Assembly (NCBI RefSeq): GCF_963921235.1
Contig: NC_086108.1
Coordinates: forward strand, 22,754,001 to 22,818,000
From: Mobula hypostoma
Taxonomy: Eukaryota
DNA: 64,000 nucleotides
Reading direction: 5' to 3'
Shown: piece after piece, positions 1 to 64,000 of the stretch
Numbering within the stretch: the first letter of the stretch is position 1
How the letters are laid out: every line of letters starts with the position of its first letter
Program-made: the position numbers and the translations under genes
The notes under the pieces: model-generated
Database searches by the model: none
What the model saw: the letters and a program-made list of their open reading frames with translations, nothing else
What the model was told of the DNA's origin: nothing

Positions 1-129
1 GGTGGATAGCAATGCTATGGATGTCAGTAGTGTGGATATTGGTGGGTCAGTATAGATTCAGGTGGGATGCTGGATTTATGCTTGGGTCAGTGAGGGTTCG
101 AGTGAGATAGTGAGAGTTTGGGGAGAACA

Positions 130-1170
130 GCTGTGCTTCAGGTGAGACCATGTGGCTTCAGATAGGGCAGTATTGGTTCAGATAGAGTGTTGATTCAGAT
201 AGGACAATGTTGGTTGAGATAGGACAGTGTTGGTTGAGATAGGACAGTGTTGGTTCAGTTAGGATAGTGTTGGTTCAGATAGGATAGTGTTGGTTCAGAT
301 AGGACAGTGTTGGTTCAGATAGGATAGTGTTGGTTCAGATAGGACAGTGTTGGTTCAGATAGAACAGTGTTGGTTCAGATAGCACAGTGTTGGTTGAGAT
401 AGGACAGTGTTGGTTCAGATAGGACAGTGTTGGTTCCGATAGGACATTGTTGGTTCAGATAGGACAGTGTTGGTTTAGATAGGACAGTGTTAGTTCAAAT
501 AGAACAGTGTTGGTTCGGATAGAACAGTGTTGGTTCAGATAGACCAGTGTTGGTTCAGATAGGATAGTGTTAGTTCAGTTAGAACAGTGTTGTTTCAGAT
601 ATGACAGTGTTAGTTCAGATAGAACAGTGTTGGTTCAGATAGGACAGTGTTGGTTCAGATAAGACAGTGTTGGTTCAGATAGGACAGTGTTGGTTTAGAT
701 AGGTTAGTATTAGTTCAGTTAGAGCGGTGTTGGTTCAGCTGGGACAGTGTTGGTTCAGATAGAACAGTGTTGGTTCAGATAGACCAGTGTTGGTTCAGAT
801 AGGATAGTGTTAGTTCAGTTAGAACAGTGTTGTTTCAGATACGACAGATGTGGCCTGTGTGGCTACGGGGATCAGGGGGTATGGAAGGAAGGCTGGGGCA
901 GGGTTCTGAGTTGGATGATCAGCCATGATCATAATAAATGGCGGTGCAGGCTCGAAGGGCCGAATGGCCTACTCCTGCACCTATTTTCTATGTTTCTATG
1001 ACAGTGTTAGTTCAGATAGAACAGTGTTGGTTCAGATAAGACAGTGTTGGTTCAGATAGGACGGTGTTGGTTCAGATAGGACAGTGTTGGTTCAGTTAGA
1101 ACAGTGTTGGTTCAGATAGGACAGTGTTGGTTCAGATAGAACAATGTTAGTTTAGGTTGGAACAGGGTTG
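130..1170. repeat. 20-bp minisatellite, consensus AGGACAGTGTTGGTTCAGAT, degenerate at edges
   Basis: About 40 contiguous 20-bp units; 541-600 is identical to 781-840; interrupted by a CR1 3' fragment. Confidence 0.95.
846..1000 (+). mobile_element. CR1 LINE (young family A) extreme 3' fragment
   Basis: Nearly identical to ~8361-8515; ends GGCTCGAAGGGCCGAATGGCCTACTCC...TTTCTATGTTTCTATG; flanked by ACGACAG (841-847) and ATGACAG (998-1004). Confidence 0.93.
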
Positions 1171-2234
1171 GTTCAGGCAGTATGGGAGGTGTGTTGGTTC
1201 AGGTGGGAGAGGAAAGAACAAAGAATTCTGCTATTGACTCTTCCTTTGGTGCACAGAAATCCTGTGTGCTCACCTGCCTCTAATCCATATTGCTATGACA
1301 TTTTTATCAAGAAACCATCATTCTCAGGCAGGAAAATATACCTCGACAGGTTGTTAAGGGAAAGACTATATGATATTTTTGCTGCCTTCCTGTGAACAGG
1401 GTGCTTTTGATTCCGGTCTGAATAGCCTGGTCCTGTGTTGATGTACAACATGGAGGGGAACCTGGTGTTCCCTAGTGTTTGCTACCTGTGCTTTTTGGTA
1501 GTTGAGGCTGCATGTTTGGGAAGTGCTGTTAGTTGCCCTGGCTATCCAATGCTTTGTCATCCTCTCATCTTTTACCTCAGCGCCACTTTCCTGCACGAAC
1601 TCTGCACCCATTGATTGCCTGAATGCTTCTGGTGATGGATGGGGTGCCAGAAAGATGGAGTGTTTTATGGTGTGCAGAGCTGTAATCTAATCCGTTGGTC
1701 CTGGTCATGGGCTTGCCCAGATCTGTCAGTGCATGTTGTTTAACATTCTTGTTTAATATACTGGAGATTCACCATATTGGTGTTTCATCTCTCAGGGAGT
1801 CTCGTGCTGCTCCTAGTGTGCCTTTCTGTACTGAAACAAGACTGCACTCCTGGCTAATGGTTTAGTGAAGGATAACAGTGATAGGGTGGGCTCAGAGCAA
1901 GTAGTCTATGGTACAATAAACAGGGCCAACTTTCTAAGAAAACAGGAAGCTGTAGCAACTTTTCCCGATAAAAGCAGACCAATTTCTCCAAAAGTCTGCA
2001 ATGAATGGGGAATAATTTCATACATACTTGTAGCTATGTTGCCAACAGGCTTGGTTTAATAGTACTGTCAACATACTCTGTTTGAGGCAAGTGATTCAGT
2101 GTAGGTTGTAGGTTGGGACTTATTTTGAGAAATTGATTATTGTCCCTGGTGGAGAACAGGGACTGATCTTGCTGGAGCTGAATGCCTCACTAATCAGAAT
2201 TCTCTCTATGCCTCTGTCCAACATCCTCATCCAG

Positions 2235-2520
2235 TAGAAGTTGCCTCACAGCTTCTGTGTCTCAGACTCGATCCTGACCTCAGATGCTGTCTGCGTGGAG
2301 TTTGCATGATCTCTGTGTGTTGGCACGAGTTTCCTCCAGGCATTCTGGTTTCTTTCCACATCCAAAAAGAGGTGCAGGTTGGGAGCTAGTTGGTCACTAT
2401 GAATTAGCCCTTGTGTAGGTGGGTGGCAGGGGGAAGGGAGAAAGGGTGGGGAAGTGATAATGGGTGTCAATATACATGTGAGAAAGGAAAAAGTTCCAGG
2501 GAAATGGGACTGATGGAGAA
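2235..2520 (+). mobile_element. V-SINE (HE1-like, tRNA-derived), degraded
   Basis: V-domain core GTGGAGTTTGCATG...TTTCCTCCAGGCATTCTGGTTTCTTTCCACATCCAAAAAGAGGTGCAGGTT. Confidence 0.75.
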
Positions 2521-2863
2521 TGCTGTACTGAATGCCAGCATGGAGATGATAGGCAGGCACTGAGCTGATATTGATCCAGTGTGAACAACAGGGAATCTAG
2601 GATTTTTCCATTACAGAAAGCAAGTGGACAATCCACTTCAAGGGTGCGTTAAAAAAAAGCTACTTTCTAATCAGGGTGGCAATCAAGATTTTGAAGGCAG
2701 AGTTTTGTGGTAGTTTTTCTGAGTTGAGGAGTGATCCATCAACAAGAAGTATTCATTTGAATAATTCAAGTGCAAGTGGAGCGGCCATTCATCTGGACAG
2801 CGCCACACTTTAAAGTGGCTTTGGCTCATCAGGCTTAGGTGAGACAAACTGTCTTGCAGGTTA

Positions 2864-2865
<2 letters not shown>

Positions 2866-2895
<30 letters not shown>
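2866..2895. repeat. (CT)n microsatellite
   Basis: Pure CT run of about 15 units. Confidence 0.95.
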
Positions 2896-2898
<3 letters not shown>

Positions 2899-2939
2899 CT
2901 TATTTGCTCATTCTTCATCTGTTAGGGCATGGTAGTTTA

Positions 2940-3260
2940 GTGAGAATAGCTCCAGGGCCAGTGTGTTGCACTCTGTGTGGGATGTGGGAGGTCTGGGAGA
3001 TCTCCAGTCTCCCACAAAAGCACATCTGCACTGGGTGCACTGAGTTGTAGCTCCTGAGAGAAGGTATTAAGGAACCAGAGCTGCAGATCAGTGACCATCT
3101 CATACAGATGAATGAGGAAGTGATAGACAGGAACTACAGGGAGGCAGGTTACAGGAGATGGGTAACTGGGTGACTGTCAGAAGAAGGTGAAATGCACAGA
3201 CAGTGCAGAGTACACCTGTAGTCATTTCCCCAATAATAAGCATACAAATTTAGATACTAC
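2940..3260 (+). mobile_element. CR1 ORF1 remnant (zinc-finger region)
   Basis: Encodes CTLCGMWEV...HICTGCTEL and NNK-like motifs, homologous to the ORF1 at 63541-63834; frameshifts and stops. Confidence 0.75.
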
Positions 3261-3261
3261 C

Positions 3262-3408
3262 GGATCACCCCCCAACTTTCTTACTCTGATGCCTTATCTT
3301 TTTTTCTCCAGTCCTGATGAAGGGTCTCAGCCTAAAATGTCGACTGTACTCTTTTCCATTGATGCTGCCTGGCCTGCTGAGTTCCTCCAGCATTTTGTAT
3401 GCATTGCT
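3262..3408 (+). mobile_element. Penelope-like element 3' terminal fragment (family A)
   Basis: Same terminus as 46956-47100, which adjoins a GIY-YIG-type C-terminus; contains GATGCTGCCTGGCCTGCTGAGTTCCTCCAGC. Confidence 0.75.
3309..3346 (+). ncRNA. Minimal type I hammerhead ribozyme motif, mutated
   Basis: CAGTC-CTGATGA-A-GGGTCTCAGCCT-AAAAT-GTC-GACTG: helix I CAGTC/GACTG, intact CUGAUGA box, GAAAC box decayed to AAAAT. Confidence 0.65.
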
Positions 3409-3409
3409 A

Positions 3410-4030
3410 GGCCATAGTCAGCATGGTTTCCTCAAGGGAAAATCTTGCCTGACAAATTTACTTTAATTCTTTGAAGAAATAATAAGCAGGATAGACAAAC
3501 GAGAATCGGATGATGTTGTGTACTTGGATTTTCAGAAGGCCTTTGACAAGGTACCACACATGAGGCTGTTTAACGCAGCGGCTGACTGGCAGGCAGGAGG
3601 CAAAGAGTGGAAATAAAGGGGGGCCTGTATTCACTGGAATTCAGAAGAATGAGGGGTGACCTCATTGAAACCTATCGAATAGTGAAAGATAGAGTGGATG
3701 TGGAGAGGATGTTTCCTGTGGTGGGAGAGTCTCAGAGGCCACAGATTCAGAACACAGGGGTGTCTTTTTAGGACAGAAATGAAGAAGAATTTCCTTAGCC
3801 AGAGAGTGGTGAATCTGTGGAATTATTTGCCACAGACAGCTGTGGAGGCCAAGTCTTTATGTCTATATAAGGCAGAAGTTGATAGGTTCTTGATTGGTCA
3901 GGGCATGAAGGGATACAGGGAGAAGGCAAGAGATTGGGGCTGAGAGGAAAATGGATCAGCCATGATGAAATGGTGGAGCAGATTCAAATGGCCAAATGGC
4001 CTAATTCTGCTCCTATGTCCTATGGCCTTA
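3410..4030 (+). mobile_element. Old CR1 ORF2/3' remnant with internal deletions
   Basis: QHGF.KGKSCLTNL and YLDFQKAFDKVPH motifs joined to C-terminal NFLSQRVVNLWN and a CR1 3' tail. Confidence 0.85.
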
Positions 4031-4124
4031 ATTTGTGATTGAGAGGGAAAGGACTTGGGGGAGGGGATGGTGGTTGATAACTATGTGAAATTGGAGATAG
4101 ATAGAGAGAGGGCAAGAATGTGTA

Positions 4125-4655
4125 CAATTTTCGTCACCTACATACAGGAAAAATGTAAATAAGGTTGAAAGAGTACAGAGAAAATTTACAAGATGTTACT
4201 GGGTCTGGAGGACCTGAGTTATAAGGAGAGATTAAATAGGTTAGGACTTTATTCCTTGGAATGTTGAAGATTGAAAGATTTGATAGAGGTATACAAAATT
4301 ATAAGGGGTATAGATAAGGTAAATGCAAGCAGGCTTTTTCCACTGAGGTCGGACGTGACTCAATGAGAGGTCATGGGTTAAGGATGAAAGGTGAAAAGTT
4401 TAAGAGAAACCTGAGGGAAAACTTCTTCACTCAGGGAATTGTGAGAGTGTGGAACGAGCTATCAGCACAAGTGGTGGATGTGAGTTCAATTTCAACAATT
4501 AAGAGAAGTTTCGATAGGTACATGGATGGTAGGGGTATGGAGGGCTGTGGTCTCAGTGCAGTTCAGGTTGATGGGAGTAGGCAGTTTAAATGGTTCAGTA
4601 CAGACTATATGGGCCAAAGGGCCTGTTTCTGGGCTGTACTTTTCTGTTACTTTAT
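4125..4655 (+). mobile_element. CR1 3' fragment (family B-like)
   Basis: RGHGLRMKGEKFK...NFFTQ...VWNEL; homologous to 32040-32560. Confidence 0.85.
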
Positions 4656-5034
4656 GTCTAGATTAAGAGAGTGAAAAAAGAAACTAAAAACCTGACATTT
4701 TAAAGCTTGTTCATAACCCGAAGGAATGAACCTCTTGGCTGAAATTATTCACTTTCTGGGCCAAAGAGGATGATTGAGAATTGGTAATAATTATTCAGTT
4801 TAATAATTAGTAGACATAAGTTTAATGGGAAATTAATAGGCAAATCTGTTCTTAAAATTAGTAAGGAACCCAAAGGCAAGAATCCATTTCAGTTAGGCAT
4901 AAAGTGGAGCCGTGTTTGAGACTTTCAACTCGTGATGTATCTACTTAGACTCTTTTTCAGCATGTTCCAGCCTTATTCTTCAGGGTTTGCAGATTTTAAA
5001 AAATTGAATTCATGGTAGTATTTTAAAGGATTCT

Positions 5035-5272
5035 TCATGTCATGTTCTTGATATTTATTGTTTATTTATTTATTTATTATTATTTCTTTCATGTTGAATT
5101 TGCACCCTTTGTTGTCTTTTGCACAGTGGTTGGATGCCCAGATGGTTCTGTCTTTCACTGATTCTATAATGGTTATTATTCTATTATAGATTTATTGAGT
5201 ACACCTGCAGGAAAATGAATCTCAGGGTTGTTAATGGTGACATACATGTCCTTTGAACTTTGAACTTTGAAC
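5035..5272 (+). mobile_element. LINE 3' UTR (Rex1/L2-like) with (TTTGAAC)n tail
   Basis: AT-rich UTR ending in a short tandem tail CTTTGAACTTTGAACTTTGAAC. Confidence 0.55.
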
Positions 5273-5548
5273 AAGAATTGTGGGTGAAATGTAGCAGGAG
5301 GAATGAGCAAAACTTATCTTTGAAATTCTAAACCCAGGGAAGCATTGGGCACAGAAACAGTCCACACCAACCAGCAACCTCCATGCTAGAGCCATAGAGC
5401 AGGGGTCCCCAACCTCCTTTGCACCGCGGACAGGTTTATCATTGACAATATTCTTGCGGACCAACCGACCCGGGGGGGGGGCGGGTAGGGTTGCCAACAG
5501 ACAAGAGTAGCAGTCAAATACGTTGTGTTTACCCCAAGAAAGACTACC

Positions 5549-8425
5549 ATGACCATGAAGCCTTGCGCGGGCACCTGTGTGCACATGAGTGTACGTGCCG
5601 ATTTTCTTCTACAAATCGTGAAGGCTTTATGTGTCAATGCAAGGAGCATTCGTAATAAGGTGGATGAATTGAAAGTGCAGATTGTTATTAATGATTATGA
5701 TATAGTCGGGATCGCAGAGACATGGCTCCAGGGTGACCAGGGATGGGAGCTCAACGTTCAGGGATATTCAATATTCAGGAGGGATAGACATGAAGGAAGG
5801 GGAGGTGGGGTGGCGTTGCTGGTTAAAGAAGAGATTAACGCAATAGAAAGGAAGGACATAAGCCAGGAAGATGTGGAATCGATATGGGTAGAGCTGCGTA
5901 ACACCAAGGGGCAGAAGACGCTGGTGGGAGTTGTGTACAGGCCACCTAACAGTAGTAGTGAGGTCGGAGATGGTATTAAACACGAAATTAGAAATGTGTG
6001 CAATAAAGGAACAGCAGTTATAGTGGGTGACTTCAATCTACATGTAGACTGGGTGAACCAAATTGGTAAAGGTGCTGAGGAAGAGGATTTCTTGGAATGT
6101 ATGCGGGATGGTTTTTTGAACCAACATGTCGAGGAACCAACTAGAGAGCAGGCTATTCTGGACTGGGTTTTGAGCAATGAGGAAGGGTTAATTAGCGATC
6201 TTGTCGTGAGAGGCCCCTTGGGTAAGAGTGACCATAATATGGTGGAATTCTTCATTAAGATGGAGAGTGACATAGTTAATTCAGAAACAAAGGTTCTGAA
6301 CTTAAAGAGGGGTAAGTTTGAAGGTATGAGACGTGAATTAGCTAAGATAGACTGGCAAATGACACTTAAAGGATTGACGGTGGATATGCAATGGCAAGCA
6401 TTTAAAGGTTGCATGGATGAACTACAACAATTGTTCATCCCAGTTTGGCAAAAGAATAAATCAAGGAAGGTAGTGCACCCGTGGCTGACAAGAGAAATTA
6501 GGGATAGTATCAATTCCAAAGAAGAAGCATACAAATTAGCCAGAGAAAGTGGCTCACCTGAGGACTGGGAGAAATTCAGAGTTCAGCAGAGGAGGACAAA
6601 GGGCTTAATTAGGAAGGGGAAAAAAGATTATGAGAGAAAACTGGCAGGGAACATAAAAATGGACTGTAAAAGCTTTTATAGACATGTAAAAAGGAAAAGA
6701 CTGGTAAAGACAAATGTAGGTCCCCTGCAGACAGAAACAGGTGAATTGATTATGGGGAGCAAGGACATGGCAGACCAATTGAATAGTTACTTTGGTTCTG
6801 TCTTCACTAAGGAGGACATAAATAATCTTCCAGAAATAGTAAGGGACAGAGGGTCCAGTGGGATGGAGGAACTGAGCAAAATACATGTTAGTAGGGAAGT
6901 GGTGTTAGGTAAATTGAAGGGATTGAAGGCAGATAAATCCCCAGGGCCAGATGGTCTGCATCCTAGAGTGCTTAAAGAAGTAGCCCAAGAAATAGTGGAT
7001 GCATTAGTGATAATTTTTCAAAACTCGTTAGATTCTGGACTAGTTCCTGAGGATTGGAGGGTGGCTAATGTAACCCCACTTTTTAAAAAAGGAGGGAGAG
7101 AGAAACCGGGGAATTATAGACCGGTTAGCCTAACGTCGGTGGTGGGGAAACTGCTGGAGTCAGTTATCAAGGATGTGATAACAGCACATTTGGAAAGCGG
7201 TGAAATGATCGGACAAAGTCAGCATGGATTTGTGAAAGGAAAATCATGTCTGACGAATCTCATAGAATTTTTTGAGGATGTAACTAGTAGAGTGGATGGG
7301 GGAGAACCAGTGGATGTGGTATATTTGGATTTTCAAAAGGCTTTTGACAAGGTCCCACACAGGAGATTAGTGTGCAAACTTAAAGCACACGGTTTTGGGG
7401 GTAAGGTATTGGTGTGGGTGGAGAATTGGTTAGCAGACAGGAAGCAAAGAGTGGGAATAAACGGGACCTTTTCAGAATGGCAGGCGGTGACTAGTGGGGT
7501 ACCGCAAGGCTCAGTGCTGGGACCCCAGTTGTTTACAATATATATTAATGACTTGGATGAGGGAATTAAATGCAGCATCTCCAAGTTTGCGGATGACACG
7601 AAACTGGGCGGCAGTGTTAGCTGTGAGGAGGATGCTAAGAGGATGCAGGGTGACTTGGATAGGTTAGGTGAGTGGGCAAATTCATGGCAGATGCAATTTA
7701 ATGTGGATAAATGTGAAGTTATCCACTTTGGTGGCAAAAATAGGAAAACAGATTATTATCTGAATGGTGGCCGCTTAGGAAAAGGGGAGGTGCAACGAGA
7801 CCTGGGTGTCATTATACACCAGTCATTGAAAGTGGGCATGCAGGTACAGCAGGCGGTGAAAAAGGCGAATGGTATGCTGGCATTTATAGCGAGAGGATTC
7901 GAGTACAGGAGCAGGGAGGTACTACTGCAGTTGTACAAGGCCTTGGTGAGACCACACCTGGAGTATTGTGTGCAGTTTTGGTCCCCTAATCTGAGGAAAG
8001 ACATCTTTGCCTTAGAGGGAATACAAGGAAGGTTCACCAGATTGATTCCTGGGATGGCGGGACTTTCATATGAAGAAAGACTGGATGAATTGGGCTTGTA
8101 CTCGTTGGAATTTAGAAGATTGAGGGGGGATCTGATTGAAACGTATAAGATCCTAAAGGGATTGGACAGGCTAGATGCAGGAAGATTGTTCCCGATGTTG
8201 GGGAAGTCCAGAACGAGGGGTCACAGTTTGAGGATAAAGGGGAAGCCTTTTAGGACCGAGATTAGGAAAAACTTCTTCACACAGAAAGTGGTGAATCTGT
8301 GGAATTCTCTGCCACAGGAAACAGTTGAGGCCAGTTCATTGGCTATATTTAAGAGGGAGTTAGATATGGCCCTTGTGGCTACGGGGATCAGGGGGTATGG
8401 AGGGAAGGCTGGGGCGGGGTTCTGA
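5549..8425 (+). CDS. CR1 ORF2 (APE endonuclease + reverse transcriptase), uninterrupted; N-terminal ~23 aa come from the hAT flank
   Basis: APE motifs NARS, ETWL, YRPP, GDFN, SDH; RT motifs NYRPVSL, DFQKAFD, GVPQGSVLGP, FADD; no stops; first in-frame ATG at 5549. Confidence 0.9.
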   Translation: MTMKPCAGTCVHMSVRADFLLQIVKALCVNARSIRNKVDELKVQIVINDYDIVGIAETWLQGDQGWELNVQGYSIFRRDRHEGRGGGVALLVKEEINAIERKDISQEDVESIWVELRNTKGQKTLVGVVYRPPNSSSEVGDGIKHEIRNVCNKGTAVIVGDFNLHVDWVNQIGKGAEEEDFLECMRDGFLNQHVEEPTREQAILDWVLSNEEGLISDLVVRGPLGKSDHNMVEFFIKMESDIVNSETKVLNLKRGKFEGMRRELAKIDWQMTLKGLTVDMQWQAFKGCMDELQQLFIPVWQKNKSRKVVHPWLTREIRDSINSKEEAYKLARESGSPEDWEKFRVQQRRTKGLIRKGKKDYERKLAGNIKMDCKSFYRHVKRKRLVKTNVGPLQTETGELIMGSKDMADQLNSYFGSVFTKEDINNLPEIVRDRGSSGMEELSKIHVSREVVLGKLKGLKADKSPGPDGLHPRVLKEVAQEIVDALVIIFQNSLDSGLVPEDWRVANVTPLFKKGGREKPGNYRPVSLTSVVGKLLESVIKDVITAHLESGEMIGQSQHGFVKGKSCLTNLIEFFEDVTSRVDGGEPVDVVYLDFQKAFDKVPHRRLVCKLKAHGFGGKVLVWVENWLADRKQRVGINGTFSEWQAVTSGVPQGSVLGPQLFTIYINDLDEGIKCSISKFADDTKLGGSVSCEEDAKRMQGDLDRLGEWANSWQMQFNVDKCEVIHFGGKNRKTDYYLNGGRLGKGEVQRDLGVIIHQSLKVGMQVQQAVKKANGMLAFIARGFEYRSREVLLQLYKALVRPHLEYCVQFWSPNLRKDIFALEGIQGRFTRLIPGMAGLSYEERLDELGLYSLEFRRLRGDLIETYKILKGLDRLDAGRLFPMLGKSRTRGHSLRIKGKPFRTEIRKNFFTQKVVNLWNSLPQETVEASSLAIFKRELDMALVATGIRGYGGKAGAGF

Positions 8426-8524
8426 GTTGGATGATCAGCCATGATCATAATAAATGGCGGTGCAGGCTCGAAGGGCTGAATGGCCTACTCCTGCACCTAT
8501 TTTCTATGTTTCTATGTTTCTATG
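5619..8524 (+). mobile_element. CR1 LINE family A, 5'-truncated at the start of ORF2
   Basis: Begins at KALCVNARSIRNK (APE N-terminus); ends in a (TTTCTATG)3 tail; splits hAT sequence AAATCG|TTTTTGG. Confidence 0.96.
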
Positions 8525-8779
8525 TTTTTGGCGGTTCTGTTTGGGGGGGGAAGTGTTAATCACGACCGGAATATAGGTGATAAGTGGCTAATACACTCAA
8601 TTTCATTTCTAAAAAGGTTTATCTAATGAATTTAATATTAAACACACAGCGCATATTTTCCTCGCATGAATACTTTATACTTTATTGTTGCCAAACAATT
8701 GATACTAGAACGTACAATCATGATAGCGATATTTGATATAGTGATAAGTCAATTATCAGGGGAGGACAGGGGAGCTTGA

Positions 8780-8985
8780 AGTAAGTGTTGAACGAACTTC
8801 CAGTAGAAGTGGTAGAGGCAGGTTCGATATTATCATTTAAGGAAAAATTGGATAGGTATATGGACAGGAAAGGAATGGGGGGTTATGGGCTGAGTGCAGG
8901 TCAGTGGGACTAGGTGAGAGTAGCGTTCGGCACGGACTAGAAGGGCAGAGATGGCCTGTTTCCGTGCTGTAATTGTTATATGGTG
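8780..8985 (+). mobile_element. CR1 3' fragment (different family) inside the hAT
   Basis: ELPVEVVEAG...FKEKLDRYMDRKG followed by the CR1 3' stem-loop GAAGGGCAGAGATGGCCTGTTTCCGTGCTG. Confidence 0.75.
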
Positions 8986-9158
8986 ATAGAAGTCACTTAT
9001 AAGTCAATAGCATCATAACATTTTAAGTAATATTTGGATATTAAACACACGGCACATATTTTCCTTGTATGAACATATAAAATCATTGAAACACATCAAT
9101 ATCGCTGAATCAGTGGGAGCCCTGGGCTGAATACTTGTTTCCCTGCAACAAGTCGGTC

Positions 9159-9458
9159 CTATCGAGGGGTGATGGGAGACAGTGATACTCGAAGGGGGTT
9201 CCTTATGTCCAGTCTATTCCGCAATTTAGTTTTCGTTACATTCATTGCAGAGATATGTTGGAAATGGAAGCAACTTTTCAGTGCTTTCATGGCTATCTCA
9301 GGATATTTAGCCTTGACTTTGATACAGAATGCCGGCAGAGATGTTATGTCAAACATACTTTTCAGCCCGCCGTCAATTCCAAGCTCGAAGAGTTGATCTC
9401 CTTCCCGCGCTGACATGGACGATGCGCGGGTAATGACCTCGCGTGCGTTCAAGCTCAA
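9159..9458 (-). pseudogene. hAT transposase C-terminal (dimerisation domain) remnant
   Basis: SLPAF.IKVKAKYPEIAMKALK...KTKLRNRLDI.NPLRVSLSPITPR resembles Charlie/Buster (SCAND3/ZBED5-type) C-termini. Confidence 0.8.
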
Positions 9459-9572
9459 CAGTGGGCGTGACAGGGAATGAGGAAAAGTGCGGCTGACTCA
9501 TATCGTCAAATCATATCGTTTCCTCACGGCCTGGTAGCGCATGCTTTGTGGCCTGGTGGTTGGGGACCGCTG

Positions 9573-9895
9573 CCATAGAGAGATACAGCATGGAAGCAGG
9601 CCTATTGGCCCACAAAGTCTGTGCTGACCATCAGCCGCCTAATCACATGAATCCAATATTAATTGCTTTTCATTCTTAACTCCCTCTGGGTTCCACCACT
9701 CATCAGACCACCACATATCTGGGGCAATTTATACAGCCAATTAACCTATTAACTCACAAATGTTTTGGATGCGGGGCACCTGGGGGAAACCCACAATATT
9801 CCAAGGAGAATATGCAAACTCCCCAGAGATAGCACCAGAGGTCAGGATTGAACATGAATTTCTGACACTGTGAGGCAACAGCTCTACTAGCTACC
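9573..9895 (-). mobile_element. V-SINE (HE1-like); the hAT inserted in its 3' tail
   Basis: GAGAATATGCAAACTCC, GAGGTCAGGATTGAAC (B-box, reverse) and a CR1-like tail GGCCTATTGGCCCAC. Confidence 0.75.
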
Positions 9896-10124
9896 CATCT
9901 TTGTTGAGATGAAGCCTTCAGTGACTGCAGATCTTTTTCATGCTCCCAGTTACCCTCCAGAGTGATGGTCTGTGCATTAAATACAGCTCTCTGTGCTCCA
10001 TTTGCTCCCTCTATACTGGACCATGGGCTATAGAACTTCTGCCTTATGTTGGTTCACAGTTTCAATCCCTATGAAAATTCACTTCACCCACTAATCAGCA
10101 GACTGTGTCTATAGGTTGTCATAA

Positions 10125-10270
10125 ATACAGGAGATTCTGAAGATGCTGGAAATCCAGAATAACACACACACACAAGATGCTGGAGGAACTCAGCAGCTCA
10201 GGCAGAATCTGTGGTGGAATAAAGAATTGATGTTTTGGGCAGAGACCCTTTATCAGGACTGGAAAGGAAT
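10125..10270 (-). mobile_element. Penelope-like 3' terminal fragment (family A) with decayed hammerhead
   Basis: Reverse complement reads CCAGTCCTGATAAAGGGTCTCTGCCCAAAACATC...GCTGAGTTCCTCCAGCATC. Confidence 0.7.
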
Positions 10271-10364
10271 GAGAAGGAGCCAGATTGTAGGTTGAATATA
10301 TAAGATGTTTGATGTGCAAAACTTTTCCACTTACTCCCCCAGGATATTCCTGTGGTATTTCCCA

Positions 10365-10625
10365 GACCCTCTGCCGCTGGCACAAGAAGGGCATGGGCAG
10401 CAGGTGAATGGGAATACCTCCCCTTGTTGCGTTCCCTTACAAGTCGTATGTTATCCTGATTTGGGGATTGATCACTGGTTCTTCATCCTTGTGGGTATAA
10501 GTCCCACACTGCCTGCCCTAAAAGCACTGTGTGTGCACCTGCTCCAGAAGCATTGCGGTGATTCAAGAAATTCATTCCTCACCACCTCCTTGAGTGCAGT
10601 TAGGGACAGGCAATAAATGCAGGGC
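10365..10625 (+). mobile_element. Old LINE 3' end (CR1/L2 group)
   Basis: Ends TTCAAGAA...CTCACCACCTCC...TTAGGGACAGGCAATAAATGC; related fragment at ~34840-34945. Confidence 0.5.
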
Positions 10626-12639
10626 ATCCCGGGTCAGCTAGATACTGAAAAAAGATTTTAAAAGCTGACACATTCCTTTCACTTTGATCAAATGAATGAA
10701 TCACTTCCTGGTTTACAGTTTTTCTTCTACATTCCAGTTAAATTAGATTTTTATTTGCACAATGCTTTCCAAATCCCAGTTGCTTTACGATATGTCAGTT
10801 TCTGGATTGCACGTCTTGCTGTTTCATGGGTCACCATCCTCTCTGACTGCTCATTGATCTTTTTCTGACCCCTAGTGTCACAGGGATTAAAGTCGTTATT
10901 TCTTGATTGTTTAATCTTCCAGGGTATTTGTCCCTGCTCAGGTCCCAAGTAACCTGCATGATGTTCGACTCACTCCTGTAGTGTCAGTCCATAGGTTGTG
11001 GTTTTCCTTTGGTGTGACAATGACATTGTTAGTCATTGTTTGAGTTAGACCCTGGAATGTGCTTTCAGCCCTAAACCTGTATTTCAGGCTGCTTTCTGAA
11101 CCCAGTTAACTTTCACCTGTGCCCCTGTTTAAGCATCAACTACTTCTTTCCTTGTGCTGCCTAGTCTTCATCTGTGTTTGTGCTAGAGAATGGATTAAAG
11201 ATTACTATTCATGTTCTGCAATCCAGTTATATTTATCCAGAGGCTACAAACCAGATTCTATATTCCAGCAATCTCCTTCAGGCTACTCAGTGCCTTCTTC
11301 TTTTTTTCTACCGTTAGCTTGGCTCCCAAATGGCACATTTAATTTCTCTTTCTAATACATTTCATATATTCCTGACCTCTGATTTCCATTCCCTTTCTAT
11401 TCCTGACTGTTAAAATTTGTCTCCATGTCAGAGTTCTTGGTTACTCTCTTTCAATCCATTACTTACAGCTTACTCTTCTATCCTGGTTAATCCTCCTCAA
11501 AGGATTCCTGATTTATTTCTATTTCCCAATTAATCCTCCTTTGTGCCTAGTTAATGCTTTCTGTATCAATATTACCGATCTCTTTATGGACCAAGTAATT
11601 CTGATCCATTTCTCTTCATGGATACTAGATCTTCCCAATGTGGTCATTAACTCTTTATTTCAATCCCCAAATGACAGTGTTCTTTCCATTATTGCAATTA
11701 TTTCTGATTAGTACCCGGTCCTGGATAAATGATAACTCTCCACCTTGCCCCGTTCAATCACAGCTCTGCTGTGCCAGGTAACAGATTGCTACTTTTTCCT
11801 TGATCTACTTAGTAATCATCTTCCATGTCTCAGTTAATCATTCTGGTCACTCTACAGAAATCTCTGTGATCCCAGTTAATTCTGATTAGCATTTCTCTCC
11901 AGATTATAGGTAGCACATTTCTGTGTAGATTTGTGGATTATAGGTCTCTCGTGCCATTGATAATCTGACTATCCATGAATGCAGTGAAGATCTTGTTTAA
12001 TGTCCAGTTATTGGACCCCTGATTACACGCTCATTCTGCTTCAGTCTATGCGGTTTCTTGGATTATTGTTCATTTTCCATTTGTTTATTCTTAATGAGCA
12101 TTATGATTCTCTCTCTCTCTCCAATCCCCTTTGGATTGTTACTCTATCTCAATGGTTTAGTTAATTCCTGAATTATACAGCTCTCAATACTCCTCTGTGT
12201 CAGACTCCACCTTATAGATCTTTATCATTTCCAATCACAGAAAATATCAGAGGAGCCAACAAAGCTTCTTTATCTCCCTGATTTCAGGAGATTCCTCATC
12301 CAATTGGAACTTCAGTCCCTGGATGAAACCTCTCTTCTTTGGCACAAGAATGAAAGCATATGGTGGGTTATGGGCTTTGGAGGAGGGAAGGATTAGAGTG
12401 ATCTTGAAGTAGGCTAAATCATTGACTCAGCATTGTGAGCCATTGTGTGGTGAACTGTTCTCTCCAATTAATTATCCTGCATCCCAATTTATTTTCTCTC
12501 TATCCAAACTATTCCACCTCTGTTCCATATCTCTAGCCATCCCCAGGTGACACTTAACTTTTTTTTATGGTAACCTGTCATCATAATTTGTTTATTTTGG
12601 TCCTAATTGTTTCTCTCTTATGTTAATCTAAAAAAACCT

Positions 12640-12960
12640 TCACTTCGTGGAGGCACCTTGAACTGGGGCAAAAGTTTCATTAAAAAAGGAGTTGCCCTCT
12701 TTAAGGCATGCAGAGGAATTCCTTTCACTGAAAATTTGTGATCGTGTAGAACTCTCTACCTCACAGAGCTGCGGCAATGGAGTCACTAAGTATACTCAAG
12801 GATGAGACTGGCGAATACTTGAACTCCAAAGGGGTCAAAGGATTGGTTAGAATGCAGGGAGGTGATTGCAAGGATCTGCTGGGATCGGCCATGTCTTAGT
12901 GACTGGCAAAGCAGGATCAATGGACAATAGAGCTACCCCTGCTCCTTTTTCTTGGATCCT
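12640..12960 (+). mobile_element. Very old CR1 3' fragment
   Basis: Decayed RNFFTQRVV/WNSLP-like region and CR1 3' tail. Confidence 0.55.
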
Positions 12961-13252
12961 TGTTTTTAATTTCTCTTTGAAACCATGAATTCTTCTTTGT
13001 CTCTTGGCCCAAGCATTACAGATCCCTGCATCTCATTTAATCGTATTTCCTGTTAGTCAATGGGATCAAAATCTCCCTTATTATGGCCGTGAATCATTAC
13101 AGTTGTAGATCTCTCTTCATTTCCTTGTGAGTTCTCCTCTGAGTTGATACCTAGTTATAGATTTCTCTCTTTTTTTGTAATTTATTTTTTTTTGAAGTTC
13201 ATCATCAAACATTTCCATAAGATGTTGTATTTCAGATATTGTACATATATAT

Positions 13253-13941
13253 CATAGAAACATAGAAAATAGGTGCAGGAGTAGGCCATTCGGCCCTTCG
13301 AGCCTGCACCACCATTTATTATGATCATGGCTGATCATCCAACGCAGAACCCCGCCCCAGCCTTCCCTCCATACCTCCTGATCCCAGTAGCCACAAGGGC
13401 CATATCTAACTCCCTCTCAAATATAGCCAATGAACTGGCCTCAACTGTTTCCTGTGGCAGAGAATTCCACAGATTCACCACTCTCTGTGTGAAGAAGTTT
13501 TTCCTAATCTCGGTCCTAAAAGGCTTCCCCTTTATCCTCAAACTGTGACCCCTCGTTCTGGACTTCCCCAACATCGGGAACAATCTTCCTGCATCTAGCC
13601 TGTCCAATCCCTTTAGGATTTTATACATTTCAATCAGATTCCCCCTCAATCTTCTAAATTCCAAAGAGTACAAGCCCAGTTCATCCAGTCTTTCTTCATA
13701 TGAAAGTCCTGCCATCCCAGGAATCAATCTGGTGAACCTTCTTTGTACTCCCTCTAAGGCAAGGATGTCTTTCCTCAGATTAGGGGACCAAAACTGCACA
13801 CTATACTCCAGGTGTGGTCTCACCAAGGCCTTGTACAACTGCAGTAGTACCTCCCTGCTCCTGTACTTGAATCCTCTCGCTATAAATGCCAGCATACCAT
13901 TCGCCTTTTTCACCACCTGCTGTACCTGCATGCCCACTTTG
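13253..13941 (-). mobile_element. CR1 family A 3' fragment inserted in the L1 3' end
   Basis: Near-identical reverse complement of ~7830-8515 with a CATAGAAA tail. Confidence 0.95.
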
Positions 13942-15045
13942 AAGGACAACTATGTAGTTGAACCATTTTTCCCAGTATGAATCAAATTGTTCTAACATGA
14001 TTAACAGATGCTGTTATCTTCTCCATTTTGTAAATATCCATGGTAATTTCCATCCATGTGTTTAAAGTTGGGCTCCCCTGTGAATACCATTTCCTGGTAA
14101 GAGTCTTTTTACTAGCCACTAGCAGTATATTCACTAAATGTTTATCTCTTTTCAACCATTCTTGAGGTACATACCCAATATATATGGTCTTACTTTCTAA
14201 GGGTATTTCACATTTAAAAATGTCTATTAGGGCATTGTGTATCCCACTCCAATAGTCTTTGATAATGGGGCAATCCCAGAAAATATGATAATGGTTTGCA
14301 TTTTGATTTCCACAATTTCTCCAGCAAACAGGGAGGTTACTATCATAGTGGGGTTTCTGAGAGAGTGTAATAAAATATTTTATCAAGGTTTTCCACCCAA
14401 ACTCCCTCCATTTCTGTGAACTGGTACACTTCCATTGATACCTCCATATTATTGTCCATTCTTCCTCAGGTATAATTATCCCTCCTTCCTTCTCCTATTT
14501 TGTTTTAATGTATGAAGTCGAATGTGTTTCAAGATTTGACAAACCCTTATACACGCTTGAAATGATTCTACTACCGTTATCTGAATTATACGCTTTTCTA
14601 AATAGCTCTATCAAACATGTTACATTTTTGGTTACATTTTTAACCCTCCTATTAGCATACTGTTGCATCTGTAGATACCGATAGAAGTCTTGCTTTTCTA
14701 ATAAGTGTTTCTCTTTAAGCATTTCAAAATTGAACAGTGTGCCTTCTTTCATTATATTGCAAAGAACTGTTATTCCTTTAGCTGCCTAGTCCTTAAATCT
14801 AGCATCCAGTTTATTCGGCATAAAATCCGAGTCATATGTACGCCTTTTAAGAATTGCAATATCTCCCTCTAATTTATATTCTTTTATAATAGTTTTCTAT
14901 ATTTTAAGAGTCCATTTCACCCATGGATTATCAATAGTATTTATGTACCTTTGTAGGTTATCGGCCAAAATTGCCTGTATGGGGATGGGAAGTATCCCCT
15001 TCTTAATGTTTTTCCATTGAGCGTCATATGATGGGTTGCACTAAC

Positions 15046-15610
15046 ATAGTCATTGTCATACTTTATTGATCCTGGGGGAAATTGGTTTTCGTTACAGTTG
15101 CACCATAAATAATAAATAGTAATAAAACTATAAATAGTTACATAGTAATATGTAAGTTATGCCAGGAACTAAGTCCAGGACCAGCCTATTGGCTCAGGGT
15201 GTCTGACCCTCCAAGGGAGGAGTTGTGAAGTTTGAAGGGCACAGGCAGGAGTGACTTCCTATGACGCTCTGTGTTGCATCTCGGTGGAATGAGTCTCTGG
15301 CTGAATGTACTCCTGTGCCCACCCAGTACATTATGGAGTGAATGGGAGACATTGTCCAAGATGGCATGCAACTTGGACAGCATCCTCTTTTCAGACACCA
15401 CCGTCAGAGAGTCCAGTTCCATCCCCACAACATCACTGGCCTTATGAATGAGTTTGTTGATTCTGTTGGTGTCTGCTACCCTCAGCCTGCTGCCCCAGCA
15501 CGCAACAGCAAACATGATCGCACTGGCCACCACAGTCTCGTAGAATATCCTCAGCATCGTCTGGCAGATGTTAAAGGATCTCAGTCTCCTCAGGAAATAG
15601 AGACGGCTCT
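15046..15610 (-). mobile_element. Rex1/Babar-like LINE 3' fragment inserted in L1 ORF2
   Basis: FYETVVASAIMFAVACWG...HSLH...C.TER.RKS C-terminus; AATAAA followed by a GACTAT-like tandem tail. Confidence 0.85.
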
Positions 15611-18600
15611 CAACTGTGCTGCAAAATAATAATCTCTAAGAGAAGGTAGGCCCCATCCCCCCTTTTTCTTGGCTAATTGTAAAGTTTTGAGACGAACTCT
15701 AGGCCTTTTACCTTGCCATATATATCTTGATAGCATCTTGTTCTATTCATTGAATTGATTTTGGTTAATCTCTATTGGTATGGTCTGAAAGAGATATAGT
15801 AGCCTGGGCAGTATATTCATTTTAATAGATTCAATCCTTGAACTGAGACCAAGAAAGAAACTAGGTTCCATTTTGTTACATCTTCCTTAATTTTTTTTAT
15901 ATATAGGCTGATAATTGCATTCTGATAATTTTTCCAAATCTTTTGGCATAATGATGCCCAAATATTTGACAGACTCTGTTTGCCATGCCCAAGAATATCT
16001 ACTTTCAATTTCTCTTGGAGGGCTACAGTTATATGAAAGTAGTTGGGTTTTATCTATGTTGATCTTGTATCCTGATAATTGGCCATATTTTTCAAAGGAT
16101 TGCATCAATTTAGGTAAAGAGTGTGTTGGTCGCCCTAGGTAGATCAAAATATCATGCGCGTAACAGGCCAATTTATGCTCTGTCCCTTTAATAGTAATTC
16201 CCCTGATACCTTCATTTTGTCTGATGTATTAATGCGAAGAGTAGCGGTGACCATGCAATACCCTGTCTCGTGCCGCTTTCTAGGGTAAAACTATTTGATA
16301 AACATCCATTGATTTTAATCCTAGCAGTAGGGTTGTCATATAGTGCCTGTATAGTTTTAATAATTGTGTCATGGAAACCAAACCTATGTAAAACTCTGTA
16401 AAGAAAATTCCATTTAACCGAATCAAATGCCTTTTCAGCATCCACGCTTATCACTATTGCTTCGATTTTTTTTTGTCTGTGATCCATAATGTGAAGTGTC
16501 CTTCGTATATTGTCTTGTGTTTGGTGTTGTTGTATAAAACCTGTCGGATCCTTATGTATCAGTATGGGTAGAAACTCTTCTAATCATTCGGCCATGATGG
16601 AGGTAAATATTCTATAATCTACATTAAGAATGGATGTTGGTCTAAATAACCCACACTCCATTTTATCCTTGCCCTCTTTTGGTATAGCTGAAATTATTGC
16701 TTCCTTCCAGCTGGGTGGCATTTGTGCCTTTTTCAGAGCCCAGTTCAGTGAGGGAAGAAAGACAGGAATTAACTCATTTTTAAATTCTTTGTACCACTCT
16801 GCCATATACCCATCTGAACCTCGTGACTTGCTTAATTTAAGCCTACTAATTGCAGCCTTTAGTTCAACTTCAATTACGTCAGCAGTCATCGTTCTATTTT
16901 GTTCTTCGCTTAAAGTGGGTAACTCTAGAGAATTCAGGAAAGTATCAATTTGGGTTGTGCTTCTCCCTGTAACTTTGGAATATAGAGTTTTGTAAAACAT
17001 TTCAAAAGCTTCTTGAATTTCACAGCTTATTTTTTATCATTTTTGTTCTCAGATCCCTAATTCTATGAATTGTATTTTTTGCTACCGTTTTCTTCAGTTT
17101 CCAAGTCAATATTTTCATAGATTTAGATCCACTTTCATAATCTCTGTTTCAGAAACATTACATTTTTCCTGATTTCTTGCATAGCCAAACTATTAATTTC
17201 ATTCCTAATTTTTAAAATTTCCTCTAATGTATCCTGTGCCAAATTCAATTTGTGCTTTTTTCCTAGTTCCTTTAGCCTGTTTTGTAATTCCTCTGTTTTA
17301 TTCCTTATTTTTTTCTTATATGAAGATATCGCTATAATTCTCCCTTTTAAGACAGCCTTCAGAGTATCCCGTAGAATGGGAGGTGAAACCTCTCCATTAT
17401 CATTGAATTCCAAGTAAAGATCAATTTCTTTTTTAACTTGTTCTTTAAGATAGAGATCATTGAGGAGACTTGAATTTAGTTTCCAAATGGTATTCTTTGG
17501 TTGTAGGTCAAAATCAACAGATAAATATATAGGTGCATGATCACTTACATCTATTGTCCCAATTCCACAGGTGTTTATTTTGTCTTTGTCTTTTCCAAAT
17601 GTCATGAAATAGTCTATTGTTGTACATACGGAATGGGGGGCAGAATAATGAGTGTAATCCCTTCTGTCAGGGAAAAGGTCCCTCCATATATCAGTTAGAT
17701 CAACATCCTCAAAAAGTGTATTAACTCCCTTATGTAAGGATTTTGTTTCATAGGTTTTTCTTTTGGAAGAGTCTAACTTTGGTTGTAATTGTAAATTTTA
17801 AGTCTCCCCCACATATCAGGAGACCTTCTGTTTCCGTTACCATAATATTAGTAAGTTTCTGAAAGAAACTAATATCACTTCCTGGGGGTGTGTATATATT
17901 CAATAAAGTAACTGAATTTCCATCTATATTCCCCCTTACCAGAATATATCTGCCCTCTTTATCTCCCATTTTGAATACTTTTTCAAAACTTAGCTTGCTT
18001 GAGATAAGAATAGCAACTCCTCTCTTATGTCCTGATTTATATGAGGAGAAAAACAAATTAGTGAAGCCCATTCTCTTTAGTTTTCCATGCTCATTATCAC
18101 TTAAGTGGGTTTCCTGTAAATATACTAAAAGGGCTTGTTCTTTTTTCATTTTGGATAGAATTTTACTGTGCTTGATTAGATTTAACAGCACATTGACATT
18201 AAAAGAAATGAATTTAACTTTGTCCTTAGCCATATCTGTCAATATATCATTGAAATTAGCAGAATAAAATTTAATCGATCTACTCCCTGAACAAATAAGA
18301 ACCAAGAAACGTGCATAATAAAAAAAAGGCAACGAAGGTGTGATTCTAAGGCTGAGGTCTCTAGCAGATGACCCTGGGTTGAGCTAGAGGAAACGTCTAG
18401 CCGTGGGGGATAGCCCCTCCTCCCTGTGAATTGGGGGCCCCCACTACAGTACCCATAAAAGTAAGTGAACAAGTCTACATCCATTACACAGAAAAGATTT
18501 CCCTGTGTATTCCTCCCATATATATATTCTCATTTAGGTGGGGGAAAAGGAGTGAATAAATGAATAAAAAATATTGAGTAATATAAAATCCACATTATAA

Positions 18601-20134
18601 TAAGTATTTCTTGAAACAGGTATAGCACCATCTCTTTTTGCTTCCGTTTATCTTATCAACACTTTTAAAGTTAGCCAAACCTTTTGGCTCTTCTGGAGGG
18701 GGTGAGGGCTGTCTTTGGAAAACTCACAGTCTCTTCCTGATATTCTCTCACCCTCCTCCCGTCCCCTGCTTTCTCGGTTCTCTTACTATTTCCCAAGCAG
18801 ATCAAGATAACTGCTCAGCCAGGCTTTCCCTTGGTTTGATCATGCTGATGGGCAGCCCTCTGTTCCTCATGTCTGTAGTCGCCTCTTCCACTGTCTGATA
18901 CAGTTGCATACCATCTTCATAAAACACCTGCAGTTTAGCAGGATACGGAGTTTGGAATCTAATCTTTCTTTGCTTTCATATTCGCTTTACTGCAGAGTAT
19001 TCCTTATGTTTCTGCAGGACTGCCAGGGAGGTAATCTTGATCAAAATATATTAATTTCCCATCCAAAAACAGCCTCTTCTTACCCCAGGCCCTTCGTAGA
19101 ATCTCCGCCTTGGTATTGTATCGAAGGAATCTAATTAGTATCGAGCGTATCTTCTCTGTCTCCAGCAGGCCTCGGGATGAGTTCATGATATACCCTCTCA
19201 ATTTCAAGCTCCATAGTGGAGGGAATCTCTAGCACTTCCCACAGCAACTTTCCTACAAACTCCATCATAGACAAACCCTCCGCTCCTTCGGGAACATTGT
19301 ATATCCTGATATTTTTCCGTCGTGATCTTCCCTCCTGGCCAATCAGTTTACTTTCTTGTTGATTTAATATTTTTATCGTCTTACTCAGTATCCATTTCAC
19401 GTTTTGCACGTGATTTTCCACCTTCTCAATTCAAGTCTCTGCCACCGCTAGTTTTTGATTGACATTGGCGAGCTCTGACTTGATATCATTCAGTTGCTGT
19501 TTTTTATCTTTTTGGAATCCCCGTATCTCTTCCAGAATTTTTTAATCATATTTGCCGCTTCGCCTGCATGAGGCCCATCGTCAGCCTTGCTAGCACACGT
19601 TCGGGTAGGAGAGCCGCGCGTTGCATCTCTCTCGTCCATAGGCTCTGCAGTGATGCTTTTTTTTATCTCCATTCTTTTTCCCCATTCTTGCCCCCTTGAT
19701 CAATTCAGATATTTTCGAAAGATCTTATATTTGATGGATTAATGGGGCAATATATGCGTTTTTCCAGAGGAGCTATTGATTTAAGCTGCCATTCTGGACA
19801 ATGATTTCACCAGAACCCCATAGATTTCTCTCTGTATCTCAGTTGTTCTTGCTCTTGTTCCTGTTTGCAGATCTCTTTGTTTTGCCCCATTATTATGCTG
19901 AATTACAGATCTCTCTCCATGACCCAGTTAATTTGACATCCACCCGGAACGTGCATAAGATAATACCCCCTGGTGCCCATTCTACTCACAACCCTGACCT
20001 TTCCCTTTTCCATGAATATACATTCACTCTCTTGTCTCTGTTCCTTCCTGCCATTCTCACTTCCTTCACCCCTCTCCTCTCCAGTATTTATTTTGCTTTC
20101 CATCCTCTTCTCAATAAGTGTTTTATCATGAGCA

Positions 20135-20640
20135 GGGTTTATCACCAGTGTTCACCACAGTGAACATCCTACTACGGTTTGCCATGGCAACTGCTCTGCC
20201 TGCAATCACACCAAGATGCAGAGATTTACGACTACAACTCAGTCTATTGACTCTGCCTACACTTGACACTTCCTTGGTAAAGCAGCCAGCATGATCGATC
20301 ACCCCTCCCGCACTGTCTTCACACCTACCTACCCACTGGTCAGAAGATACGAAGCCTGAAAGCATGTACCACCAAACTCAAAGACAGCTTCTATCCCACT
20401 GTTGAATGGCCCCTCAGTACAGTGGGATGGATCTTGACCTCACAATGTACCTTGACCTGGACTTGAACCTTAATGTCTGCCTGTGCTGCACTTTCTTTGT
20501 AACTGTAACGCTACACTCTGCATTCAATTTTTCCATTTTGTACTACCTTGATATAGTTGGAGTGATCTGCTTGGATGGCTTTCAGATAAAAGCTTTTCAG
20601 TGCATGTCAGGGCATGTTGCAACAACAAACCAATTCCCAG
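20135..20640 (+). mobile_element. Degraded Rex1/L2-like LINE 3' fragment
   Basis: GNCS and RRY.SLKA.TTKLKDSFYP motifs followed by a UTR. Confidence 0.7.
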
Positions 20641-20654
20641 TGTTATGATTCATC

Positions 20655-21148
20655 AGGGCACAGTAGTTTTGCTATTTGTCCTACTGAGTCTGTGTTGACT
20701 CTCAGAGCCAATCCCATCAATCCCATTACCCCTCCCCTTTCCCTGTAATCTATGTCCGTAACTTTGCCCAAGTTCTTGTACAGTCATTTTCAGTGGCCAA
20801 TTAACCTTTTTTACCTGCACAGTTTTGGGATGCGGAGCACTTTTTCTTACAAAACTTTACTTTTATTAAAAATTCAAACCACTACTCTAATGTACAATCA
20901 TATTGCAAAAAGAGAGACCAGATAAATCATAAATAATGTATTAAACTTAGACATTCCCGTCCTCACCAACCCCTGTGGTGCCCAGTTGTCCCAAAACACT
21001 TCATGTTACCTGAGGATGCTGAACAGCTAACCAGGCAAGGGAACGTGAGCACTCAGGTCATGGGGAGAATGTGCAAACTCCAGGGTGGAGGTCAGGATCG
21101 AACCCTTACTGGAGCTGTGATGCAGCAGCTCTCCCTCTCTGCTCTGCC
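20655..21148 (-). mobile_element. V-SINE interrupted by a Tx1-like fragment
   Basis: GGGGAGAATGTGCAAACTCC, GAGGTCAGGATCGAACCC and GGCCAATTAACC; split at 20842-21045. Confidence 0.7.
20842..21045 (-). mobile_element. Tx1/L1-type LINE short 3' fragment
   Basis: T-rich start on the + strand; reverse strand reads VFWDNWAPQG; flanked by GAGCACT direct repeats. Confidence 0.5.
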
Positions 21149-21379
21149 ACTCTCTTTCATTTCCCTGCATCCTCTTTCATACCTATTTTTCTCTGCTATC
21201 TGTGGATCTTTCTCTCTTGTGTGTTTCTTCCTCTCCCTGTAATGTATCACCTCATATGGAGTTGACAGAACACCACACTCTCTTCCAACACTGCCCACTC
21301 ACAATATTCAACAGGATAAGTGAGCTTCCCCTATTTAGTTCCTAATGGCCTTATGCACAGTTGAAGTGCCACTACTCAT

Positions 21380-21718
21380 TGTTATGGAGGTGTAAGATGC
21401 TCCTTCCCTCCACTGGCTTACAGGTCAGCCTTGGACAAGGTGTAGCTCCTCCTTAGCCCCTGATCAGGGCCATGTGAAGTCATGGGAGCATCTGGTGGAT
21501 GGTCATATGAGTAGTTGGTTCCTGGTTATGTGACCACTGACTCTAGGCAGACAATCGCTGAAGAATATTGGTAATGGCCGGGGTCATCCTTCTTGGAAAG
21601 GAACTGCCCAGGAGAAGGCAATGGCAAACTGCTTCTGTAGCAAAAATTGCCAGGAACAGTTATGGTCAAGGAGATCATGATTGCCCACGTCATATGACAT
21701 GGCAGATGATGATAATGA
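21380..21718 (+). mobile_element. Short non-autonomous RTE-type element, copy 1
   Basis: GGAGAAGGCAATGGCAAAC motif and (GAT)n tail; homologous to 34420-34795 and 44800-45136. Confidence 0.6.
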
Positions 21719-23110
21719 CTCATGGTTAAGGCAGATGCTGGATCTTATGCCCAAAATTGCTCCTCGTGTACAATGAAGTAGCTTAAGGAATTCAAAGATG
21801 TCAGTCATTTCTCCCCAATGTTGATATAAAATGTCAGAGGTTGGTAGTTGGTGAAATGATTGACAGTAGGAAGACGAAAACTATGAATGCTTCAATAGTG
21901 GAAACACTAGGGAAAGTAGCAGTAACGTTCTGATTTTTGTGTTTGTCCAACTTGCTGGAAAATTGTTACTGAAATTGCTTCATGTACACTTTTGGACAGT
22001 GCGTTCTCTATCATAACAATCAGCTTTGTAATTACTTTCTTCCCTCATCTCTCCCGTGTTTATTTTGCTAATTGTGTCTGTGCACCTTGCCACAGTTATC
22101 TCCATCTCTGCAGTTTGGTTCCCATTATTCATTTCCTCATAACCCTTAAAGATTTTTTGAAAAGTTTTATCAAGCTTCCCTTACACCTTCTCTAATGAAA
22201 GGAGAAAAATCCTCAATGTATTTATGTGTAATCTGTAAATAATGCTGGAAGATGTAGAAATGTTATCACTTGTACGTAAAGGACATAAGCATCTGTAGGC
22301 AGCTTCTTGTTGTCAGTATAGAACAACTCCCCTCTTCCTGTAACTCTCACTGTAAATCGAATTTATCTGCAGTGTCCACAGTCCACTTTAGAATGCATTA
22401 CCACTGGAGACAAAGTAAGTTGGAAGCAGCAGGAAAAGTGGAAAAACAAAACTGGGGAAAAGAAACGGTGCGGCTTATTTACCTGAGGACTCAGTGAAAA
22501 CTCCAAGGCTACAACCAAAAATCCGCAGTGAATAGGCCCCTATGTTGAATATGTGGGTTGCCTGGGTCAGTTCAAAGGAAGTCAAAGGGAGCGCCAGCCA
22601 CGTCTGTGAAACAGAAGGTGCACTGGGCAATTTCTAACACAAAATGTAGGCAAGTCCGGAAATAATGGAGCATCAGCACAGTTTCTCTTATGGAGTCATA
22701 AAGAGGAAATCTGCACAATATTTCAGGTGCTGCAGCTGACCGAACAGTTTATTTGCACAGCAACTGTGTTAAAAAACAGCAATAGCAAGAGACAGCAACA
22801 CTTTATGATCACAGTCCCGGCTGATAGGAAGTTATTACAGATGTGCAAACTGTTCTTTGCTGGAAGAGGGCACATGTGACAAGCACTTCAGTACATATGT
22901 CCCCTGGTTTACATCTCCTCCACTTCCCTTAAAACCATGCCATTTTCCTTCACCTCCTTTAATGATTCTTTCTGTTGAATTAGATCTCATTTTCCTGTGC
23001 ACTGCCACTTATTGTTCACTTCACCAGTTTGTCCACCACCTCCTGAGGGCACACACAATATCCCTTGCCCATATTATGCCAGCTATAATTAATTCCAGGT
23101 TATAGATATA

Positions 23111-25572
23111 TATAGAAACATAGAAACATAGAAAATAGGTGCAGGAGTAGGCCATTTGGCCCTTCGAGCCTGCACCGCCATTTATTATGATCATGGCTGA
23201 TCATCCAACTCAGAACCCCGCCTCAGCCTTCCCTCCATACCCCCTGATCCCCATAGCCACAAGGGCCATATCTAACTCCCTCTTAAATATAGCCAGTGAA
23301 CTGGCCTCAACTGTTTCCTGTGGCAGAGAATTCCACAGATTCACCACTCTCTGTGTGAAGAAGTTTTTCCTAATCTCGGTCCTAAAAGGATTCCCCTCTA
23401 TCCTCAAACTGTGACCCCTCATTCTGGACTTCCCCAACATCGGGAACAATCTTCCTGCATCTAGCCTGTCCAATCCCTTTAGGATCTTATACGTTTCAAT
23501 CAGATCCCCCCTCAATCTTCTAAATTCCAACGAGTACAAGCCCAGTTCATCCAGTCTTTCTTCATATGAAAGTCCTGCCATCCCAGGAATCAATCTGGTG
23601 AACCTTCTTTGTACTCCCTCTATGGCAAAGATGTCTTTCCTCAGATTAGGGGACCAAAACTGCACACAATACTCCAGGTGTGGTCTCACCAAGGCCTTGT
23701 ACAACTGCAGTAGTACCTCCCTGCTCCTGTACTCGAATCCTCTCGCTATAAATGCCAGCATACCATTCGCCTTTTTCACCGCCTGCTGTACCTGCATGCC
23801 CACTTTAAATGACTGGTGTATAATGACACCCAGGTCTCGTTGCACCTCCCCTTTTCCTAAATGGCCACCATTCAGATAATAATCTGTTTTCCTATTTTTG
23901 CCACCAAAGTGGATAACTTCACATTTATCCACATTAAATTGCATCTGCCATGAATTTGCCCACTCACCCAACCTATCCAAGTCACCCTGCATCCTCTTAG
24001 CATCCTCCTCACTGCTAACACTGCCACCCAGCTTCGTGTTATCCGCAAACTTGGAGATGCTGCATTTAATTCCCTCATCCAAGTCATTAATATATATTGT
24101 AAACAACTGGGGTCCCAGCACTGAGCCTTGCGGTACCCCACTAGTCACCGCCTGCCATTCTGAAAAGGTTCCGTTTATTCCCACTCTTTGCTTCCTGTCT
24201 GCTAACCAATTCTCCACCCACACCAATACCTTACCCCCAATACCGTGTGCTTTAAGTTTGCACACTAATCTCCTGTGTGGGACCTTGTCAAAAGCCTTTT
24301 GAAAATCCAAATATACCACATCCACTGGTTCTCCCCTATCCACTCTACTAGTTACATCCTCAAAAAATTCTATGAGATTCGTCAGACATGATTTTCCTTT
24401 CACAAATCCATGCTGACTTTGTCCGATCATTTCACCGCTTTCCAAATGTGCTGTTATCACATCCTTGATAACTGACTCCAGCAGTTTCCCCACCACCGAC
24501 GTTAGGCTAACCGGTCTATAATTCCCCAGTTTCTCTCTCCCTCCTTTTTTAAAAAGTGGGGTTACATTAGCCACCCTCCAATCCTCAGGAACTAGTCCAG
24601 AATCTAACAAGTTTTGAAAAATTATCACTAATGCATCCACTATTTCTTGGGCTACTTCCTTAAGCACTCTATAATGCAGACCATCTGGCCCTGGGGATAT
24701 ATCTGCCTTCAATCCCTTCAATTTACCTAACACCACTTCCCTACTAACATGTATTTCGCTCAGTTCCTCCATCTCACTGGACCCTCTGTCCCCTACTATT
24801 TCTGGAAGATTATTTATGTCCTCCTTAGTGAAGACAGAACCAAAGTAATTATTCAATTGGTCTGCCATGTCCTTGCTCCCCATAATCAATTCACCTGTTT
24901 CTGTCTGCAGGGGACCTACATTTGTCTTTACCAGTCTTTTCCTTTTTACATATCTATAAAAGCTTTTACAGTCTGTTTTTATGTTCCCTGCCAGTTTTCT
25001 CTCATAATCTTTTTTCCCCTTCCTAATTTTTCCTTTTTACATATCTATAAAAGCTTTTACAGTCCGTTTTTATGTTCTCTGCCAGTTTTCTCTCATAATC
25101 TTTTTTCCCCTTCCTAATTAAGCCCTTTGTCCTCCTCTGCTGAACTCTGAATTTCTCCCAGTCCTCAGGTGAGCCACTTTCTCTGGCTAATTTGTATGCT
25201 TCTTCTTTGGAATTGATACTATCCCTAATTTCTCTTGTCAGCCACGGGTGCACTACCTTCCTTGATTTATTCTTTTGCCAAACTGGGATGAACAATTGTT
25301 GTAGTTCATCCATGCAACCTTTAAATGCTTGCCATTGCATATCCACCGTCAATCCTTTAAGTGTCATTTGCCAGTCTATCTTAGCTAATTCACGTCTCAT
25401 ACCTTCAAAGTTACCCCTCTTTAAGTTCAGAACCTTTGTTTCTGAATTAACTATGTCACTCTCCATCTTAATGAAGAATTCCACCATATTATGGTCACTC
25501 TTACCCAAGGGGCCTCTCACGACAAGATTGCTAATTAACCCTTCCTCATTGCTCAAAACCCAGTCCAGAATA
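23111..25572 (-). mobile_element. CR1 family A, 5'-truncated, with a 91-bp internal duplication
   Basis: ORFs 23210-24889 and 25023-25556 match the 5.6-kb copy; RT FADD is mutated to FADN; (CATAGAAA)n tail. Confidence 0.96.
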
Positions 25573-25591
25573 TAGCAAAGACTTCATCAGA

Positions 25592-25855
25592 CCTAGAGGG
25601 ATACAACCGCACTTTGTCTGAATTGACACTCCACCCCTGAGGGATACAACCTGACTTTGTCTGAATTCACACCACACCATCCCTGAGCGATACAACCTCA
25701 CTTTGTCTGAATTGACACCACTCCATCCCTGAGGGATACGATCGCACTTTGTCTGAATTCACACTCCACCCCTGAGAGATACAATTGCACTGTCTGAATT
25801 CACACCACTCCATCCCTGTGGGATAGTGATACAACCTCACTTGGTCTGAATTCAC
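25592..25855. repeat. 43-46-bp minisatellite, about 6 units
   Basis: Consensus CCCTGAGGGATACAACCTCACTTTGTCTGAATTCACACCACTCCAT; units start near 25592, 25635, 25681, 25727, 25770 and 25814. Confidence 0.9.
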
Positions 25856-25935
25856 CCTTTATCATCTCTTTACCATCCTATACTTGGTTTTTCAGTCCCA
25901 GACATGGGTTTCATTTTGTGCACTAGCCTATGCTA

Positions 25936-26450
25936 TGTAACACCTTAGGAAAGGTTTCACTGCTAATGTAATGGTCTTTCTGTGGAAGCAGTTATGGTTT
26001 GAGATAACAGGTGCTTCAGAATGTGAGCTGTGTCCATGGTTTGGCGGGAGATGAAGAGCGAAGACGCTGGAGAGAACCAGTTGTAGGAATAGACCCAGTG
26101 GGGGACCATGATTCGATGCAGCCAGGTGCAAAGATCGACTGAGGATCGGTGAACATGAATTTTGGGAAGAATTGAACTCTAACCTGTGCACATTTGTCTG
26201 TTTAATTATAATGGGCCCTTTTTGTTTTCCCTCTTTCTTTTCTTTACTAATCCTTGGTTAAGATTCATATTGTATGCAATGTGCTGTCTGTTATTTCTTG
26301 GCACTGAGTTGTAACAGGGTAGCAAATTACACAGCATCCACACAAACTGAGGCTTGGGCTGTGAGAGCCGTCTGAGTCTCATGGGTTTGACGGGACTGGA
26401 GTGTGTATTCCCTAGACTTACGCAGCCAAGGAAACCAGCAGGGTTTCACA
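25936..26450 (+). mobile_element. Probable solo LTR
   Basis: TGTAACACC...GGGTTTCACA termini (TG...CA, imperfect inverted ends); homologous inverted copy at 46400-46862; no clear TSD. Confidence 0.65.
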
Positions 26451-27378
26451 GATGAGACCTTAACAAACTTGTTTTGTGATCTAATATTTACAGTCACAGG
26501 ATCATCTCTACTTTGATACTTCCCCAAAGAGCCCAGTTGTTAGTCAACAAAGATTAGAAGAGGGATAGCTGATTCCCTGTGTTGGGAAACTATTATTTTG
26601 CAAGACATCTCCCTGGATACTATTCCAAGTGACAACATATCCATGCCTTCTGTTTAAAAGTAACTGGTTAGACGGAAGTGCATTCAGAAAATGTGTTCAG
26701 CTTCCATAAGATAATATCACAGTCATATCTGGATCCCATCGTAGAACTCAGACTAACTGACACATTTTTGGTACCCAGGGGCTGAATATTATGTAATATT
26801 AATATTAATATTATATTAATATTATTATCCAGTAGTAGGAAAAGCCATTATTAAATTTTGTTGCCCTCAATTAATTTTTAGCCTTGTTTTTTGGGGAGAT
26901 TCCAATTAATTTGGATGTAAATGGAGCAAGAGAGGTGGCTTTACTGTCTAGGCTATATTCAGCTTACTCAGCTGGCTTCTGGAGATAAAGTGAAGTGTGG
27001 GTCCCATGGGAGGTGGAATAAGTTGTTTATGAAATTAACACATACCTCATGCACGACTTGAGACTTGAATGAATAATTCTCACTGAGCCACATCCTTCAG
27101 GAGAGGCATTCCAGATAAAAACCCGTGTTAAAGACATCCAAGCTCATAGAGGTAGTCATAGTTTTGGAGTGGGGTGGGGCAGTGATGCAGGAGATGGAAG
27201 AGGTCTGGTGGATCTGTGGTGGGATGGGGAGAGGGTTGCACTTAAAGTATCTGGCATTCAGGAGAGGCAGTCATGGTCACTAATTGAAAGCTGTTATGAT
27301 AACAAAACCTGCCAAAGGACATTGAATAATATTTGAGAATTCTGGTATTACATGACAAACCCAACACTTAAGAAATCA

Positions 27379-27580
27379 ACACACACAAAATGCTGGAGGA
27401 GCTCAGCAGGCCAGGTAGCATCTATGGAAAAGAGTACAATCGACATTTCAGGCCAAAACCCAGTTCTTGGCTCAAAATGACGACTGTACTCTTTTCCATA
27501 GATGCTGCCTGGCCTGCTGAGTTCCTCCAGCATTTTTTATGTTGCTTGGATTTCCAACATCTGCAGATTTTTTCTTGTAT
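27379..27580. mobile_element. Fold-back element made of two inverted Penelope family A termini
   Basis: Arms of ~75 bp (27380-27460 and 27465-27541) are reverse complements with few mismatches. Confidence 0.85.
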
Positions 27581-28129
27581 TTGATAAATCAGCCATCTAG
27601 TATATGGAAACCCTTGAACAAAACCTAAACAAACTGTTTCTTTAAGTGACAGTAGTCATTTTCGTTGAATGACTAAACCAGAATATAGATCAATTTTAAT
27701 TATCAGCAAATGCCGTAACAGAACTTCACTGCACTATGAGTTAAACATGGTTAATTGTAGAACATTGAGGAGTATGATGCAGATCCTTCAGCTCCCCATG
27801 TCTGCACCAATTGGGATGCCAACCAATCTAGTCCCATTGCTCTACACGTTGTAAACCCATATTCTCTGCCTGCTCATTTGTCTGCTAAATGCCCATAAGA
27901 TCACCGGATGGAGTTCTAGTTCTGAATAGTTCTCTATTGTAATCTGAGGACTGCTAGTACTGATCTGCTCCAGGTAACTTAAACACAAAATATTGCTTTT
28001 AAGTAAACCAGAAATAAAAGGTTTGAAAATTAGTTTAGCTAGAGAGAATCAAATTCCTGCTAACTTATTACGACACACTTATCTCCCAGCAGGTTGGGTC
28101 CATCTTTGTCCTTCCTTATTTCCATGCAT

Positions 28130-28370
28130 TCCTGCAACTCATTCTCCCTTACATGCCCATCTGTTTTCTTTCGATTCTTATTGCCGCTTACAAACACTAA
28201 TGGGGTGATTTACAGCTGTCAGTTAATCTATCAGCACGTCCTTGGAGCGCTAGTGGAAGCTTATGCAGTCACTGAAGGAAGATAGATGCTCCAAACAACA
28301 GCACCCGAGGTCAGAATCGAACCAAGGTCACTGGGGTTGTGAGGTGGCAGCACTAGCTACTGTGCTACCT
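28130..28370 (-). mobile_element. V-SINE, degraded
   Basis: CCGAGGTCAGAATCGAACC B-box (reverse) and V-domain remnants. Confidence 0.6.
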
Positions 28371-28994
28371 TAAACTGCAAGTGTATATTAAGCGTATTAG
28401 CAAGAACATAATAAATTGTTGAGCAAGCATTATGAAGGCTCTGTACAAGGGACATTAAAAATGCAGCCAAAAACTTTAACATGCGTTAAGAAAATGAGGA
28501 ATGGATGCATAATGATGTCATAATGAGAAAATGCAAAAAAGATTCTAGAATACAGTGTGTGAAGAACAAAATTGATCTTGTTTCATTTGGGATATGATAG
28601 GTTAGAACACATTTGGAAAATGTAATTATAGTTGATATTGGCAGGTCCTTTAACTGGCTGTTAGTGCAAATCTGGAAGCTTTGGGTTCAACACAGTTTAA
28701 GCAGGATTAGAGGCTGAAAGATTTTCTTCCCCATCACCCTACCCCCAGCGCTATGTCAGTTTAGGGGATGGATTGAAGATACCATAGGGTTTATTAAGCC
28801 TGATTTTAGATCATGCCCATTAGAACTTGCACTGATTCCCATTCACCTATCCATTCCACTGTGTGGTTCCTGAAGAAGGAACTTCTCATTTCTGCAGTTT
28901 CATAGGATCATGCAGCCACACAACATAGAAACAGCCCCATTATCCTTTGAGTACCTGCTGACTGTCAAGTCCCCATTTACACTAACCACACCTT

Positions 28995-29130
28995 CTGCTG
29001 CTAATGCCCTAAGCTCTGGTATTCTCTCTAAAACATCTCCAAGTGTTGACAGCTCTCTCCTCCTTTAAAACATTCCTTAAAACCTACTTCACTGACCAAG
29101 GATTTGATCCTCTGCTCAGCTACCTCCTGA
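28995..29130 (+). mobile_element. L2-like LINE 3' remnant
   Basis: AAGCTCTGG...TCCTCCTTTAAAACATTCCTTAAAACCTAC (SFKT.LKTY motif). Confidence 0.55.
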
Positions 29131-29295
29131 CTATGCTAAAGGAACTTTATAATACATTATTGAAGCAAGCCCTTCAGCCCTGTGGGTCAGCAGTGACCCA
29201 CCAAGTACTCACTTACACTGGAAATCATTCAGAAAATATGTAGCTCGGGTGCTTGATCATTGGGTTGACTTGTTCTCCGATCTTGGCAACTTACT

Positions 29296-29338
29296 TGCAA
29301 ACATTTCATCACCATTCAAGGAGATATCATCAGTGTGC
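29296..29338 (-). ncRNA. Minimal type I hammerhead motif (family B), CpG-decayed
   Basis: Reverse complement GCACA-CTGATGA-TATCTCCTTGAATGGTGAT-GAAA-TGTT-TGCA. Confidence 0.55.
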
Positions 29339-29557
29339 TGCTGATTGGGGTGTGTCCTCCATGTAGTGTCAGTTATAGGCCACCAATTAAACACTCAATG
29401 GCATGGTCAGGCAGAACAGGAAATGAACAGTTGCCACACAACCAATCAGATGAGATTTCCTCCCCACTTCACAATTGAGTTTCTGAAATGGTGACCAATC
29501 AGCCGATTGATAAGTATAGAAAGGCCAAGCATTTGGAGGACACGCCACAATCAGCAG

Positions 29558-29599
29558 TGCACTGATGATGTCTGCTCATATTGTGATGAAGCATTTGCA
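29558..29599 (+). ncRNA. Minimal type I hammerhead motif (family B), decayed
   Basis: TGCA-CTGATGA-TGTCTGCTCATATTGTGAT-GAAG-CATT-TGCA; helix I TGCA/TGCA. Confidence 0.55.
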
Positions 29600-30000
29600 A
29601 ATAAATTACCAAGATTGGAGAACAAGTCTACTGAACCATTAACCACCCGATCTGCACATTTTCTGAATTATTTCCTACAGCTTTGGGCCTTAAATACTTA
29701 AATGTGCTCACCATCAGAAGAACTTTGCCTGCAGGCAAGCCTCCTCACGGGAGCAACTCTTCTTCCTCCATGAATGCTTAAGGCAAAATATGCTGTCACA
29801 AAGCGACAGTTGCAGGCCACCAATCAACCACCCAATGCCATGGTCTATCGCCTGGCAGAACAGGAGATGTTTGGGTGCCACACAGCCAATCAGTGATGTG
29901 ATTTCCTCCCCACATCACAACTGTTTCCAAAATGGGGACCAATCAGTTCACTGATAAGTATATAAAGGTAAAGCATTTGGAGGACACACCACAATCAACA

Positions 30001-30043
30001 GCACACTGATGACATTCCCTCATATGGTGATGAAATATTTGCA
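30001..30043 (+). ncRNA. Minimal type I hammerhead motif (family B), decayed
   Basis: GCACA-CTGATGA-CATTCCCTCATATGGTGAT-GAAA-TATT-TGCA. Confidence 0.5.
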
Positions 30044-32462
30044 AGTAAATTGTCAAGATCAGAGAACAACTTTATGCAGGAAACATAAAGTTGTGGTGGT
30101 AGGGGATTTTAATTTTCCATATATTGATTGGGACTCCCATACTGTTAGGGGTCTAGATGGTTTAGAGTTTGTAAAATGCGTTCAGGAAAGTTTTCTAAAT
30201 CAATATATGGAGGGACCAACTAGAGGGGATGCAATACTGGATCTCCTGTTAGGAAACGAGTTAGGACAAGTGACAGAAGTCTGTGTAGGGGAGCACTTTG
30301 GTTCCAGTGATCATAACACCATTAGTTTCAACTTGATCATGGACAAGGATAGATCTGGCCCTAGGGTTGAGGTTCTGAACTGGAAGAAGGCCAAATTTGA
30401 AGAAATGAGAAAGGATCTAAAAAGCGTGGATTGGGACAGGTTGTTCTCTGGCAAAGATATGATTGGTAAGTGGGAAGCCTTCAAAGGAGAAATTTTGAGA
30501 GTGCAGAGTTTGTATGCTCCTGTCAGGATTAAAGGCAAAGTGAATAGGAATAAGGAACCTTGGTTCGCAAGGGATATTGCAACTCTGATAAAGAAGAAGA
30601 GGAAGTTGTATGAAATGTATAGGAAACAAGGAGTAAATCAGGTGCTTGAGGAGTATAAGAAGTGCAAGAAAATACTTAAGAAAGAAATCAGGAGGGCTAA
30701 AAGAAGACATGAGGTTGCCTTGGCAGTCAAAGTGAAGGATAATCCAAAGAGCTTTTACAGGTATATTAAGAGCAAAAGGATTGTAAGGGATAAAATTGGT
30801 CCTCTTGAAGATCAGAGTGGTCAGCTATGTGCAGAACCAAAGGAAATGGGGGAGATCTTAAATAGGTTTTTTGCGTCTGTATTTACTAAGGAAACTGGCA
30901 TGAAGTCTATGGAATTAAGGGAATCAAGTAGTGAGATCATGGAAACTGTACAGATTGAAATGGAGGAGGTGCTTGCTATCTTGAGGAAAATTAAAGTGGT
31001 TAAATCCCCGGGACTTGACAGGGTGTTCCCTTGGACCTTGAAGGAGACTAGTGTTGAAATTGCGGGTGCCCTGGCAGAAATATTTAAAATGTTGCTGTCT
31101 ACAGGTGAGGTGCCGGAGGATTGGAGAGTGGCTCATGTTGTTCCGTTGTTTAAAAAAGGATCGAAAAGTAATCCGGGAAATTATAGGCCAGTAAGTTTAA
31201 CATCGGTAGTAGGTAAGTTATTGGAGGGAGTACTAAGAGACAGAATCTACAAGCATTTGGATAGACAGGGACTTATTAGGGAGAGTCAACATGGCTTTGT
31301 GCGTGGTAGGTCATGTTTGACCAATCTACTGGCATTTTTCGAGGAGGTTACCAGGAAAGTGGATGAAGGGAAGGCAGTGGATATTGTCTACATGGACTTC
31401 AGTAAGGCCTTTGACAAGGTCCCGCATGGGAGGTTAGTTAGGAAAATTCAGTCGCTAGGTATATATGGAGAGGTGGTAAATTGGATTAGACATTGGCTCA
31501 ATGGAAGAAGCCAAAGAGTGGTAGTAGAGAATTGCTTCTCTGAGTGGAGGCCTGTGACTAGTGGTGTGCCACAGGGATCAGTGCTGGGTCTATTGTTATT
31601 TGTCATCTATATCAATGATCTGGATGATAATGTGGTAAATTGGATCAGCAAATTTGCAGATGATACAAAGATTGGAGGTGTAGTAGACAGTGGGGAAGGT
31701 TTTCAGAGCCTGCAGAGGAACTTGGACCAGCTGGAAAAATGGGCTGAAAAATGGCAGATGGAGTTTAATACAGACAAGTGTGAGGTATTGCACGTTGGAA
31801 GGACAAACCAAGGTAGAACATACAGGGTTAATGGTAAGGCACTGAGGAGTGCAGTAGACCAGAGGGATCTGGGAATACAGATACAAAATTCCCTAAAAGT
31901 GGCGTCACAGCTAGATAGGGTCGTAAAGAGAGCTTTTGATACATTGGCCTTTATTAATCAAAGTATTGAGTATAAGAGCTGGAATGTAATGATGAGGTTG
32001 TATAAGGCATTGGTGAGGCCGAATCTGGAGTATTGTGTTCAGTTTTGGTCACCAAATTACAGGAAGGATATAAATAATTTTGAAAGGGTGCAGAGAAGGT
32101 TTACAAGGATGTTGCCAGGACTTGAGAAACTCAGTTACAGAGAAAGGTTGAATAGGTTGGGACTTTATTCCCTGGAGCGTAGAAGAATGAGGGGAGATTT
32201 GATAGGGGTATATAAAATTATGATGGGTATAGATAGAGTGAATGCAAGCAGGCGTTTTCCACTGAGGCAAGGGGAGAAAAAAACCAGAGGACATGGGTTA
32301 AGGGTGAAGGGGGAAAAGTTTAAAGGGAACATTAGGGGGGGCTTCTTCACACAGAGAGTGGTGGGAATATGGAATGAGCTGCCAGATGAGGTGGTAAATG
32401 CGGGTCCTTTTTTAACATTTAGGAATAAATTGGACAGATACATGGATGGGAGTTGTATATAG
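30009..32462 (+). CDS. CR1 ORF2 (partial APE + RT), open frame of 817 aa
   Basis: GDFN, SDH, NYRPVSL, DFSKAFD, GVPQGSVLG, FADD; first ~22 codons come from the flanking repeat. Confidence 0.85.
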   Translation: MTFPHMVMKYLQVNCQDQRTTLCRKHKVVVVGDFNFPYIDWDSHTVRGLDGLEFVKCVQESFLNQYMEGPTRGDAILDLLLGNELGQVTEVCVGEHFGSSDHNTISFNLIMDKDRSGPRVEVLNWKKAKFEEMRKDLKSVDWDRLFSGKDMIGKWEAFKGEILRVQSLYAPVRIKGKVNRNKEPWFARDIATLIKKKRKLYEMYRKQGVNQVLEEYKKCKKILKKEIRRAKRRHEVALAVKVKDNPKSFYRYIKSKRIVRDKIGPLEDQSGQLCAEPKEMGEILNRFFASVFTKETGMKSMELRESSSEIMETVQIEMEEVLAILRKIKVVKSPGLDRVFPWTLKETSVEIAGALAEIFKMLLSTGEVPEDWRVAHVVPLFKKGSKSNPGNYRPVSLTSVVGKLLEGVLRDRIYKHLDRQGLIRESQHGFVRGRSCLTNLLAFFEEVTRKVDEGKAVDIVYMDFSKAFDKVPHGRLVRKIQSLGIYGEVVNWIRHWLNGRSQRVVVENCFSEWRPVTSGVPQGSVLGLLLFVIYINDLDDNVVNWISKFADDTKIGGVVDSGEGFQSLQRNLDQLEKWAEKWQMEFNTDKCEVLHVGRTNQGRTYRVNGKALRSAVDQRDLGIQIQNSLKVASQLDRVVKRAFDTLAFINQSIEYKSWNVMMRLYKALVRPNLEYCVQFWSPNYRKDINNFERVQRRFTRMLPGLEKLSYRERLNRLGLYSLERRRMRGDLIGVYKIMMGIDRVNASRRFPLRQGEKKTRGHGLRVKGEKFKGNIRGGFFTQRVVGIWNELPDEVVNAGPFLTFRNKLDRYMDGSCI

Positions 32463-32562
32463 TCCATGTGCAGGTCAGTGGGACTAGGCAGAAAATGGTT
32501 CGGCACAGCCAAGAAGGGCCAAAAGGCCTGTTTCTGTGCTGTAGTTCCTATGGTTTCTATGG
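30075..32562 (+). mobile_element. CR1 LINE family B, 5'-truncated, inserted in the third family-B unit
   Basis: CR1 ORF2 from VVVVGDFNFP to the C-terminus; tail CCTATGGTTTCTATGG; host repeat resumes AACAGCTCAACCCAAT. Confidence 0.95.
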
Positions 32563-32599
32563 TTAACAGCTCAACCCAATCACTCACTTACACTCTTAT

Positions 32600-32820
32600 A
32601 TGCTCACCAACTATCTCCCCTCCACCCCCACCCGTTTTCTGCCACTCATCCTACACACCAAGGACAACTTACAGTGACCAGCTAATCTATGAACCCGCTT
32701 GGCCTTGGAATGTGGGTGCACAGGAAAATGGAGCATAGGTAGTTTGCACAAATTCCTGTTGATCAGGACTGAACCTGGGCTGCTAGTGCCGTGAGACAGC
32801 AGTTTGACTAGGTACACCAT
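32600..32820 (-). mobile_element. V-SINE, degraded
   Basis: CTTGGAATGTGGG...GGAAAATGGAGCA and GATCAGGACTGAACCTGGG. Confidence 0.55.
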
Positions 32821-33326
32821 TGTTTATAATGCTGTTGCCATACACCAATGCAGAATGCATCATGAGTGTGTCGGTTACATCTGTTTGATTTCCTCAGAGT
32901 TCTGGATTCAGAATAAGTTTGTATTTTTGCTCAAGAACTACATATTATAACATCCAGCTCATTCACAAAGGGCTCCTGAACTCTTAGTCCAGAGCAGATG
33001 ATGACAATGGACCTCTAACCTTGTCCAGATGAATTTTAGTTACATTTGGACTCAATGTCTGTTTACTCTGCAGTAGATTGCTGAGCTGTGCATAATTGAT
33101 TTAAACAAATTGAGAGCTTCAAAAATCTGTCCACCAGCTGTGTAATTCATTGCTGTTCTGGAGCACAGCCTACAGTGGAGACTCAAAATCAAGTTCATCA
33201 TTCTTCAATCAAATAAACTTTAACCTTTCTATTTCAAGAGCATCCTTCCTGTAGCATGTGGAACTGTGACATTCTGACAGGCAGCTGATTTTTTTCCTTT
33301 TTGTATGCTTCACAACTGTATTTCAG

Positions 33327-33450
33327 AGGCTCAAAGTCATGACGTATATGGTTATGTTGGAAAAGATGTACACATGCAGTGAATTCAAGCTGTTTCAATC
33401 ATGAGAGCTGTGCACTATGTATACCTCCACTTCTGTATCAGGATTGGTGT
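33327..33450 (+). pseudogene. Possible Ig V-set (B7-like) exon remnant
   Basis: Pyrimidine tract and TTTCAG acceptor; phase-1 reading AQSHDVYGYVGKDVHMQ*IQAVSIMRAVHYVYLH with TGA where the B-strand Cys would be. Confidence 0.3.
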
Positions 33451-34419
33451 GTCCACCAGCAGTAACATACCCACAGGGTTTCATTCTGCAGCTGGCTAGC
33501 ACCTGGTGATGCCAGGCTGGTCCTATTGAAATCCAGCACAGTGGAGCAGCTGATAGAGCAGCAGCCTGGTAGTGCCACAGAGACTCAGGTTCAAAATCAT
33601 GGGCTATATGACCTCTAGTCCCATCTGTATGTTCCCCCCCCCCCCCGCCACTTCCCAACGACTATTCCTAGGGCACAAAGCCACTTGCAGTTGGCCCAGA
33701 AAGAACCAGTTGTGCAACACTGGCAACAACTTGTAAAAATCAAGCGGCAACGAAGCTGGCAGTTACTGATGATCTCACTATGTGAAGCTGATGCAAAGGT
33801 CCTCCTTCATTAAACTGTATCTCACCTGTCTGAAGTGAAGGAAAGGCATTAGCCGGAATGTTTAATTCTGGGATGGAAATGCCAAAGTGAAGCCGATGTT
33901 ATACAGTGAATTACATTATTTACTCTGCAAACTTTCCAACGAAAGGTCGGTGCTCTTTCTTTCACCTACATATCTGCTGCAGTACAGACAATGGTGTACA
34001 CTCACATGGCACAGACATCATTTTGGGATTGAACCAGCTTTCGTAGTGCTAAAACAACAGGCACTAAGGAACTGATGTTTGCTTCCTCGAGTTATAGTGA
34101 ACTAGGACACAGGAAGCTCCACTTACATTACAATGAGACATGGGGGGAGGGCACCATTTACATTGACATGGGAGGCGAGGAAACTAATTTGCTCTGGAAT
34201 GCGATGGAAGTATATTCCATTCAAATAGTGGAATAAATGAAAATCTGTTTGTATTGAACTGCAAAACGTGGAACAATTTTGTTCCAATGGTATGTTCTCA
34301 GGCAAAACTCAATACAAATCTTAGTACAAGATGGGGGGGGGGGAGGGGGTGGCAAGCTCCTCTCCAAATTGCACACCATCCTAATGTGGAAAAACATCAC
34401 CAGTTTTTCATCACTCATT

Positions 34420-34795
34420 TGTTCTTTCATTATGTGCCATGTCACATGACGTGGGCAATCATGGTCTTTCCATGACCATGATTGTTCTTGCCAATTTTTT
34501 CTCCAGAAGTGGTTTGCCATTGCCTTCTTCTGGGCAGTGTCTCTACAAGACAGGTAACCCCAGCCATTATCAAAACTCTTCAGAGGTTGTCCGCCTGGCA
34601 TCAATGCTTGCATAACCAAGACTTGTGATATGCACCAGCTGCTCATCTGACCATCCACCACCTGATCCCATGGCTTCATGTGACCCTGATCGAGGTGGCT
34701 AAGCAGGTGCTACACCTTGCTCAGGGGTGACCTGCAGTCTAGTGGAGAGAAAGAGTGCATTACATCTCCTTTGGTAGAGTCGTATCTCTCCCCCC
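34420..34795 (-). mobile_element. Short non-autonomous RTE-type element, copy 2
   Basis: GTGGTTTGCCATTGCCTTCTTC (reverse of the GAAGGCAATGGCAAACCAC motif); colinear with the other two copies. Confidence 0.6.
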
Positions 34796-36162
34796 ATCCC
34801 CCTGCCTCCCATCATTGCCAGAATTAAATCATGAAATTGCTACCCAACACTTTGTAAGCACCTTCACTGGCAGGATTGCAACATTCAAGAAGGCAGCTCA
34901 CCACCACATTAAAGGTGATTTGGGATGGTCAGTAAAAGCTAGCCTTCACCTCAAAGACAGGAGTCCATCAAAAGAAGAAACAAAAAGTCTCATCAACATG
35001 CAATATTAGGAGACATGGGAACAAGGGTCATACGTCATCACGTTGATGATTTCGTCTGACTGATATCTGCTCCAACCAGATACTGAGACATACAGCACAG
35101 AATCAGGCCCTTCGGCACAACTCATCCATGCTAATCAAGTCATATGCAGTCAGTCAAGTGCAGAGGTGTGACATTCCCAAGGTCATGTCTGTTTGCCAAG
35201 CTCACTGATGGTATATTGGCTTGATGAGGAGATGGTCCAGGCAGACTTTACTTAAGCTTTATGCCAGGAGAAAATGGCCCAGCCCATCCATATGAGCAGC
35301 TACTAACCCTGTACAGAAAGCAGTGTTTTATATATTTTGTTTTACTGTGTACCTAAGTTTTAATTTTTTGAATTTCTCTATTTCCATTGTTGATTTATTT
35401 TTATTTTTCAATTAATTGCTATTAAAAATATTTAATTTTACGTACAGTACATAGACTATTTTTAATGGCAGGAATTTGAAAACAAGATATATTTCACAGC
35501 CTTTAACGACAACTACTGAGCTGTTTTGGGGTCTGGGTTAGGGCTTTGGGAAATTGGCCATCTACATTCAGGAAAATCTGGGCGTAGGATGCAATTCTGG
35601 GTAATGGGCCGGGTTCAGAATAATTCATGTAAAGATCTGGGATACAGGGATTACTATTAATTAATTGTCACTTGTTATTGAGTAAATTACTTGGATTTTC
35701 CCGTAAAAGTAATCAAACTTTTCATTGATTCTAGTTCAATCGTAGATTGTATTGATCAGAGTATAGGTTCTCATGTAATTTGCCCAAATAAGCACATCAT
35801 TATGGGGTGGTGATATACACACAAACACCAATGAAATTAAATCGCTAAATTTTACATTGCTTTCCTCCCGATTTGACATCACCAGTTCCACTATGTCAAT
35901 CGCTAAGACAGCTTAAGCCAGTTGCAGCACTGAATACAGTGTTCCTGTCAGGTCAGCCTTTGTTCCCACACACTTGATTTCAGTGCTTTGGCCATGAAGG
36001 GCAGTCAGAGATGGTTATTCTTACTCTCTGAACTAAGGATTCAGCTCCCACTTGTGTTGAGTTTGCACGAATTGTCATAACCTGAAAGTGTCGCCTGTAT
36101 TTCAGATGTTTCATCAAAGGCAGCTGTTTTGTCATCTTGGGGTTAAATCATAAACAGAGCTG

Positions 36163-36862
36163 CATCAACGGAACTGTAGTAGAGCGTGCATCAAGCTTCA
36201 AATTCCTTGGTGTCCACATTTCTGAGGATCTCACCTGGTCCCTGAACTCCTCCATGCTGGTCAAAAAGGCACAACAGCGCCTTTATTTCCTGTGGAACGT
36301 CAAGAAAGCTCACCTCTGTCCCAGGATACTGACGGACTTTTACTACTGTACCATTGAGAGCATACTCACCAACTACATCTCAGTGTGGTATGGCAATTGT
36401 CCCCTATCAGACCGCAAAGCACTCCAGTGTGTGATGAAAACTGCCCAGTGGATATCAGCACCCAATTGCCCACCATTGAGAACATCTACCGTAAACGCTG
36501 CCTGGGCAGGGCGAAAAGCATTATCAAGGATGCATCTCACCCTAACCATGGACTTTTTACTCTCCTCCCATCCGGTAGGCGCTACAGGAGCCTTCGCTCC
36601 CGCACCAGCAGGCACAGGAAGAGCTTCTTCCCTGAGGCTGTGATCCTGCTGAACCTCTCATCATAGCGCTAAGCGGTATTGCACCCATATTGTACTGTCT
36701 CAGTATTTTTATATTTGTGTGCTGTAGCACTTACCTTTTATTCGCAGTTATTTTGTAAATAACACTATTCTTTGCATTTCTGGTCAGATGCTAACTGCAT
36801 TTCATTGGCTTTGCATCTGTACTCGGCACAATGACAATAAAGTTGAATCTAATCTAATCTAA
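36163..36862 (+). mobile_element. Rex1/Babar-like LINE 3' fragment
   Basis: FKFLGVHISEDLTW, KKAQQRLYFL, IESILT...VWYGNC; AATAAA then an (AATCT)n tail. Confidence 0.9.
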
Positions 36863-38946
36863 TAAATACAGCAGGATTGTCACTTGCAGTAGTGAGAAGG
36901 GACTCAGTGTTATATTGGATGTTGTTCAGCTCCGATAAAACGGGAATAGGAAACATTTTATAACTTTTTAAAATAGAATTGCTCTACTTTTGTGGGCGAA
37001 AAGACAGCTGGGGACATACCTACCAGCAGCTACACTGCATTACTGGTGATTAACAATCCTTGACTGTCTTCCACCATCTGATTCTCAGGGGAGATAGCAG
37101 CACCTTTGTGCTATATAAGCAATTCACACTCAGACTAACCTTGGTTTTAATTACAGCCAATGCATTATCACTTTGTGTTTTTATGACTGTGACTCATCCT
37201 CCAGGTTCTGCTAGCTAAAGCCTGTTTTTTCACGGCTTTTATTAACCTTTCCCTCACCAGCAACCTAATCTCTGCTTTATGATTGTTTGGAAATTCTGAT
37301 GGTTCAGCATCTGACTGTTCTCCCATTTACACTGGCTCTCCAGTTCACACCTTTCCAGTTCTAATACCCTGAGAACATACTGGGACTGTGGTTTCTACAC
37401 CCCCATTGATACAAGAGTCCTCATTAACACCCTTCTACTAATGCACCATGGTATGGTCTTGTTTCCCATATTTCCAAACACACGCCAGGGTCCTGGTTCT
37501 CACAATCCCATCAACACTGTTAGGGCACCAGTCCCACTGTGCAATAGATTTCACCTAAAGAAATCTAGCCTACCCGCCTCAGCATGAGCAAACATCAAAT
37601 AGGATACATAAAATACTGATGGATCTTAATAGGATGGACATGAAGTGGATGTTTCCCTCTGTGGGGGAGTCTAGAAGTTGGGGTCAGTGTTTAAAGTATA
37701 TGGCCTCATCCATTGATGGTATTTTCTCTCTCTTAGAGGATTGTAAGTCATTGGAACTCTCCTCCCCAAAGGGTACTGGGAAGCAGAGCCTTTGAACACG
37801 TTTAAGATTAGATTCAACTTTGTCATTGTGCGGAGTACAGATACAAAACCAATGAAATGCAGTTAGCATCTGACCAGAAATGCAAAGAATAGTGTTATTT
37901 ACAAAATAACTGCAAATAAAAGGTAAGTGCTACAGCACACAAATATAAAAATACTGAGACAGTACAATATGGGTGCAATACTGCTTAGCGCTGTGATGTG
38001 AGGCTCAGCAGGGTCACAGCCTCAGGGAAGGAGCCCTTCCTGTGCCTGCTGGTGCGGGAGCGAAGGCTCCTGTAGTGCCTACCAGATGGGATGGGAGTAA
38101 AAAGTCCATGGTTAGGGTGAGATGCATCCTTGATAATGCTTTTCTCCCTGCCCAGGCAGCGTTTATGGTAGATGTTCTCAATGGTGGCAATTGGGTGCCA
38201 ATAATCCGCTGGGCAGTTTTCACCATATGCTGGAGTGCTTTATGGTCCGATACAGGACAATTGCCATACCACACTGAGATGCAGTTGGTGAGTATGCTCT
38301 CAGTGGTACAGCGGTAGAAGTCCATCAGTATCCTGGGACAGTGATGAGCTTTCTTGATGCTCTGCAGAAAATAAAGGCGCTGTTGTGCCTTTTTGATCAG
38401 GATGGAGTTCAGGGACCAGGTGAGATCCTCGAAAATGTGGACACCAAGGAATTTGAAGCTTGATATATGCTCCACTACAGCTCCGTTGATATAGATGGGG
38501 GACGTGAGTGTGGCTCCTAGCGTGCCTAAAGTCCACAATGATCTCCTTGGTCTTCTGGGTGTTAAGGGCCAGGTTGTTGTCAACACACCACGTGGCCAGG
38601 TGCTGGACCTCGTCCCTGTAGGCCGTCTCGTCATCCCCTCTGATCAGGCCAACCACCGTGGTGTTGTCTGCGAACTTGATTATGGAGTTCCATGTACAGG
38701 AACGCAGTCATAGGTGAAAAGGAATTACAGAAGAGGACTCAGCACACAGCCTTGAGGCACGCCGGTGTTCAGGGTGAGAGTGGAGGTGGAGAGGTTGTCT
38801 AACTTAACTGATTGGGGTCTGTTAGTCAGAAAGTCCAAGGTCCAATTGCAGAGGGATGAGCTGATACCAAGCTGGCGAAGTTTGGCGATCAGCTCGGAGG
38901 GAATCACAATATTGAATGCCGAACTAAAGTTAATGAACGGCATTCT

Positions 38947-41645
38947 TTCTTTTTAAATCATTTTATTAAATAAGTATACAAAAAGGTAAGCCATATAGAC
39001 ACTAATACATTGTTAGAATATAATAAAATTACAGAAGATATTAGTACAAAAAAAACTACAAACAATGTAATTTAAACATAACATACCAAGGTAACATAAA
39101 AGTATACTAATTTTATATATATATCAATGGAGAAAAAGAAAAAAAAACCCCCAAAAAAACCCACCGTGCAACTAACTAAAAGCAACGCAAAGCAATGGGC
39201 TAACTTGAAACCAAACAGAGTTAAACTTAAAATCATGTCCTCAATCCCGACCTCCATTAAAAACAGTGAAAAAAACAAGAAGGGTATATATTACATTAAA
39301 TGAAAATATTGAATAAAAGATCTCCAAGTCTGTTCAAATTTAAATGAGGAGTCATAAAGATTGCTTCTAATTTTCTCCAAATTCAAGCATAATATCGTCT
39401 GAGAAAACCAAAAAAAGGTAGTTGGAGCATTAAGCTCTTTCCAATGTTGTAAGATACATCTTTTTGCCATTAAAGTAAGAAATGCAATCATTCTACGGGC
39501 TGAAGGGGAGAGATTACTGGAAATTTTAGGTAGTCCAAAGATAGCAGTAATAGGGTGAGGAGAGATATCTATATTCAATACCTTGGAGATAATATTAAAA
39601 ATGTCTCTCCAAAAAGTTTCCAAAGTAGGGCAAGACCAAAACATATGAGTTAAAGAGGCTATCTGCCCCGGACATCTATCACAAAAAGGATTAATATGAG
39701 AATAAAAGCGCGCTAACTTATCTTTGGACATATGTGCTCTATGAACAACTTTAAATTGAATTAGGGAATGTTTAGCACAGATAGAGGAAGTATTGACTAA
39801 TTGTAAAATCTGCCCCCAGTCATCCACAGAAATGGTAAACCCCAATTCCTGTTCCCAATCTACCCTAATCTTATCAAATGGAGCTTTCCTAAGTTTCATA
39901 ATAATATTATAAATCATAGCCGATGCACCTTTCTGACATGGATTAAGGTTGATTATAGTATCTAAAATGTATGTAGGAGGAAGCATTGGAAAGGAAGAAA
40001 GTATAGTACTTAGAAAATTTCTAACTTGTAAATATCTAAAAAAATGTATTCTTGATAAGTTATATTTATTAGATAATTGTTCAAAAGACATAAGGGAACC
40101 ATCTAAAAATAAATCCAAAAACCGTGAAATACCCTTAGTCTTCCAAATTTGAAAAGCACGATCCGTAAAAGAGGGAGGAAAAAATATGTTACCTAAAATA
40201 GGAATCGCTAACCCAAATTGATTAAGATCAAAAAATTTTCTGAATTGAAACCAAATACGCAAGGTATATTTAACTATTGGGTTAGACACCTGTTTAAGGC
40301 GTTTCCAATCAAAAGGAAGAGAGGAACCTAAAATAGAGCCAAGTGTAAAACCCTGAACAGATTGTAATTCCAATACTACCCATTTAGGAATGGATAGTAT
40401 ATCCTGGTCCAGTAACCAGAATTTCATATGTCGAATATTAATTGCCCAATAATAAAATCTAAAGTTAAGTAATGCTAAGCCTCCATCTCTCTTAGCTTTC
40501 TGTAAATGTATTTTACCCAGTCTCGGGTTTTTATTCTGCCAAATAAATGAAGAAATTTTAGAGTCAACTTTGTCAAAAAAAGATTTTGGAACAAAGATTG
40601 GTAATGCCTGAAATATATATAAAAATTTTGGCAAAAAAAACATCTTAACTGCGTTAATACGACCAATCAAAGTTAAATATAAAGGAAGCCATTTAGATGA
40701 AAGTTGAGTAATATGGTCTATTAATGGTAAAAAGTTAGTCTTAAATAAATCTTTGTATTTACAAGTAATTTTAATCCCAAGATATGAAAAATAATTATTA
40801 ATCAATTTAAATGGAAATTTATAATATAAGGGAAGTTGTTTGTTAATCGGAAAGAGTTCACTCTTACTAAGATTTAATTTATAACCTGAGAAAAGACCAA
40901 ATTGTGCTAATAACTCTAAAACAGCCGGGATGGATTTTTGAGGATTAGAATTATATAAAAGTAAATCATCAGCATAGAGTGATAATTTATGGGACTTTAA
41001 GCCCCGAGTTATCCCAGTAATATTTGGAGATTCTCGAATGGCAATTGCAAGAGGTTCTAATGCAATATCAAATAATAAGGGACTAAGAGGACAGCCTTGT
41101 CGAGAACCTCGAAAAAGAGGGAAAAAAGGTGAACTTAAAGAGTTAGTACGGACCGAGGCCACAGGAGAATAATATAAGAGTTTAATCCAGGATATAAATT
41201 TCAAGCTGAAATTAAACCTTTCAAGCACCTTAAATAAATAAGGCCATTCTACTCTATCAAAAGCTTTCTCGGCATCTAAAGAGATAACACACTCAGGAAC
41301 ATTTTGTGAGGGAGTATAAACGATATTTAACAGTGTACGAATATTATAAAAAGAGTAACGACCTTTAATAAAACCCGTTTGGTCTTCCAAAATAATAGAG
41401 GGAAGTACTTTTTCTAATCTATTTGCTAATAACTTAGAAAAAACTTTAGAATCAACATTTAATAAAGATATTGGTCTATAAGATGCACATTGAGCAGGAT
41501 CTTTATCCTTCTTTAATATTAAAGAGATTGACGCTCTATTAAAAGATTCAGGAAGTTTACCAAGTTTCGATGAAGCCTCAAAAACCCTACAGAGCCAAGG
41601 GATTAATGAAGGAGCAAAACATTTATAAAATTCTACGGTAAACCC
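38947..41645 (-). mobile_element. L1-clade LINE, 5'-truncated, young
   Basis: 15-bp TSD AATGAAC(G/A)GCATTCT (38932-38946, 41646-41660); AATAAA and an A-rich tail on the minus strand. Confidence 0.94.
39291..41645 (-). CDS. L1 ORF2 (RT + C-terminal Cys-rich domain), 5'-truncated but uninterrupted
   Basis: SYRPISLLN, DAEKAFD, GSRQGCPLSPLLF, YADD, YLG, CDRC...HMFWSC; about 785 codons with no stop. Confidence 0.9.
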   Translation of the reverse strand, partial: GFTVEFYKCFAPSLIPWLCRVFEASSKLGKLPESFNRASISLILKKDKDPAQCASYRPISLLNVDSKVFSKLLANRLEKVLPSIILEDQTGFIKGRYSFYNIRTLLNIVYTPSQNVPECVISLDAEKAFDRVEWPYLFKVLERFNFSLKFISWIKLLYYSPVASVRTNSLSSPFFPLFRGSRQGCPLSPLLFDIALEPLAIAIRESPNITGITRGLKSHKLSLYADDLLLYNSNPQKSIPAVLELLAQFGLFSGYKLNLSKSELFPINKQLPLYYKFPFKLINNYFSYLGIKITCKYKDLFKTNFLPLIDHITQLSSKWLPLYLTLIGRINAVKMFFLPKFLYIFQALPIFVPKSFFDKVDSKISSFIWQNKNPRLGKIHLQKAKRDGGLALLNFRFYYWAINIRHMKFWLLDQDILSIPKWVVLELQSVQGFTLGSILGSSLPFDWKRLKQVSNPIVKYTLRIWFQFRKFFDLNQFGLAIPILGNIFFPPSFTDRAFQIWKTKGISRFLDLFLDGSLMSFEQLSNKYNLSRIHFFRYLQVRNFLSTILSSFPMLPPTYILDTIINLNPCQKGASAMIYNIIMKLRKAPFDKIRVDWEQELGFTISVDDWGQILQLVNTSSICAKHSLIQFKVVHRAHMSKDKLARFYSHINPFCDRCPGQIASLTHMFWSCPTLETFWRDIFNIISKVLNIDISPHPITAIFGLPKISSNLSPSARRMIAFLTLMAKRCILQHWKELNAPTTFFWFSQTILCLNLEKIRSNLYDSSFKFEQTWRSFIQYFHLM

Positions 41646-41819
41646 AATGAACAGCATTCTGACATAAGAGTTGGGGCTGTCCAGGTGGGTCAGGGCAGAA
41701 TGAAGTGCCGTGGAGATGGCGTTCTCTGTCGACCTGTTGGTGCGATAGGCAAATTGATGGGGGTCCAGGGTAGTGGGCAGACAGGATTTCAGATGTGATA
41801 GAACCAGTCTCTCAAAGCA

Positions 41820-43735
41820 CTTAATTAGGAAGGGGAAAAAAGATTATGAGAGAAAACTGGCAGAGAACATAAAAACGGACTGTAAAAGCTTTTATAGATA
41901 TGTAAAAAGGAAAAGACTGATAAAGACAAATGTAGGTCCCCTGCAAACAGAAACAGGTGAATTGATTATGGGGAGCAAGGACATGGCAGACCAATTGAAT
42001 AATTACTTTGGTTCTGTCTTCACTAAGGAGGACATAAATAATCTTCCAGAAATAGTAAGGGACAGAGGGTCCAGTGAGATGGAGGAACTGAGCGAAATAC
42101 ATGTTAGTAGGGAAGTGGTGTTAGGTAAATTGAAGGGATTGAAGGCAGATAAATCCCCAGGGCCAGATGGTCTGCATCCCAGAGTGCTTAAGGAAGTGGC
42201 CCAAGAAATAGTGGATGCATTAGTGATAATTTTTCAAAACTCGTTAGATTCTGGACTAGTTCCTGAGGATTGGAGGGTGGCTAATGTAACCCCACTTTTT
42301 AAAAAAGGAGGGAGAGAGAAACCGGGGAATTATAGGCCGGTTAGCCTAACGTCGGTGGTGGGGAAACTGCTGGAGTCAGTTATCAAGGATGTGATAACAG
42401 CACATTTGGAAAGCGGTGAAATGATCGGACAAAGTCAGCATGGATTTGTGAAAGGAAAATCATGTCTGACGAATCTCATAGAATTTTTTGAGGATGTAAC
42501 TAGTAGAGTGGATAGGGGAGAACCAGTGGATGTGGTATATTTGGATTTTCAAAAGGCTTTTGACAAGGTCCCACACAGGAGATTAGTGTGCAAACTTAAA
42601 GCACATGGTATTGGGGGTAAGGTATTGGTGTGGGTGGAGAATTGGTTAGCAGACAGGAAGCAAAGAGTGGGAATAAACGGGACCTTTTCAGAATGGCAGG
42701 CGGTGACTAGTGGGGTACCGCAAGGCTCAGTGCTGGGACCCCAGTTGTTTACAATATATATTAATGACATGGATGAGGGAATTAAATGCAGCATCTCCAA
42801 GTTTGCGGATGACACGAAGCTGGGTGGCAGTGTTAGCAGTGAGGAGGATGCTAAGAGGATGCAGGGTGACTTGGATAGGTTGGGTGAGTGGGCAAACTCA
42901 TGGCAGATGCAATTTAATGTGGATAAATGTGAAGTTATCCACTTTGGTGGCAAAAATAGGAAAACAGATTATTATCTGAATGGTGGCCGATTAGGAAAAG
43001 GGGAGGTGCAACGAGACCTGGGTGTCATTATACACCAGTCATTGAAAGTGGGCATGCAGGTACAGCAGGCGGTGAAAAAGGCGAACGGTATGCTGGCATT
43101 TATAGCGAGAGGATTCGAGTACAGGAGCAGGGAGGTACTACTGCAGTTGTACAAGGCCTTGGTGAGACCACACCTGGAGTATTGTGTGCAGTTTTGGTCC
43201 CCTAATCTGAGGAAAGACATCCTTGCCATAGAGGGAGTACAAAGAAGGTTCACCAGATTGATTCCTGGGATGGCAGGTCTTTCATATGAAGAAAGACTGG
43301 ATGAACTGGGCTTGTACTCGTTGGAATTTAGAAGATTGAGGGGGGATCTGATTGAAACGTATAAGATCCTAAAGGGATTGGACAGGCTAGATGCGGGAAG
43401 ATTGTTCCCGATGTTGGGGAGGTCTAGAACGAGGGGTCACAGTTTGAGGATAGAGGGGAAGCCTTTTAGGACCGAGGTTAGGAAAAACTTCTTCACACAG
43501 AGAGTGGTGAATCTGTGGAATTCTCTGCCACAGCAAACTGTTGAGGCCAGTTCATTAGCTATGTTTAAAAGGAAGTTAGATATGGCCCTTGTGGCTACAG
43601 GGGTCACGGGGTATGGAGGGAAGGCTGGGTTCTGAGTTGGATGATCAGCCATGATCATAATAAATGGCGGTGCAGGCTCGAAGGGCCGAATGGCCTACTC
43701 CTGCACCTATTTTCTATGTTTCTATGTTTCTATGT
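41820..43735 (+). mobile_element. CR1 family A, 5'-truncated, inserted in the Rex1-like LINE
   Basis: 5' microhomology CTTAAT with host CACTTAATGATGG; (TTTCTATG)3 tail; RT frame open to 43635. Confidence 0.96.
41821..43635 (+). CDS. CR1 ORF2 RT portion, uninterrupted
   Basis: NYRPVSL, DFQKAFD, GVPQGSVLGP, FADD. Confidence 0.88.
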   Translation, partial: LIRKGKKDYERKLAENIKTDCKSFYRYVKRKRLIKTNVGPLQTETGELIMGSKDMADQLNNYFGSVFTKEDINNLPEIVRDRGSSEMEELSEIHVSREVVLGKLKGLKADKSPGPDGLHPRVLKEVAQEIVDALVIIFQNSLDSGLVPEDWRVANVTPLFKKGGREKPGNYRPVSLTSVVGKLLESVIKDVITAHLESGEMIGQSQHGFVKGKSCLTNLIEFFEDVTSRVDRGEPVDVVYLDFQKAFDKVPHRRLVCKLKAHGIGGKVLVWVENWLADRKQRVGINGTFSEWQAVTSGVPQGSVLGPQLFTIYINDMDEGIKCSISKFADDTKLGGSVSSEEDAKRMQGDLDRLGEWANSWQMQFNVDKCEVIHFGGKNRKTDYYLNGGRLGKGEVQRDLGVIIHQSLKVGMQVQQAVKKANGMLAFIARGFEYRSREVLLQLYKALVRPHLEYCVQFWSPNLRKDILAIEGVQRRFTRLIPGMAGLSYEERLDELGLYSLEFRRLRGDLIETYKILKGLDRLDAGRLFPMLGRSRTRGHSLRIEGKPFRTEVRKNFFTQRVVNLWNSLPQQTVEASSLAMFKRKLDMALVATGVTGYGGKAGF

Positions 43736-44799
43736 AATGATGGGGGTGAGTGCAATTGGACGGAAGTCATTCAGGCCCTTGGCAATGGAATGCTTTGGCA
43801 CTGGCACGATGGTGGTGATCTTGAAGCTTGTGGGGACAACTGCCTGGGCCAGGGACAGATTAAAAATGTCCGTGAAGACCCCGGCCAACTGCCCTGCACA
43901 GACTCTGAGCACACAGCCAGGTATTCCATCCGGACCAGCTGCCTTCCGTATATTCACCCTAGTGGATGGATGTTTAATAAGCAAGGAGGTAGAAGGTTAC
44001 AATTAGATCATCTTTGATCTTGAAGGGGTTGCAGTCTCAAGGGGCTGAGTGTTCCTAATTTGGATGAGACACCTGGATACATGATCTACTCTGACTCATG
44101 TTACAAGGAAAGTTGATTGGAAGATATGAGAAACACTGTGACAAGTTGGGTTTTGGAAGGACTATTTAAAATAAAATGGGACATAGGGCAAATGCATTTT
44201 TATACTGAAATGGAAAGTGGGAAAATTCCATTCAAGTAAGATGTGAAGCATGATATGAAATAGAGGGAAAGTAAAAGTGTACCAATATGTTTGTTTACAG
44301 AAATTCCAACAAGATATAAGGATTCTCTCAATGATAATTTACCCAAATCACCACACAGCAGTAGAAAAGCTGACCCTGTCTGGAACACGAGGCAAGGATG
44401 CAGAGTGCAGGTGGGGTGTATGATTAGAGCTGGGGATCCTGCGGAGATAGGATTGGGATCTGGAATATGGGTAGGTTTGAGGCCAGAGCGGTGTACCAGA
44501 GTGTCATAGTCAAAGAGAGATTCAGGCTCTTCCGTCCACTGAGTTTGCACTGATCATTAACCACCCATTTACATGAAACCCCTATTATTATTTAATAATA
44601 ATATTATTTTATTCTCACCAAATTCTCATAAACTCCACCCAGATTCCACCAGCCACCTACACATTAGGAGCAACTTCCAGTATTTGCGTATTTCCTTTTT
44701 CCTTTTCAGCTCAGTGTGTTCATTGGAACATTTATTGTACTGCTATGTCACAAGTTTAGAAAAAGAGATGTAAAAGTGTATTTGGGTACGAGTGGAAGT

Positions 44800-45136
44800 G
44801 GTGTGTGGTGGGTGGAGATACATCTCTACCAAAGGAGGTGTAAGGCACTCGTTCCCCTTGCTAATCTGCAGGACACCCTTGGGTGTCATGAAGCCATAGG
44901 AGCAAATAGTGGATGGTCGTATGAGCAGCTGGTGCATATCACAAGTCCTGATTATGTGACCACTGACACCCGGTAGACAATCTCTGAAGAGTGTTGATAA
45001 TGGCTGGGTCGCCCATCTTGTAAAGACACTGACCAGAAGAAGGAAATGACAAACTACTTCTGTAGAAAAAATTGCCAAGAACAATCATCGTCATGGTCAT
45101 ATGACATGGCACAAAATGATGATGATGATGATGATG
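44800..45136 (+). mobile_element. Short non-autonomous RTE-type element, copy 3
   Basis: GAAGAAGGAAATGACAAACTAC motif; (GAT)6 tail. Confidence 0.6.
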
Positions 45137-45169
45137 AATGTAAGCAATATCAAATAGTGCAGACAATCT

Positions 45170-45390
45170 AGAGACACGAGAAAGATGCTGGAATCTGGAG
45201 CAGAAAAACAAATTGCTGAAAGAAAAATGGGCCAGATAGGATCTGTCAGGGGAGGGGGGAATGTGCAGTCATTGTTTCAAGTCCCTTGAAACCCTTGAGA
45301 TGCAAATGCAGGCCCCAAATGCCAACCAAATTTTCCCTCCAGAGATGCTTATTGACCTGCTATGTTCCTCCAGAAAATTTGTTTTTCACT
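45170..45390. mobile_element. Degraded Penelope-terminus fold-back element
   Basis: AGATGCTGGAATC on the left arm; AGAGATGCT...CCTGCTATGTTCCTCCAG on the right arm. Confidence 0.45.
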
Positions 45391-46399
45391 CTGCTAAATC
45401 TGCTCATTCAGTGCTCCCAGTGTATTGGGTTAATTTAATATAAATTATTATTTAGTTCTTACAGTATGATGTCCGATTCTACTCTCCATCCTTTGGGTAG
45501 GGTGAAGAAAGGATTCATGGATCATTGTTCTGGGATGTTGTGTTATACTGTTTAATTTTTAATTTGAGTCATAAATGCACCTTATGCTAAATGTTAATCT
45601 TCTGGAATATATTTTATTATTTGTTCATTTATTTGCAGTAATATTACTTTATGTGGTGTGTATGAGTTATATGCACACTTGGTCCAGAAGGAGCATTGTT
45701 TCATTTGGCGGTGTACATGTAATGGTTGAATGATAATAAGCTTAAACTTGTTTTTCTGTAGAGATGGGAAAAGCAGGGATTGTTTCTCTCAGAGCTGATA
45801 GGATTTGGGCGGAAGGGAGCTTGGGCTGTTACATGACTGAGATGGGGGTGTAGGGTGTTTATATTTAAAATCAAAAAGGGGTTAGTGAAGTTAATTGGAA
45901 AACTGTTTCTGCAGAAGTAAAGAAGAATGAGTAGCCAGAGGACTTATGTTTAAAAAAAAGTCAAGAGGAGAATATCTTTAATGTAGCCTGTTACAGTAAT
46001 CTGGAAAGTAATGCGAGATGGAGGTTGGAAGCAGATTCAAAAGCTATTTGCCTCAGAGGATTAAATCTCTGTATAAAAAAAGGGAAACATTGCAGGGCTG
46101 TGGGGAAGGGCAGGGAAGAAGACTAACTGCTCACTTCATTCAAAGAGCTGCTGTAGGCATCAGGAAGCCAATGGATGACTCCTGTATATTGTGGCTCTGT
46201 GAATCTATGTGGCGTTGTAAAATGCAGTCGCTGAGAAATTGCTGCACTCCAGCTTTGAAGTTGAACTCATGCTGTGGGACACCCAAATGCATTTGTGAAA
46301 GCTGTGACTCTTTGGTCACAGGACACACAGAAAAGGGATATGCGCTCTCCTTCGCAGTGCCCTGCTGAAAGTATATCTATCTATCTATCTATCTATCGA

Positions 46400-46862
46400 T
46401 TTGTTCCCCCGTTACAAATCAGTACTATGAAATTACAGACAGTACACCATATGCAATTAAACGATTTAGCTTTATAATTCATAATTTGATTAAAGGGTTA
46501 GAAAAGTAAAACAAAAGAAAAGGGCCCATTTTAATGGAACAGCCTAATGTGCACAAGTTGGAGCTCATGGTTTCCGTTTCACCAATCCTCCATCGATTTC
46601 CACAGGTTTTGCCAACTCCTGGCCCCACCCCGTCCACTCCTTTCTGGTGTCTACAGTCTCTCCTTTCTGGCATCTTCTCTCTCTACTCTCCGCCAAACAA
46701 AAGACCCAGATCACCTCAATGTCGGGCACACAGCACGAAAACACAGTCCCCTCATTGGACGGCTCATATTCCAAAGCACCCATTATCTCTCACCATAACT
46801 GAAACACTGCTTCTACAGAAAGACCATTACATTAGCAGTGAAACCTTTCTCAGGGTGTTACA
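46400..46862 (-). mobile_element. Probable solo LTR, 3'-truncated; same family as 25936-26450
   Basis: Reverse complement starts TGTAACACCCTGAGAAAGGTTTCACTGCTAATGTAATGGTCTTTCTGT; truncated at a (CTAT)n run at ~46376-46397. Confidence 0.65.
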
Positions 46863-46955
46863 CCTGTAACATGGGCTTGGTTATGTTGCACCATTGTGAT
46901 TGAGTTCAAACTAGCAGACCAGACTGATGATGTCACTTAGCAGATCAAATATGGT

Positions 46956-47448
46956 AAACACGAGGAATTCTGCAGATGCTGGAAATTCAAGCAACACACA
47001 TCAAAGTTGCTGGTGAACGCAGCAGGCCAGGCAGCATCTCTAGGAAGAGGTACAGTCGACGTTTCGGGCCGAGACCCTTTGTGGGGACTAACTGAAGGAA
47101 GAGATAGTAAGAGATTTGAAAGTGGGAGGGGGAGGGGGAGATCCAAAATGATAGGAGAAGACAGGAGGGGGAGGGATGGAGCCAAGAGCTGGACAGGTGA
47201 TTGGCAAAAGGGATATGAGAGGATCATGGGACAGGAGGCCCAGGGAGAAGGAAAAGTGGGGGGGGGGGGAAACCCAGAGGATGGGCAAAGGGTATAGTCA
47301 GAGGGACAGAGGGAGAAAAAGGAGAGAGAGAGAAAGAATATGTGTATATAAATAAATAACAGATGGGGTATGAGGGGGAGGTGGGGCATTAGTGAAAGTT
47401 AGAGAAGTCAATGTTCATGCCATCAGGTTGGAGGCTACCCAGACGGAA
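46956..47448 (-). mobile_element. Penelope-like element 3' part (family A), relatively young
   Basis: Minus strand encodes FRLGSLQPDGMNIDFSNFH* (GIY-YIG-type ORF end), then a CT-rich UTR and the hammerhead-bearing terminus. Confidence 0.85.
47053..47090 (-). ncRNA. Minimal type I hammerhead motif with intact helix II and GAAAC-GUC but a mutated CUGANGA box
   Basis: Reverse complement TAGTC-CCCACAA-A-GGGT-CTCG-GCCC-GAAAC-GTC-GACTG. Confidence 0.6.
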
Positions 47449-47828
47449 GACACGGTACATCATTAAAGACCCCTCACACCCTCTCCATGAACTGTTTGTT
47501 CTTCTGCCATCAGGCAAACGTCACAGGAGCATCAAAACTAAAACTACAAGGCTACTAAACAGCTTCCTTCCACAGGCAGTCAGACTGCTAAATAGTTGCT
47601 CTACCTGACTCTGCTTTGGACACTTTTAACTTGCACTGGACACTTATAACTGATTTAACTGACATGTGGCTGTTGTGTTTTACTATTTATTGTTATGTTT
47701 ATTATTTAGTGTTGCATTTGTTATGTTATGATTGCACTGCTCCAGGGAAACGCTGTCTCATTTTGCCCTGCAGAGCTGATGTACGGTTAGAATGACAATA
47801 AAGTTTTTTGAATCTTTGAATCTTTGAA
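47449..47828 (+). mobile_element. Rex1/Babar-like LINE 3' fragment
   Basis: IIKDPSHPLHELF.LLPSGKR...TTRLLNSFLPQAVRLLN; (TTTGAATC)n tail. Confidence 0.85.
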
Positions 47829-50729
47829 AGAAGGGGACCAGTGAAAGAAGCTACCAAGAGACCTGTGACAGCTCTGGAGGGGTTACAAGCTTCAGTGGCT
47901 GAGATGGGAGAGACTGCACATACAATAACTGTTGCCCGGTGCTTCACCAGTCACAGCTTTATGGGAGAGTGACAAAGGGAAAGCCACTGTTGAAAAAAAA
48001 ACTCACATGAAATCTCAGCTAGTTTGCCAGAAGGCATATGGGAGACTCTGAAGTCAGCTGGAAGAAGGTTATATGGTCTGATGAAACCAAAACTGAGCTT
48101 TTTGCCATCAGACTATATGGTATGTTTGGCACCGTCATCAAAAGCACGCCATCCCTACCATGAAGCATGGTGGTAGCTACATTATGCTATGGGGATGCTT
48201 CACTGCAGCAGGCCCTGGAAGGCTTGTGAAGGTAGAGGATAAATTGAATGCAGCAAAATACAGGGAAATCCTGGAGGAAACCTTGCTGCAGTCTACAAGA
48301 GAACTGAGACTTGGGAGAAGATTTGTTTTCCAGCAAGATAATGACATAGCTGACAAGGGAAGTTGAAGACTGCATAAAAGCCAAAGAAAGGGCATATAAT
48401 GTAGCAAAAGTGACTGGGAAGTTGGATGATTGGGAAGCTTTTAAAATCCAATAAAAGGCAACTAAAAAAAGCTATAAGGGAAAAAATGAAATATGAGGGC
48501 AAACTAGTCAATAATATAAAGTAGGATACTTAACATTTTTTCAGTTATATTAAGAGTAAAAGGGAGGTGAGAGTTGATGTTGGACCACTGGAAAATGATG
48601 CTGATGAGGTAGTAATGTGGGACAAAGAAATGATAGAGGAACTTAATGAGTACTTTGCATCAGTCTTCAATGTAGAAGATACTAGCTGTGTGCCAGAGGT
48701 CTGCTAGTGTCAGGGAACAGGAGTGAGTGCCATTGCTATTACAAAGGAAAAAGTGCAACTGAAAGGTCTTATGGTGGATAAGTCACTTGGACCAGATGGA
48801 CTACATCCTTGAGTTCTGAAAGAGATTGCTGAAGAGATAACAGATACATTGGTCATGATCTTTTAAGAATCACTTGATTCTAGAATGGTCACGGAGGACT
48901 GAAAAATTGCAAATGTCACTCCACTCTTTAAGAAGGGAGGAAGGCAAAAGAAAGGAAATTATAGGCCAGTTAGCCTAACCTCAGTGGTTAGGAAAGTGTT
49001 GGAGTCTATTATTAAAGATGAGGTTTCGGGGTACTTGGATACTAATGATAATATGTCAACATCAGCATAGTTTCATTCAAGGGAATTCTTGCCAGACAAA
49101 TCTGTTAGAGTTCTTTGAGGAAGTAACCAGCAGGGTGGACCAAGGAGAGGTAGTGGATGTCATTTACTTGGATTTTCAAAAGGCAATTGATAAGGTGCCA
49201 CACATGAGGCTGCTTAACAAGGTAAAATCCTATGGTGTTACAAGAAAGATACTGTCATAGATAGAGGAATGGCTGACAGGCGGGAGGCAGTGAGAGGGAA
49301 TAAAAGGGGCCTTTTCTGGTTGGCTGCCAGTGACTAGAGGTTTTCCTCAGGGGTCAGTATTGGAATCACTACTTATCACATTGTTTGTCAATGATTTGGA
49401 TAATGGAATTAATGGCTTTATGGCAAAGTTTGTGGATGATACAAAGACAGGTGGAGGGGTAGGTAATGCTGAGGATGCAATGCGATTGTAGCAAAACTTG
49501 GAAAAATTGGAAGAATGGACAAAAATGGCAGATGGAATACAGTGTTGGGAAATGTATCATAATGCATGTTGGTAAAAAGAATAATAGTGTGAAGGTAAAG
49601 AAGGCAATTTATTTGAAGGGGAATAGAATATAAAAGCAAGGAGATAAACTGAGGATTTATAAGACATTAGTCAGGGTGTACTTGGAGTATTGTCAACAGT
49701 TTTGGGCCAAATATCTCAGAAAGGATGTGTTGCCATTGGAGAGAGTCCAGAGGAGGTTCACGAAAATTATTCTGGGAATGAAGGGGTTAACATATGAGAA
49801 GCATTTGGCAGCTTTGGGCCTGTACTCACTCGAACTTAGAAGAATGCAGGAGGATCTCATTGAAACCTACTGAATGTTAAAAGGACTAGATAGGGTGGAT
49901 GTGGAGAGGATGTTTCCTACAGTGGGAGTATCCAGAAGTAGAGGGCACAGCCTCAAGACTGAGGGGTAACCTTTTAGAACAGAGTTAAGGAGTAATTTTT
50001 TTAGCCAGAGAGTAGTGATCTGTGGAATGCTCTACCCACAGACTGCGGTGGAGGCCCCTTGGGTGTACTTAAAGCAGAAGTTGATAGTTTTCTGATTGGT
50101 TAGGGCATCAAAGGATATGGCAAAAAGGCAGATGTATAGGGCTGAGTAAGATCTGGGAAGGCCATGATGGAATGGCGGTGTAGACGCTATGGGTTGAATA
50201 GCCTAATTCTGCTCCTGTGTCTTATGGTCTTATAGACCCCAAGCGTAAAGCCAAAGCTACACAAGAGTGGCTGAAAAACAACAAGGTTAATGTCCTGGAG
50301 TGGCCAAGTTACAGTCCAGACCTCAATCCATTTGAAAATTTGTGGCTGGACTTGAAAAGGGCTGTTCACTCATGATCCCCATGCAATCTGACAGAGCTTG
50401 AGCAGTTTTGTCAAGAAGAGTGGAGGAAAATTGCAGTGTCCAGACATGCAAAGCTGGTAGAAACCTAGCCACACAGACTCAAGGCTGTAATTGGTGCCAA
50501 AGGTGTATCTACTAAATACTGACTTGAGAATAATTATACAATTAATTATTTTGTGTTTAATAACTGTAATAAGTTTAGACGAATTTGTAGAAATTTGTTT
50601 TCACTTAGACATGAAAGAGTCTTTTCTGTTGATCAGTGGCAAAAAAGCCAAATTAAATCCACTGTGATTCAATGGTGTAAAAACTTCCCGGGGGGGGGGG
50701 GTGGAGGTGAATGCTTTTTATAGTCACTG
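47829..50729 (+). mobile_element. Tc1-like DNA transposon, left part missing, split by a CR1
   Basis: WSDETK, KHGG.YIMLWGCF, FQQDND|PK, WPS.SPDLNP.ENLW (DD34E); right end TAGTCACTG|TA. Confidence 0.9.
48346..50233 (+). mobile_element. Degraded CR1 (family C) inserted in the Tc1 transposase
   Basis: NYRPVSL and YLDFQKA with many stops; tail TCTTATGGTCTTATA; GAC repeated at both junctions. Confidence 0.9.
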
Positions 50730-50859
50730 TATAAAAGACAAAACACTAAAATTTGGAACTGTGAGTCATAGTGAAGTGTTGGAAGTAACAGCTTAGGTAG
50801 AGTCAACTTTTTAGGATGGAATAGAGGCAACAGTTTAGAGTGGAATGCAATATAGTATC

Positions 50860-51180
50860 ATTGAGCCATAGGGTTATACACATGGAAACAGGTCCTTCAG
50901 CCTTTGAGCCAACGTTGACTACCAATCACTCACTTAGACCAATCCATACTAATTCCATTTTATTCTCATTAGCTGCCCCAGGATTCTACCACTCCCCTTC
51001 ACAGGTGCGATTTACTGTGTTCACATACCAACCCACACGTGTTTAGATTTGGGAGGAAACCAGAGAAGCTAGAGGAAACCAATGTGATCATAGAAAGAAC
51101 ATGCAGTCTCTCAACAGACAGCACTGGAGTCCAAGATTGAACCCAGCAGTGAATTAATGGCTCTAGTAGGTGCACCACGG
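50860..51180 (-). mobile_element. V-SINE
   Basis: GGGAGGAAACCAGAG...GGAAACC, CAAGATTGAACCC and a CR1-like tail GGAAACAGGTCCTTCAGCC. Confidence 0.65.
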
Positions 51181-51679
51181 AGCTGCTCTCGGTAAAATGA
51201 ATCTTGGAATTTTGGAAGTTGTGTAGGGTGATACAGTGTGTAATCCGTTCTCCATAATGAGAGCAGGTATGGTGAAACTGTTTTGCCTCTTACATCTGAC
51301 CAGTCATTCATAGCATAATATTCAAAACATGCAAAATGAGTAGGGTTCCTTTTCCAAGCAGCAGGTTCAATCCTAGCAACAGTCAGGGACACCAAGAGTG
51401 AGATCAAATGGCTGTGTTAACAATCCATAAATCAAGAAAGAAGTAATTTCTGAGTAAAGTCTTGGATTAGAATCTTCTTTATTGATTAATATGGAAATAG
51501 TTTGTAGTCTTGTTCAAAAATATAATCCCCAGAAAATATTTGCCTCTAGATTACAATTTTTCAAATTAATATTGAGTTTGCTTCAATGCGTGGGGAATTC
51601 CGTTAGAGAAAATTGAGTAACATAAGAAAGAAGCAGACTCTTTAGTCACCCAGCTGGTGTCATTTGCACTCATTCCATC

Positions 51680-51870
51680 ATTTATTCACCCCACATCCCC
51701 ATCAACTCCCTCTTATCTACACATTAATGTCACTTTATAATAGCCTTTGGGGTGAGCAGCAGTGGAGAGAGACCCACAGAGTCACAGGGTGAATCTGTGG
51801 ACTCCACACAGATAGCACCAAAGGTCAGTATTGATCCCAGGTCATTGGAGCTGTGAAGAAGCTGTGCTGT
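51680..51870 (-). mobile_element. V-SINE, partial
   Basis: ACTCCACACAGATAGCACCAAAGGTCAGTATTGATCCCAGG. Confidence 0.55.
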
Positions 51871-52024
51871 CCAAGTAGGCTTTAAATTTACCTCAAAACT
51901 GAAATCGTGGACGTGTTAGAGAATTGTCAGACATGGCCCATCTTTTAGGGGTAACAGAGTTAGGATAGCAAGTACCAACAAGAACTAATCAGTATTCAAA
52001 AAATAAGAGTTAGAACGTAGAAGG

Positions 52025-52418
52025 AACATAGAAAACCTATAGCACGTTACAGGCCCTTCAGCCCACAAAGCTGTGCTGAACATGTCCTTACCTTAGAAAT
52101 TACCTAGGGTTACCCATAGCCCTCTATTTTTCTGAGCTCCATTAACTGTCCAGGAATCTCTTAAAATACCCTATTGTTTCCACCTCCACCACCATTGCTG
52201 GCAGCCCATTCCACTCACTCACCACTCTCTGCGTAAAAAAACTTACCCCTGACATCTCCTCTGTACCGACCTCCAAGCACCTTAAAACTGTGTCCTCTTG
52301 TGCTAACCATTTCAGCCCTGGGAAAAAGCCTCTGACTATCCACACAATCAATTCCTCGCATCATCTTATACACCTCTATCAGGTCACCTCTCATCCTCTG
52401 TCACTCCAAGGAAAAAAG
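52025..52418 (-). mobile_element. CR1 3' fragment (same family as 60241-63995)
   Basis: FFTQRVVSEWNGLP; 3' end matches 60241-60575. Confidence 0.88.
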
Positions 52419-53469
52419 TCATTGAAATGTAGAGTAAAGACAGCAATCTGTTTTCAAATTAGGTGGCCACAGTGCACAGACTGCTGTACCACAGCGGGGG
52501 GCTGGCTGGTCAAGATATGGTCTGTAAACATACAACTGAGACATTTTTGTCTGCATCGGCCAAACATAAAGCAATAGATATATGTTAATCCATATCAGAC
52601 AACACATCTATAACTAAGCTATTTTGCACCCTTCTTCCAGGGATTAAGGAGGGCTACCTGACCAGAACAGCCTAAATTCTGTCACTTACCATATCAAAAT
52701 AGGCATATTTGCTCAATCAAATAATTGGTATATTTGTGTACTCTGACAGTCAGCCCTCACAAAACTAATGTAGGCTGATTGGCTCTCTTTCCTCGGAAGG
52801 TTTTTAGACCATCAGGTGAATTACTTTGTCCCAGCAAAGGTGTTTGAACATACAGAGATGTCTTGTCAGTTACAATGTGCTTCCACTGTAAATTTTAGTG
52901 GAACCATTTGTCAAACAGAAAATATAGAATTTGTATTGAATCACCCATTGCTTCCATTGTCCTTAAAAGTATAAAGTCTTCTTGTACTTTGAGTTTGGGA
53001 GACTCTCCCCAGAAGGTCTTCAAGAGCATGTCTGCTTGTTGTGATGAAGGAAGACTGCAAGAGAACCTCAGTGGGTTGAACAGCACGTGTGTGAGGAAAG
53101 GCATTGCCGATGTTTTGGGTTGATATTGATAAAGTTTATTATTGTCACATGCACCAAGACCCAGTGAAAAGCTTATCTTGTACACTGTTCATACAGATCA
53201 AATCATTACACCGTGCTTTCATGGTAAAACAATAACAATGCAGAATTGTCACAAATCCTGCATTTGGACTGTTCTCTTTGCTATTTAATTAGTTATTTGT
53301 CAAAACTATGACTCCGAATAGATGCCAGATCCATTTGGATAAAATATTTAATGCTGGTCTGGTATTGTAGAACCAAATTTTTGAATAGTTTCTGCTTACT
53401 GATACCATGCAGGCTGCACTCTGCAGCTATACAACAGTGAAGAACAATACAGCTCTTCAAATTCTGATC

Positions 53470-54380
53470 CATTCATTTATTTATCATGTACATCTGAACA
53501 TACTGTGAAATGTGTCATTTGCATTAACAACCAACACAACCTAAGAATGCGATGGGGGCAGCCCAGAGGTGTCACCTCACATTCCGGCACTAGTACAGCA
53601 TACCCACAATGCTCGGCAGAGCAATACACAGCACAACAAGCAACAAAACAACAACAGCAAAACAAGCCTCGATCCTCCCATTTACCAAAGCACCCACACA
53701 CATACACAGTCCTCCAACCTCAGGGCAAGCTGTCTTCGGCTTCCAGCAGGCTCATAGATTAAAAGACATTGGGCTTTGATTTTCACAGTAGTCTCACAGA
53801 CCGGGCCATCTGTAGATTTCCAGACTTCCAATCAACCTTTCGGCTCTGATCTTCAGTATCAACTCCAGGGCTCCCAGGACTCACCTTTGACAATGAATGA
53901 GAGCTCTGAATATGGACACTAAACATGAGGCTTTGAGCTCTGGACTTACTGATAATGTGACTCTGAATACTAGGCATCAAACTACAGACTCACTGGTGTT
54001 GGGACCTCGAACATTAGGCCTCGAAATCTGGACTAGGGGGTCAGGACCCTCGTGCCTCCTCTCTGAATGGTACTCTGATCCCGGAGTCCGCTGATGACTT
54101 GCGGACCTCGGGTGGGGAGGGGGGTGGTTCTCAGGGCATCAACCCTTGTCCTTGCTGATCTGCTGGCCTGCCATCCAGACCTGGCTTTCCCTCATTCAAG
54201 TTGCTGGCCTTCGAACGTGGAGCAAATAATCAGACTCCAGCATAACCTCTAATTTCCTCTTATACCTGTCCCCGAACCCTAACCTGACCCCATAACTTCC
54301 TTCACTGTCCCTCAAACCATCCATACAAACCTAAAAAAATCTAAGTCTGACCCATGACCTCGAGAGAGACTGCAGGTCTT
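53470..54380 (-). mobile_element. Unclassified non-coding retroposon-like repeat
   Basis: AATAAA-type LINE-like 3' end on the minus strand; internal degenerate GGACTCAC/GGCCT-type repeats. Confidence 0.4.
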
Positions 54381-54796
54381 GATCAGACTTCAACTGGTGC
54401 AGAGCCCAGGGAGTGGGGATTTGAGTATAATTCTGTATATACAAAAGCCTCAATGTATAATGAGTATTTTTTTGAAGTAACTCCATGAATTATGGCATTC
54501 CAGTTAGGAATTGATTTTGCATTTGGAGCAAAAAGAGCTTCCACCATTGCTGATGCACACACTAAGCTATCATCAATGTACTGCTGAGCGCCTGCCTGCA
54601 GTAAACAGATTCCTGAGGGAAGGGCTGCAAATCATCTTCACAGCACTTCATATTTATTGCCTTGTGTGGTTGTCCTTGGAGGCTGTCATTGAGAAAATAC
54701 ATCTGAACATACTCTGAGGGAAGCCACGGAAATGCCAGCAGACAATGGCGCAAGGCATTTGTTTGCAGGCTTGGTGTGGTTCTGGCTGTGAGAGGG

Positions 54797-54860
54797 ATGG
54801 GTGCAGGCTGCTTCCTTGTGGCTGGGCTGTTCTTTGTGTACTTTCTGTCTCTGACTGGGA
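54797..54860 (+). CDS. Candidate signal-peptide (leader) exon of an unidentified secreted or membrane protein
   Basis: GGGATGG start context; MGAGCFLVAGLFFVYFLSLTG plus 1 nt, then GTAAGT donor at 54861 (phase 1); apparently non-repetitive context. Confidence 0.45.
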
Positions 54861-55796
54861 GTAAGTTACCAGCTGTCCTGCACACTGGAACTGGCACTCG
54901 GTCTGGAGCGAGTGGGGTCCAAATGTGTGTTGGAATCTTCAAAGCACAGCAGAATCCATATGTGATCAACAAATTTAATAAACAGCTCAATGCACTATTC
55001 TTCTCTGGTGAGATTCCTGCAGGCAAATCGTTGGCACACTGATGTTGCAAAATTTGTTGATCCAAGAGCACAGCTAAAATGACAGCTGCACATTTAATTT
55101 TGTGTTGTAGTTTATCTAAAATGCAACTTTATGTTTACAACAACAGTACTTTGGATACTGAGACCTCACTGTTCTCTGTGTTGACTTGGTTTACCTCAAT
55201 TCCCAGCGGTTGCCCTGAACAAATTTACCTTCACAATGGCACGAGGAATGAGAATAAAGGGAGGTAAGAATTGGAAGGAGGGGGTATACAGACAGTTTTT
55301 CAAACCTGCCTACCATTCAATCAGTTTGAGGCCAGTGTTTGCCAATCATTTTCTTCTCCATTCCCTGGATTCTCTGATATGCTTGTGACCAATAATATGT
55401 TGGTCTCTCGCTTGAAAAAAACAAAATGGCTGAACATTCTCACTCTTTGTTAGGAACATCAAACCCTCAGTATTAGGAAATCTATCCTCTTCACACTTCC
55501 AAGTGGGCAAATCCTTATCTTGAAATTATGTCCCCTTATTCTATACTTTCATCTAACCCGTTTTATGCCATGGGCCAATGCCATTAAGCAAGGGGTCTGT
55601 TGACGATTGGTTGGGGACCCCTGATCTGAAGGAAACAGACTCTCAACTTCTCTCCTCCAGTCCCTCTCAGAGCTTGTGTGAAGGAAATGACCCTAAAGTT
55701 ATTATGAAAGCCTTGGAATTATTGCCAAATATTTTTATCTGGTTCGTAACTGAATTATAACTTGACATCAATTTTTTTGGTACAAGATCAGGACTT

Positions 55797-56012
55797 TAAA
55801 CACAGAAAAGGCTGGAAACACCCAGCAGGTCAGGCAGCATCTATGAAGAGAAGCAGAGTTAATGCTTCAGTTCAAAAACCCTTTGCAAGAACTCTGAAAC
55901 TGAAACATTAATTCTGTTTTGGTTTCATTGGTTGCTGCCTGATCTGTAGCATTCATACCAGCATTTTCTGATTTTATTTCAGGTTTTCAGCATCTGCAGC
56001 ATTTTGATTTTC
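55797..56012. mobile_element. Degraded Penelope-terminus fold-back element
   Basis: GCTGGAAACACCCAGCAGGTCAGGCAGCATC pairs with TGCTGCCTGATCTG...CCAGCATTTTCTG; ends CAGCATCTGCAG. Confidence 0.6.
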
Positions 56013-56059
56013 ACCATCAGGACTTCATTGAATGCATGGTAATAGAATGAGACTTTCAT

Positions 56060-56415
56060 AAGGTCATAGAGTCATAATAGCATGGAAACAGGCCATTCGG
56101 CCCACCACATCCATTCTGACCAGTGGACACATCTATATTAATCCCATATTCCAGCACGTGGCCCATAGCCAAGGTGATTCAACTGCTTGTATGGAAATTT
56201 CTTAAATTTTGCTAGTGACTCTGTTTTCACCACTCTATGCGGGAGTGGGTTCTAGGTACTCACCACTCTCTGTGTGAAAATGGTTATTCTCAGAACCCGT
56301 CTAAATCTCCTATTCCTTATCCTACACCTATGCCATCCGATTTTATCTACCTTGAATACAGGGAAAATTTCCTGCAGTCTACCTTATCTATATCCCTCAT
56401 GATTTTAAATACTTC
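56060..56415 (-). mobile_element. Old CR1 3' fragment
   Basis: GGAAACAGGCCATTCGGCCCAC tail and CACCACTCTCTGTGTGAAAA. Confidence 0.75.
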
Positions 56416-56419
56416 ATAC

Positions 56420-56960
56420 ACTTAGGTGTGCCTGTACACCTGCTCAGTTATGTAAATACCTAATCAGCCAATCATGTTGTAGCAACTCAGTACATAAAAG
56501 CATGTAGACATGGTCAAGAGGCTCAGTTGTTGTTCAGACCAAACATCAGAATGGGGAAGAAATGTGATCTTAGTGACTTTGACTGTGGAGAAATTATTGA
56601 TGCTAGATGGGGTGGTTTGAGTATTTCAGAAACCACTGACCTCCTGGGATTTTCAGACACAACAGTCTGAAGTTTACACACAAGAGTTTACAGAGAAAGG
56701 AGCGAAAAACAAAAAAAAAATCCAGTGAGTAGCAGTTCTGTGGGTGAAAATGTTTTGTTAATGAGAGAGGTCAGAGGAGAATGGCCAAACTGGTTCAAGC
56801 TGACAGGAAGGTGACAGGAACAAATAACCTTACTTTACAACAGTAATGTGCATAAAAGCATCTCTGAATTCACAACTTTGAAGTGGATGTCGAACTTTGA
56901 AGCAGGTGGACTACAGCAGTAGAAGACCACAAACAGGAGGTGGCTAATAAAGTGGTCACA
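56420..56960 (+). mobile_element. Non-autonomous Tc1-like element (N-terminal HTH remnant)
   Basis: MGKKCDLSDFDCGEIIDARWGGLSISETTDLLGFS from 56551; CTAATAAAGTGGTCAC TIR-like end. Confidence 0.75.
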
Positions 56961-57714
56961 TTCACTCCTACAAAAAGCAGAACTGGATTTTTCTCTCTTT
57001 CCTCTTTCAGTAATTGTTCTTTCTTATCATTCTTATGTGTTGTTGATGCTATTCGTTAAAATGCTATGAAGGGACGTTTACCATATTAAGTGATTTTCCA
57101 TCCCAAGGACAAAACTGACTTGTGGGCATCTGATATAAACAGAAGCCACTCATTACCCAGAGATGACCTGTATTTTATTATCATCATCGATCAGTGTCAG
57201 CCATCGGATTCCAAGATCACCTGCATCTATTGTGTCCAGCAGGGAACACGACTGGTGCCTTTGAAATGTTCCTCTTCTTCTGTGACATATGTGTATAAAA
57301 TATCATATAGAAACAACTTAATGCAAGTCCCCTGCACTGTGGCAGTATGGTATGCACTTTCAAGTGCTAATTAATATCCAGGGATCTCAACTTTTGGGTT
57401 CTTGCTTGACATTTTTGGAACCTTTGGTCTTGAGAAAGGCAAAAGGTCACTTCAGCAGCCCTTCCTTGGAGAACACTCTTCAACCACATGGGAAAAAGAA
57501 TTAACTTCCTGAGAGTTACCTGACGTGTTAAAATCAAATCCAGCTCTGCCATTTCTTGCAAGCATCTTTCAGATCACAATTCTGTTGGAATCTGATGGTT
57601 TTACATAGAGTTAAATTTGAGTTTATTCTCAAGCATTGTACATATATGCTCAGGTGCAATTAAAAAAATTACTTGCAGCAGCTTAAACGTAAGAGATTCT
57701 GAATACAGCACATC

Positions 57715-59051
57715 ATTCCCCATAACTTCCACCATCTCCAATAGATCTTACCACTAGCTAAACCCCACCCTCCCAACCACCCCGTCTGCTTTCCATTGGG
57801 ATCACTTTCTATGGGACTCCCGCGTCCACTGACCCTCCCCACTGATTTCCCCCGGCGCTTATCTCTGAAAGTGTGACAAGTGCTACAGCATACCTGCCCC
57901 TGCCCCTCTTCCCTCACCACCATTCAGGGCCCCAAACAGTCCGTGCAGGTGACGTGACACTTCACCTGCTAATCTGTCAGGTGTAAGAAATGGAAGGAAG
58001 GGAAAAAGAGGGAGGTGATGGGCAGGGTAGGAGAAGAGGAGGGTTGAGAGGCTAACTAGAATGGGGAATAGAGAGAGAGAACAGTTTCTTCCCCCAAACC
58101 ATCAGACTCCTCAATACCCAGAGCCTGGACTGACACCAACCTACTGCCCTCTACTGTGCTCCTGGTAGGGCTTCACTATATTGGTTGACACAGAGTGAGG
58201 GATCGCTTTGTCGAGCACCTTCGCTCTGTATGCTGCAAAAGGCAGAATCTTCTGGTGGCTACCCATTTCAATTTTATTTTTCATTCCCATTCTGACATGT
58301 CTGGTCACAGCCTCCTGTACTGCCATGATGAGGCCAAACTCAGGTCAGATGAAAAACACCTTATATTTTGTCTTCAATCAGTTGGCATGAATATCAATTT
58401 CTCTAACTTCTGATAATATCTTCCTCCTCCCTCTTTCAAGTCAAGTCAAGTCACTTTTTATTGTCATTTTGACCATAACTGCTAGTACAGTACACAGTAA
58501 AAACGAGACAACGTTTTTCAGGACCATGGTGCTACATGAAACAATACAAAAACTACACTGAACTATGTAAAACAACACAAAAACTACACTAGACTACAGA
58601 CCTACCCAGGACTGCGTAAAGTGCACAAAACAGTGCAGGCATTACAATAAATAATAAACAAGACAATAGGCACAGTAGAGGGCAGTAGGTTGGTGTCAGT
58701 CCAGGCTCTGGGTATTGAGGAGTCTGATGGTTTGGGGGAAGAAACTGTTCTCTCTCTCTATTCCCCATTCTAGTTAGCCTCTCAACCCTCCTCTTCTCCC
58801 ACCCTGCCCATCACCTCCCTCTTTTTCCCTTCCTTCCATTTCTTACACAGTCTACTGTCTTCTCCTGTCAGATTACTTCATCTTCAGCCCTTTATTTCTG
58901 CCAGATCTCTGCCTAGCTTCTTTCTTCATCCCTCCCCCTAACCTCACCTGGTGTCACCCATCACTTGCCATCTTGTACACCTTCTCCTGCCCCACCTTCT
59001 TATTTTGCCTTCTTCCCCCTTCTTTTCAGTCCTGCTGAACGGTCTTGGCCC
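57715..59051 (+). mobile_element. Penelope-like element 3' region (GIY-YIG), degraded and interrupted
   Basis: SSLTTIQGPKQ...HFTC, YIG, RFVEHLRSV...VATHFN...HSHSDM...GMNINFSNF*; ends inside the hammerhead CAGTCCTGCTGAACGGTCTTGGCCC. Confidence 0.85.
58436..58750 (-). mobile_element. Rex1-like LINE 3' tail inserted in the Penelope UTR
   Basis: (TCAAG)n tail; minus strand reads NSFFPQTIRLLN. Confidence 0.8.
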
Positions 59052-59059
59052 ATCTACAG

Positions 59060-59850
59060 TATTAGTGCCTTGTGAGCTTAATGAGAATGGATCCCAGGTC
59101 AATGGTGTGCTCCTCATGCAAGATGTTGGAGATCTTGGAGCTCCAATCTTCCTGATTGCTACATCTGTGAGAAGTGCATCTGGGTGGAGCACCTTATAGA
59201 CCCTGATAGGGGACTGGAGCTGGATGACCTATGGCCAAACAGGGGAATGAGTGGGTGATAGATAGGAGTTACAGGGTGGTGTTCACATTTAACTTGCAAG
59301 AGGCAGGTAGCTGCTAGACTGTCAGGAGAGGGAAAGGGAATAGGCAGGTAGTGCAGAGTACCCCTGAGGCCATTTTCCTCAATAACAAGTATACCAGACG
59401 CCAGGGTCAGGATGTCTTGTATTGGGTCATAACATTCTTAAAGAAGAGGGTGAACAGCCAGAAGTTGTGGTACATATTGCTACCGACAACATTATTGGAA
59501 AAAGAGATGAGGTCCTGAAGAGAAAATATAGTGAGCTGGGTAGGGAGCTGAAAAGTTGGACTTCCCTGGCAGTAATCTCTGGATTGCTGCATGTGCCATG
59601 TGCCAGTGAAAGTAAGAATAGAATGTTTTGGCTGAGGAATCGGTCCGGGGGCTGGATTTCAGATTTGTGGATCATTGAGATCTCTTTTGGGGAAGGCATG
59701 ATCTCTTTTGGGGAAAGCAAAGGGATAGGTTACACCAGGAACCGAGGGGACCAATATCCAATATCCTTGAGGCGGATCAGCTTTGTTAGAGCTATTTTGG
59801 GTTGTGGGGTGGGGGTTAAACTAGTTTAGAAGGGGGATGGGAAACTGTGT
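59060..59850 (+). mobile_element. CR1 ORF1 remnant (zinc finger + esterase)
   Basis: ILKEEGEQPEVVVHI.TDNI...VISGLL.VP; homologous to 62900-63830. Confidence 0.8.
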
Positions 59851-59854
59851 GACA

Positions 59855-60240
59855 AGACCGTAGATATAGGAGTAGAATTAGGTCATTTGGCCCATTGAGT
59901 CTGCTGCACCATTCAATCATGACTGATCCTTTTCTTCCCTTCTCAGCCCCACTCCCCGGCCTTAACGTAACCTTTGATGCCATGGCCAATCAAAAACCCA
60001 TCAGTCTCCGCTTTAAATACACCCAATGACCTGGCCTCCACAACTGCCTGTGTAACAAATTCCACAATTTTGCCACCCTCTGCCTAAAGAACTTTCTCCG
60101 CATCTTTGTTTTAAATGGACATCCCTCTATCCTGAGGCTATGCCCTCTTGTTCGAGGAAACATCCTTTCCACATCTACTCTGTCTAGGCCTTTCAACATT
60201 TGAAAGGTTTCAATGAGATCCCCCCCCCCCCCGCCATCCT
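59855..60240 (-). mobile_element. CR1 3' fragment
   Basis: MLKGLDRVDVERMFP...GHSLRIEG...FFRQRV. Confidence 0.85.
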
Positions 60241-63200
60241 TAGAAACATAGAAAACCTACAGCACAATACAGGCCCTTCAGCCCACAAAGTTGTGCCGAA
60301 CATGTCCCTGCCTTAGAAATTACTAGGGTTACCCATAGCCCTCTATTTTTCTAAGCATGTACCTATCCAAAAGTCTCTTAAAAGACCCTATTGTTCCCGC
60401 CTCCACCACCATTGCCGGCAGCCCATTCCACGCACTCACCACTCTCTGCATAAAATCTTACCCCTGACATTTCCTCTGTATCTACTCCCAAGCACCTTAA
60501 ACCTGTGCCCTCTTGTGGCAGTCATTTCAACCCTGGGAAAAAGCCTCTGACTATCCACACTAGCAATGCCTCTCATACACTTTTGAGCATCCTATGGACT
60601 TGGACCCCCAGATCCCTCTGATACACCACATTTCCAAGAGTCTTACCATTAATACTATATCCTGCCATCATATTTGACTAACCAAAATGAACCACTTCAC
60701 ACTTATCTGGGTTGAACTCCATCTGCCACTTCTCAGCCCAGTTTTGCATCCTATCAATGTCCAGCTGTAACTTCTGACAGCCCTCCACACTATCCACAAC
60801 ACCCCCAACCATTGTGTCATCAGCAAACTTACTAACCCATCCCAGCAATTCCTCATCCAGGTCAATTATAAAAATCACGAAGAGTAAGGGTCCCAGAACA
60901 GATCCCTGAGACACACCACTGGTCACTGACCTCCATGCAGAATATGACCCGTCTACAACCACACTTTGCCTTCTGTGGGCATGCCAGTTCTGGATCCACA
61001 AAGCAATGTCCCCCTGAATTCTAAGCCTCCTTACTTTCTAAATAAGCCTGGCATAGGGTACCTTATCAAATGCCTTGCTGAAATTCATATACTCTACATC
61101 TACTGCTCTACCTTCATCAATGTGTTTAGTCACATCCTCAAAAAATTCTATCAAGCTCATAAGGCACGACCTGCCCTTGACAAAGCTATGCTGACTATTC
61201 CTAATCATATTATACCTCTCCAAATGTTCAAAATCCTGCCTCTCAGGATCTTCTCCATCAGCTTACCAACCACTGAAGTAATACTCACAGGTCTATAATT
61301 TCCTGGGCTATCTCTACCCCCTTTCTTAAATAAGGGAACAACATCCGCAACCCTCCAATCCTCCAGAACCTCTCCCATCCCCATTGATGATGCAAAGATC
61401 TTTGCCAGAGGCTCAGCAATCTCCTCCCTCACCTCCCACAGTAGCCTGGGGTACACCTCACCCAGTCCCAGCAACTTATCCAACTTGATGCTTTCCAAAA
61501 GCTCCAGCACATCCTCTTTCTTAATATCTACCTGCTCAAGCTTTTCAGTCCACTGCAAGTTATCACTACAATCACCAAGATCCTTTTCCATAGTGAATAC
61601 TGAAATAAAGTATTCATTAAGTACCTCTGCTCTTTCCTTTGGTTCCATACACACTTTCCCACTGTCACACTTGATAGTCCTATTCTTTCACATCTTATCC
61701 TCTTGCTCTTCACATACTTGTAGAATGCCTTGGGGTTTTCTTAATCCTGCCCGCCAAGGCCTTCTCATGGCCCTTCTGGCTCTCCTAATTTCCTTCTTAA
61801 GCTCCTTCCTGTTAGCCTTATAATCTTCTAGATCTCTAACATTACTCCACTCTCTGAACCTTTCATAAGCTTTTCTTTTCTTCTTGACTAGATTTACTAC
61901 AGCCTTTGTACACCACAGTTCCTGTACCCGACTATAACTTCCCTATCTTATTGGAATGTACCTATGCAGAACTCCACACAAATATCCCCTGAACATTTGC
62001 CACATTTCTTCCGTACCTTTCCCTGAGAACATCTGTTCCCAATTTAAGCTTCCAAGTTCCTGCCTGATAGCCTCATAATTCCCCTTACTCCAATTAAACA
62101 CTTTTCTAACTTGTCTGTTCCTATCTCTCTCCAATGCTATTGTAAAGGAGATAGAATTATGATCACTATCTCCAAAATGCTCTCCCACTGAGAGATCTGA
62201 CACCCGACCAGGTTCATTTCCCAATACCAAATTAAGTACAATCTCTCCTCTTGTTGGCTTATCTACATATTGTGTCAAGAAACCTTCCTGAATACACCTA
62301 ACAAACTCTACCCCATCTAAACCGTTTGCTCTAGGGAGATACCAATCGATATTTGGGAAATTAAAATCTCCCACCACGCCAACTCTGATTATTACTCCTT
62401 TTCAGCATCTGTTTCCCTATCTGCTCCTCGATATCCCTGTTACTACTGGGCGGTCTATAAAAATCACCCAGTAGAATTATTGACCCCTTCCTGTTCCTAA
62501 CCTCCACCCACAGAGACTCCGTAGACAATCCCTCCATGACATTCACCTTTTCTGCAGCCATGACACTATCTCTGATCAACAGTGCCATGCCCCACCTCTT
62601 TTGTCTCTCTCCCTATCCTTTCTGAAACACCAAAACCCGGCACTTGAAGTAACCATTCCTGTCCCTGAGCCATCCAAGTCTCCGTAATGGCCACCACATC
62701 ATAGCTCTAAGGTCATCCGCTTTGTTCACAATACTCCTTGTGTTAAAACAGACACATCTCAAACCGTCGGTCTGAGCATGTCCCTTCTTTATCACCTACC
62801 TATCCTCCCTCACACACTGTCTACAAGCTTTCTCTATTTGTGAGCCAACCGCCTCTTCCCCAGTCTCTTCAATTCGGTTCCCACCCCCAACAATTCTAAT
62901 TTAAACTCTCCCCAGTAGCCTTAGCAAACCTTCCCGCCAGGATATTGGCCCCCCTGGGATTCAAGTGCAACCTGTCCTTTTTGTACAGGTCACACCTGCC
63001 CCAAAACAGGTCCCAATGATCCAGAAATCTGAATCCCCGCCCCGTGCTCCAATCCCTCAGCCACGCATTTATCCTCCACCTCAATGTCACGTGGCACAGG
63101 CAGTAATCCCAAGATTACTACCTTTGCGGTCCTGCTTCTTAACTTCCTTCCTAGCTCCCTGTAGCCTGTTTTCAGGACCTTTTCCCTTTTCCTACCTATG

Positions 63201-63995
63201 TCGTTGGTACCAATATGTACTACGACCTCTGGCTGTTCTCCTTCCCACTTCAAGATATTGTGGACGCAATCAGAAACATCCTGGACCTTGGCACCTGGAA
63301 GGGAAACTACCATCCGAGTTTCTTTCCTGCATCCACAGAATCGCCTGTCTGACCCCCTAACTATAGAGTCCCCTATCACTGCTGCCTTTCTCTTCCTTTC
63401 CCTACCCTTCTGAGCCACAGGGACAGACTCTGTGCCAGCGGCACGGCCACTGTTGCTTCCCCCAGGTAGGCTGTCCCTCCCCCAACAGTACTCAAAACAG
63501 GAGTACTTATTGTTCAGGGGGATAGCCACAGGGGTATTCTCTAGTACCTGACTCTTCCCTTCTCTCTCCTGACTGTGACCCACTTGTCCGTCTCCCGAGG
63601 CCCCGGAGCGACCGCCTGCCTATGACTCCTTTCTATCACCTCCTTGCTCTCCCTGACCAGACGAAAGTCATCGAGCTGCAACTCCAGTTCCCTAGTGTGG
63701 TCCCTTAGGAGCTGCAGCTCGACACACTGGGTGCAGATATGGCCATCCGGGAGGCTGTGAGACTCCAGGACTTCCCACATCTGACACCGAGCACAGAACA
63801 CCAGCCTCACACACATACTTCCTCCTTTCCGCAAATAACACAGGTGAACCTACCTTGCCTCGTTCCATTACCACCCAAGCCCGTTGAGCCAAAGCCCTCA
63901 CACTCCACTGGCTGTTCCAAATGCTGCCTGCTGGATATGGCGGTCTTCTTTTTAAACTTTTTTCGCTCTACTGGCTGACATCACGTGCCTGCACA
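60241..63995 (-). mobile_element. Near full-length CR1 LINE (5' UTR, ORF1 zinc finger + SGNH esterase, ORF2), degraded
   Basis: ORF1 CARC...HICTQC, VIGDSIVRG, VHIGTND, LHLN; ORF2 CFNTRS, YRPP, GDFN, SDH, NYRPVS, FADD; frameshifts and a deletion near 60575. Confidence 0.93.
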
Positions 63996-64000
63996 GTACT

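Follow-up and report, generated by a model that had tools for sequence, protein, structure and literature searches.

Insertions of canonical EN+ Penelope-like elements (PLEs) such as Pen2a_Av are described as two direct pLTRs with an adjacent inverted, 5'-truncated pLTR, all within one TSD (PMC3846280; PMC8557442). For the minimal hammerheads of PLEs, pairs on opposite strands 100-700 bp apart have been described (Cervera and De la Pena, 2014; PMC4209133), and for Poseidon_Ac from Anolis carolinensis the ORF is reported to start at hammerhead stem II, ~26 nt upstream of the cut site (Frangieh et al., 2024; PMC11167929). Retrozymes, as defined in 2020, are characterized by a canonical type I hammerhead with a 6-bp helix I and loop-loop contacts, by amplification as a monomer family and by expression of the monomer as linear and circular RNA (PMC7229834), and a working definition of 2026 requires two or more complete hammerheads in succession within a TRF tandem (Li, Clavereau and Pollet, 10.64898/2026.07.22.740005).

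The locus considered here, in a window of 64 kb (the whole stretch of DNA analysed), is probably a single old insertion of an internally deleted PLE with a 444-nt unit, since decayed and likely copied in trans from a linear RNA of more than one unit, with the RT-endonuclease of an abundant parent family as the likely enzyme source. The insertion spans 29207-32594, beyond the 29220..30070 assigned in the preliminary description, and consists of one inverted arm and 1.6 units in direct orientation, with a younger LINE nested inside (Table 1). As a single TSD brackets all units and the LINE, one insertion event is concluded; the 13-bp sequence has only 2 occurrences in the window, and matches of at least 10 nt were obtained in 0 of 1042 control tiles. 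The LINE, which we take to be CR1-type, inserted later than the PLE, and its flanks 30065-30071 and 32565-32571 are alike at 6 of 7 bases. The features of an EN+ PLE insertion, namely an ORF start in the pLTR, a partial tandem with inverted arm, a tail and a TSD, are all present, and of the ORF encoding RT and a GIY-YIG endonuclease in an autonomous EN+ PLE the window holds only the N-terminus. Neither blastn nor nhmmer found further family copies within the 64-kb window; a weak match at 54565-54587 was dismissed as a copy, as nhmmer did not recover it.

Table 1. Features of the insertion in window coordinates
Feature	Position	Strand	Basis or remark
Left TSD copy, 13 bp	29207..29219	.	Identical to 32582-32594
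Copy 1, inverted 5'-truncated arm, -34 to +108 from ATG at A9	29220..29361	-	80% to 29534-29675
Minimal hammerhead copy 1, core intact, helix I 2 bp, helix II 5/6 pairs, U.G at 15.2-16.2, start codon lost	29296..29337	-	
Inversion centre, 3 bases common to inverted arm and first codon of direct ORF remnant	29359..29361	.	Sequence reading; tblastn start 29359
Copy 2 5'-truncated start, ORF codons 77 to ~100	29359..29433	+	tblastn P0002 aa 77-93, P0007 aa 85-100, P0153 aa 237-252
Copy 2 end region, likely promoter, CCAAT 29442 and 29495, damaged TATA, begins at first deletion junction	29434..29557	+	
Minimal hammerhead copy 2, A15.1 to G, helix I 4 bp, helix II 3/6 pairs, predicted cut after 29595	29558..29599	+	
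Decayed N-terminus of Penelope/Poseidon-type ORF, codons 1 to ~103, one frame, 3 stops	29565..29877	+	Protein homology
Copy 3 end region, likely promoter, CCAAT 29886 and 29939, TATA box 29959, begins at second deletion junction	29878..30001	+	
Minimal hammerhead copy 3, core intact, helix I 2 bp, helix II 5/6 pairs, U-A at 15.2-16.2, second ATG lost	30002..30043	+	
Younger 5'-truncated LINE, endonuclease and RT, nested in copy 3 3' end	30072..32564	+	Stop-free frame 29958-32462
Copy 3 remainder beyond LINE, ends at short 3' end (~+70, no tail)	32565..32581	+	Matches family continuation in loose ends at 29625, 30071
Right TSD copy, 13 bp	32582..32594	.	13/13 bases match left copy

Described beforehand as ORF-less, the locus carries the decayed N-terminus of a PLE ORF, which starts inside the hammerhead with ATG codons at 29565 and 29568 and can be followed by homology as far as 29867, the last codons being extrapolated; matching pieces occur in all three units, including 29359-29409, and a frameshift was ruled out as the homology stays in one frame. 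The remnant aligns with P0150 (56% over 100 aa, E 5e-30), P0007 (47% over 102 aa) and P0002 (46% over 97 aa). P0002 and P0007 are full length, with an RVT_1 match for P0002, and both show by eye a C-terminal endonuclease motif without the CX2-5CxxC linker finger, the arrangement described for the Penelope/Poseidon clade, in a region not part of the locus itself. P0154, with seven repeated weak matches, was set aside, its alignments reaching only E 0.17 or worse, and none of 121 proteins gave a convincing PLE C-terminus match to the end region. A protein-alignment scan of metagenomes returned 359 pattern matches, 0 of them confirmed, and metagenome scans for the family motif 0 matches. The named relatives of the ORF are mostly from parasitic flatworms; among literature judged by title, no report of PLE transfer between flatworms and cartilaginous fish was found.

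The 444-nt unit is composed of ORF codons 1 to ~103 fused to a CCAAT/TATA end region, over two thirds of it being PLE ORF. Judging from these motifs and from the pLTR organization outlined in PMC3846280, the end region is likely a promoter. The element was rightly taken to be non-autonomous, its ORF being reduced to the N-terminus, and 444 nt is, as proposed, a real unit length, because the ORF-to-end-region junction is present once in each of the two direct units. This repeated junction therefore points to a non-autonomous mini-element copied as more than one unit. The junctions are the same in position, yet they are not provably inherited, because 6 of the last 11 bases before them are different and there is a 7-nt indel immediately upstream. 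Neither a parent locus nor a sibling carrying this junction was found. In run X10, 28 contigs differ in sequence upstream of 29878.

The pLTR-type end repeat represents an abundant family in the contigs of the genome. Contigs of the family depart from the element at positions equivalent to +108 and ~+70, which are also the two ends of the present element, 38 nt apart; this offset is the known PLE 'tail', copy 1 ending at the long 3' end with a ~38-nt tail at about 29220-29257. Loose ends with AT-rich flanks of low agreement were found at 29675 (58, 39 and 7 contigs in X2, X10 and X21) and at 29260 (98, 56 and 68 contigs in X2, X8 and X10). The bin 29362-29403 has zero contig cover in X8, X10 and X21, a gap which by itself proves nothing; run X21, RNA by guess only, shows family copies and carries no information on the present locus.

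A retrozyme-like family had been envisaged, and a 444-nt unit propagating itself as such across the genome would account for a tandem unit with one hammerhead per copy, the more so as PLE pLTRs have been put forward as the source of animal retrozymes. Sequence from the ORF-bearing part, however, is rare in 4 of the 4 runs examined (contigs, not a copy count), with a summed contig depth in X2 of 57-195 over 29698-29865 versus 1057-17927 across bins 29446-29697 of the pLTR (the locus itself being at about 9.5) and with 1-14 contigs per variant row in the unit-specific ORF part versus 49-125 in the pLTR part (at most 128 counted), and because of this rarity no 444-nt family is seen. Furthermore, TRF reported no 444-nt array (with settings that differ from those of 10.64898/2026.07.22.740005), the copy 2 core is broken, and the hammerhead is of the minimal PLE and not the canonical retrozyme type, which makes such a family very improbable. 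The hammerhead part is the ordinary pLTR of an abundant PLE family and the rest PLE ORF, so that the alternative foreseen in the preliminary description, ordinary pLTRs of ORF-bearing Penelope elements, largely applies; nothing at the locus points to a self-cutting RNA family of its own, and the element type is already known.

The three related units reported before are indeed present: the cores of the two direct units lie at 29562 and 30006, a distance of 444 nt, and the minus-strand unit at 29296-29337. By blastn, the direct pair aligns at E 3.6e-61 (79% over 265 nt) and the inverted pairs at E 2.1e-32 and 5.7e-27; the copy 2 start equals 29796-29877 at 56 of 75 aligned bases. The fit to CpG decay was likewise confirmed, 12 of the 24 variable columns of the shared 94-nt block sitting in CpG-like pairs. 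Pairwise, the units differ at 17, 12 and 17 positions in 92 nt, the direct pair being no closer than either of its members to the inverted arm. This bears on the idea that a full-length PLE inserted and was then rearranged by internal deletion, unequal pLTR crossover and loss of the palindrome centre. Inverted repeats with short spacers are generally unstable, internal deletions of PLE copies have been reported and unit-specific sequence is rare in the contigs, but three separate events are required and a later duplication should have left copies 2 and 3 closest to each other, which they are not; we consider this course quite unlikely. Copies 1 and 2 share letters at 29554 and 29626, where copy 3 has the family letter (a comparison drawn from 40 of the 360 rows of the difference table, with ~0.4 such sites expected by chance as a rough estimate), and copies 1 and 3 share a non-family letter at the 29570 position. 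The letters shared against copy 3 fit, if weakly, non-identical pLTRs on a linear template, although conversion between inverted arms could mimic them.

The hammerhead reading is adopted because of the position at the PLE ORF start and not for the motif alone, and it is this position that supports the Penelope-related minimal hammerhead of the preliminary description. The motif alone is not beyond chance: the two-box pattern matched 11 times against 7.5 expected, a number reached by 19 of 100 shuffles, the Rfam search that had been suggested gave no hammerhead among 6 matches in the window at E<=10, and a minimal-hammerhead descriptor, built after the motif had been seen, selected only these 3 copies in the window, which count as one, but also matched at least once in 8 of 60 shuffles. 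None of the three copies folds more stably than shuffled sequence (z 0.66, -0.08 and 0.40), and for these copies, as for a rule-built ancestor, the best fold is more stable than the hammerhead fold by 3.8-10.8 kcal/mol. The core (C3-A9, G12-A15.1, U16.1, H17) is kept in 2 of 3 copies, copy 2 having G at 15.1; all three copies have an extra base between 9 and 10.1 and no helix III. The 10.1-11.1 pairs are A-U, G.U and A-U in copies 1, 2 and 3, and a 4-5-bp helix I together with a long helix II is not found (pair counts in Table 1). The extra T after CTGATGA in the previously deduced consensus is the family majority letter, whereas 5' of the core the family contigs have CGCA in place of TGCA, and the consensus C at 11.1 occurs in 0 of 3 copies. 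Position 9.1 was dropped as a family CpG, since family contigs read TG; core conservation in three copies was set aside as evidence of selection, the 10 unchanged sites having an estimated chance of 0.05-0.2 given the divergence of the copies. The departures from minimal hammerheads are read as decay; all three hammerheads are damaged and would be expected to have little or no activity at present.

By analogy with what was found in vitro for the anole element, the PLE protein would have nicked both strands 13 nt apart, and reverse transcription would have been primed at two internal sites just inside the ORF, at +108 and ~+70. A short cDNA of 142 nt would give the inverted arm and a long cDNA of ~720 nt, or 1.6 units, the usual PLE partial tandem of a truncated unit followed by a full unit, the two cDNAs likely having been joined at the 3-nt overlap. 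Owing to the shortness of the unit, the truncated copy extends beyond the deletion junction; the hammerheads would be passengers of the pLTR.

Linear and circular templates predict an identical layout. A 444-nt circle would have arisen if the two hammerheads of a pLTR-deleted ORF-pLTR transcript had cut as a dimer and the monomer had been ligated, with the RT running 1.6 rounds, a route of the kind proposed for PLEs in PMC4209133. One deleted source copy would then suffice to account for both occurrences of the junction, the 444-nt spacing of two minimal hammerheads is suited to cutting as a dimer and the unit length lies within the retrozyme range; putative release of a 444-nt monomer by the source element, as stated in the preliminary description, is possible. 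A circle, however, makes copies identical at birth, with which the family letters of copy 3 at the two sites shared by copies 1 and 2 weakly disagree; for the anole element, PMC11167929 reports that insertion persists when the hammerhead is mutated and that RNA-seq shows no ends at the site of cleavage, and 8 of 9 Xenopus dimers are described as uncleaved. Since every PLE partial tandem requires more-than-unit copying, the layout needs no special cause. A linear template is thus likelier than a ribozyme-made circle, which we regard as unlikely but worth keeping in mind; if true, the locus would be a fossil of rolling-circle reverse transcription, recording the step where a PLE becomes a retrozyme, and minimal hammerheads would act in PLE transposition in a vertebrate. 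On the likely reading, copying in trans from linear RNA, the locus is a tidy but unremarkable illustration of how PLE insertions are built and of how an internally deleted PLE can be moved in trans. Whether PLE partial tandems originate by read-through, template jump or circle is a question that a genome-wide set of mini-element insertions might address, rather than one decayed locus.

Compared with the known systems, the locus resembles animal non-LTR retrozymes as a non-autonomous, PLE-derived tandem of a few-hundred-nt unit with a type I hammerhead (PMC7229834; 10.64898/2026.07.22.740005), but departs from the 2020 definition by its minimal hammerhead and by a unit whose amplification is not seen in contigs (PMC7229834), and from the 2026 definition by the absence of a 444-nt TRF array and the broken copy 2 core (10.64898/2026.07.22.740005). 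With the minimal PLE hammerheads described in PMC4209133 it shares the missing helix III, the extra base at 9/10.1, the short helix I and a palindromic 15.2-16.2, whereas G10.1-C11.1 is present in 0 of 3 copies and no more than 5 of the 6 pairs of helix II are formed. As outlined for Poseidon_Ac (PMC11167929), the ORF starts at stem II, with the cut site 28 nt downstream here versus ~26, and two RT start sites lie inside the ORF in AC-rich sequence; unlike that autonomous and active element, the present copy is non-autonomous and decayed, and its flanks are only 51-53% AT. Non-autonomous Chlamys PLEs (MRC1) are likewise PLE derivatives which make pLTRs and head-to-tail insertions, but they belong to another PLE clade and host and are active families, as opposed to one decayed locus (PMC8557442). 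EN+ PLEs such as Pen2a_Av, as portrayed in PMC3846280 and PMC8557442, have in common with the locus a 30-40-bp tail at one end and a pLTR that includes a TATA box and the first codons of the ORF; in contrast to them, only ~103 codons of the ORF are left here and the upstream copy passes the deletion junction, so that the junction occurs twice, and this repetition, a mark of more-than-unit copying, is the useful feature of the locus.

The repeat locus is the insertion of a Penelope-like element (PLE), real and well resolved and of an ordinary kind. Self-comparison of the window confirmed the three related units and the 444-nt period of the direct pair (79% identity over 265 nt), with the minus-strand unit sharing 80% identity with one direct unit and 87% with the other; in the 94-nt block shared by all three, CpG-like pairs hold 12 of the 24 variable columns, and CpG in the window stands at 0.26 of expectation. 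The locus had been taken to be ORF-less, but tblastn with related proteins revealed that the supposed spacer encodes the decayed N-terminus of a PLE ORF. A 40-aa query from it matched the single candidate examined, an 824-aa Dicrocoelium reverse transcriptase (RT) protein (P0002; E 9e-6) with an RVT_1 domain match and, read by eye, a GIY-YIG-like motif at its C-terminus, while a 59-aa query in a full protein scan gave 16 matches at E<=0.001. Residue 1 of the related proteins aligns at two neighbouring ATGs, from which the remnant continues in a single frame with three stops (56% over 100 aa with P0150, 47% over 102 aa with P0007, 46% over 97 aa with P0002). Because this alignment starts at residue 1 and codons recur across units, the first 20-35 in the two other units and codons 77 onward at 29359, the 444-nt unit reads as ORF codons 1 to ~103 joined to an end region of about 135 nt that contains CCAAT boxes plus a TATA box, a junction found twice. 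Relatives measure about 830 aa and therefore some 2 kb of ORF are absent, in keeping with the non-autonomous nature proposed in the preliminary description.

Features of the insertion and other repeats (window-relative positions)
Feature	Position	Strand	Remark
Left 13-mer	29207-29219		adjoins inverted arm
Copy 1, inverted arm	29220-29361	-
Copy 2	29359-29877	+
Copy 3	29878-32581	+	LINE-interrupted; final bases resume at 32565-32581
Right 13-mer	32582-32594		exact repeat of left
ORF remnant	29565-29867	+	ATGs at 29565 and 29568
ORF-to-end-region junctions	29433/4; 29877/8
Leader 5' of hammerhead	29550-29569		equivalents in other copies
Second, unrelated family with hammerhead-like boxes	3292-3411; 10122-10277; 27374-27578; 46955-47089		presumably PLE; 27381-27542 a palindrome with 76-nt arms
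LINE family, four young copies	5489-8525; 13239-13947; 23100-25572; 41758-43736		95-99% alike; third copy with 92-nt inverted segment at 24937-25119
Short-period minisatellite	85-1211		broken at 846-1000 by 3' end of four-copy LINE family
Inverted pair	36164-36855 / 37805-38490		91% over 693 nt; ALKBH8_N Pfam matches
Inverted pair	57981-58159 / 58670-58848		99% over 179 nt

Judged by its relatives, the element likely belongs to the Penelope/Poseidon clade. All named entries among the best 120 RT-region relatives listed for the fluke protein come from tapeworms or flukes, apart from a shark and a goby; four of the ten best N-terminal matches looked up have names, each a fluke, and P0003 is likewise from a fluke. 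Compared with P0002, P0003, P0004 and P0150-P0158, the remnant is 46-54% identical to fluke PLE proteins versus 34% to a bamboo-shark one, and a rapid tree of 38 selected proteins, not run to completion, groups the shark element with fluke elements (support 90, below the bar of 95). Since this sample grew out of a fluke query and annotation of shark elements is poor, horizontal transfer of the PLE lineage between flatworm parasite and fish host is only a lead. Beside the ORF start, the fluke gene models P0003 and P0153 seem to contain the same terminal repeat (pLTR), inverted or duplicated, which suggests the same insertion anatomy mis-annotated as host genes.

The 13-mer flanking the insertion has no third occurrence in the window, and none of 1042 control tiles gave a match of 10 nt or more; between both 13-mers, copy 3 is interrupted near its 3' end by a younger LINE whose RT frame has no stops. 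Counted from the ATG at hammerhead A9, the left end lies at +108 and the right at about +70, a difference that is the 30-40-bp PLE tail, linked in the anole PLE work to two internal RT start sites (PMC11167929). Among the best-supported rows of four public runs, contigs of other family copies exit the element at the same two places, represented by 29675 (at least 58, 39 and 7 contigs) and 29260 (at least 98, 56 and 68), into AT-rich flanks of low mutual agreement. Contigs of one run cross the inversion centre and both junctions with zero differences, a near-identical contig from organism B covers 29524-30000, and contigs of organisms B and D cross the left end; the insertion is therefore genuine and predates the divergence of these organisms.

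In run X2 (4412 contigs), depth, which does not equal copy number, is concentrated on the pLTR (1057-17927 over 29446-29697) and on the LINE at the right edge, with 57-195 on the ORF segment specific to the 444-nt unit and about 9.5 for the locus itself; variant rows hold 1-14 contigs in that ORF segment versus 49-125 in the pLTR. Ahead of position 29878, 28 contigs of run X10 diverge into another sequence, probably the parent element's normal 3' region. No sibling locus with the same junction occurs among the contig rows listed, where a rare sibling could not show.

The architecture comprises one target-site duplication, two natural ends facing outward, arms of 142 and ~720 nt and a repeated junction. 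The parent family's protein would have mobilised a deleted template in trans, with reverse transcription primed on both strands and the arms joined where they overlap by 3 nt. At 1.6 units, the long arm is the usual PLE partial tandem with a short unit. The template was probably copied by linear read-through or template jumping. That an ordinary insertion was rearranged later is very doubtful, as it requires three events and a younger duplication unsupported by the even divergence among copies (17, 12 and 17 differences in 92 nt). A hammerhead-made circle predicts the same layout as linear copying and is nonetheless unlikely: at two sites copy 3 matches the family whereas copies 1 and 2 have a different letter in common, which weakly favours a linear template with non-identical pLTRs (copies 1 and 3 also share one non-family letter, at one site), and published data lean the same way, as hammerhead mutants of the anole element retain insertion (PMC11167929) and eight of nine frog hammerhead dimers showed no cleavage (10.64898/2026.07.22.740005).

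The motif shows the features of PLE minimal hammerheads, absence of helix III and an extra base at 9.1. The Rfam search of the window returned no hammerhead among its matches, and the motif alone is not significant, the two-box pattern matching 11 times against 7.5 expected in the window and the descriptor at least once in 8 of 60 shuffles. All three copies are damaged, with a 2-bp helix I in copies 1 and 3, A15.1 altered in copy 2 and the G10.1-C11.1 pair kept in none, and in none did folding prediction prefer the hammerhead over alternative folds. The boxes coincide with codons conserved in related proteins; conservation of the motif may therefore also stem from protein coding. The best folds predicted for copies 1 and 3 allow the leader to pair with the CUGAUGA box and the first start codon, possibly an alternative hairpin that would block cleavage.

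The retrozyme reading did not survive the tests applied to it, and a 2026 preprint argues that animal retrozymes, one from a cartilaginous fish included, descend from PLE pLTRs (10.64898/2026.07.22.740005). PLE minimal hammerheads likewise lack helix III and carry the extra 9.1 base (PMC4209133), the second ATG coincides here with hammerhead A9-U9.1-G10.1 as does the ATG of the anole Poseidon element (PMC11167929), and the overall layout agrees with typical PLE structure (PMC3846280; PMC8557442).
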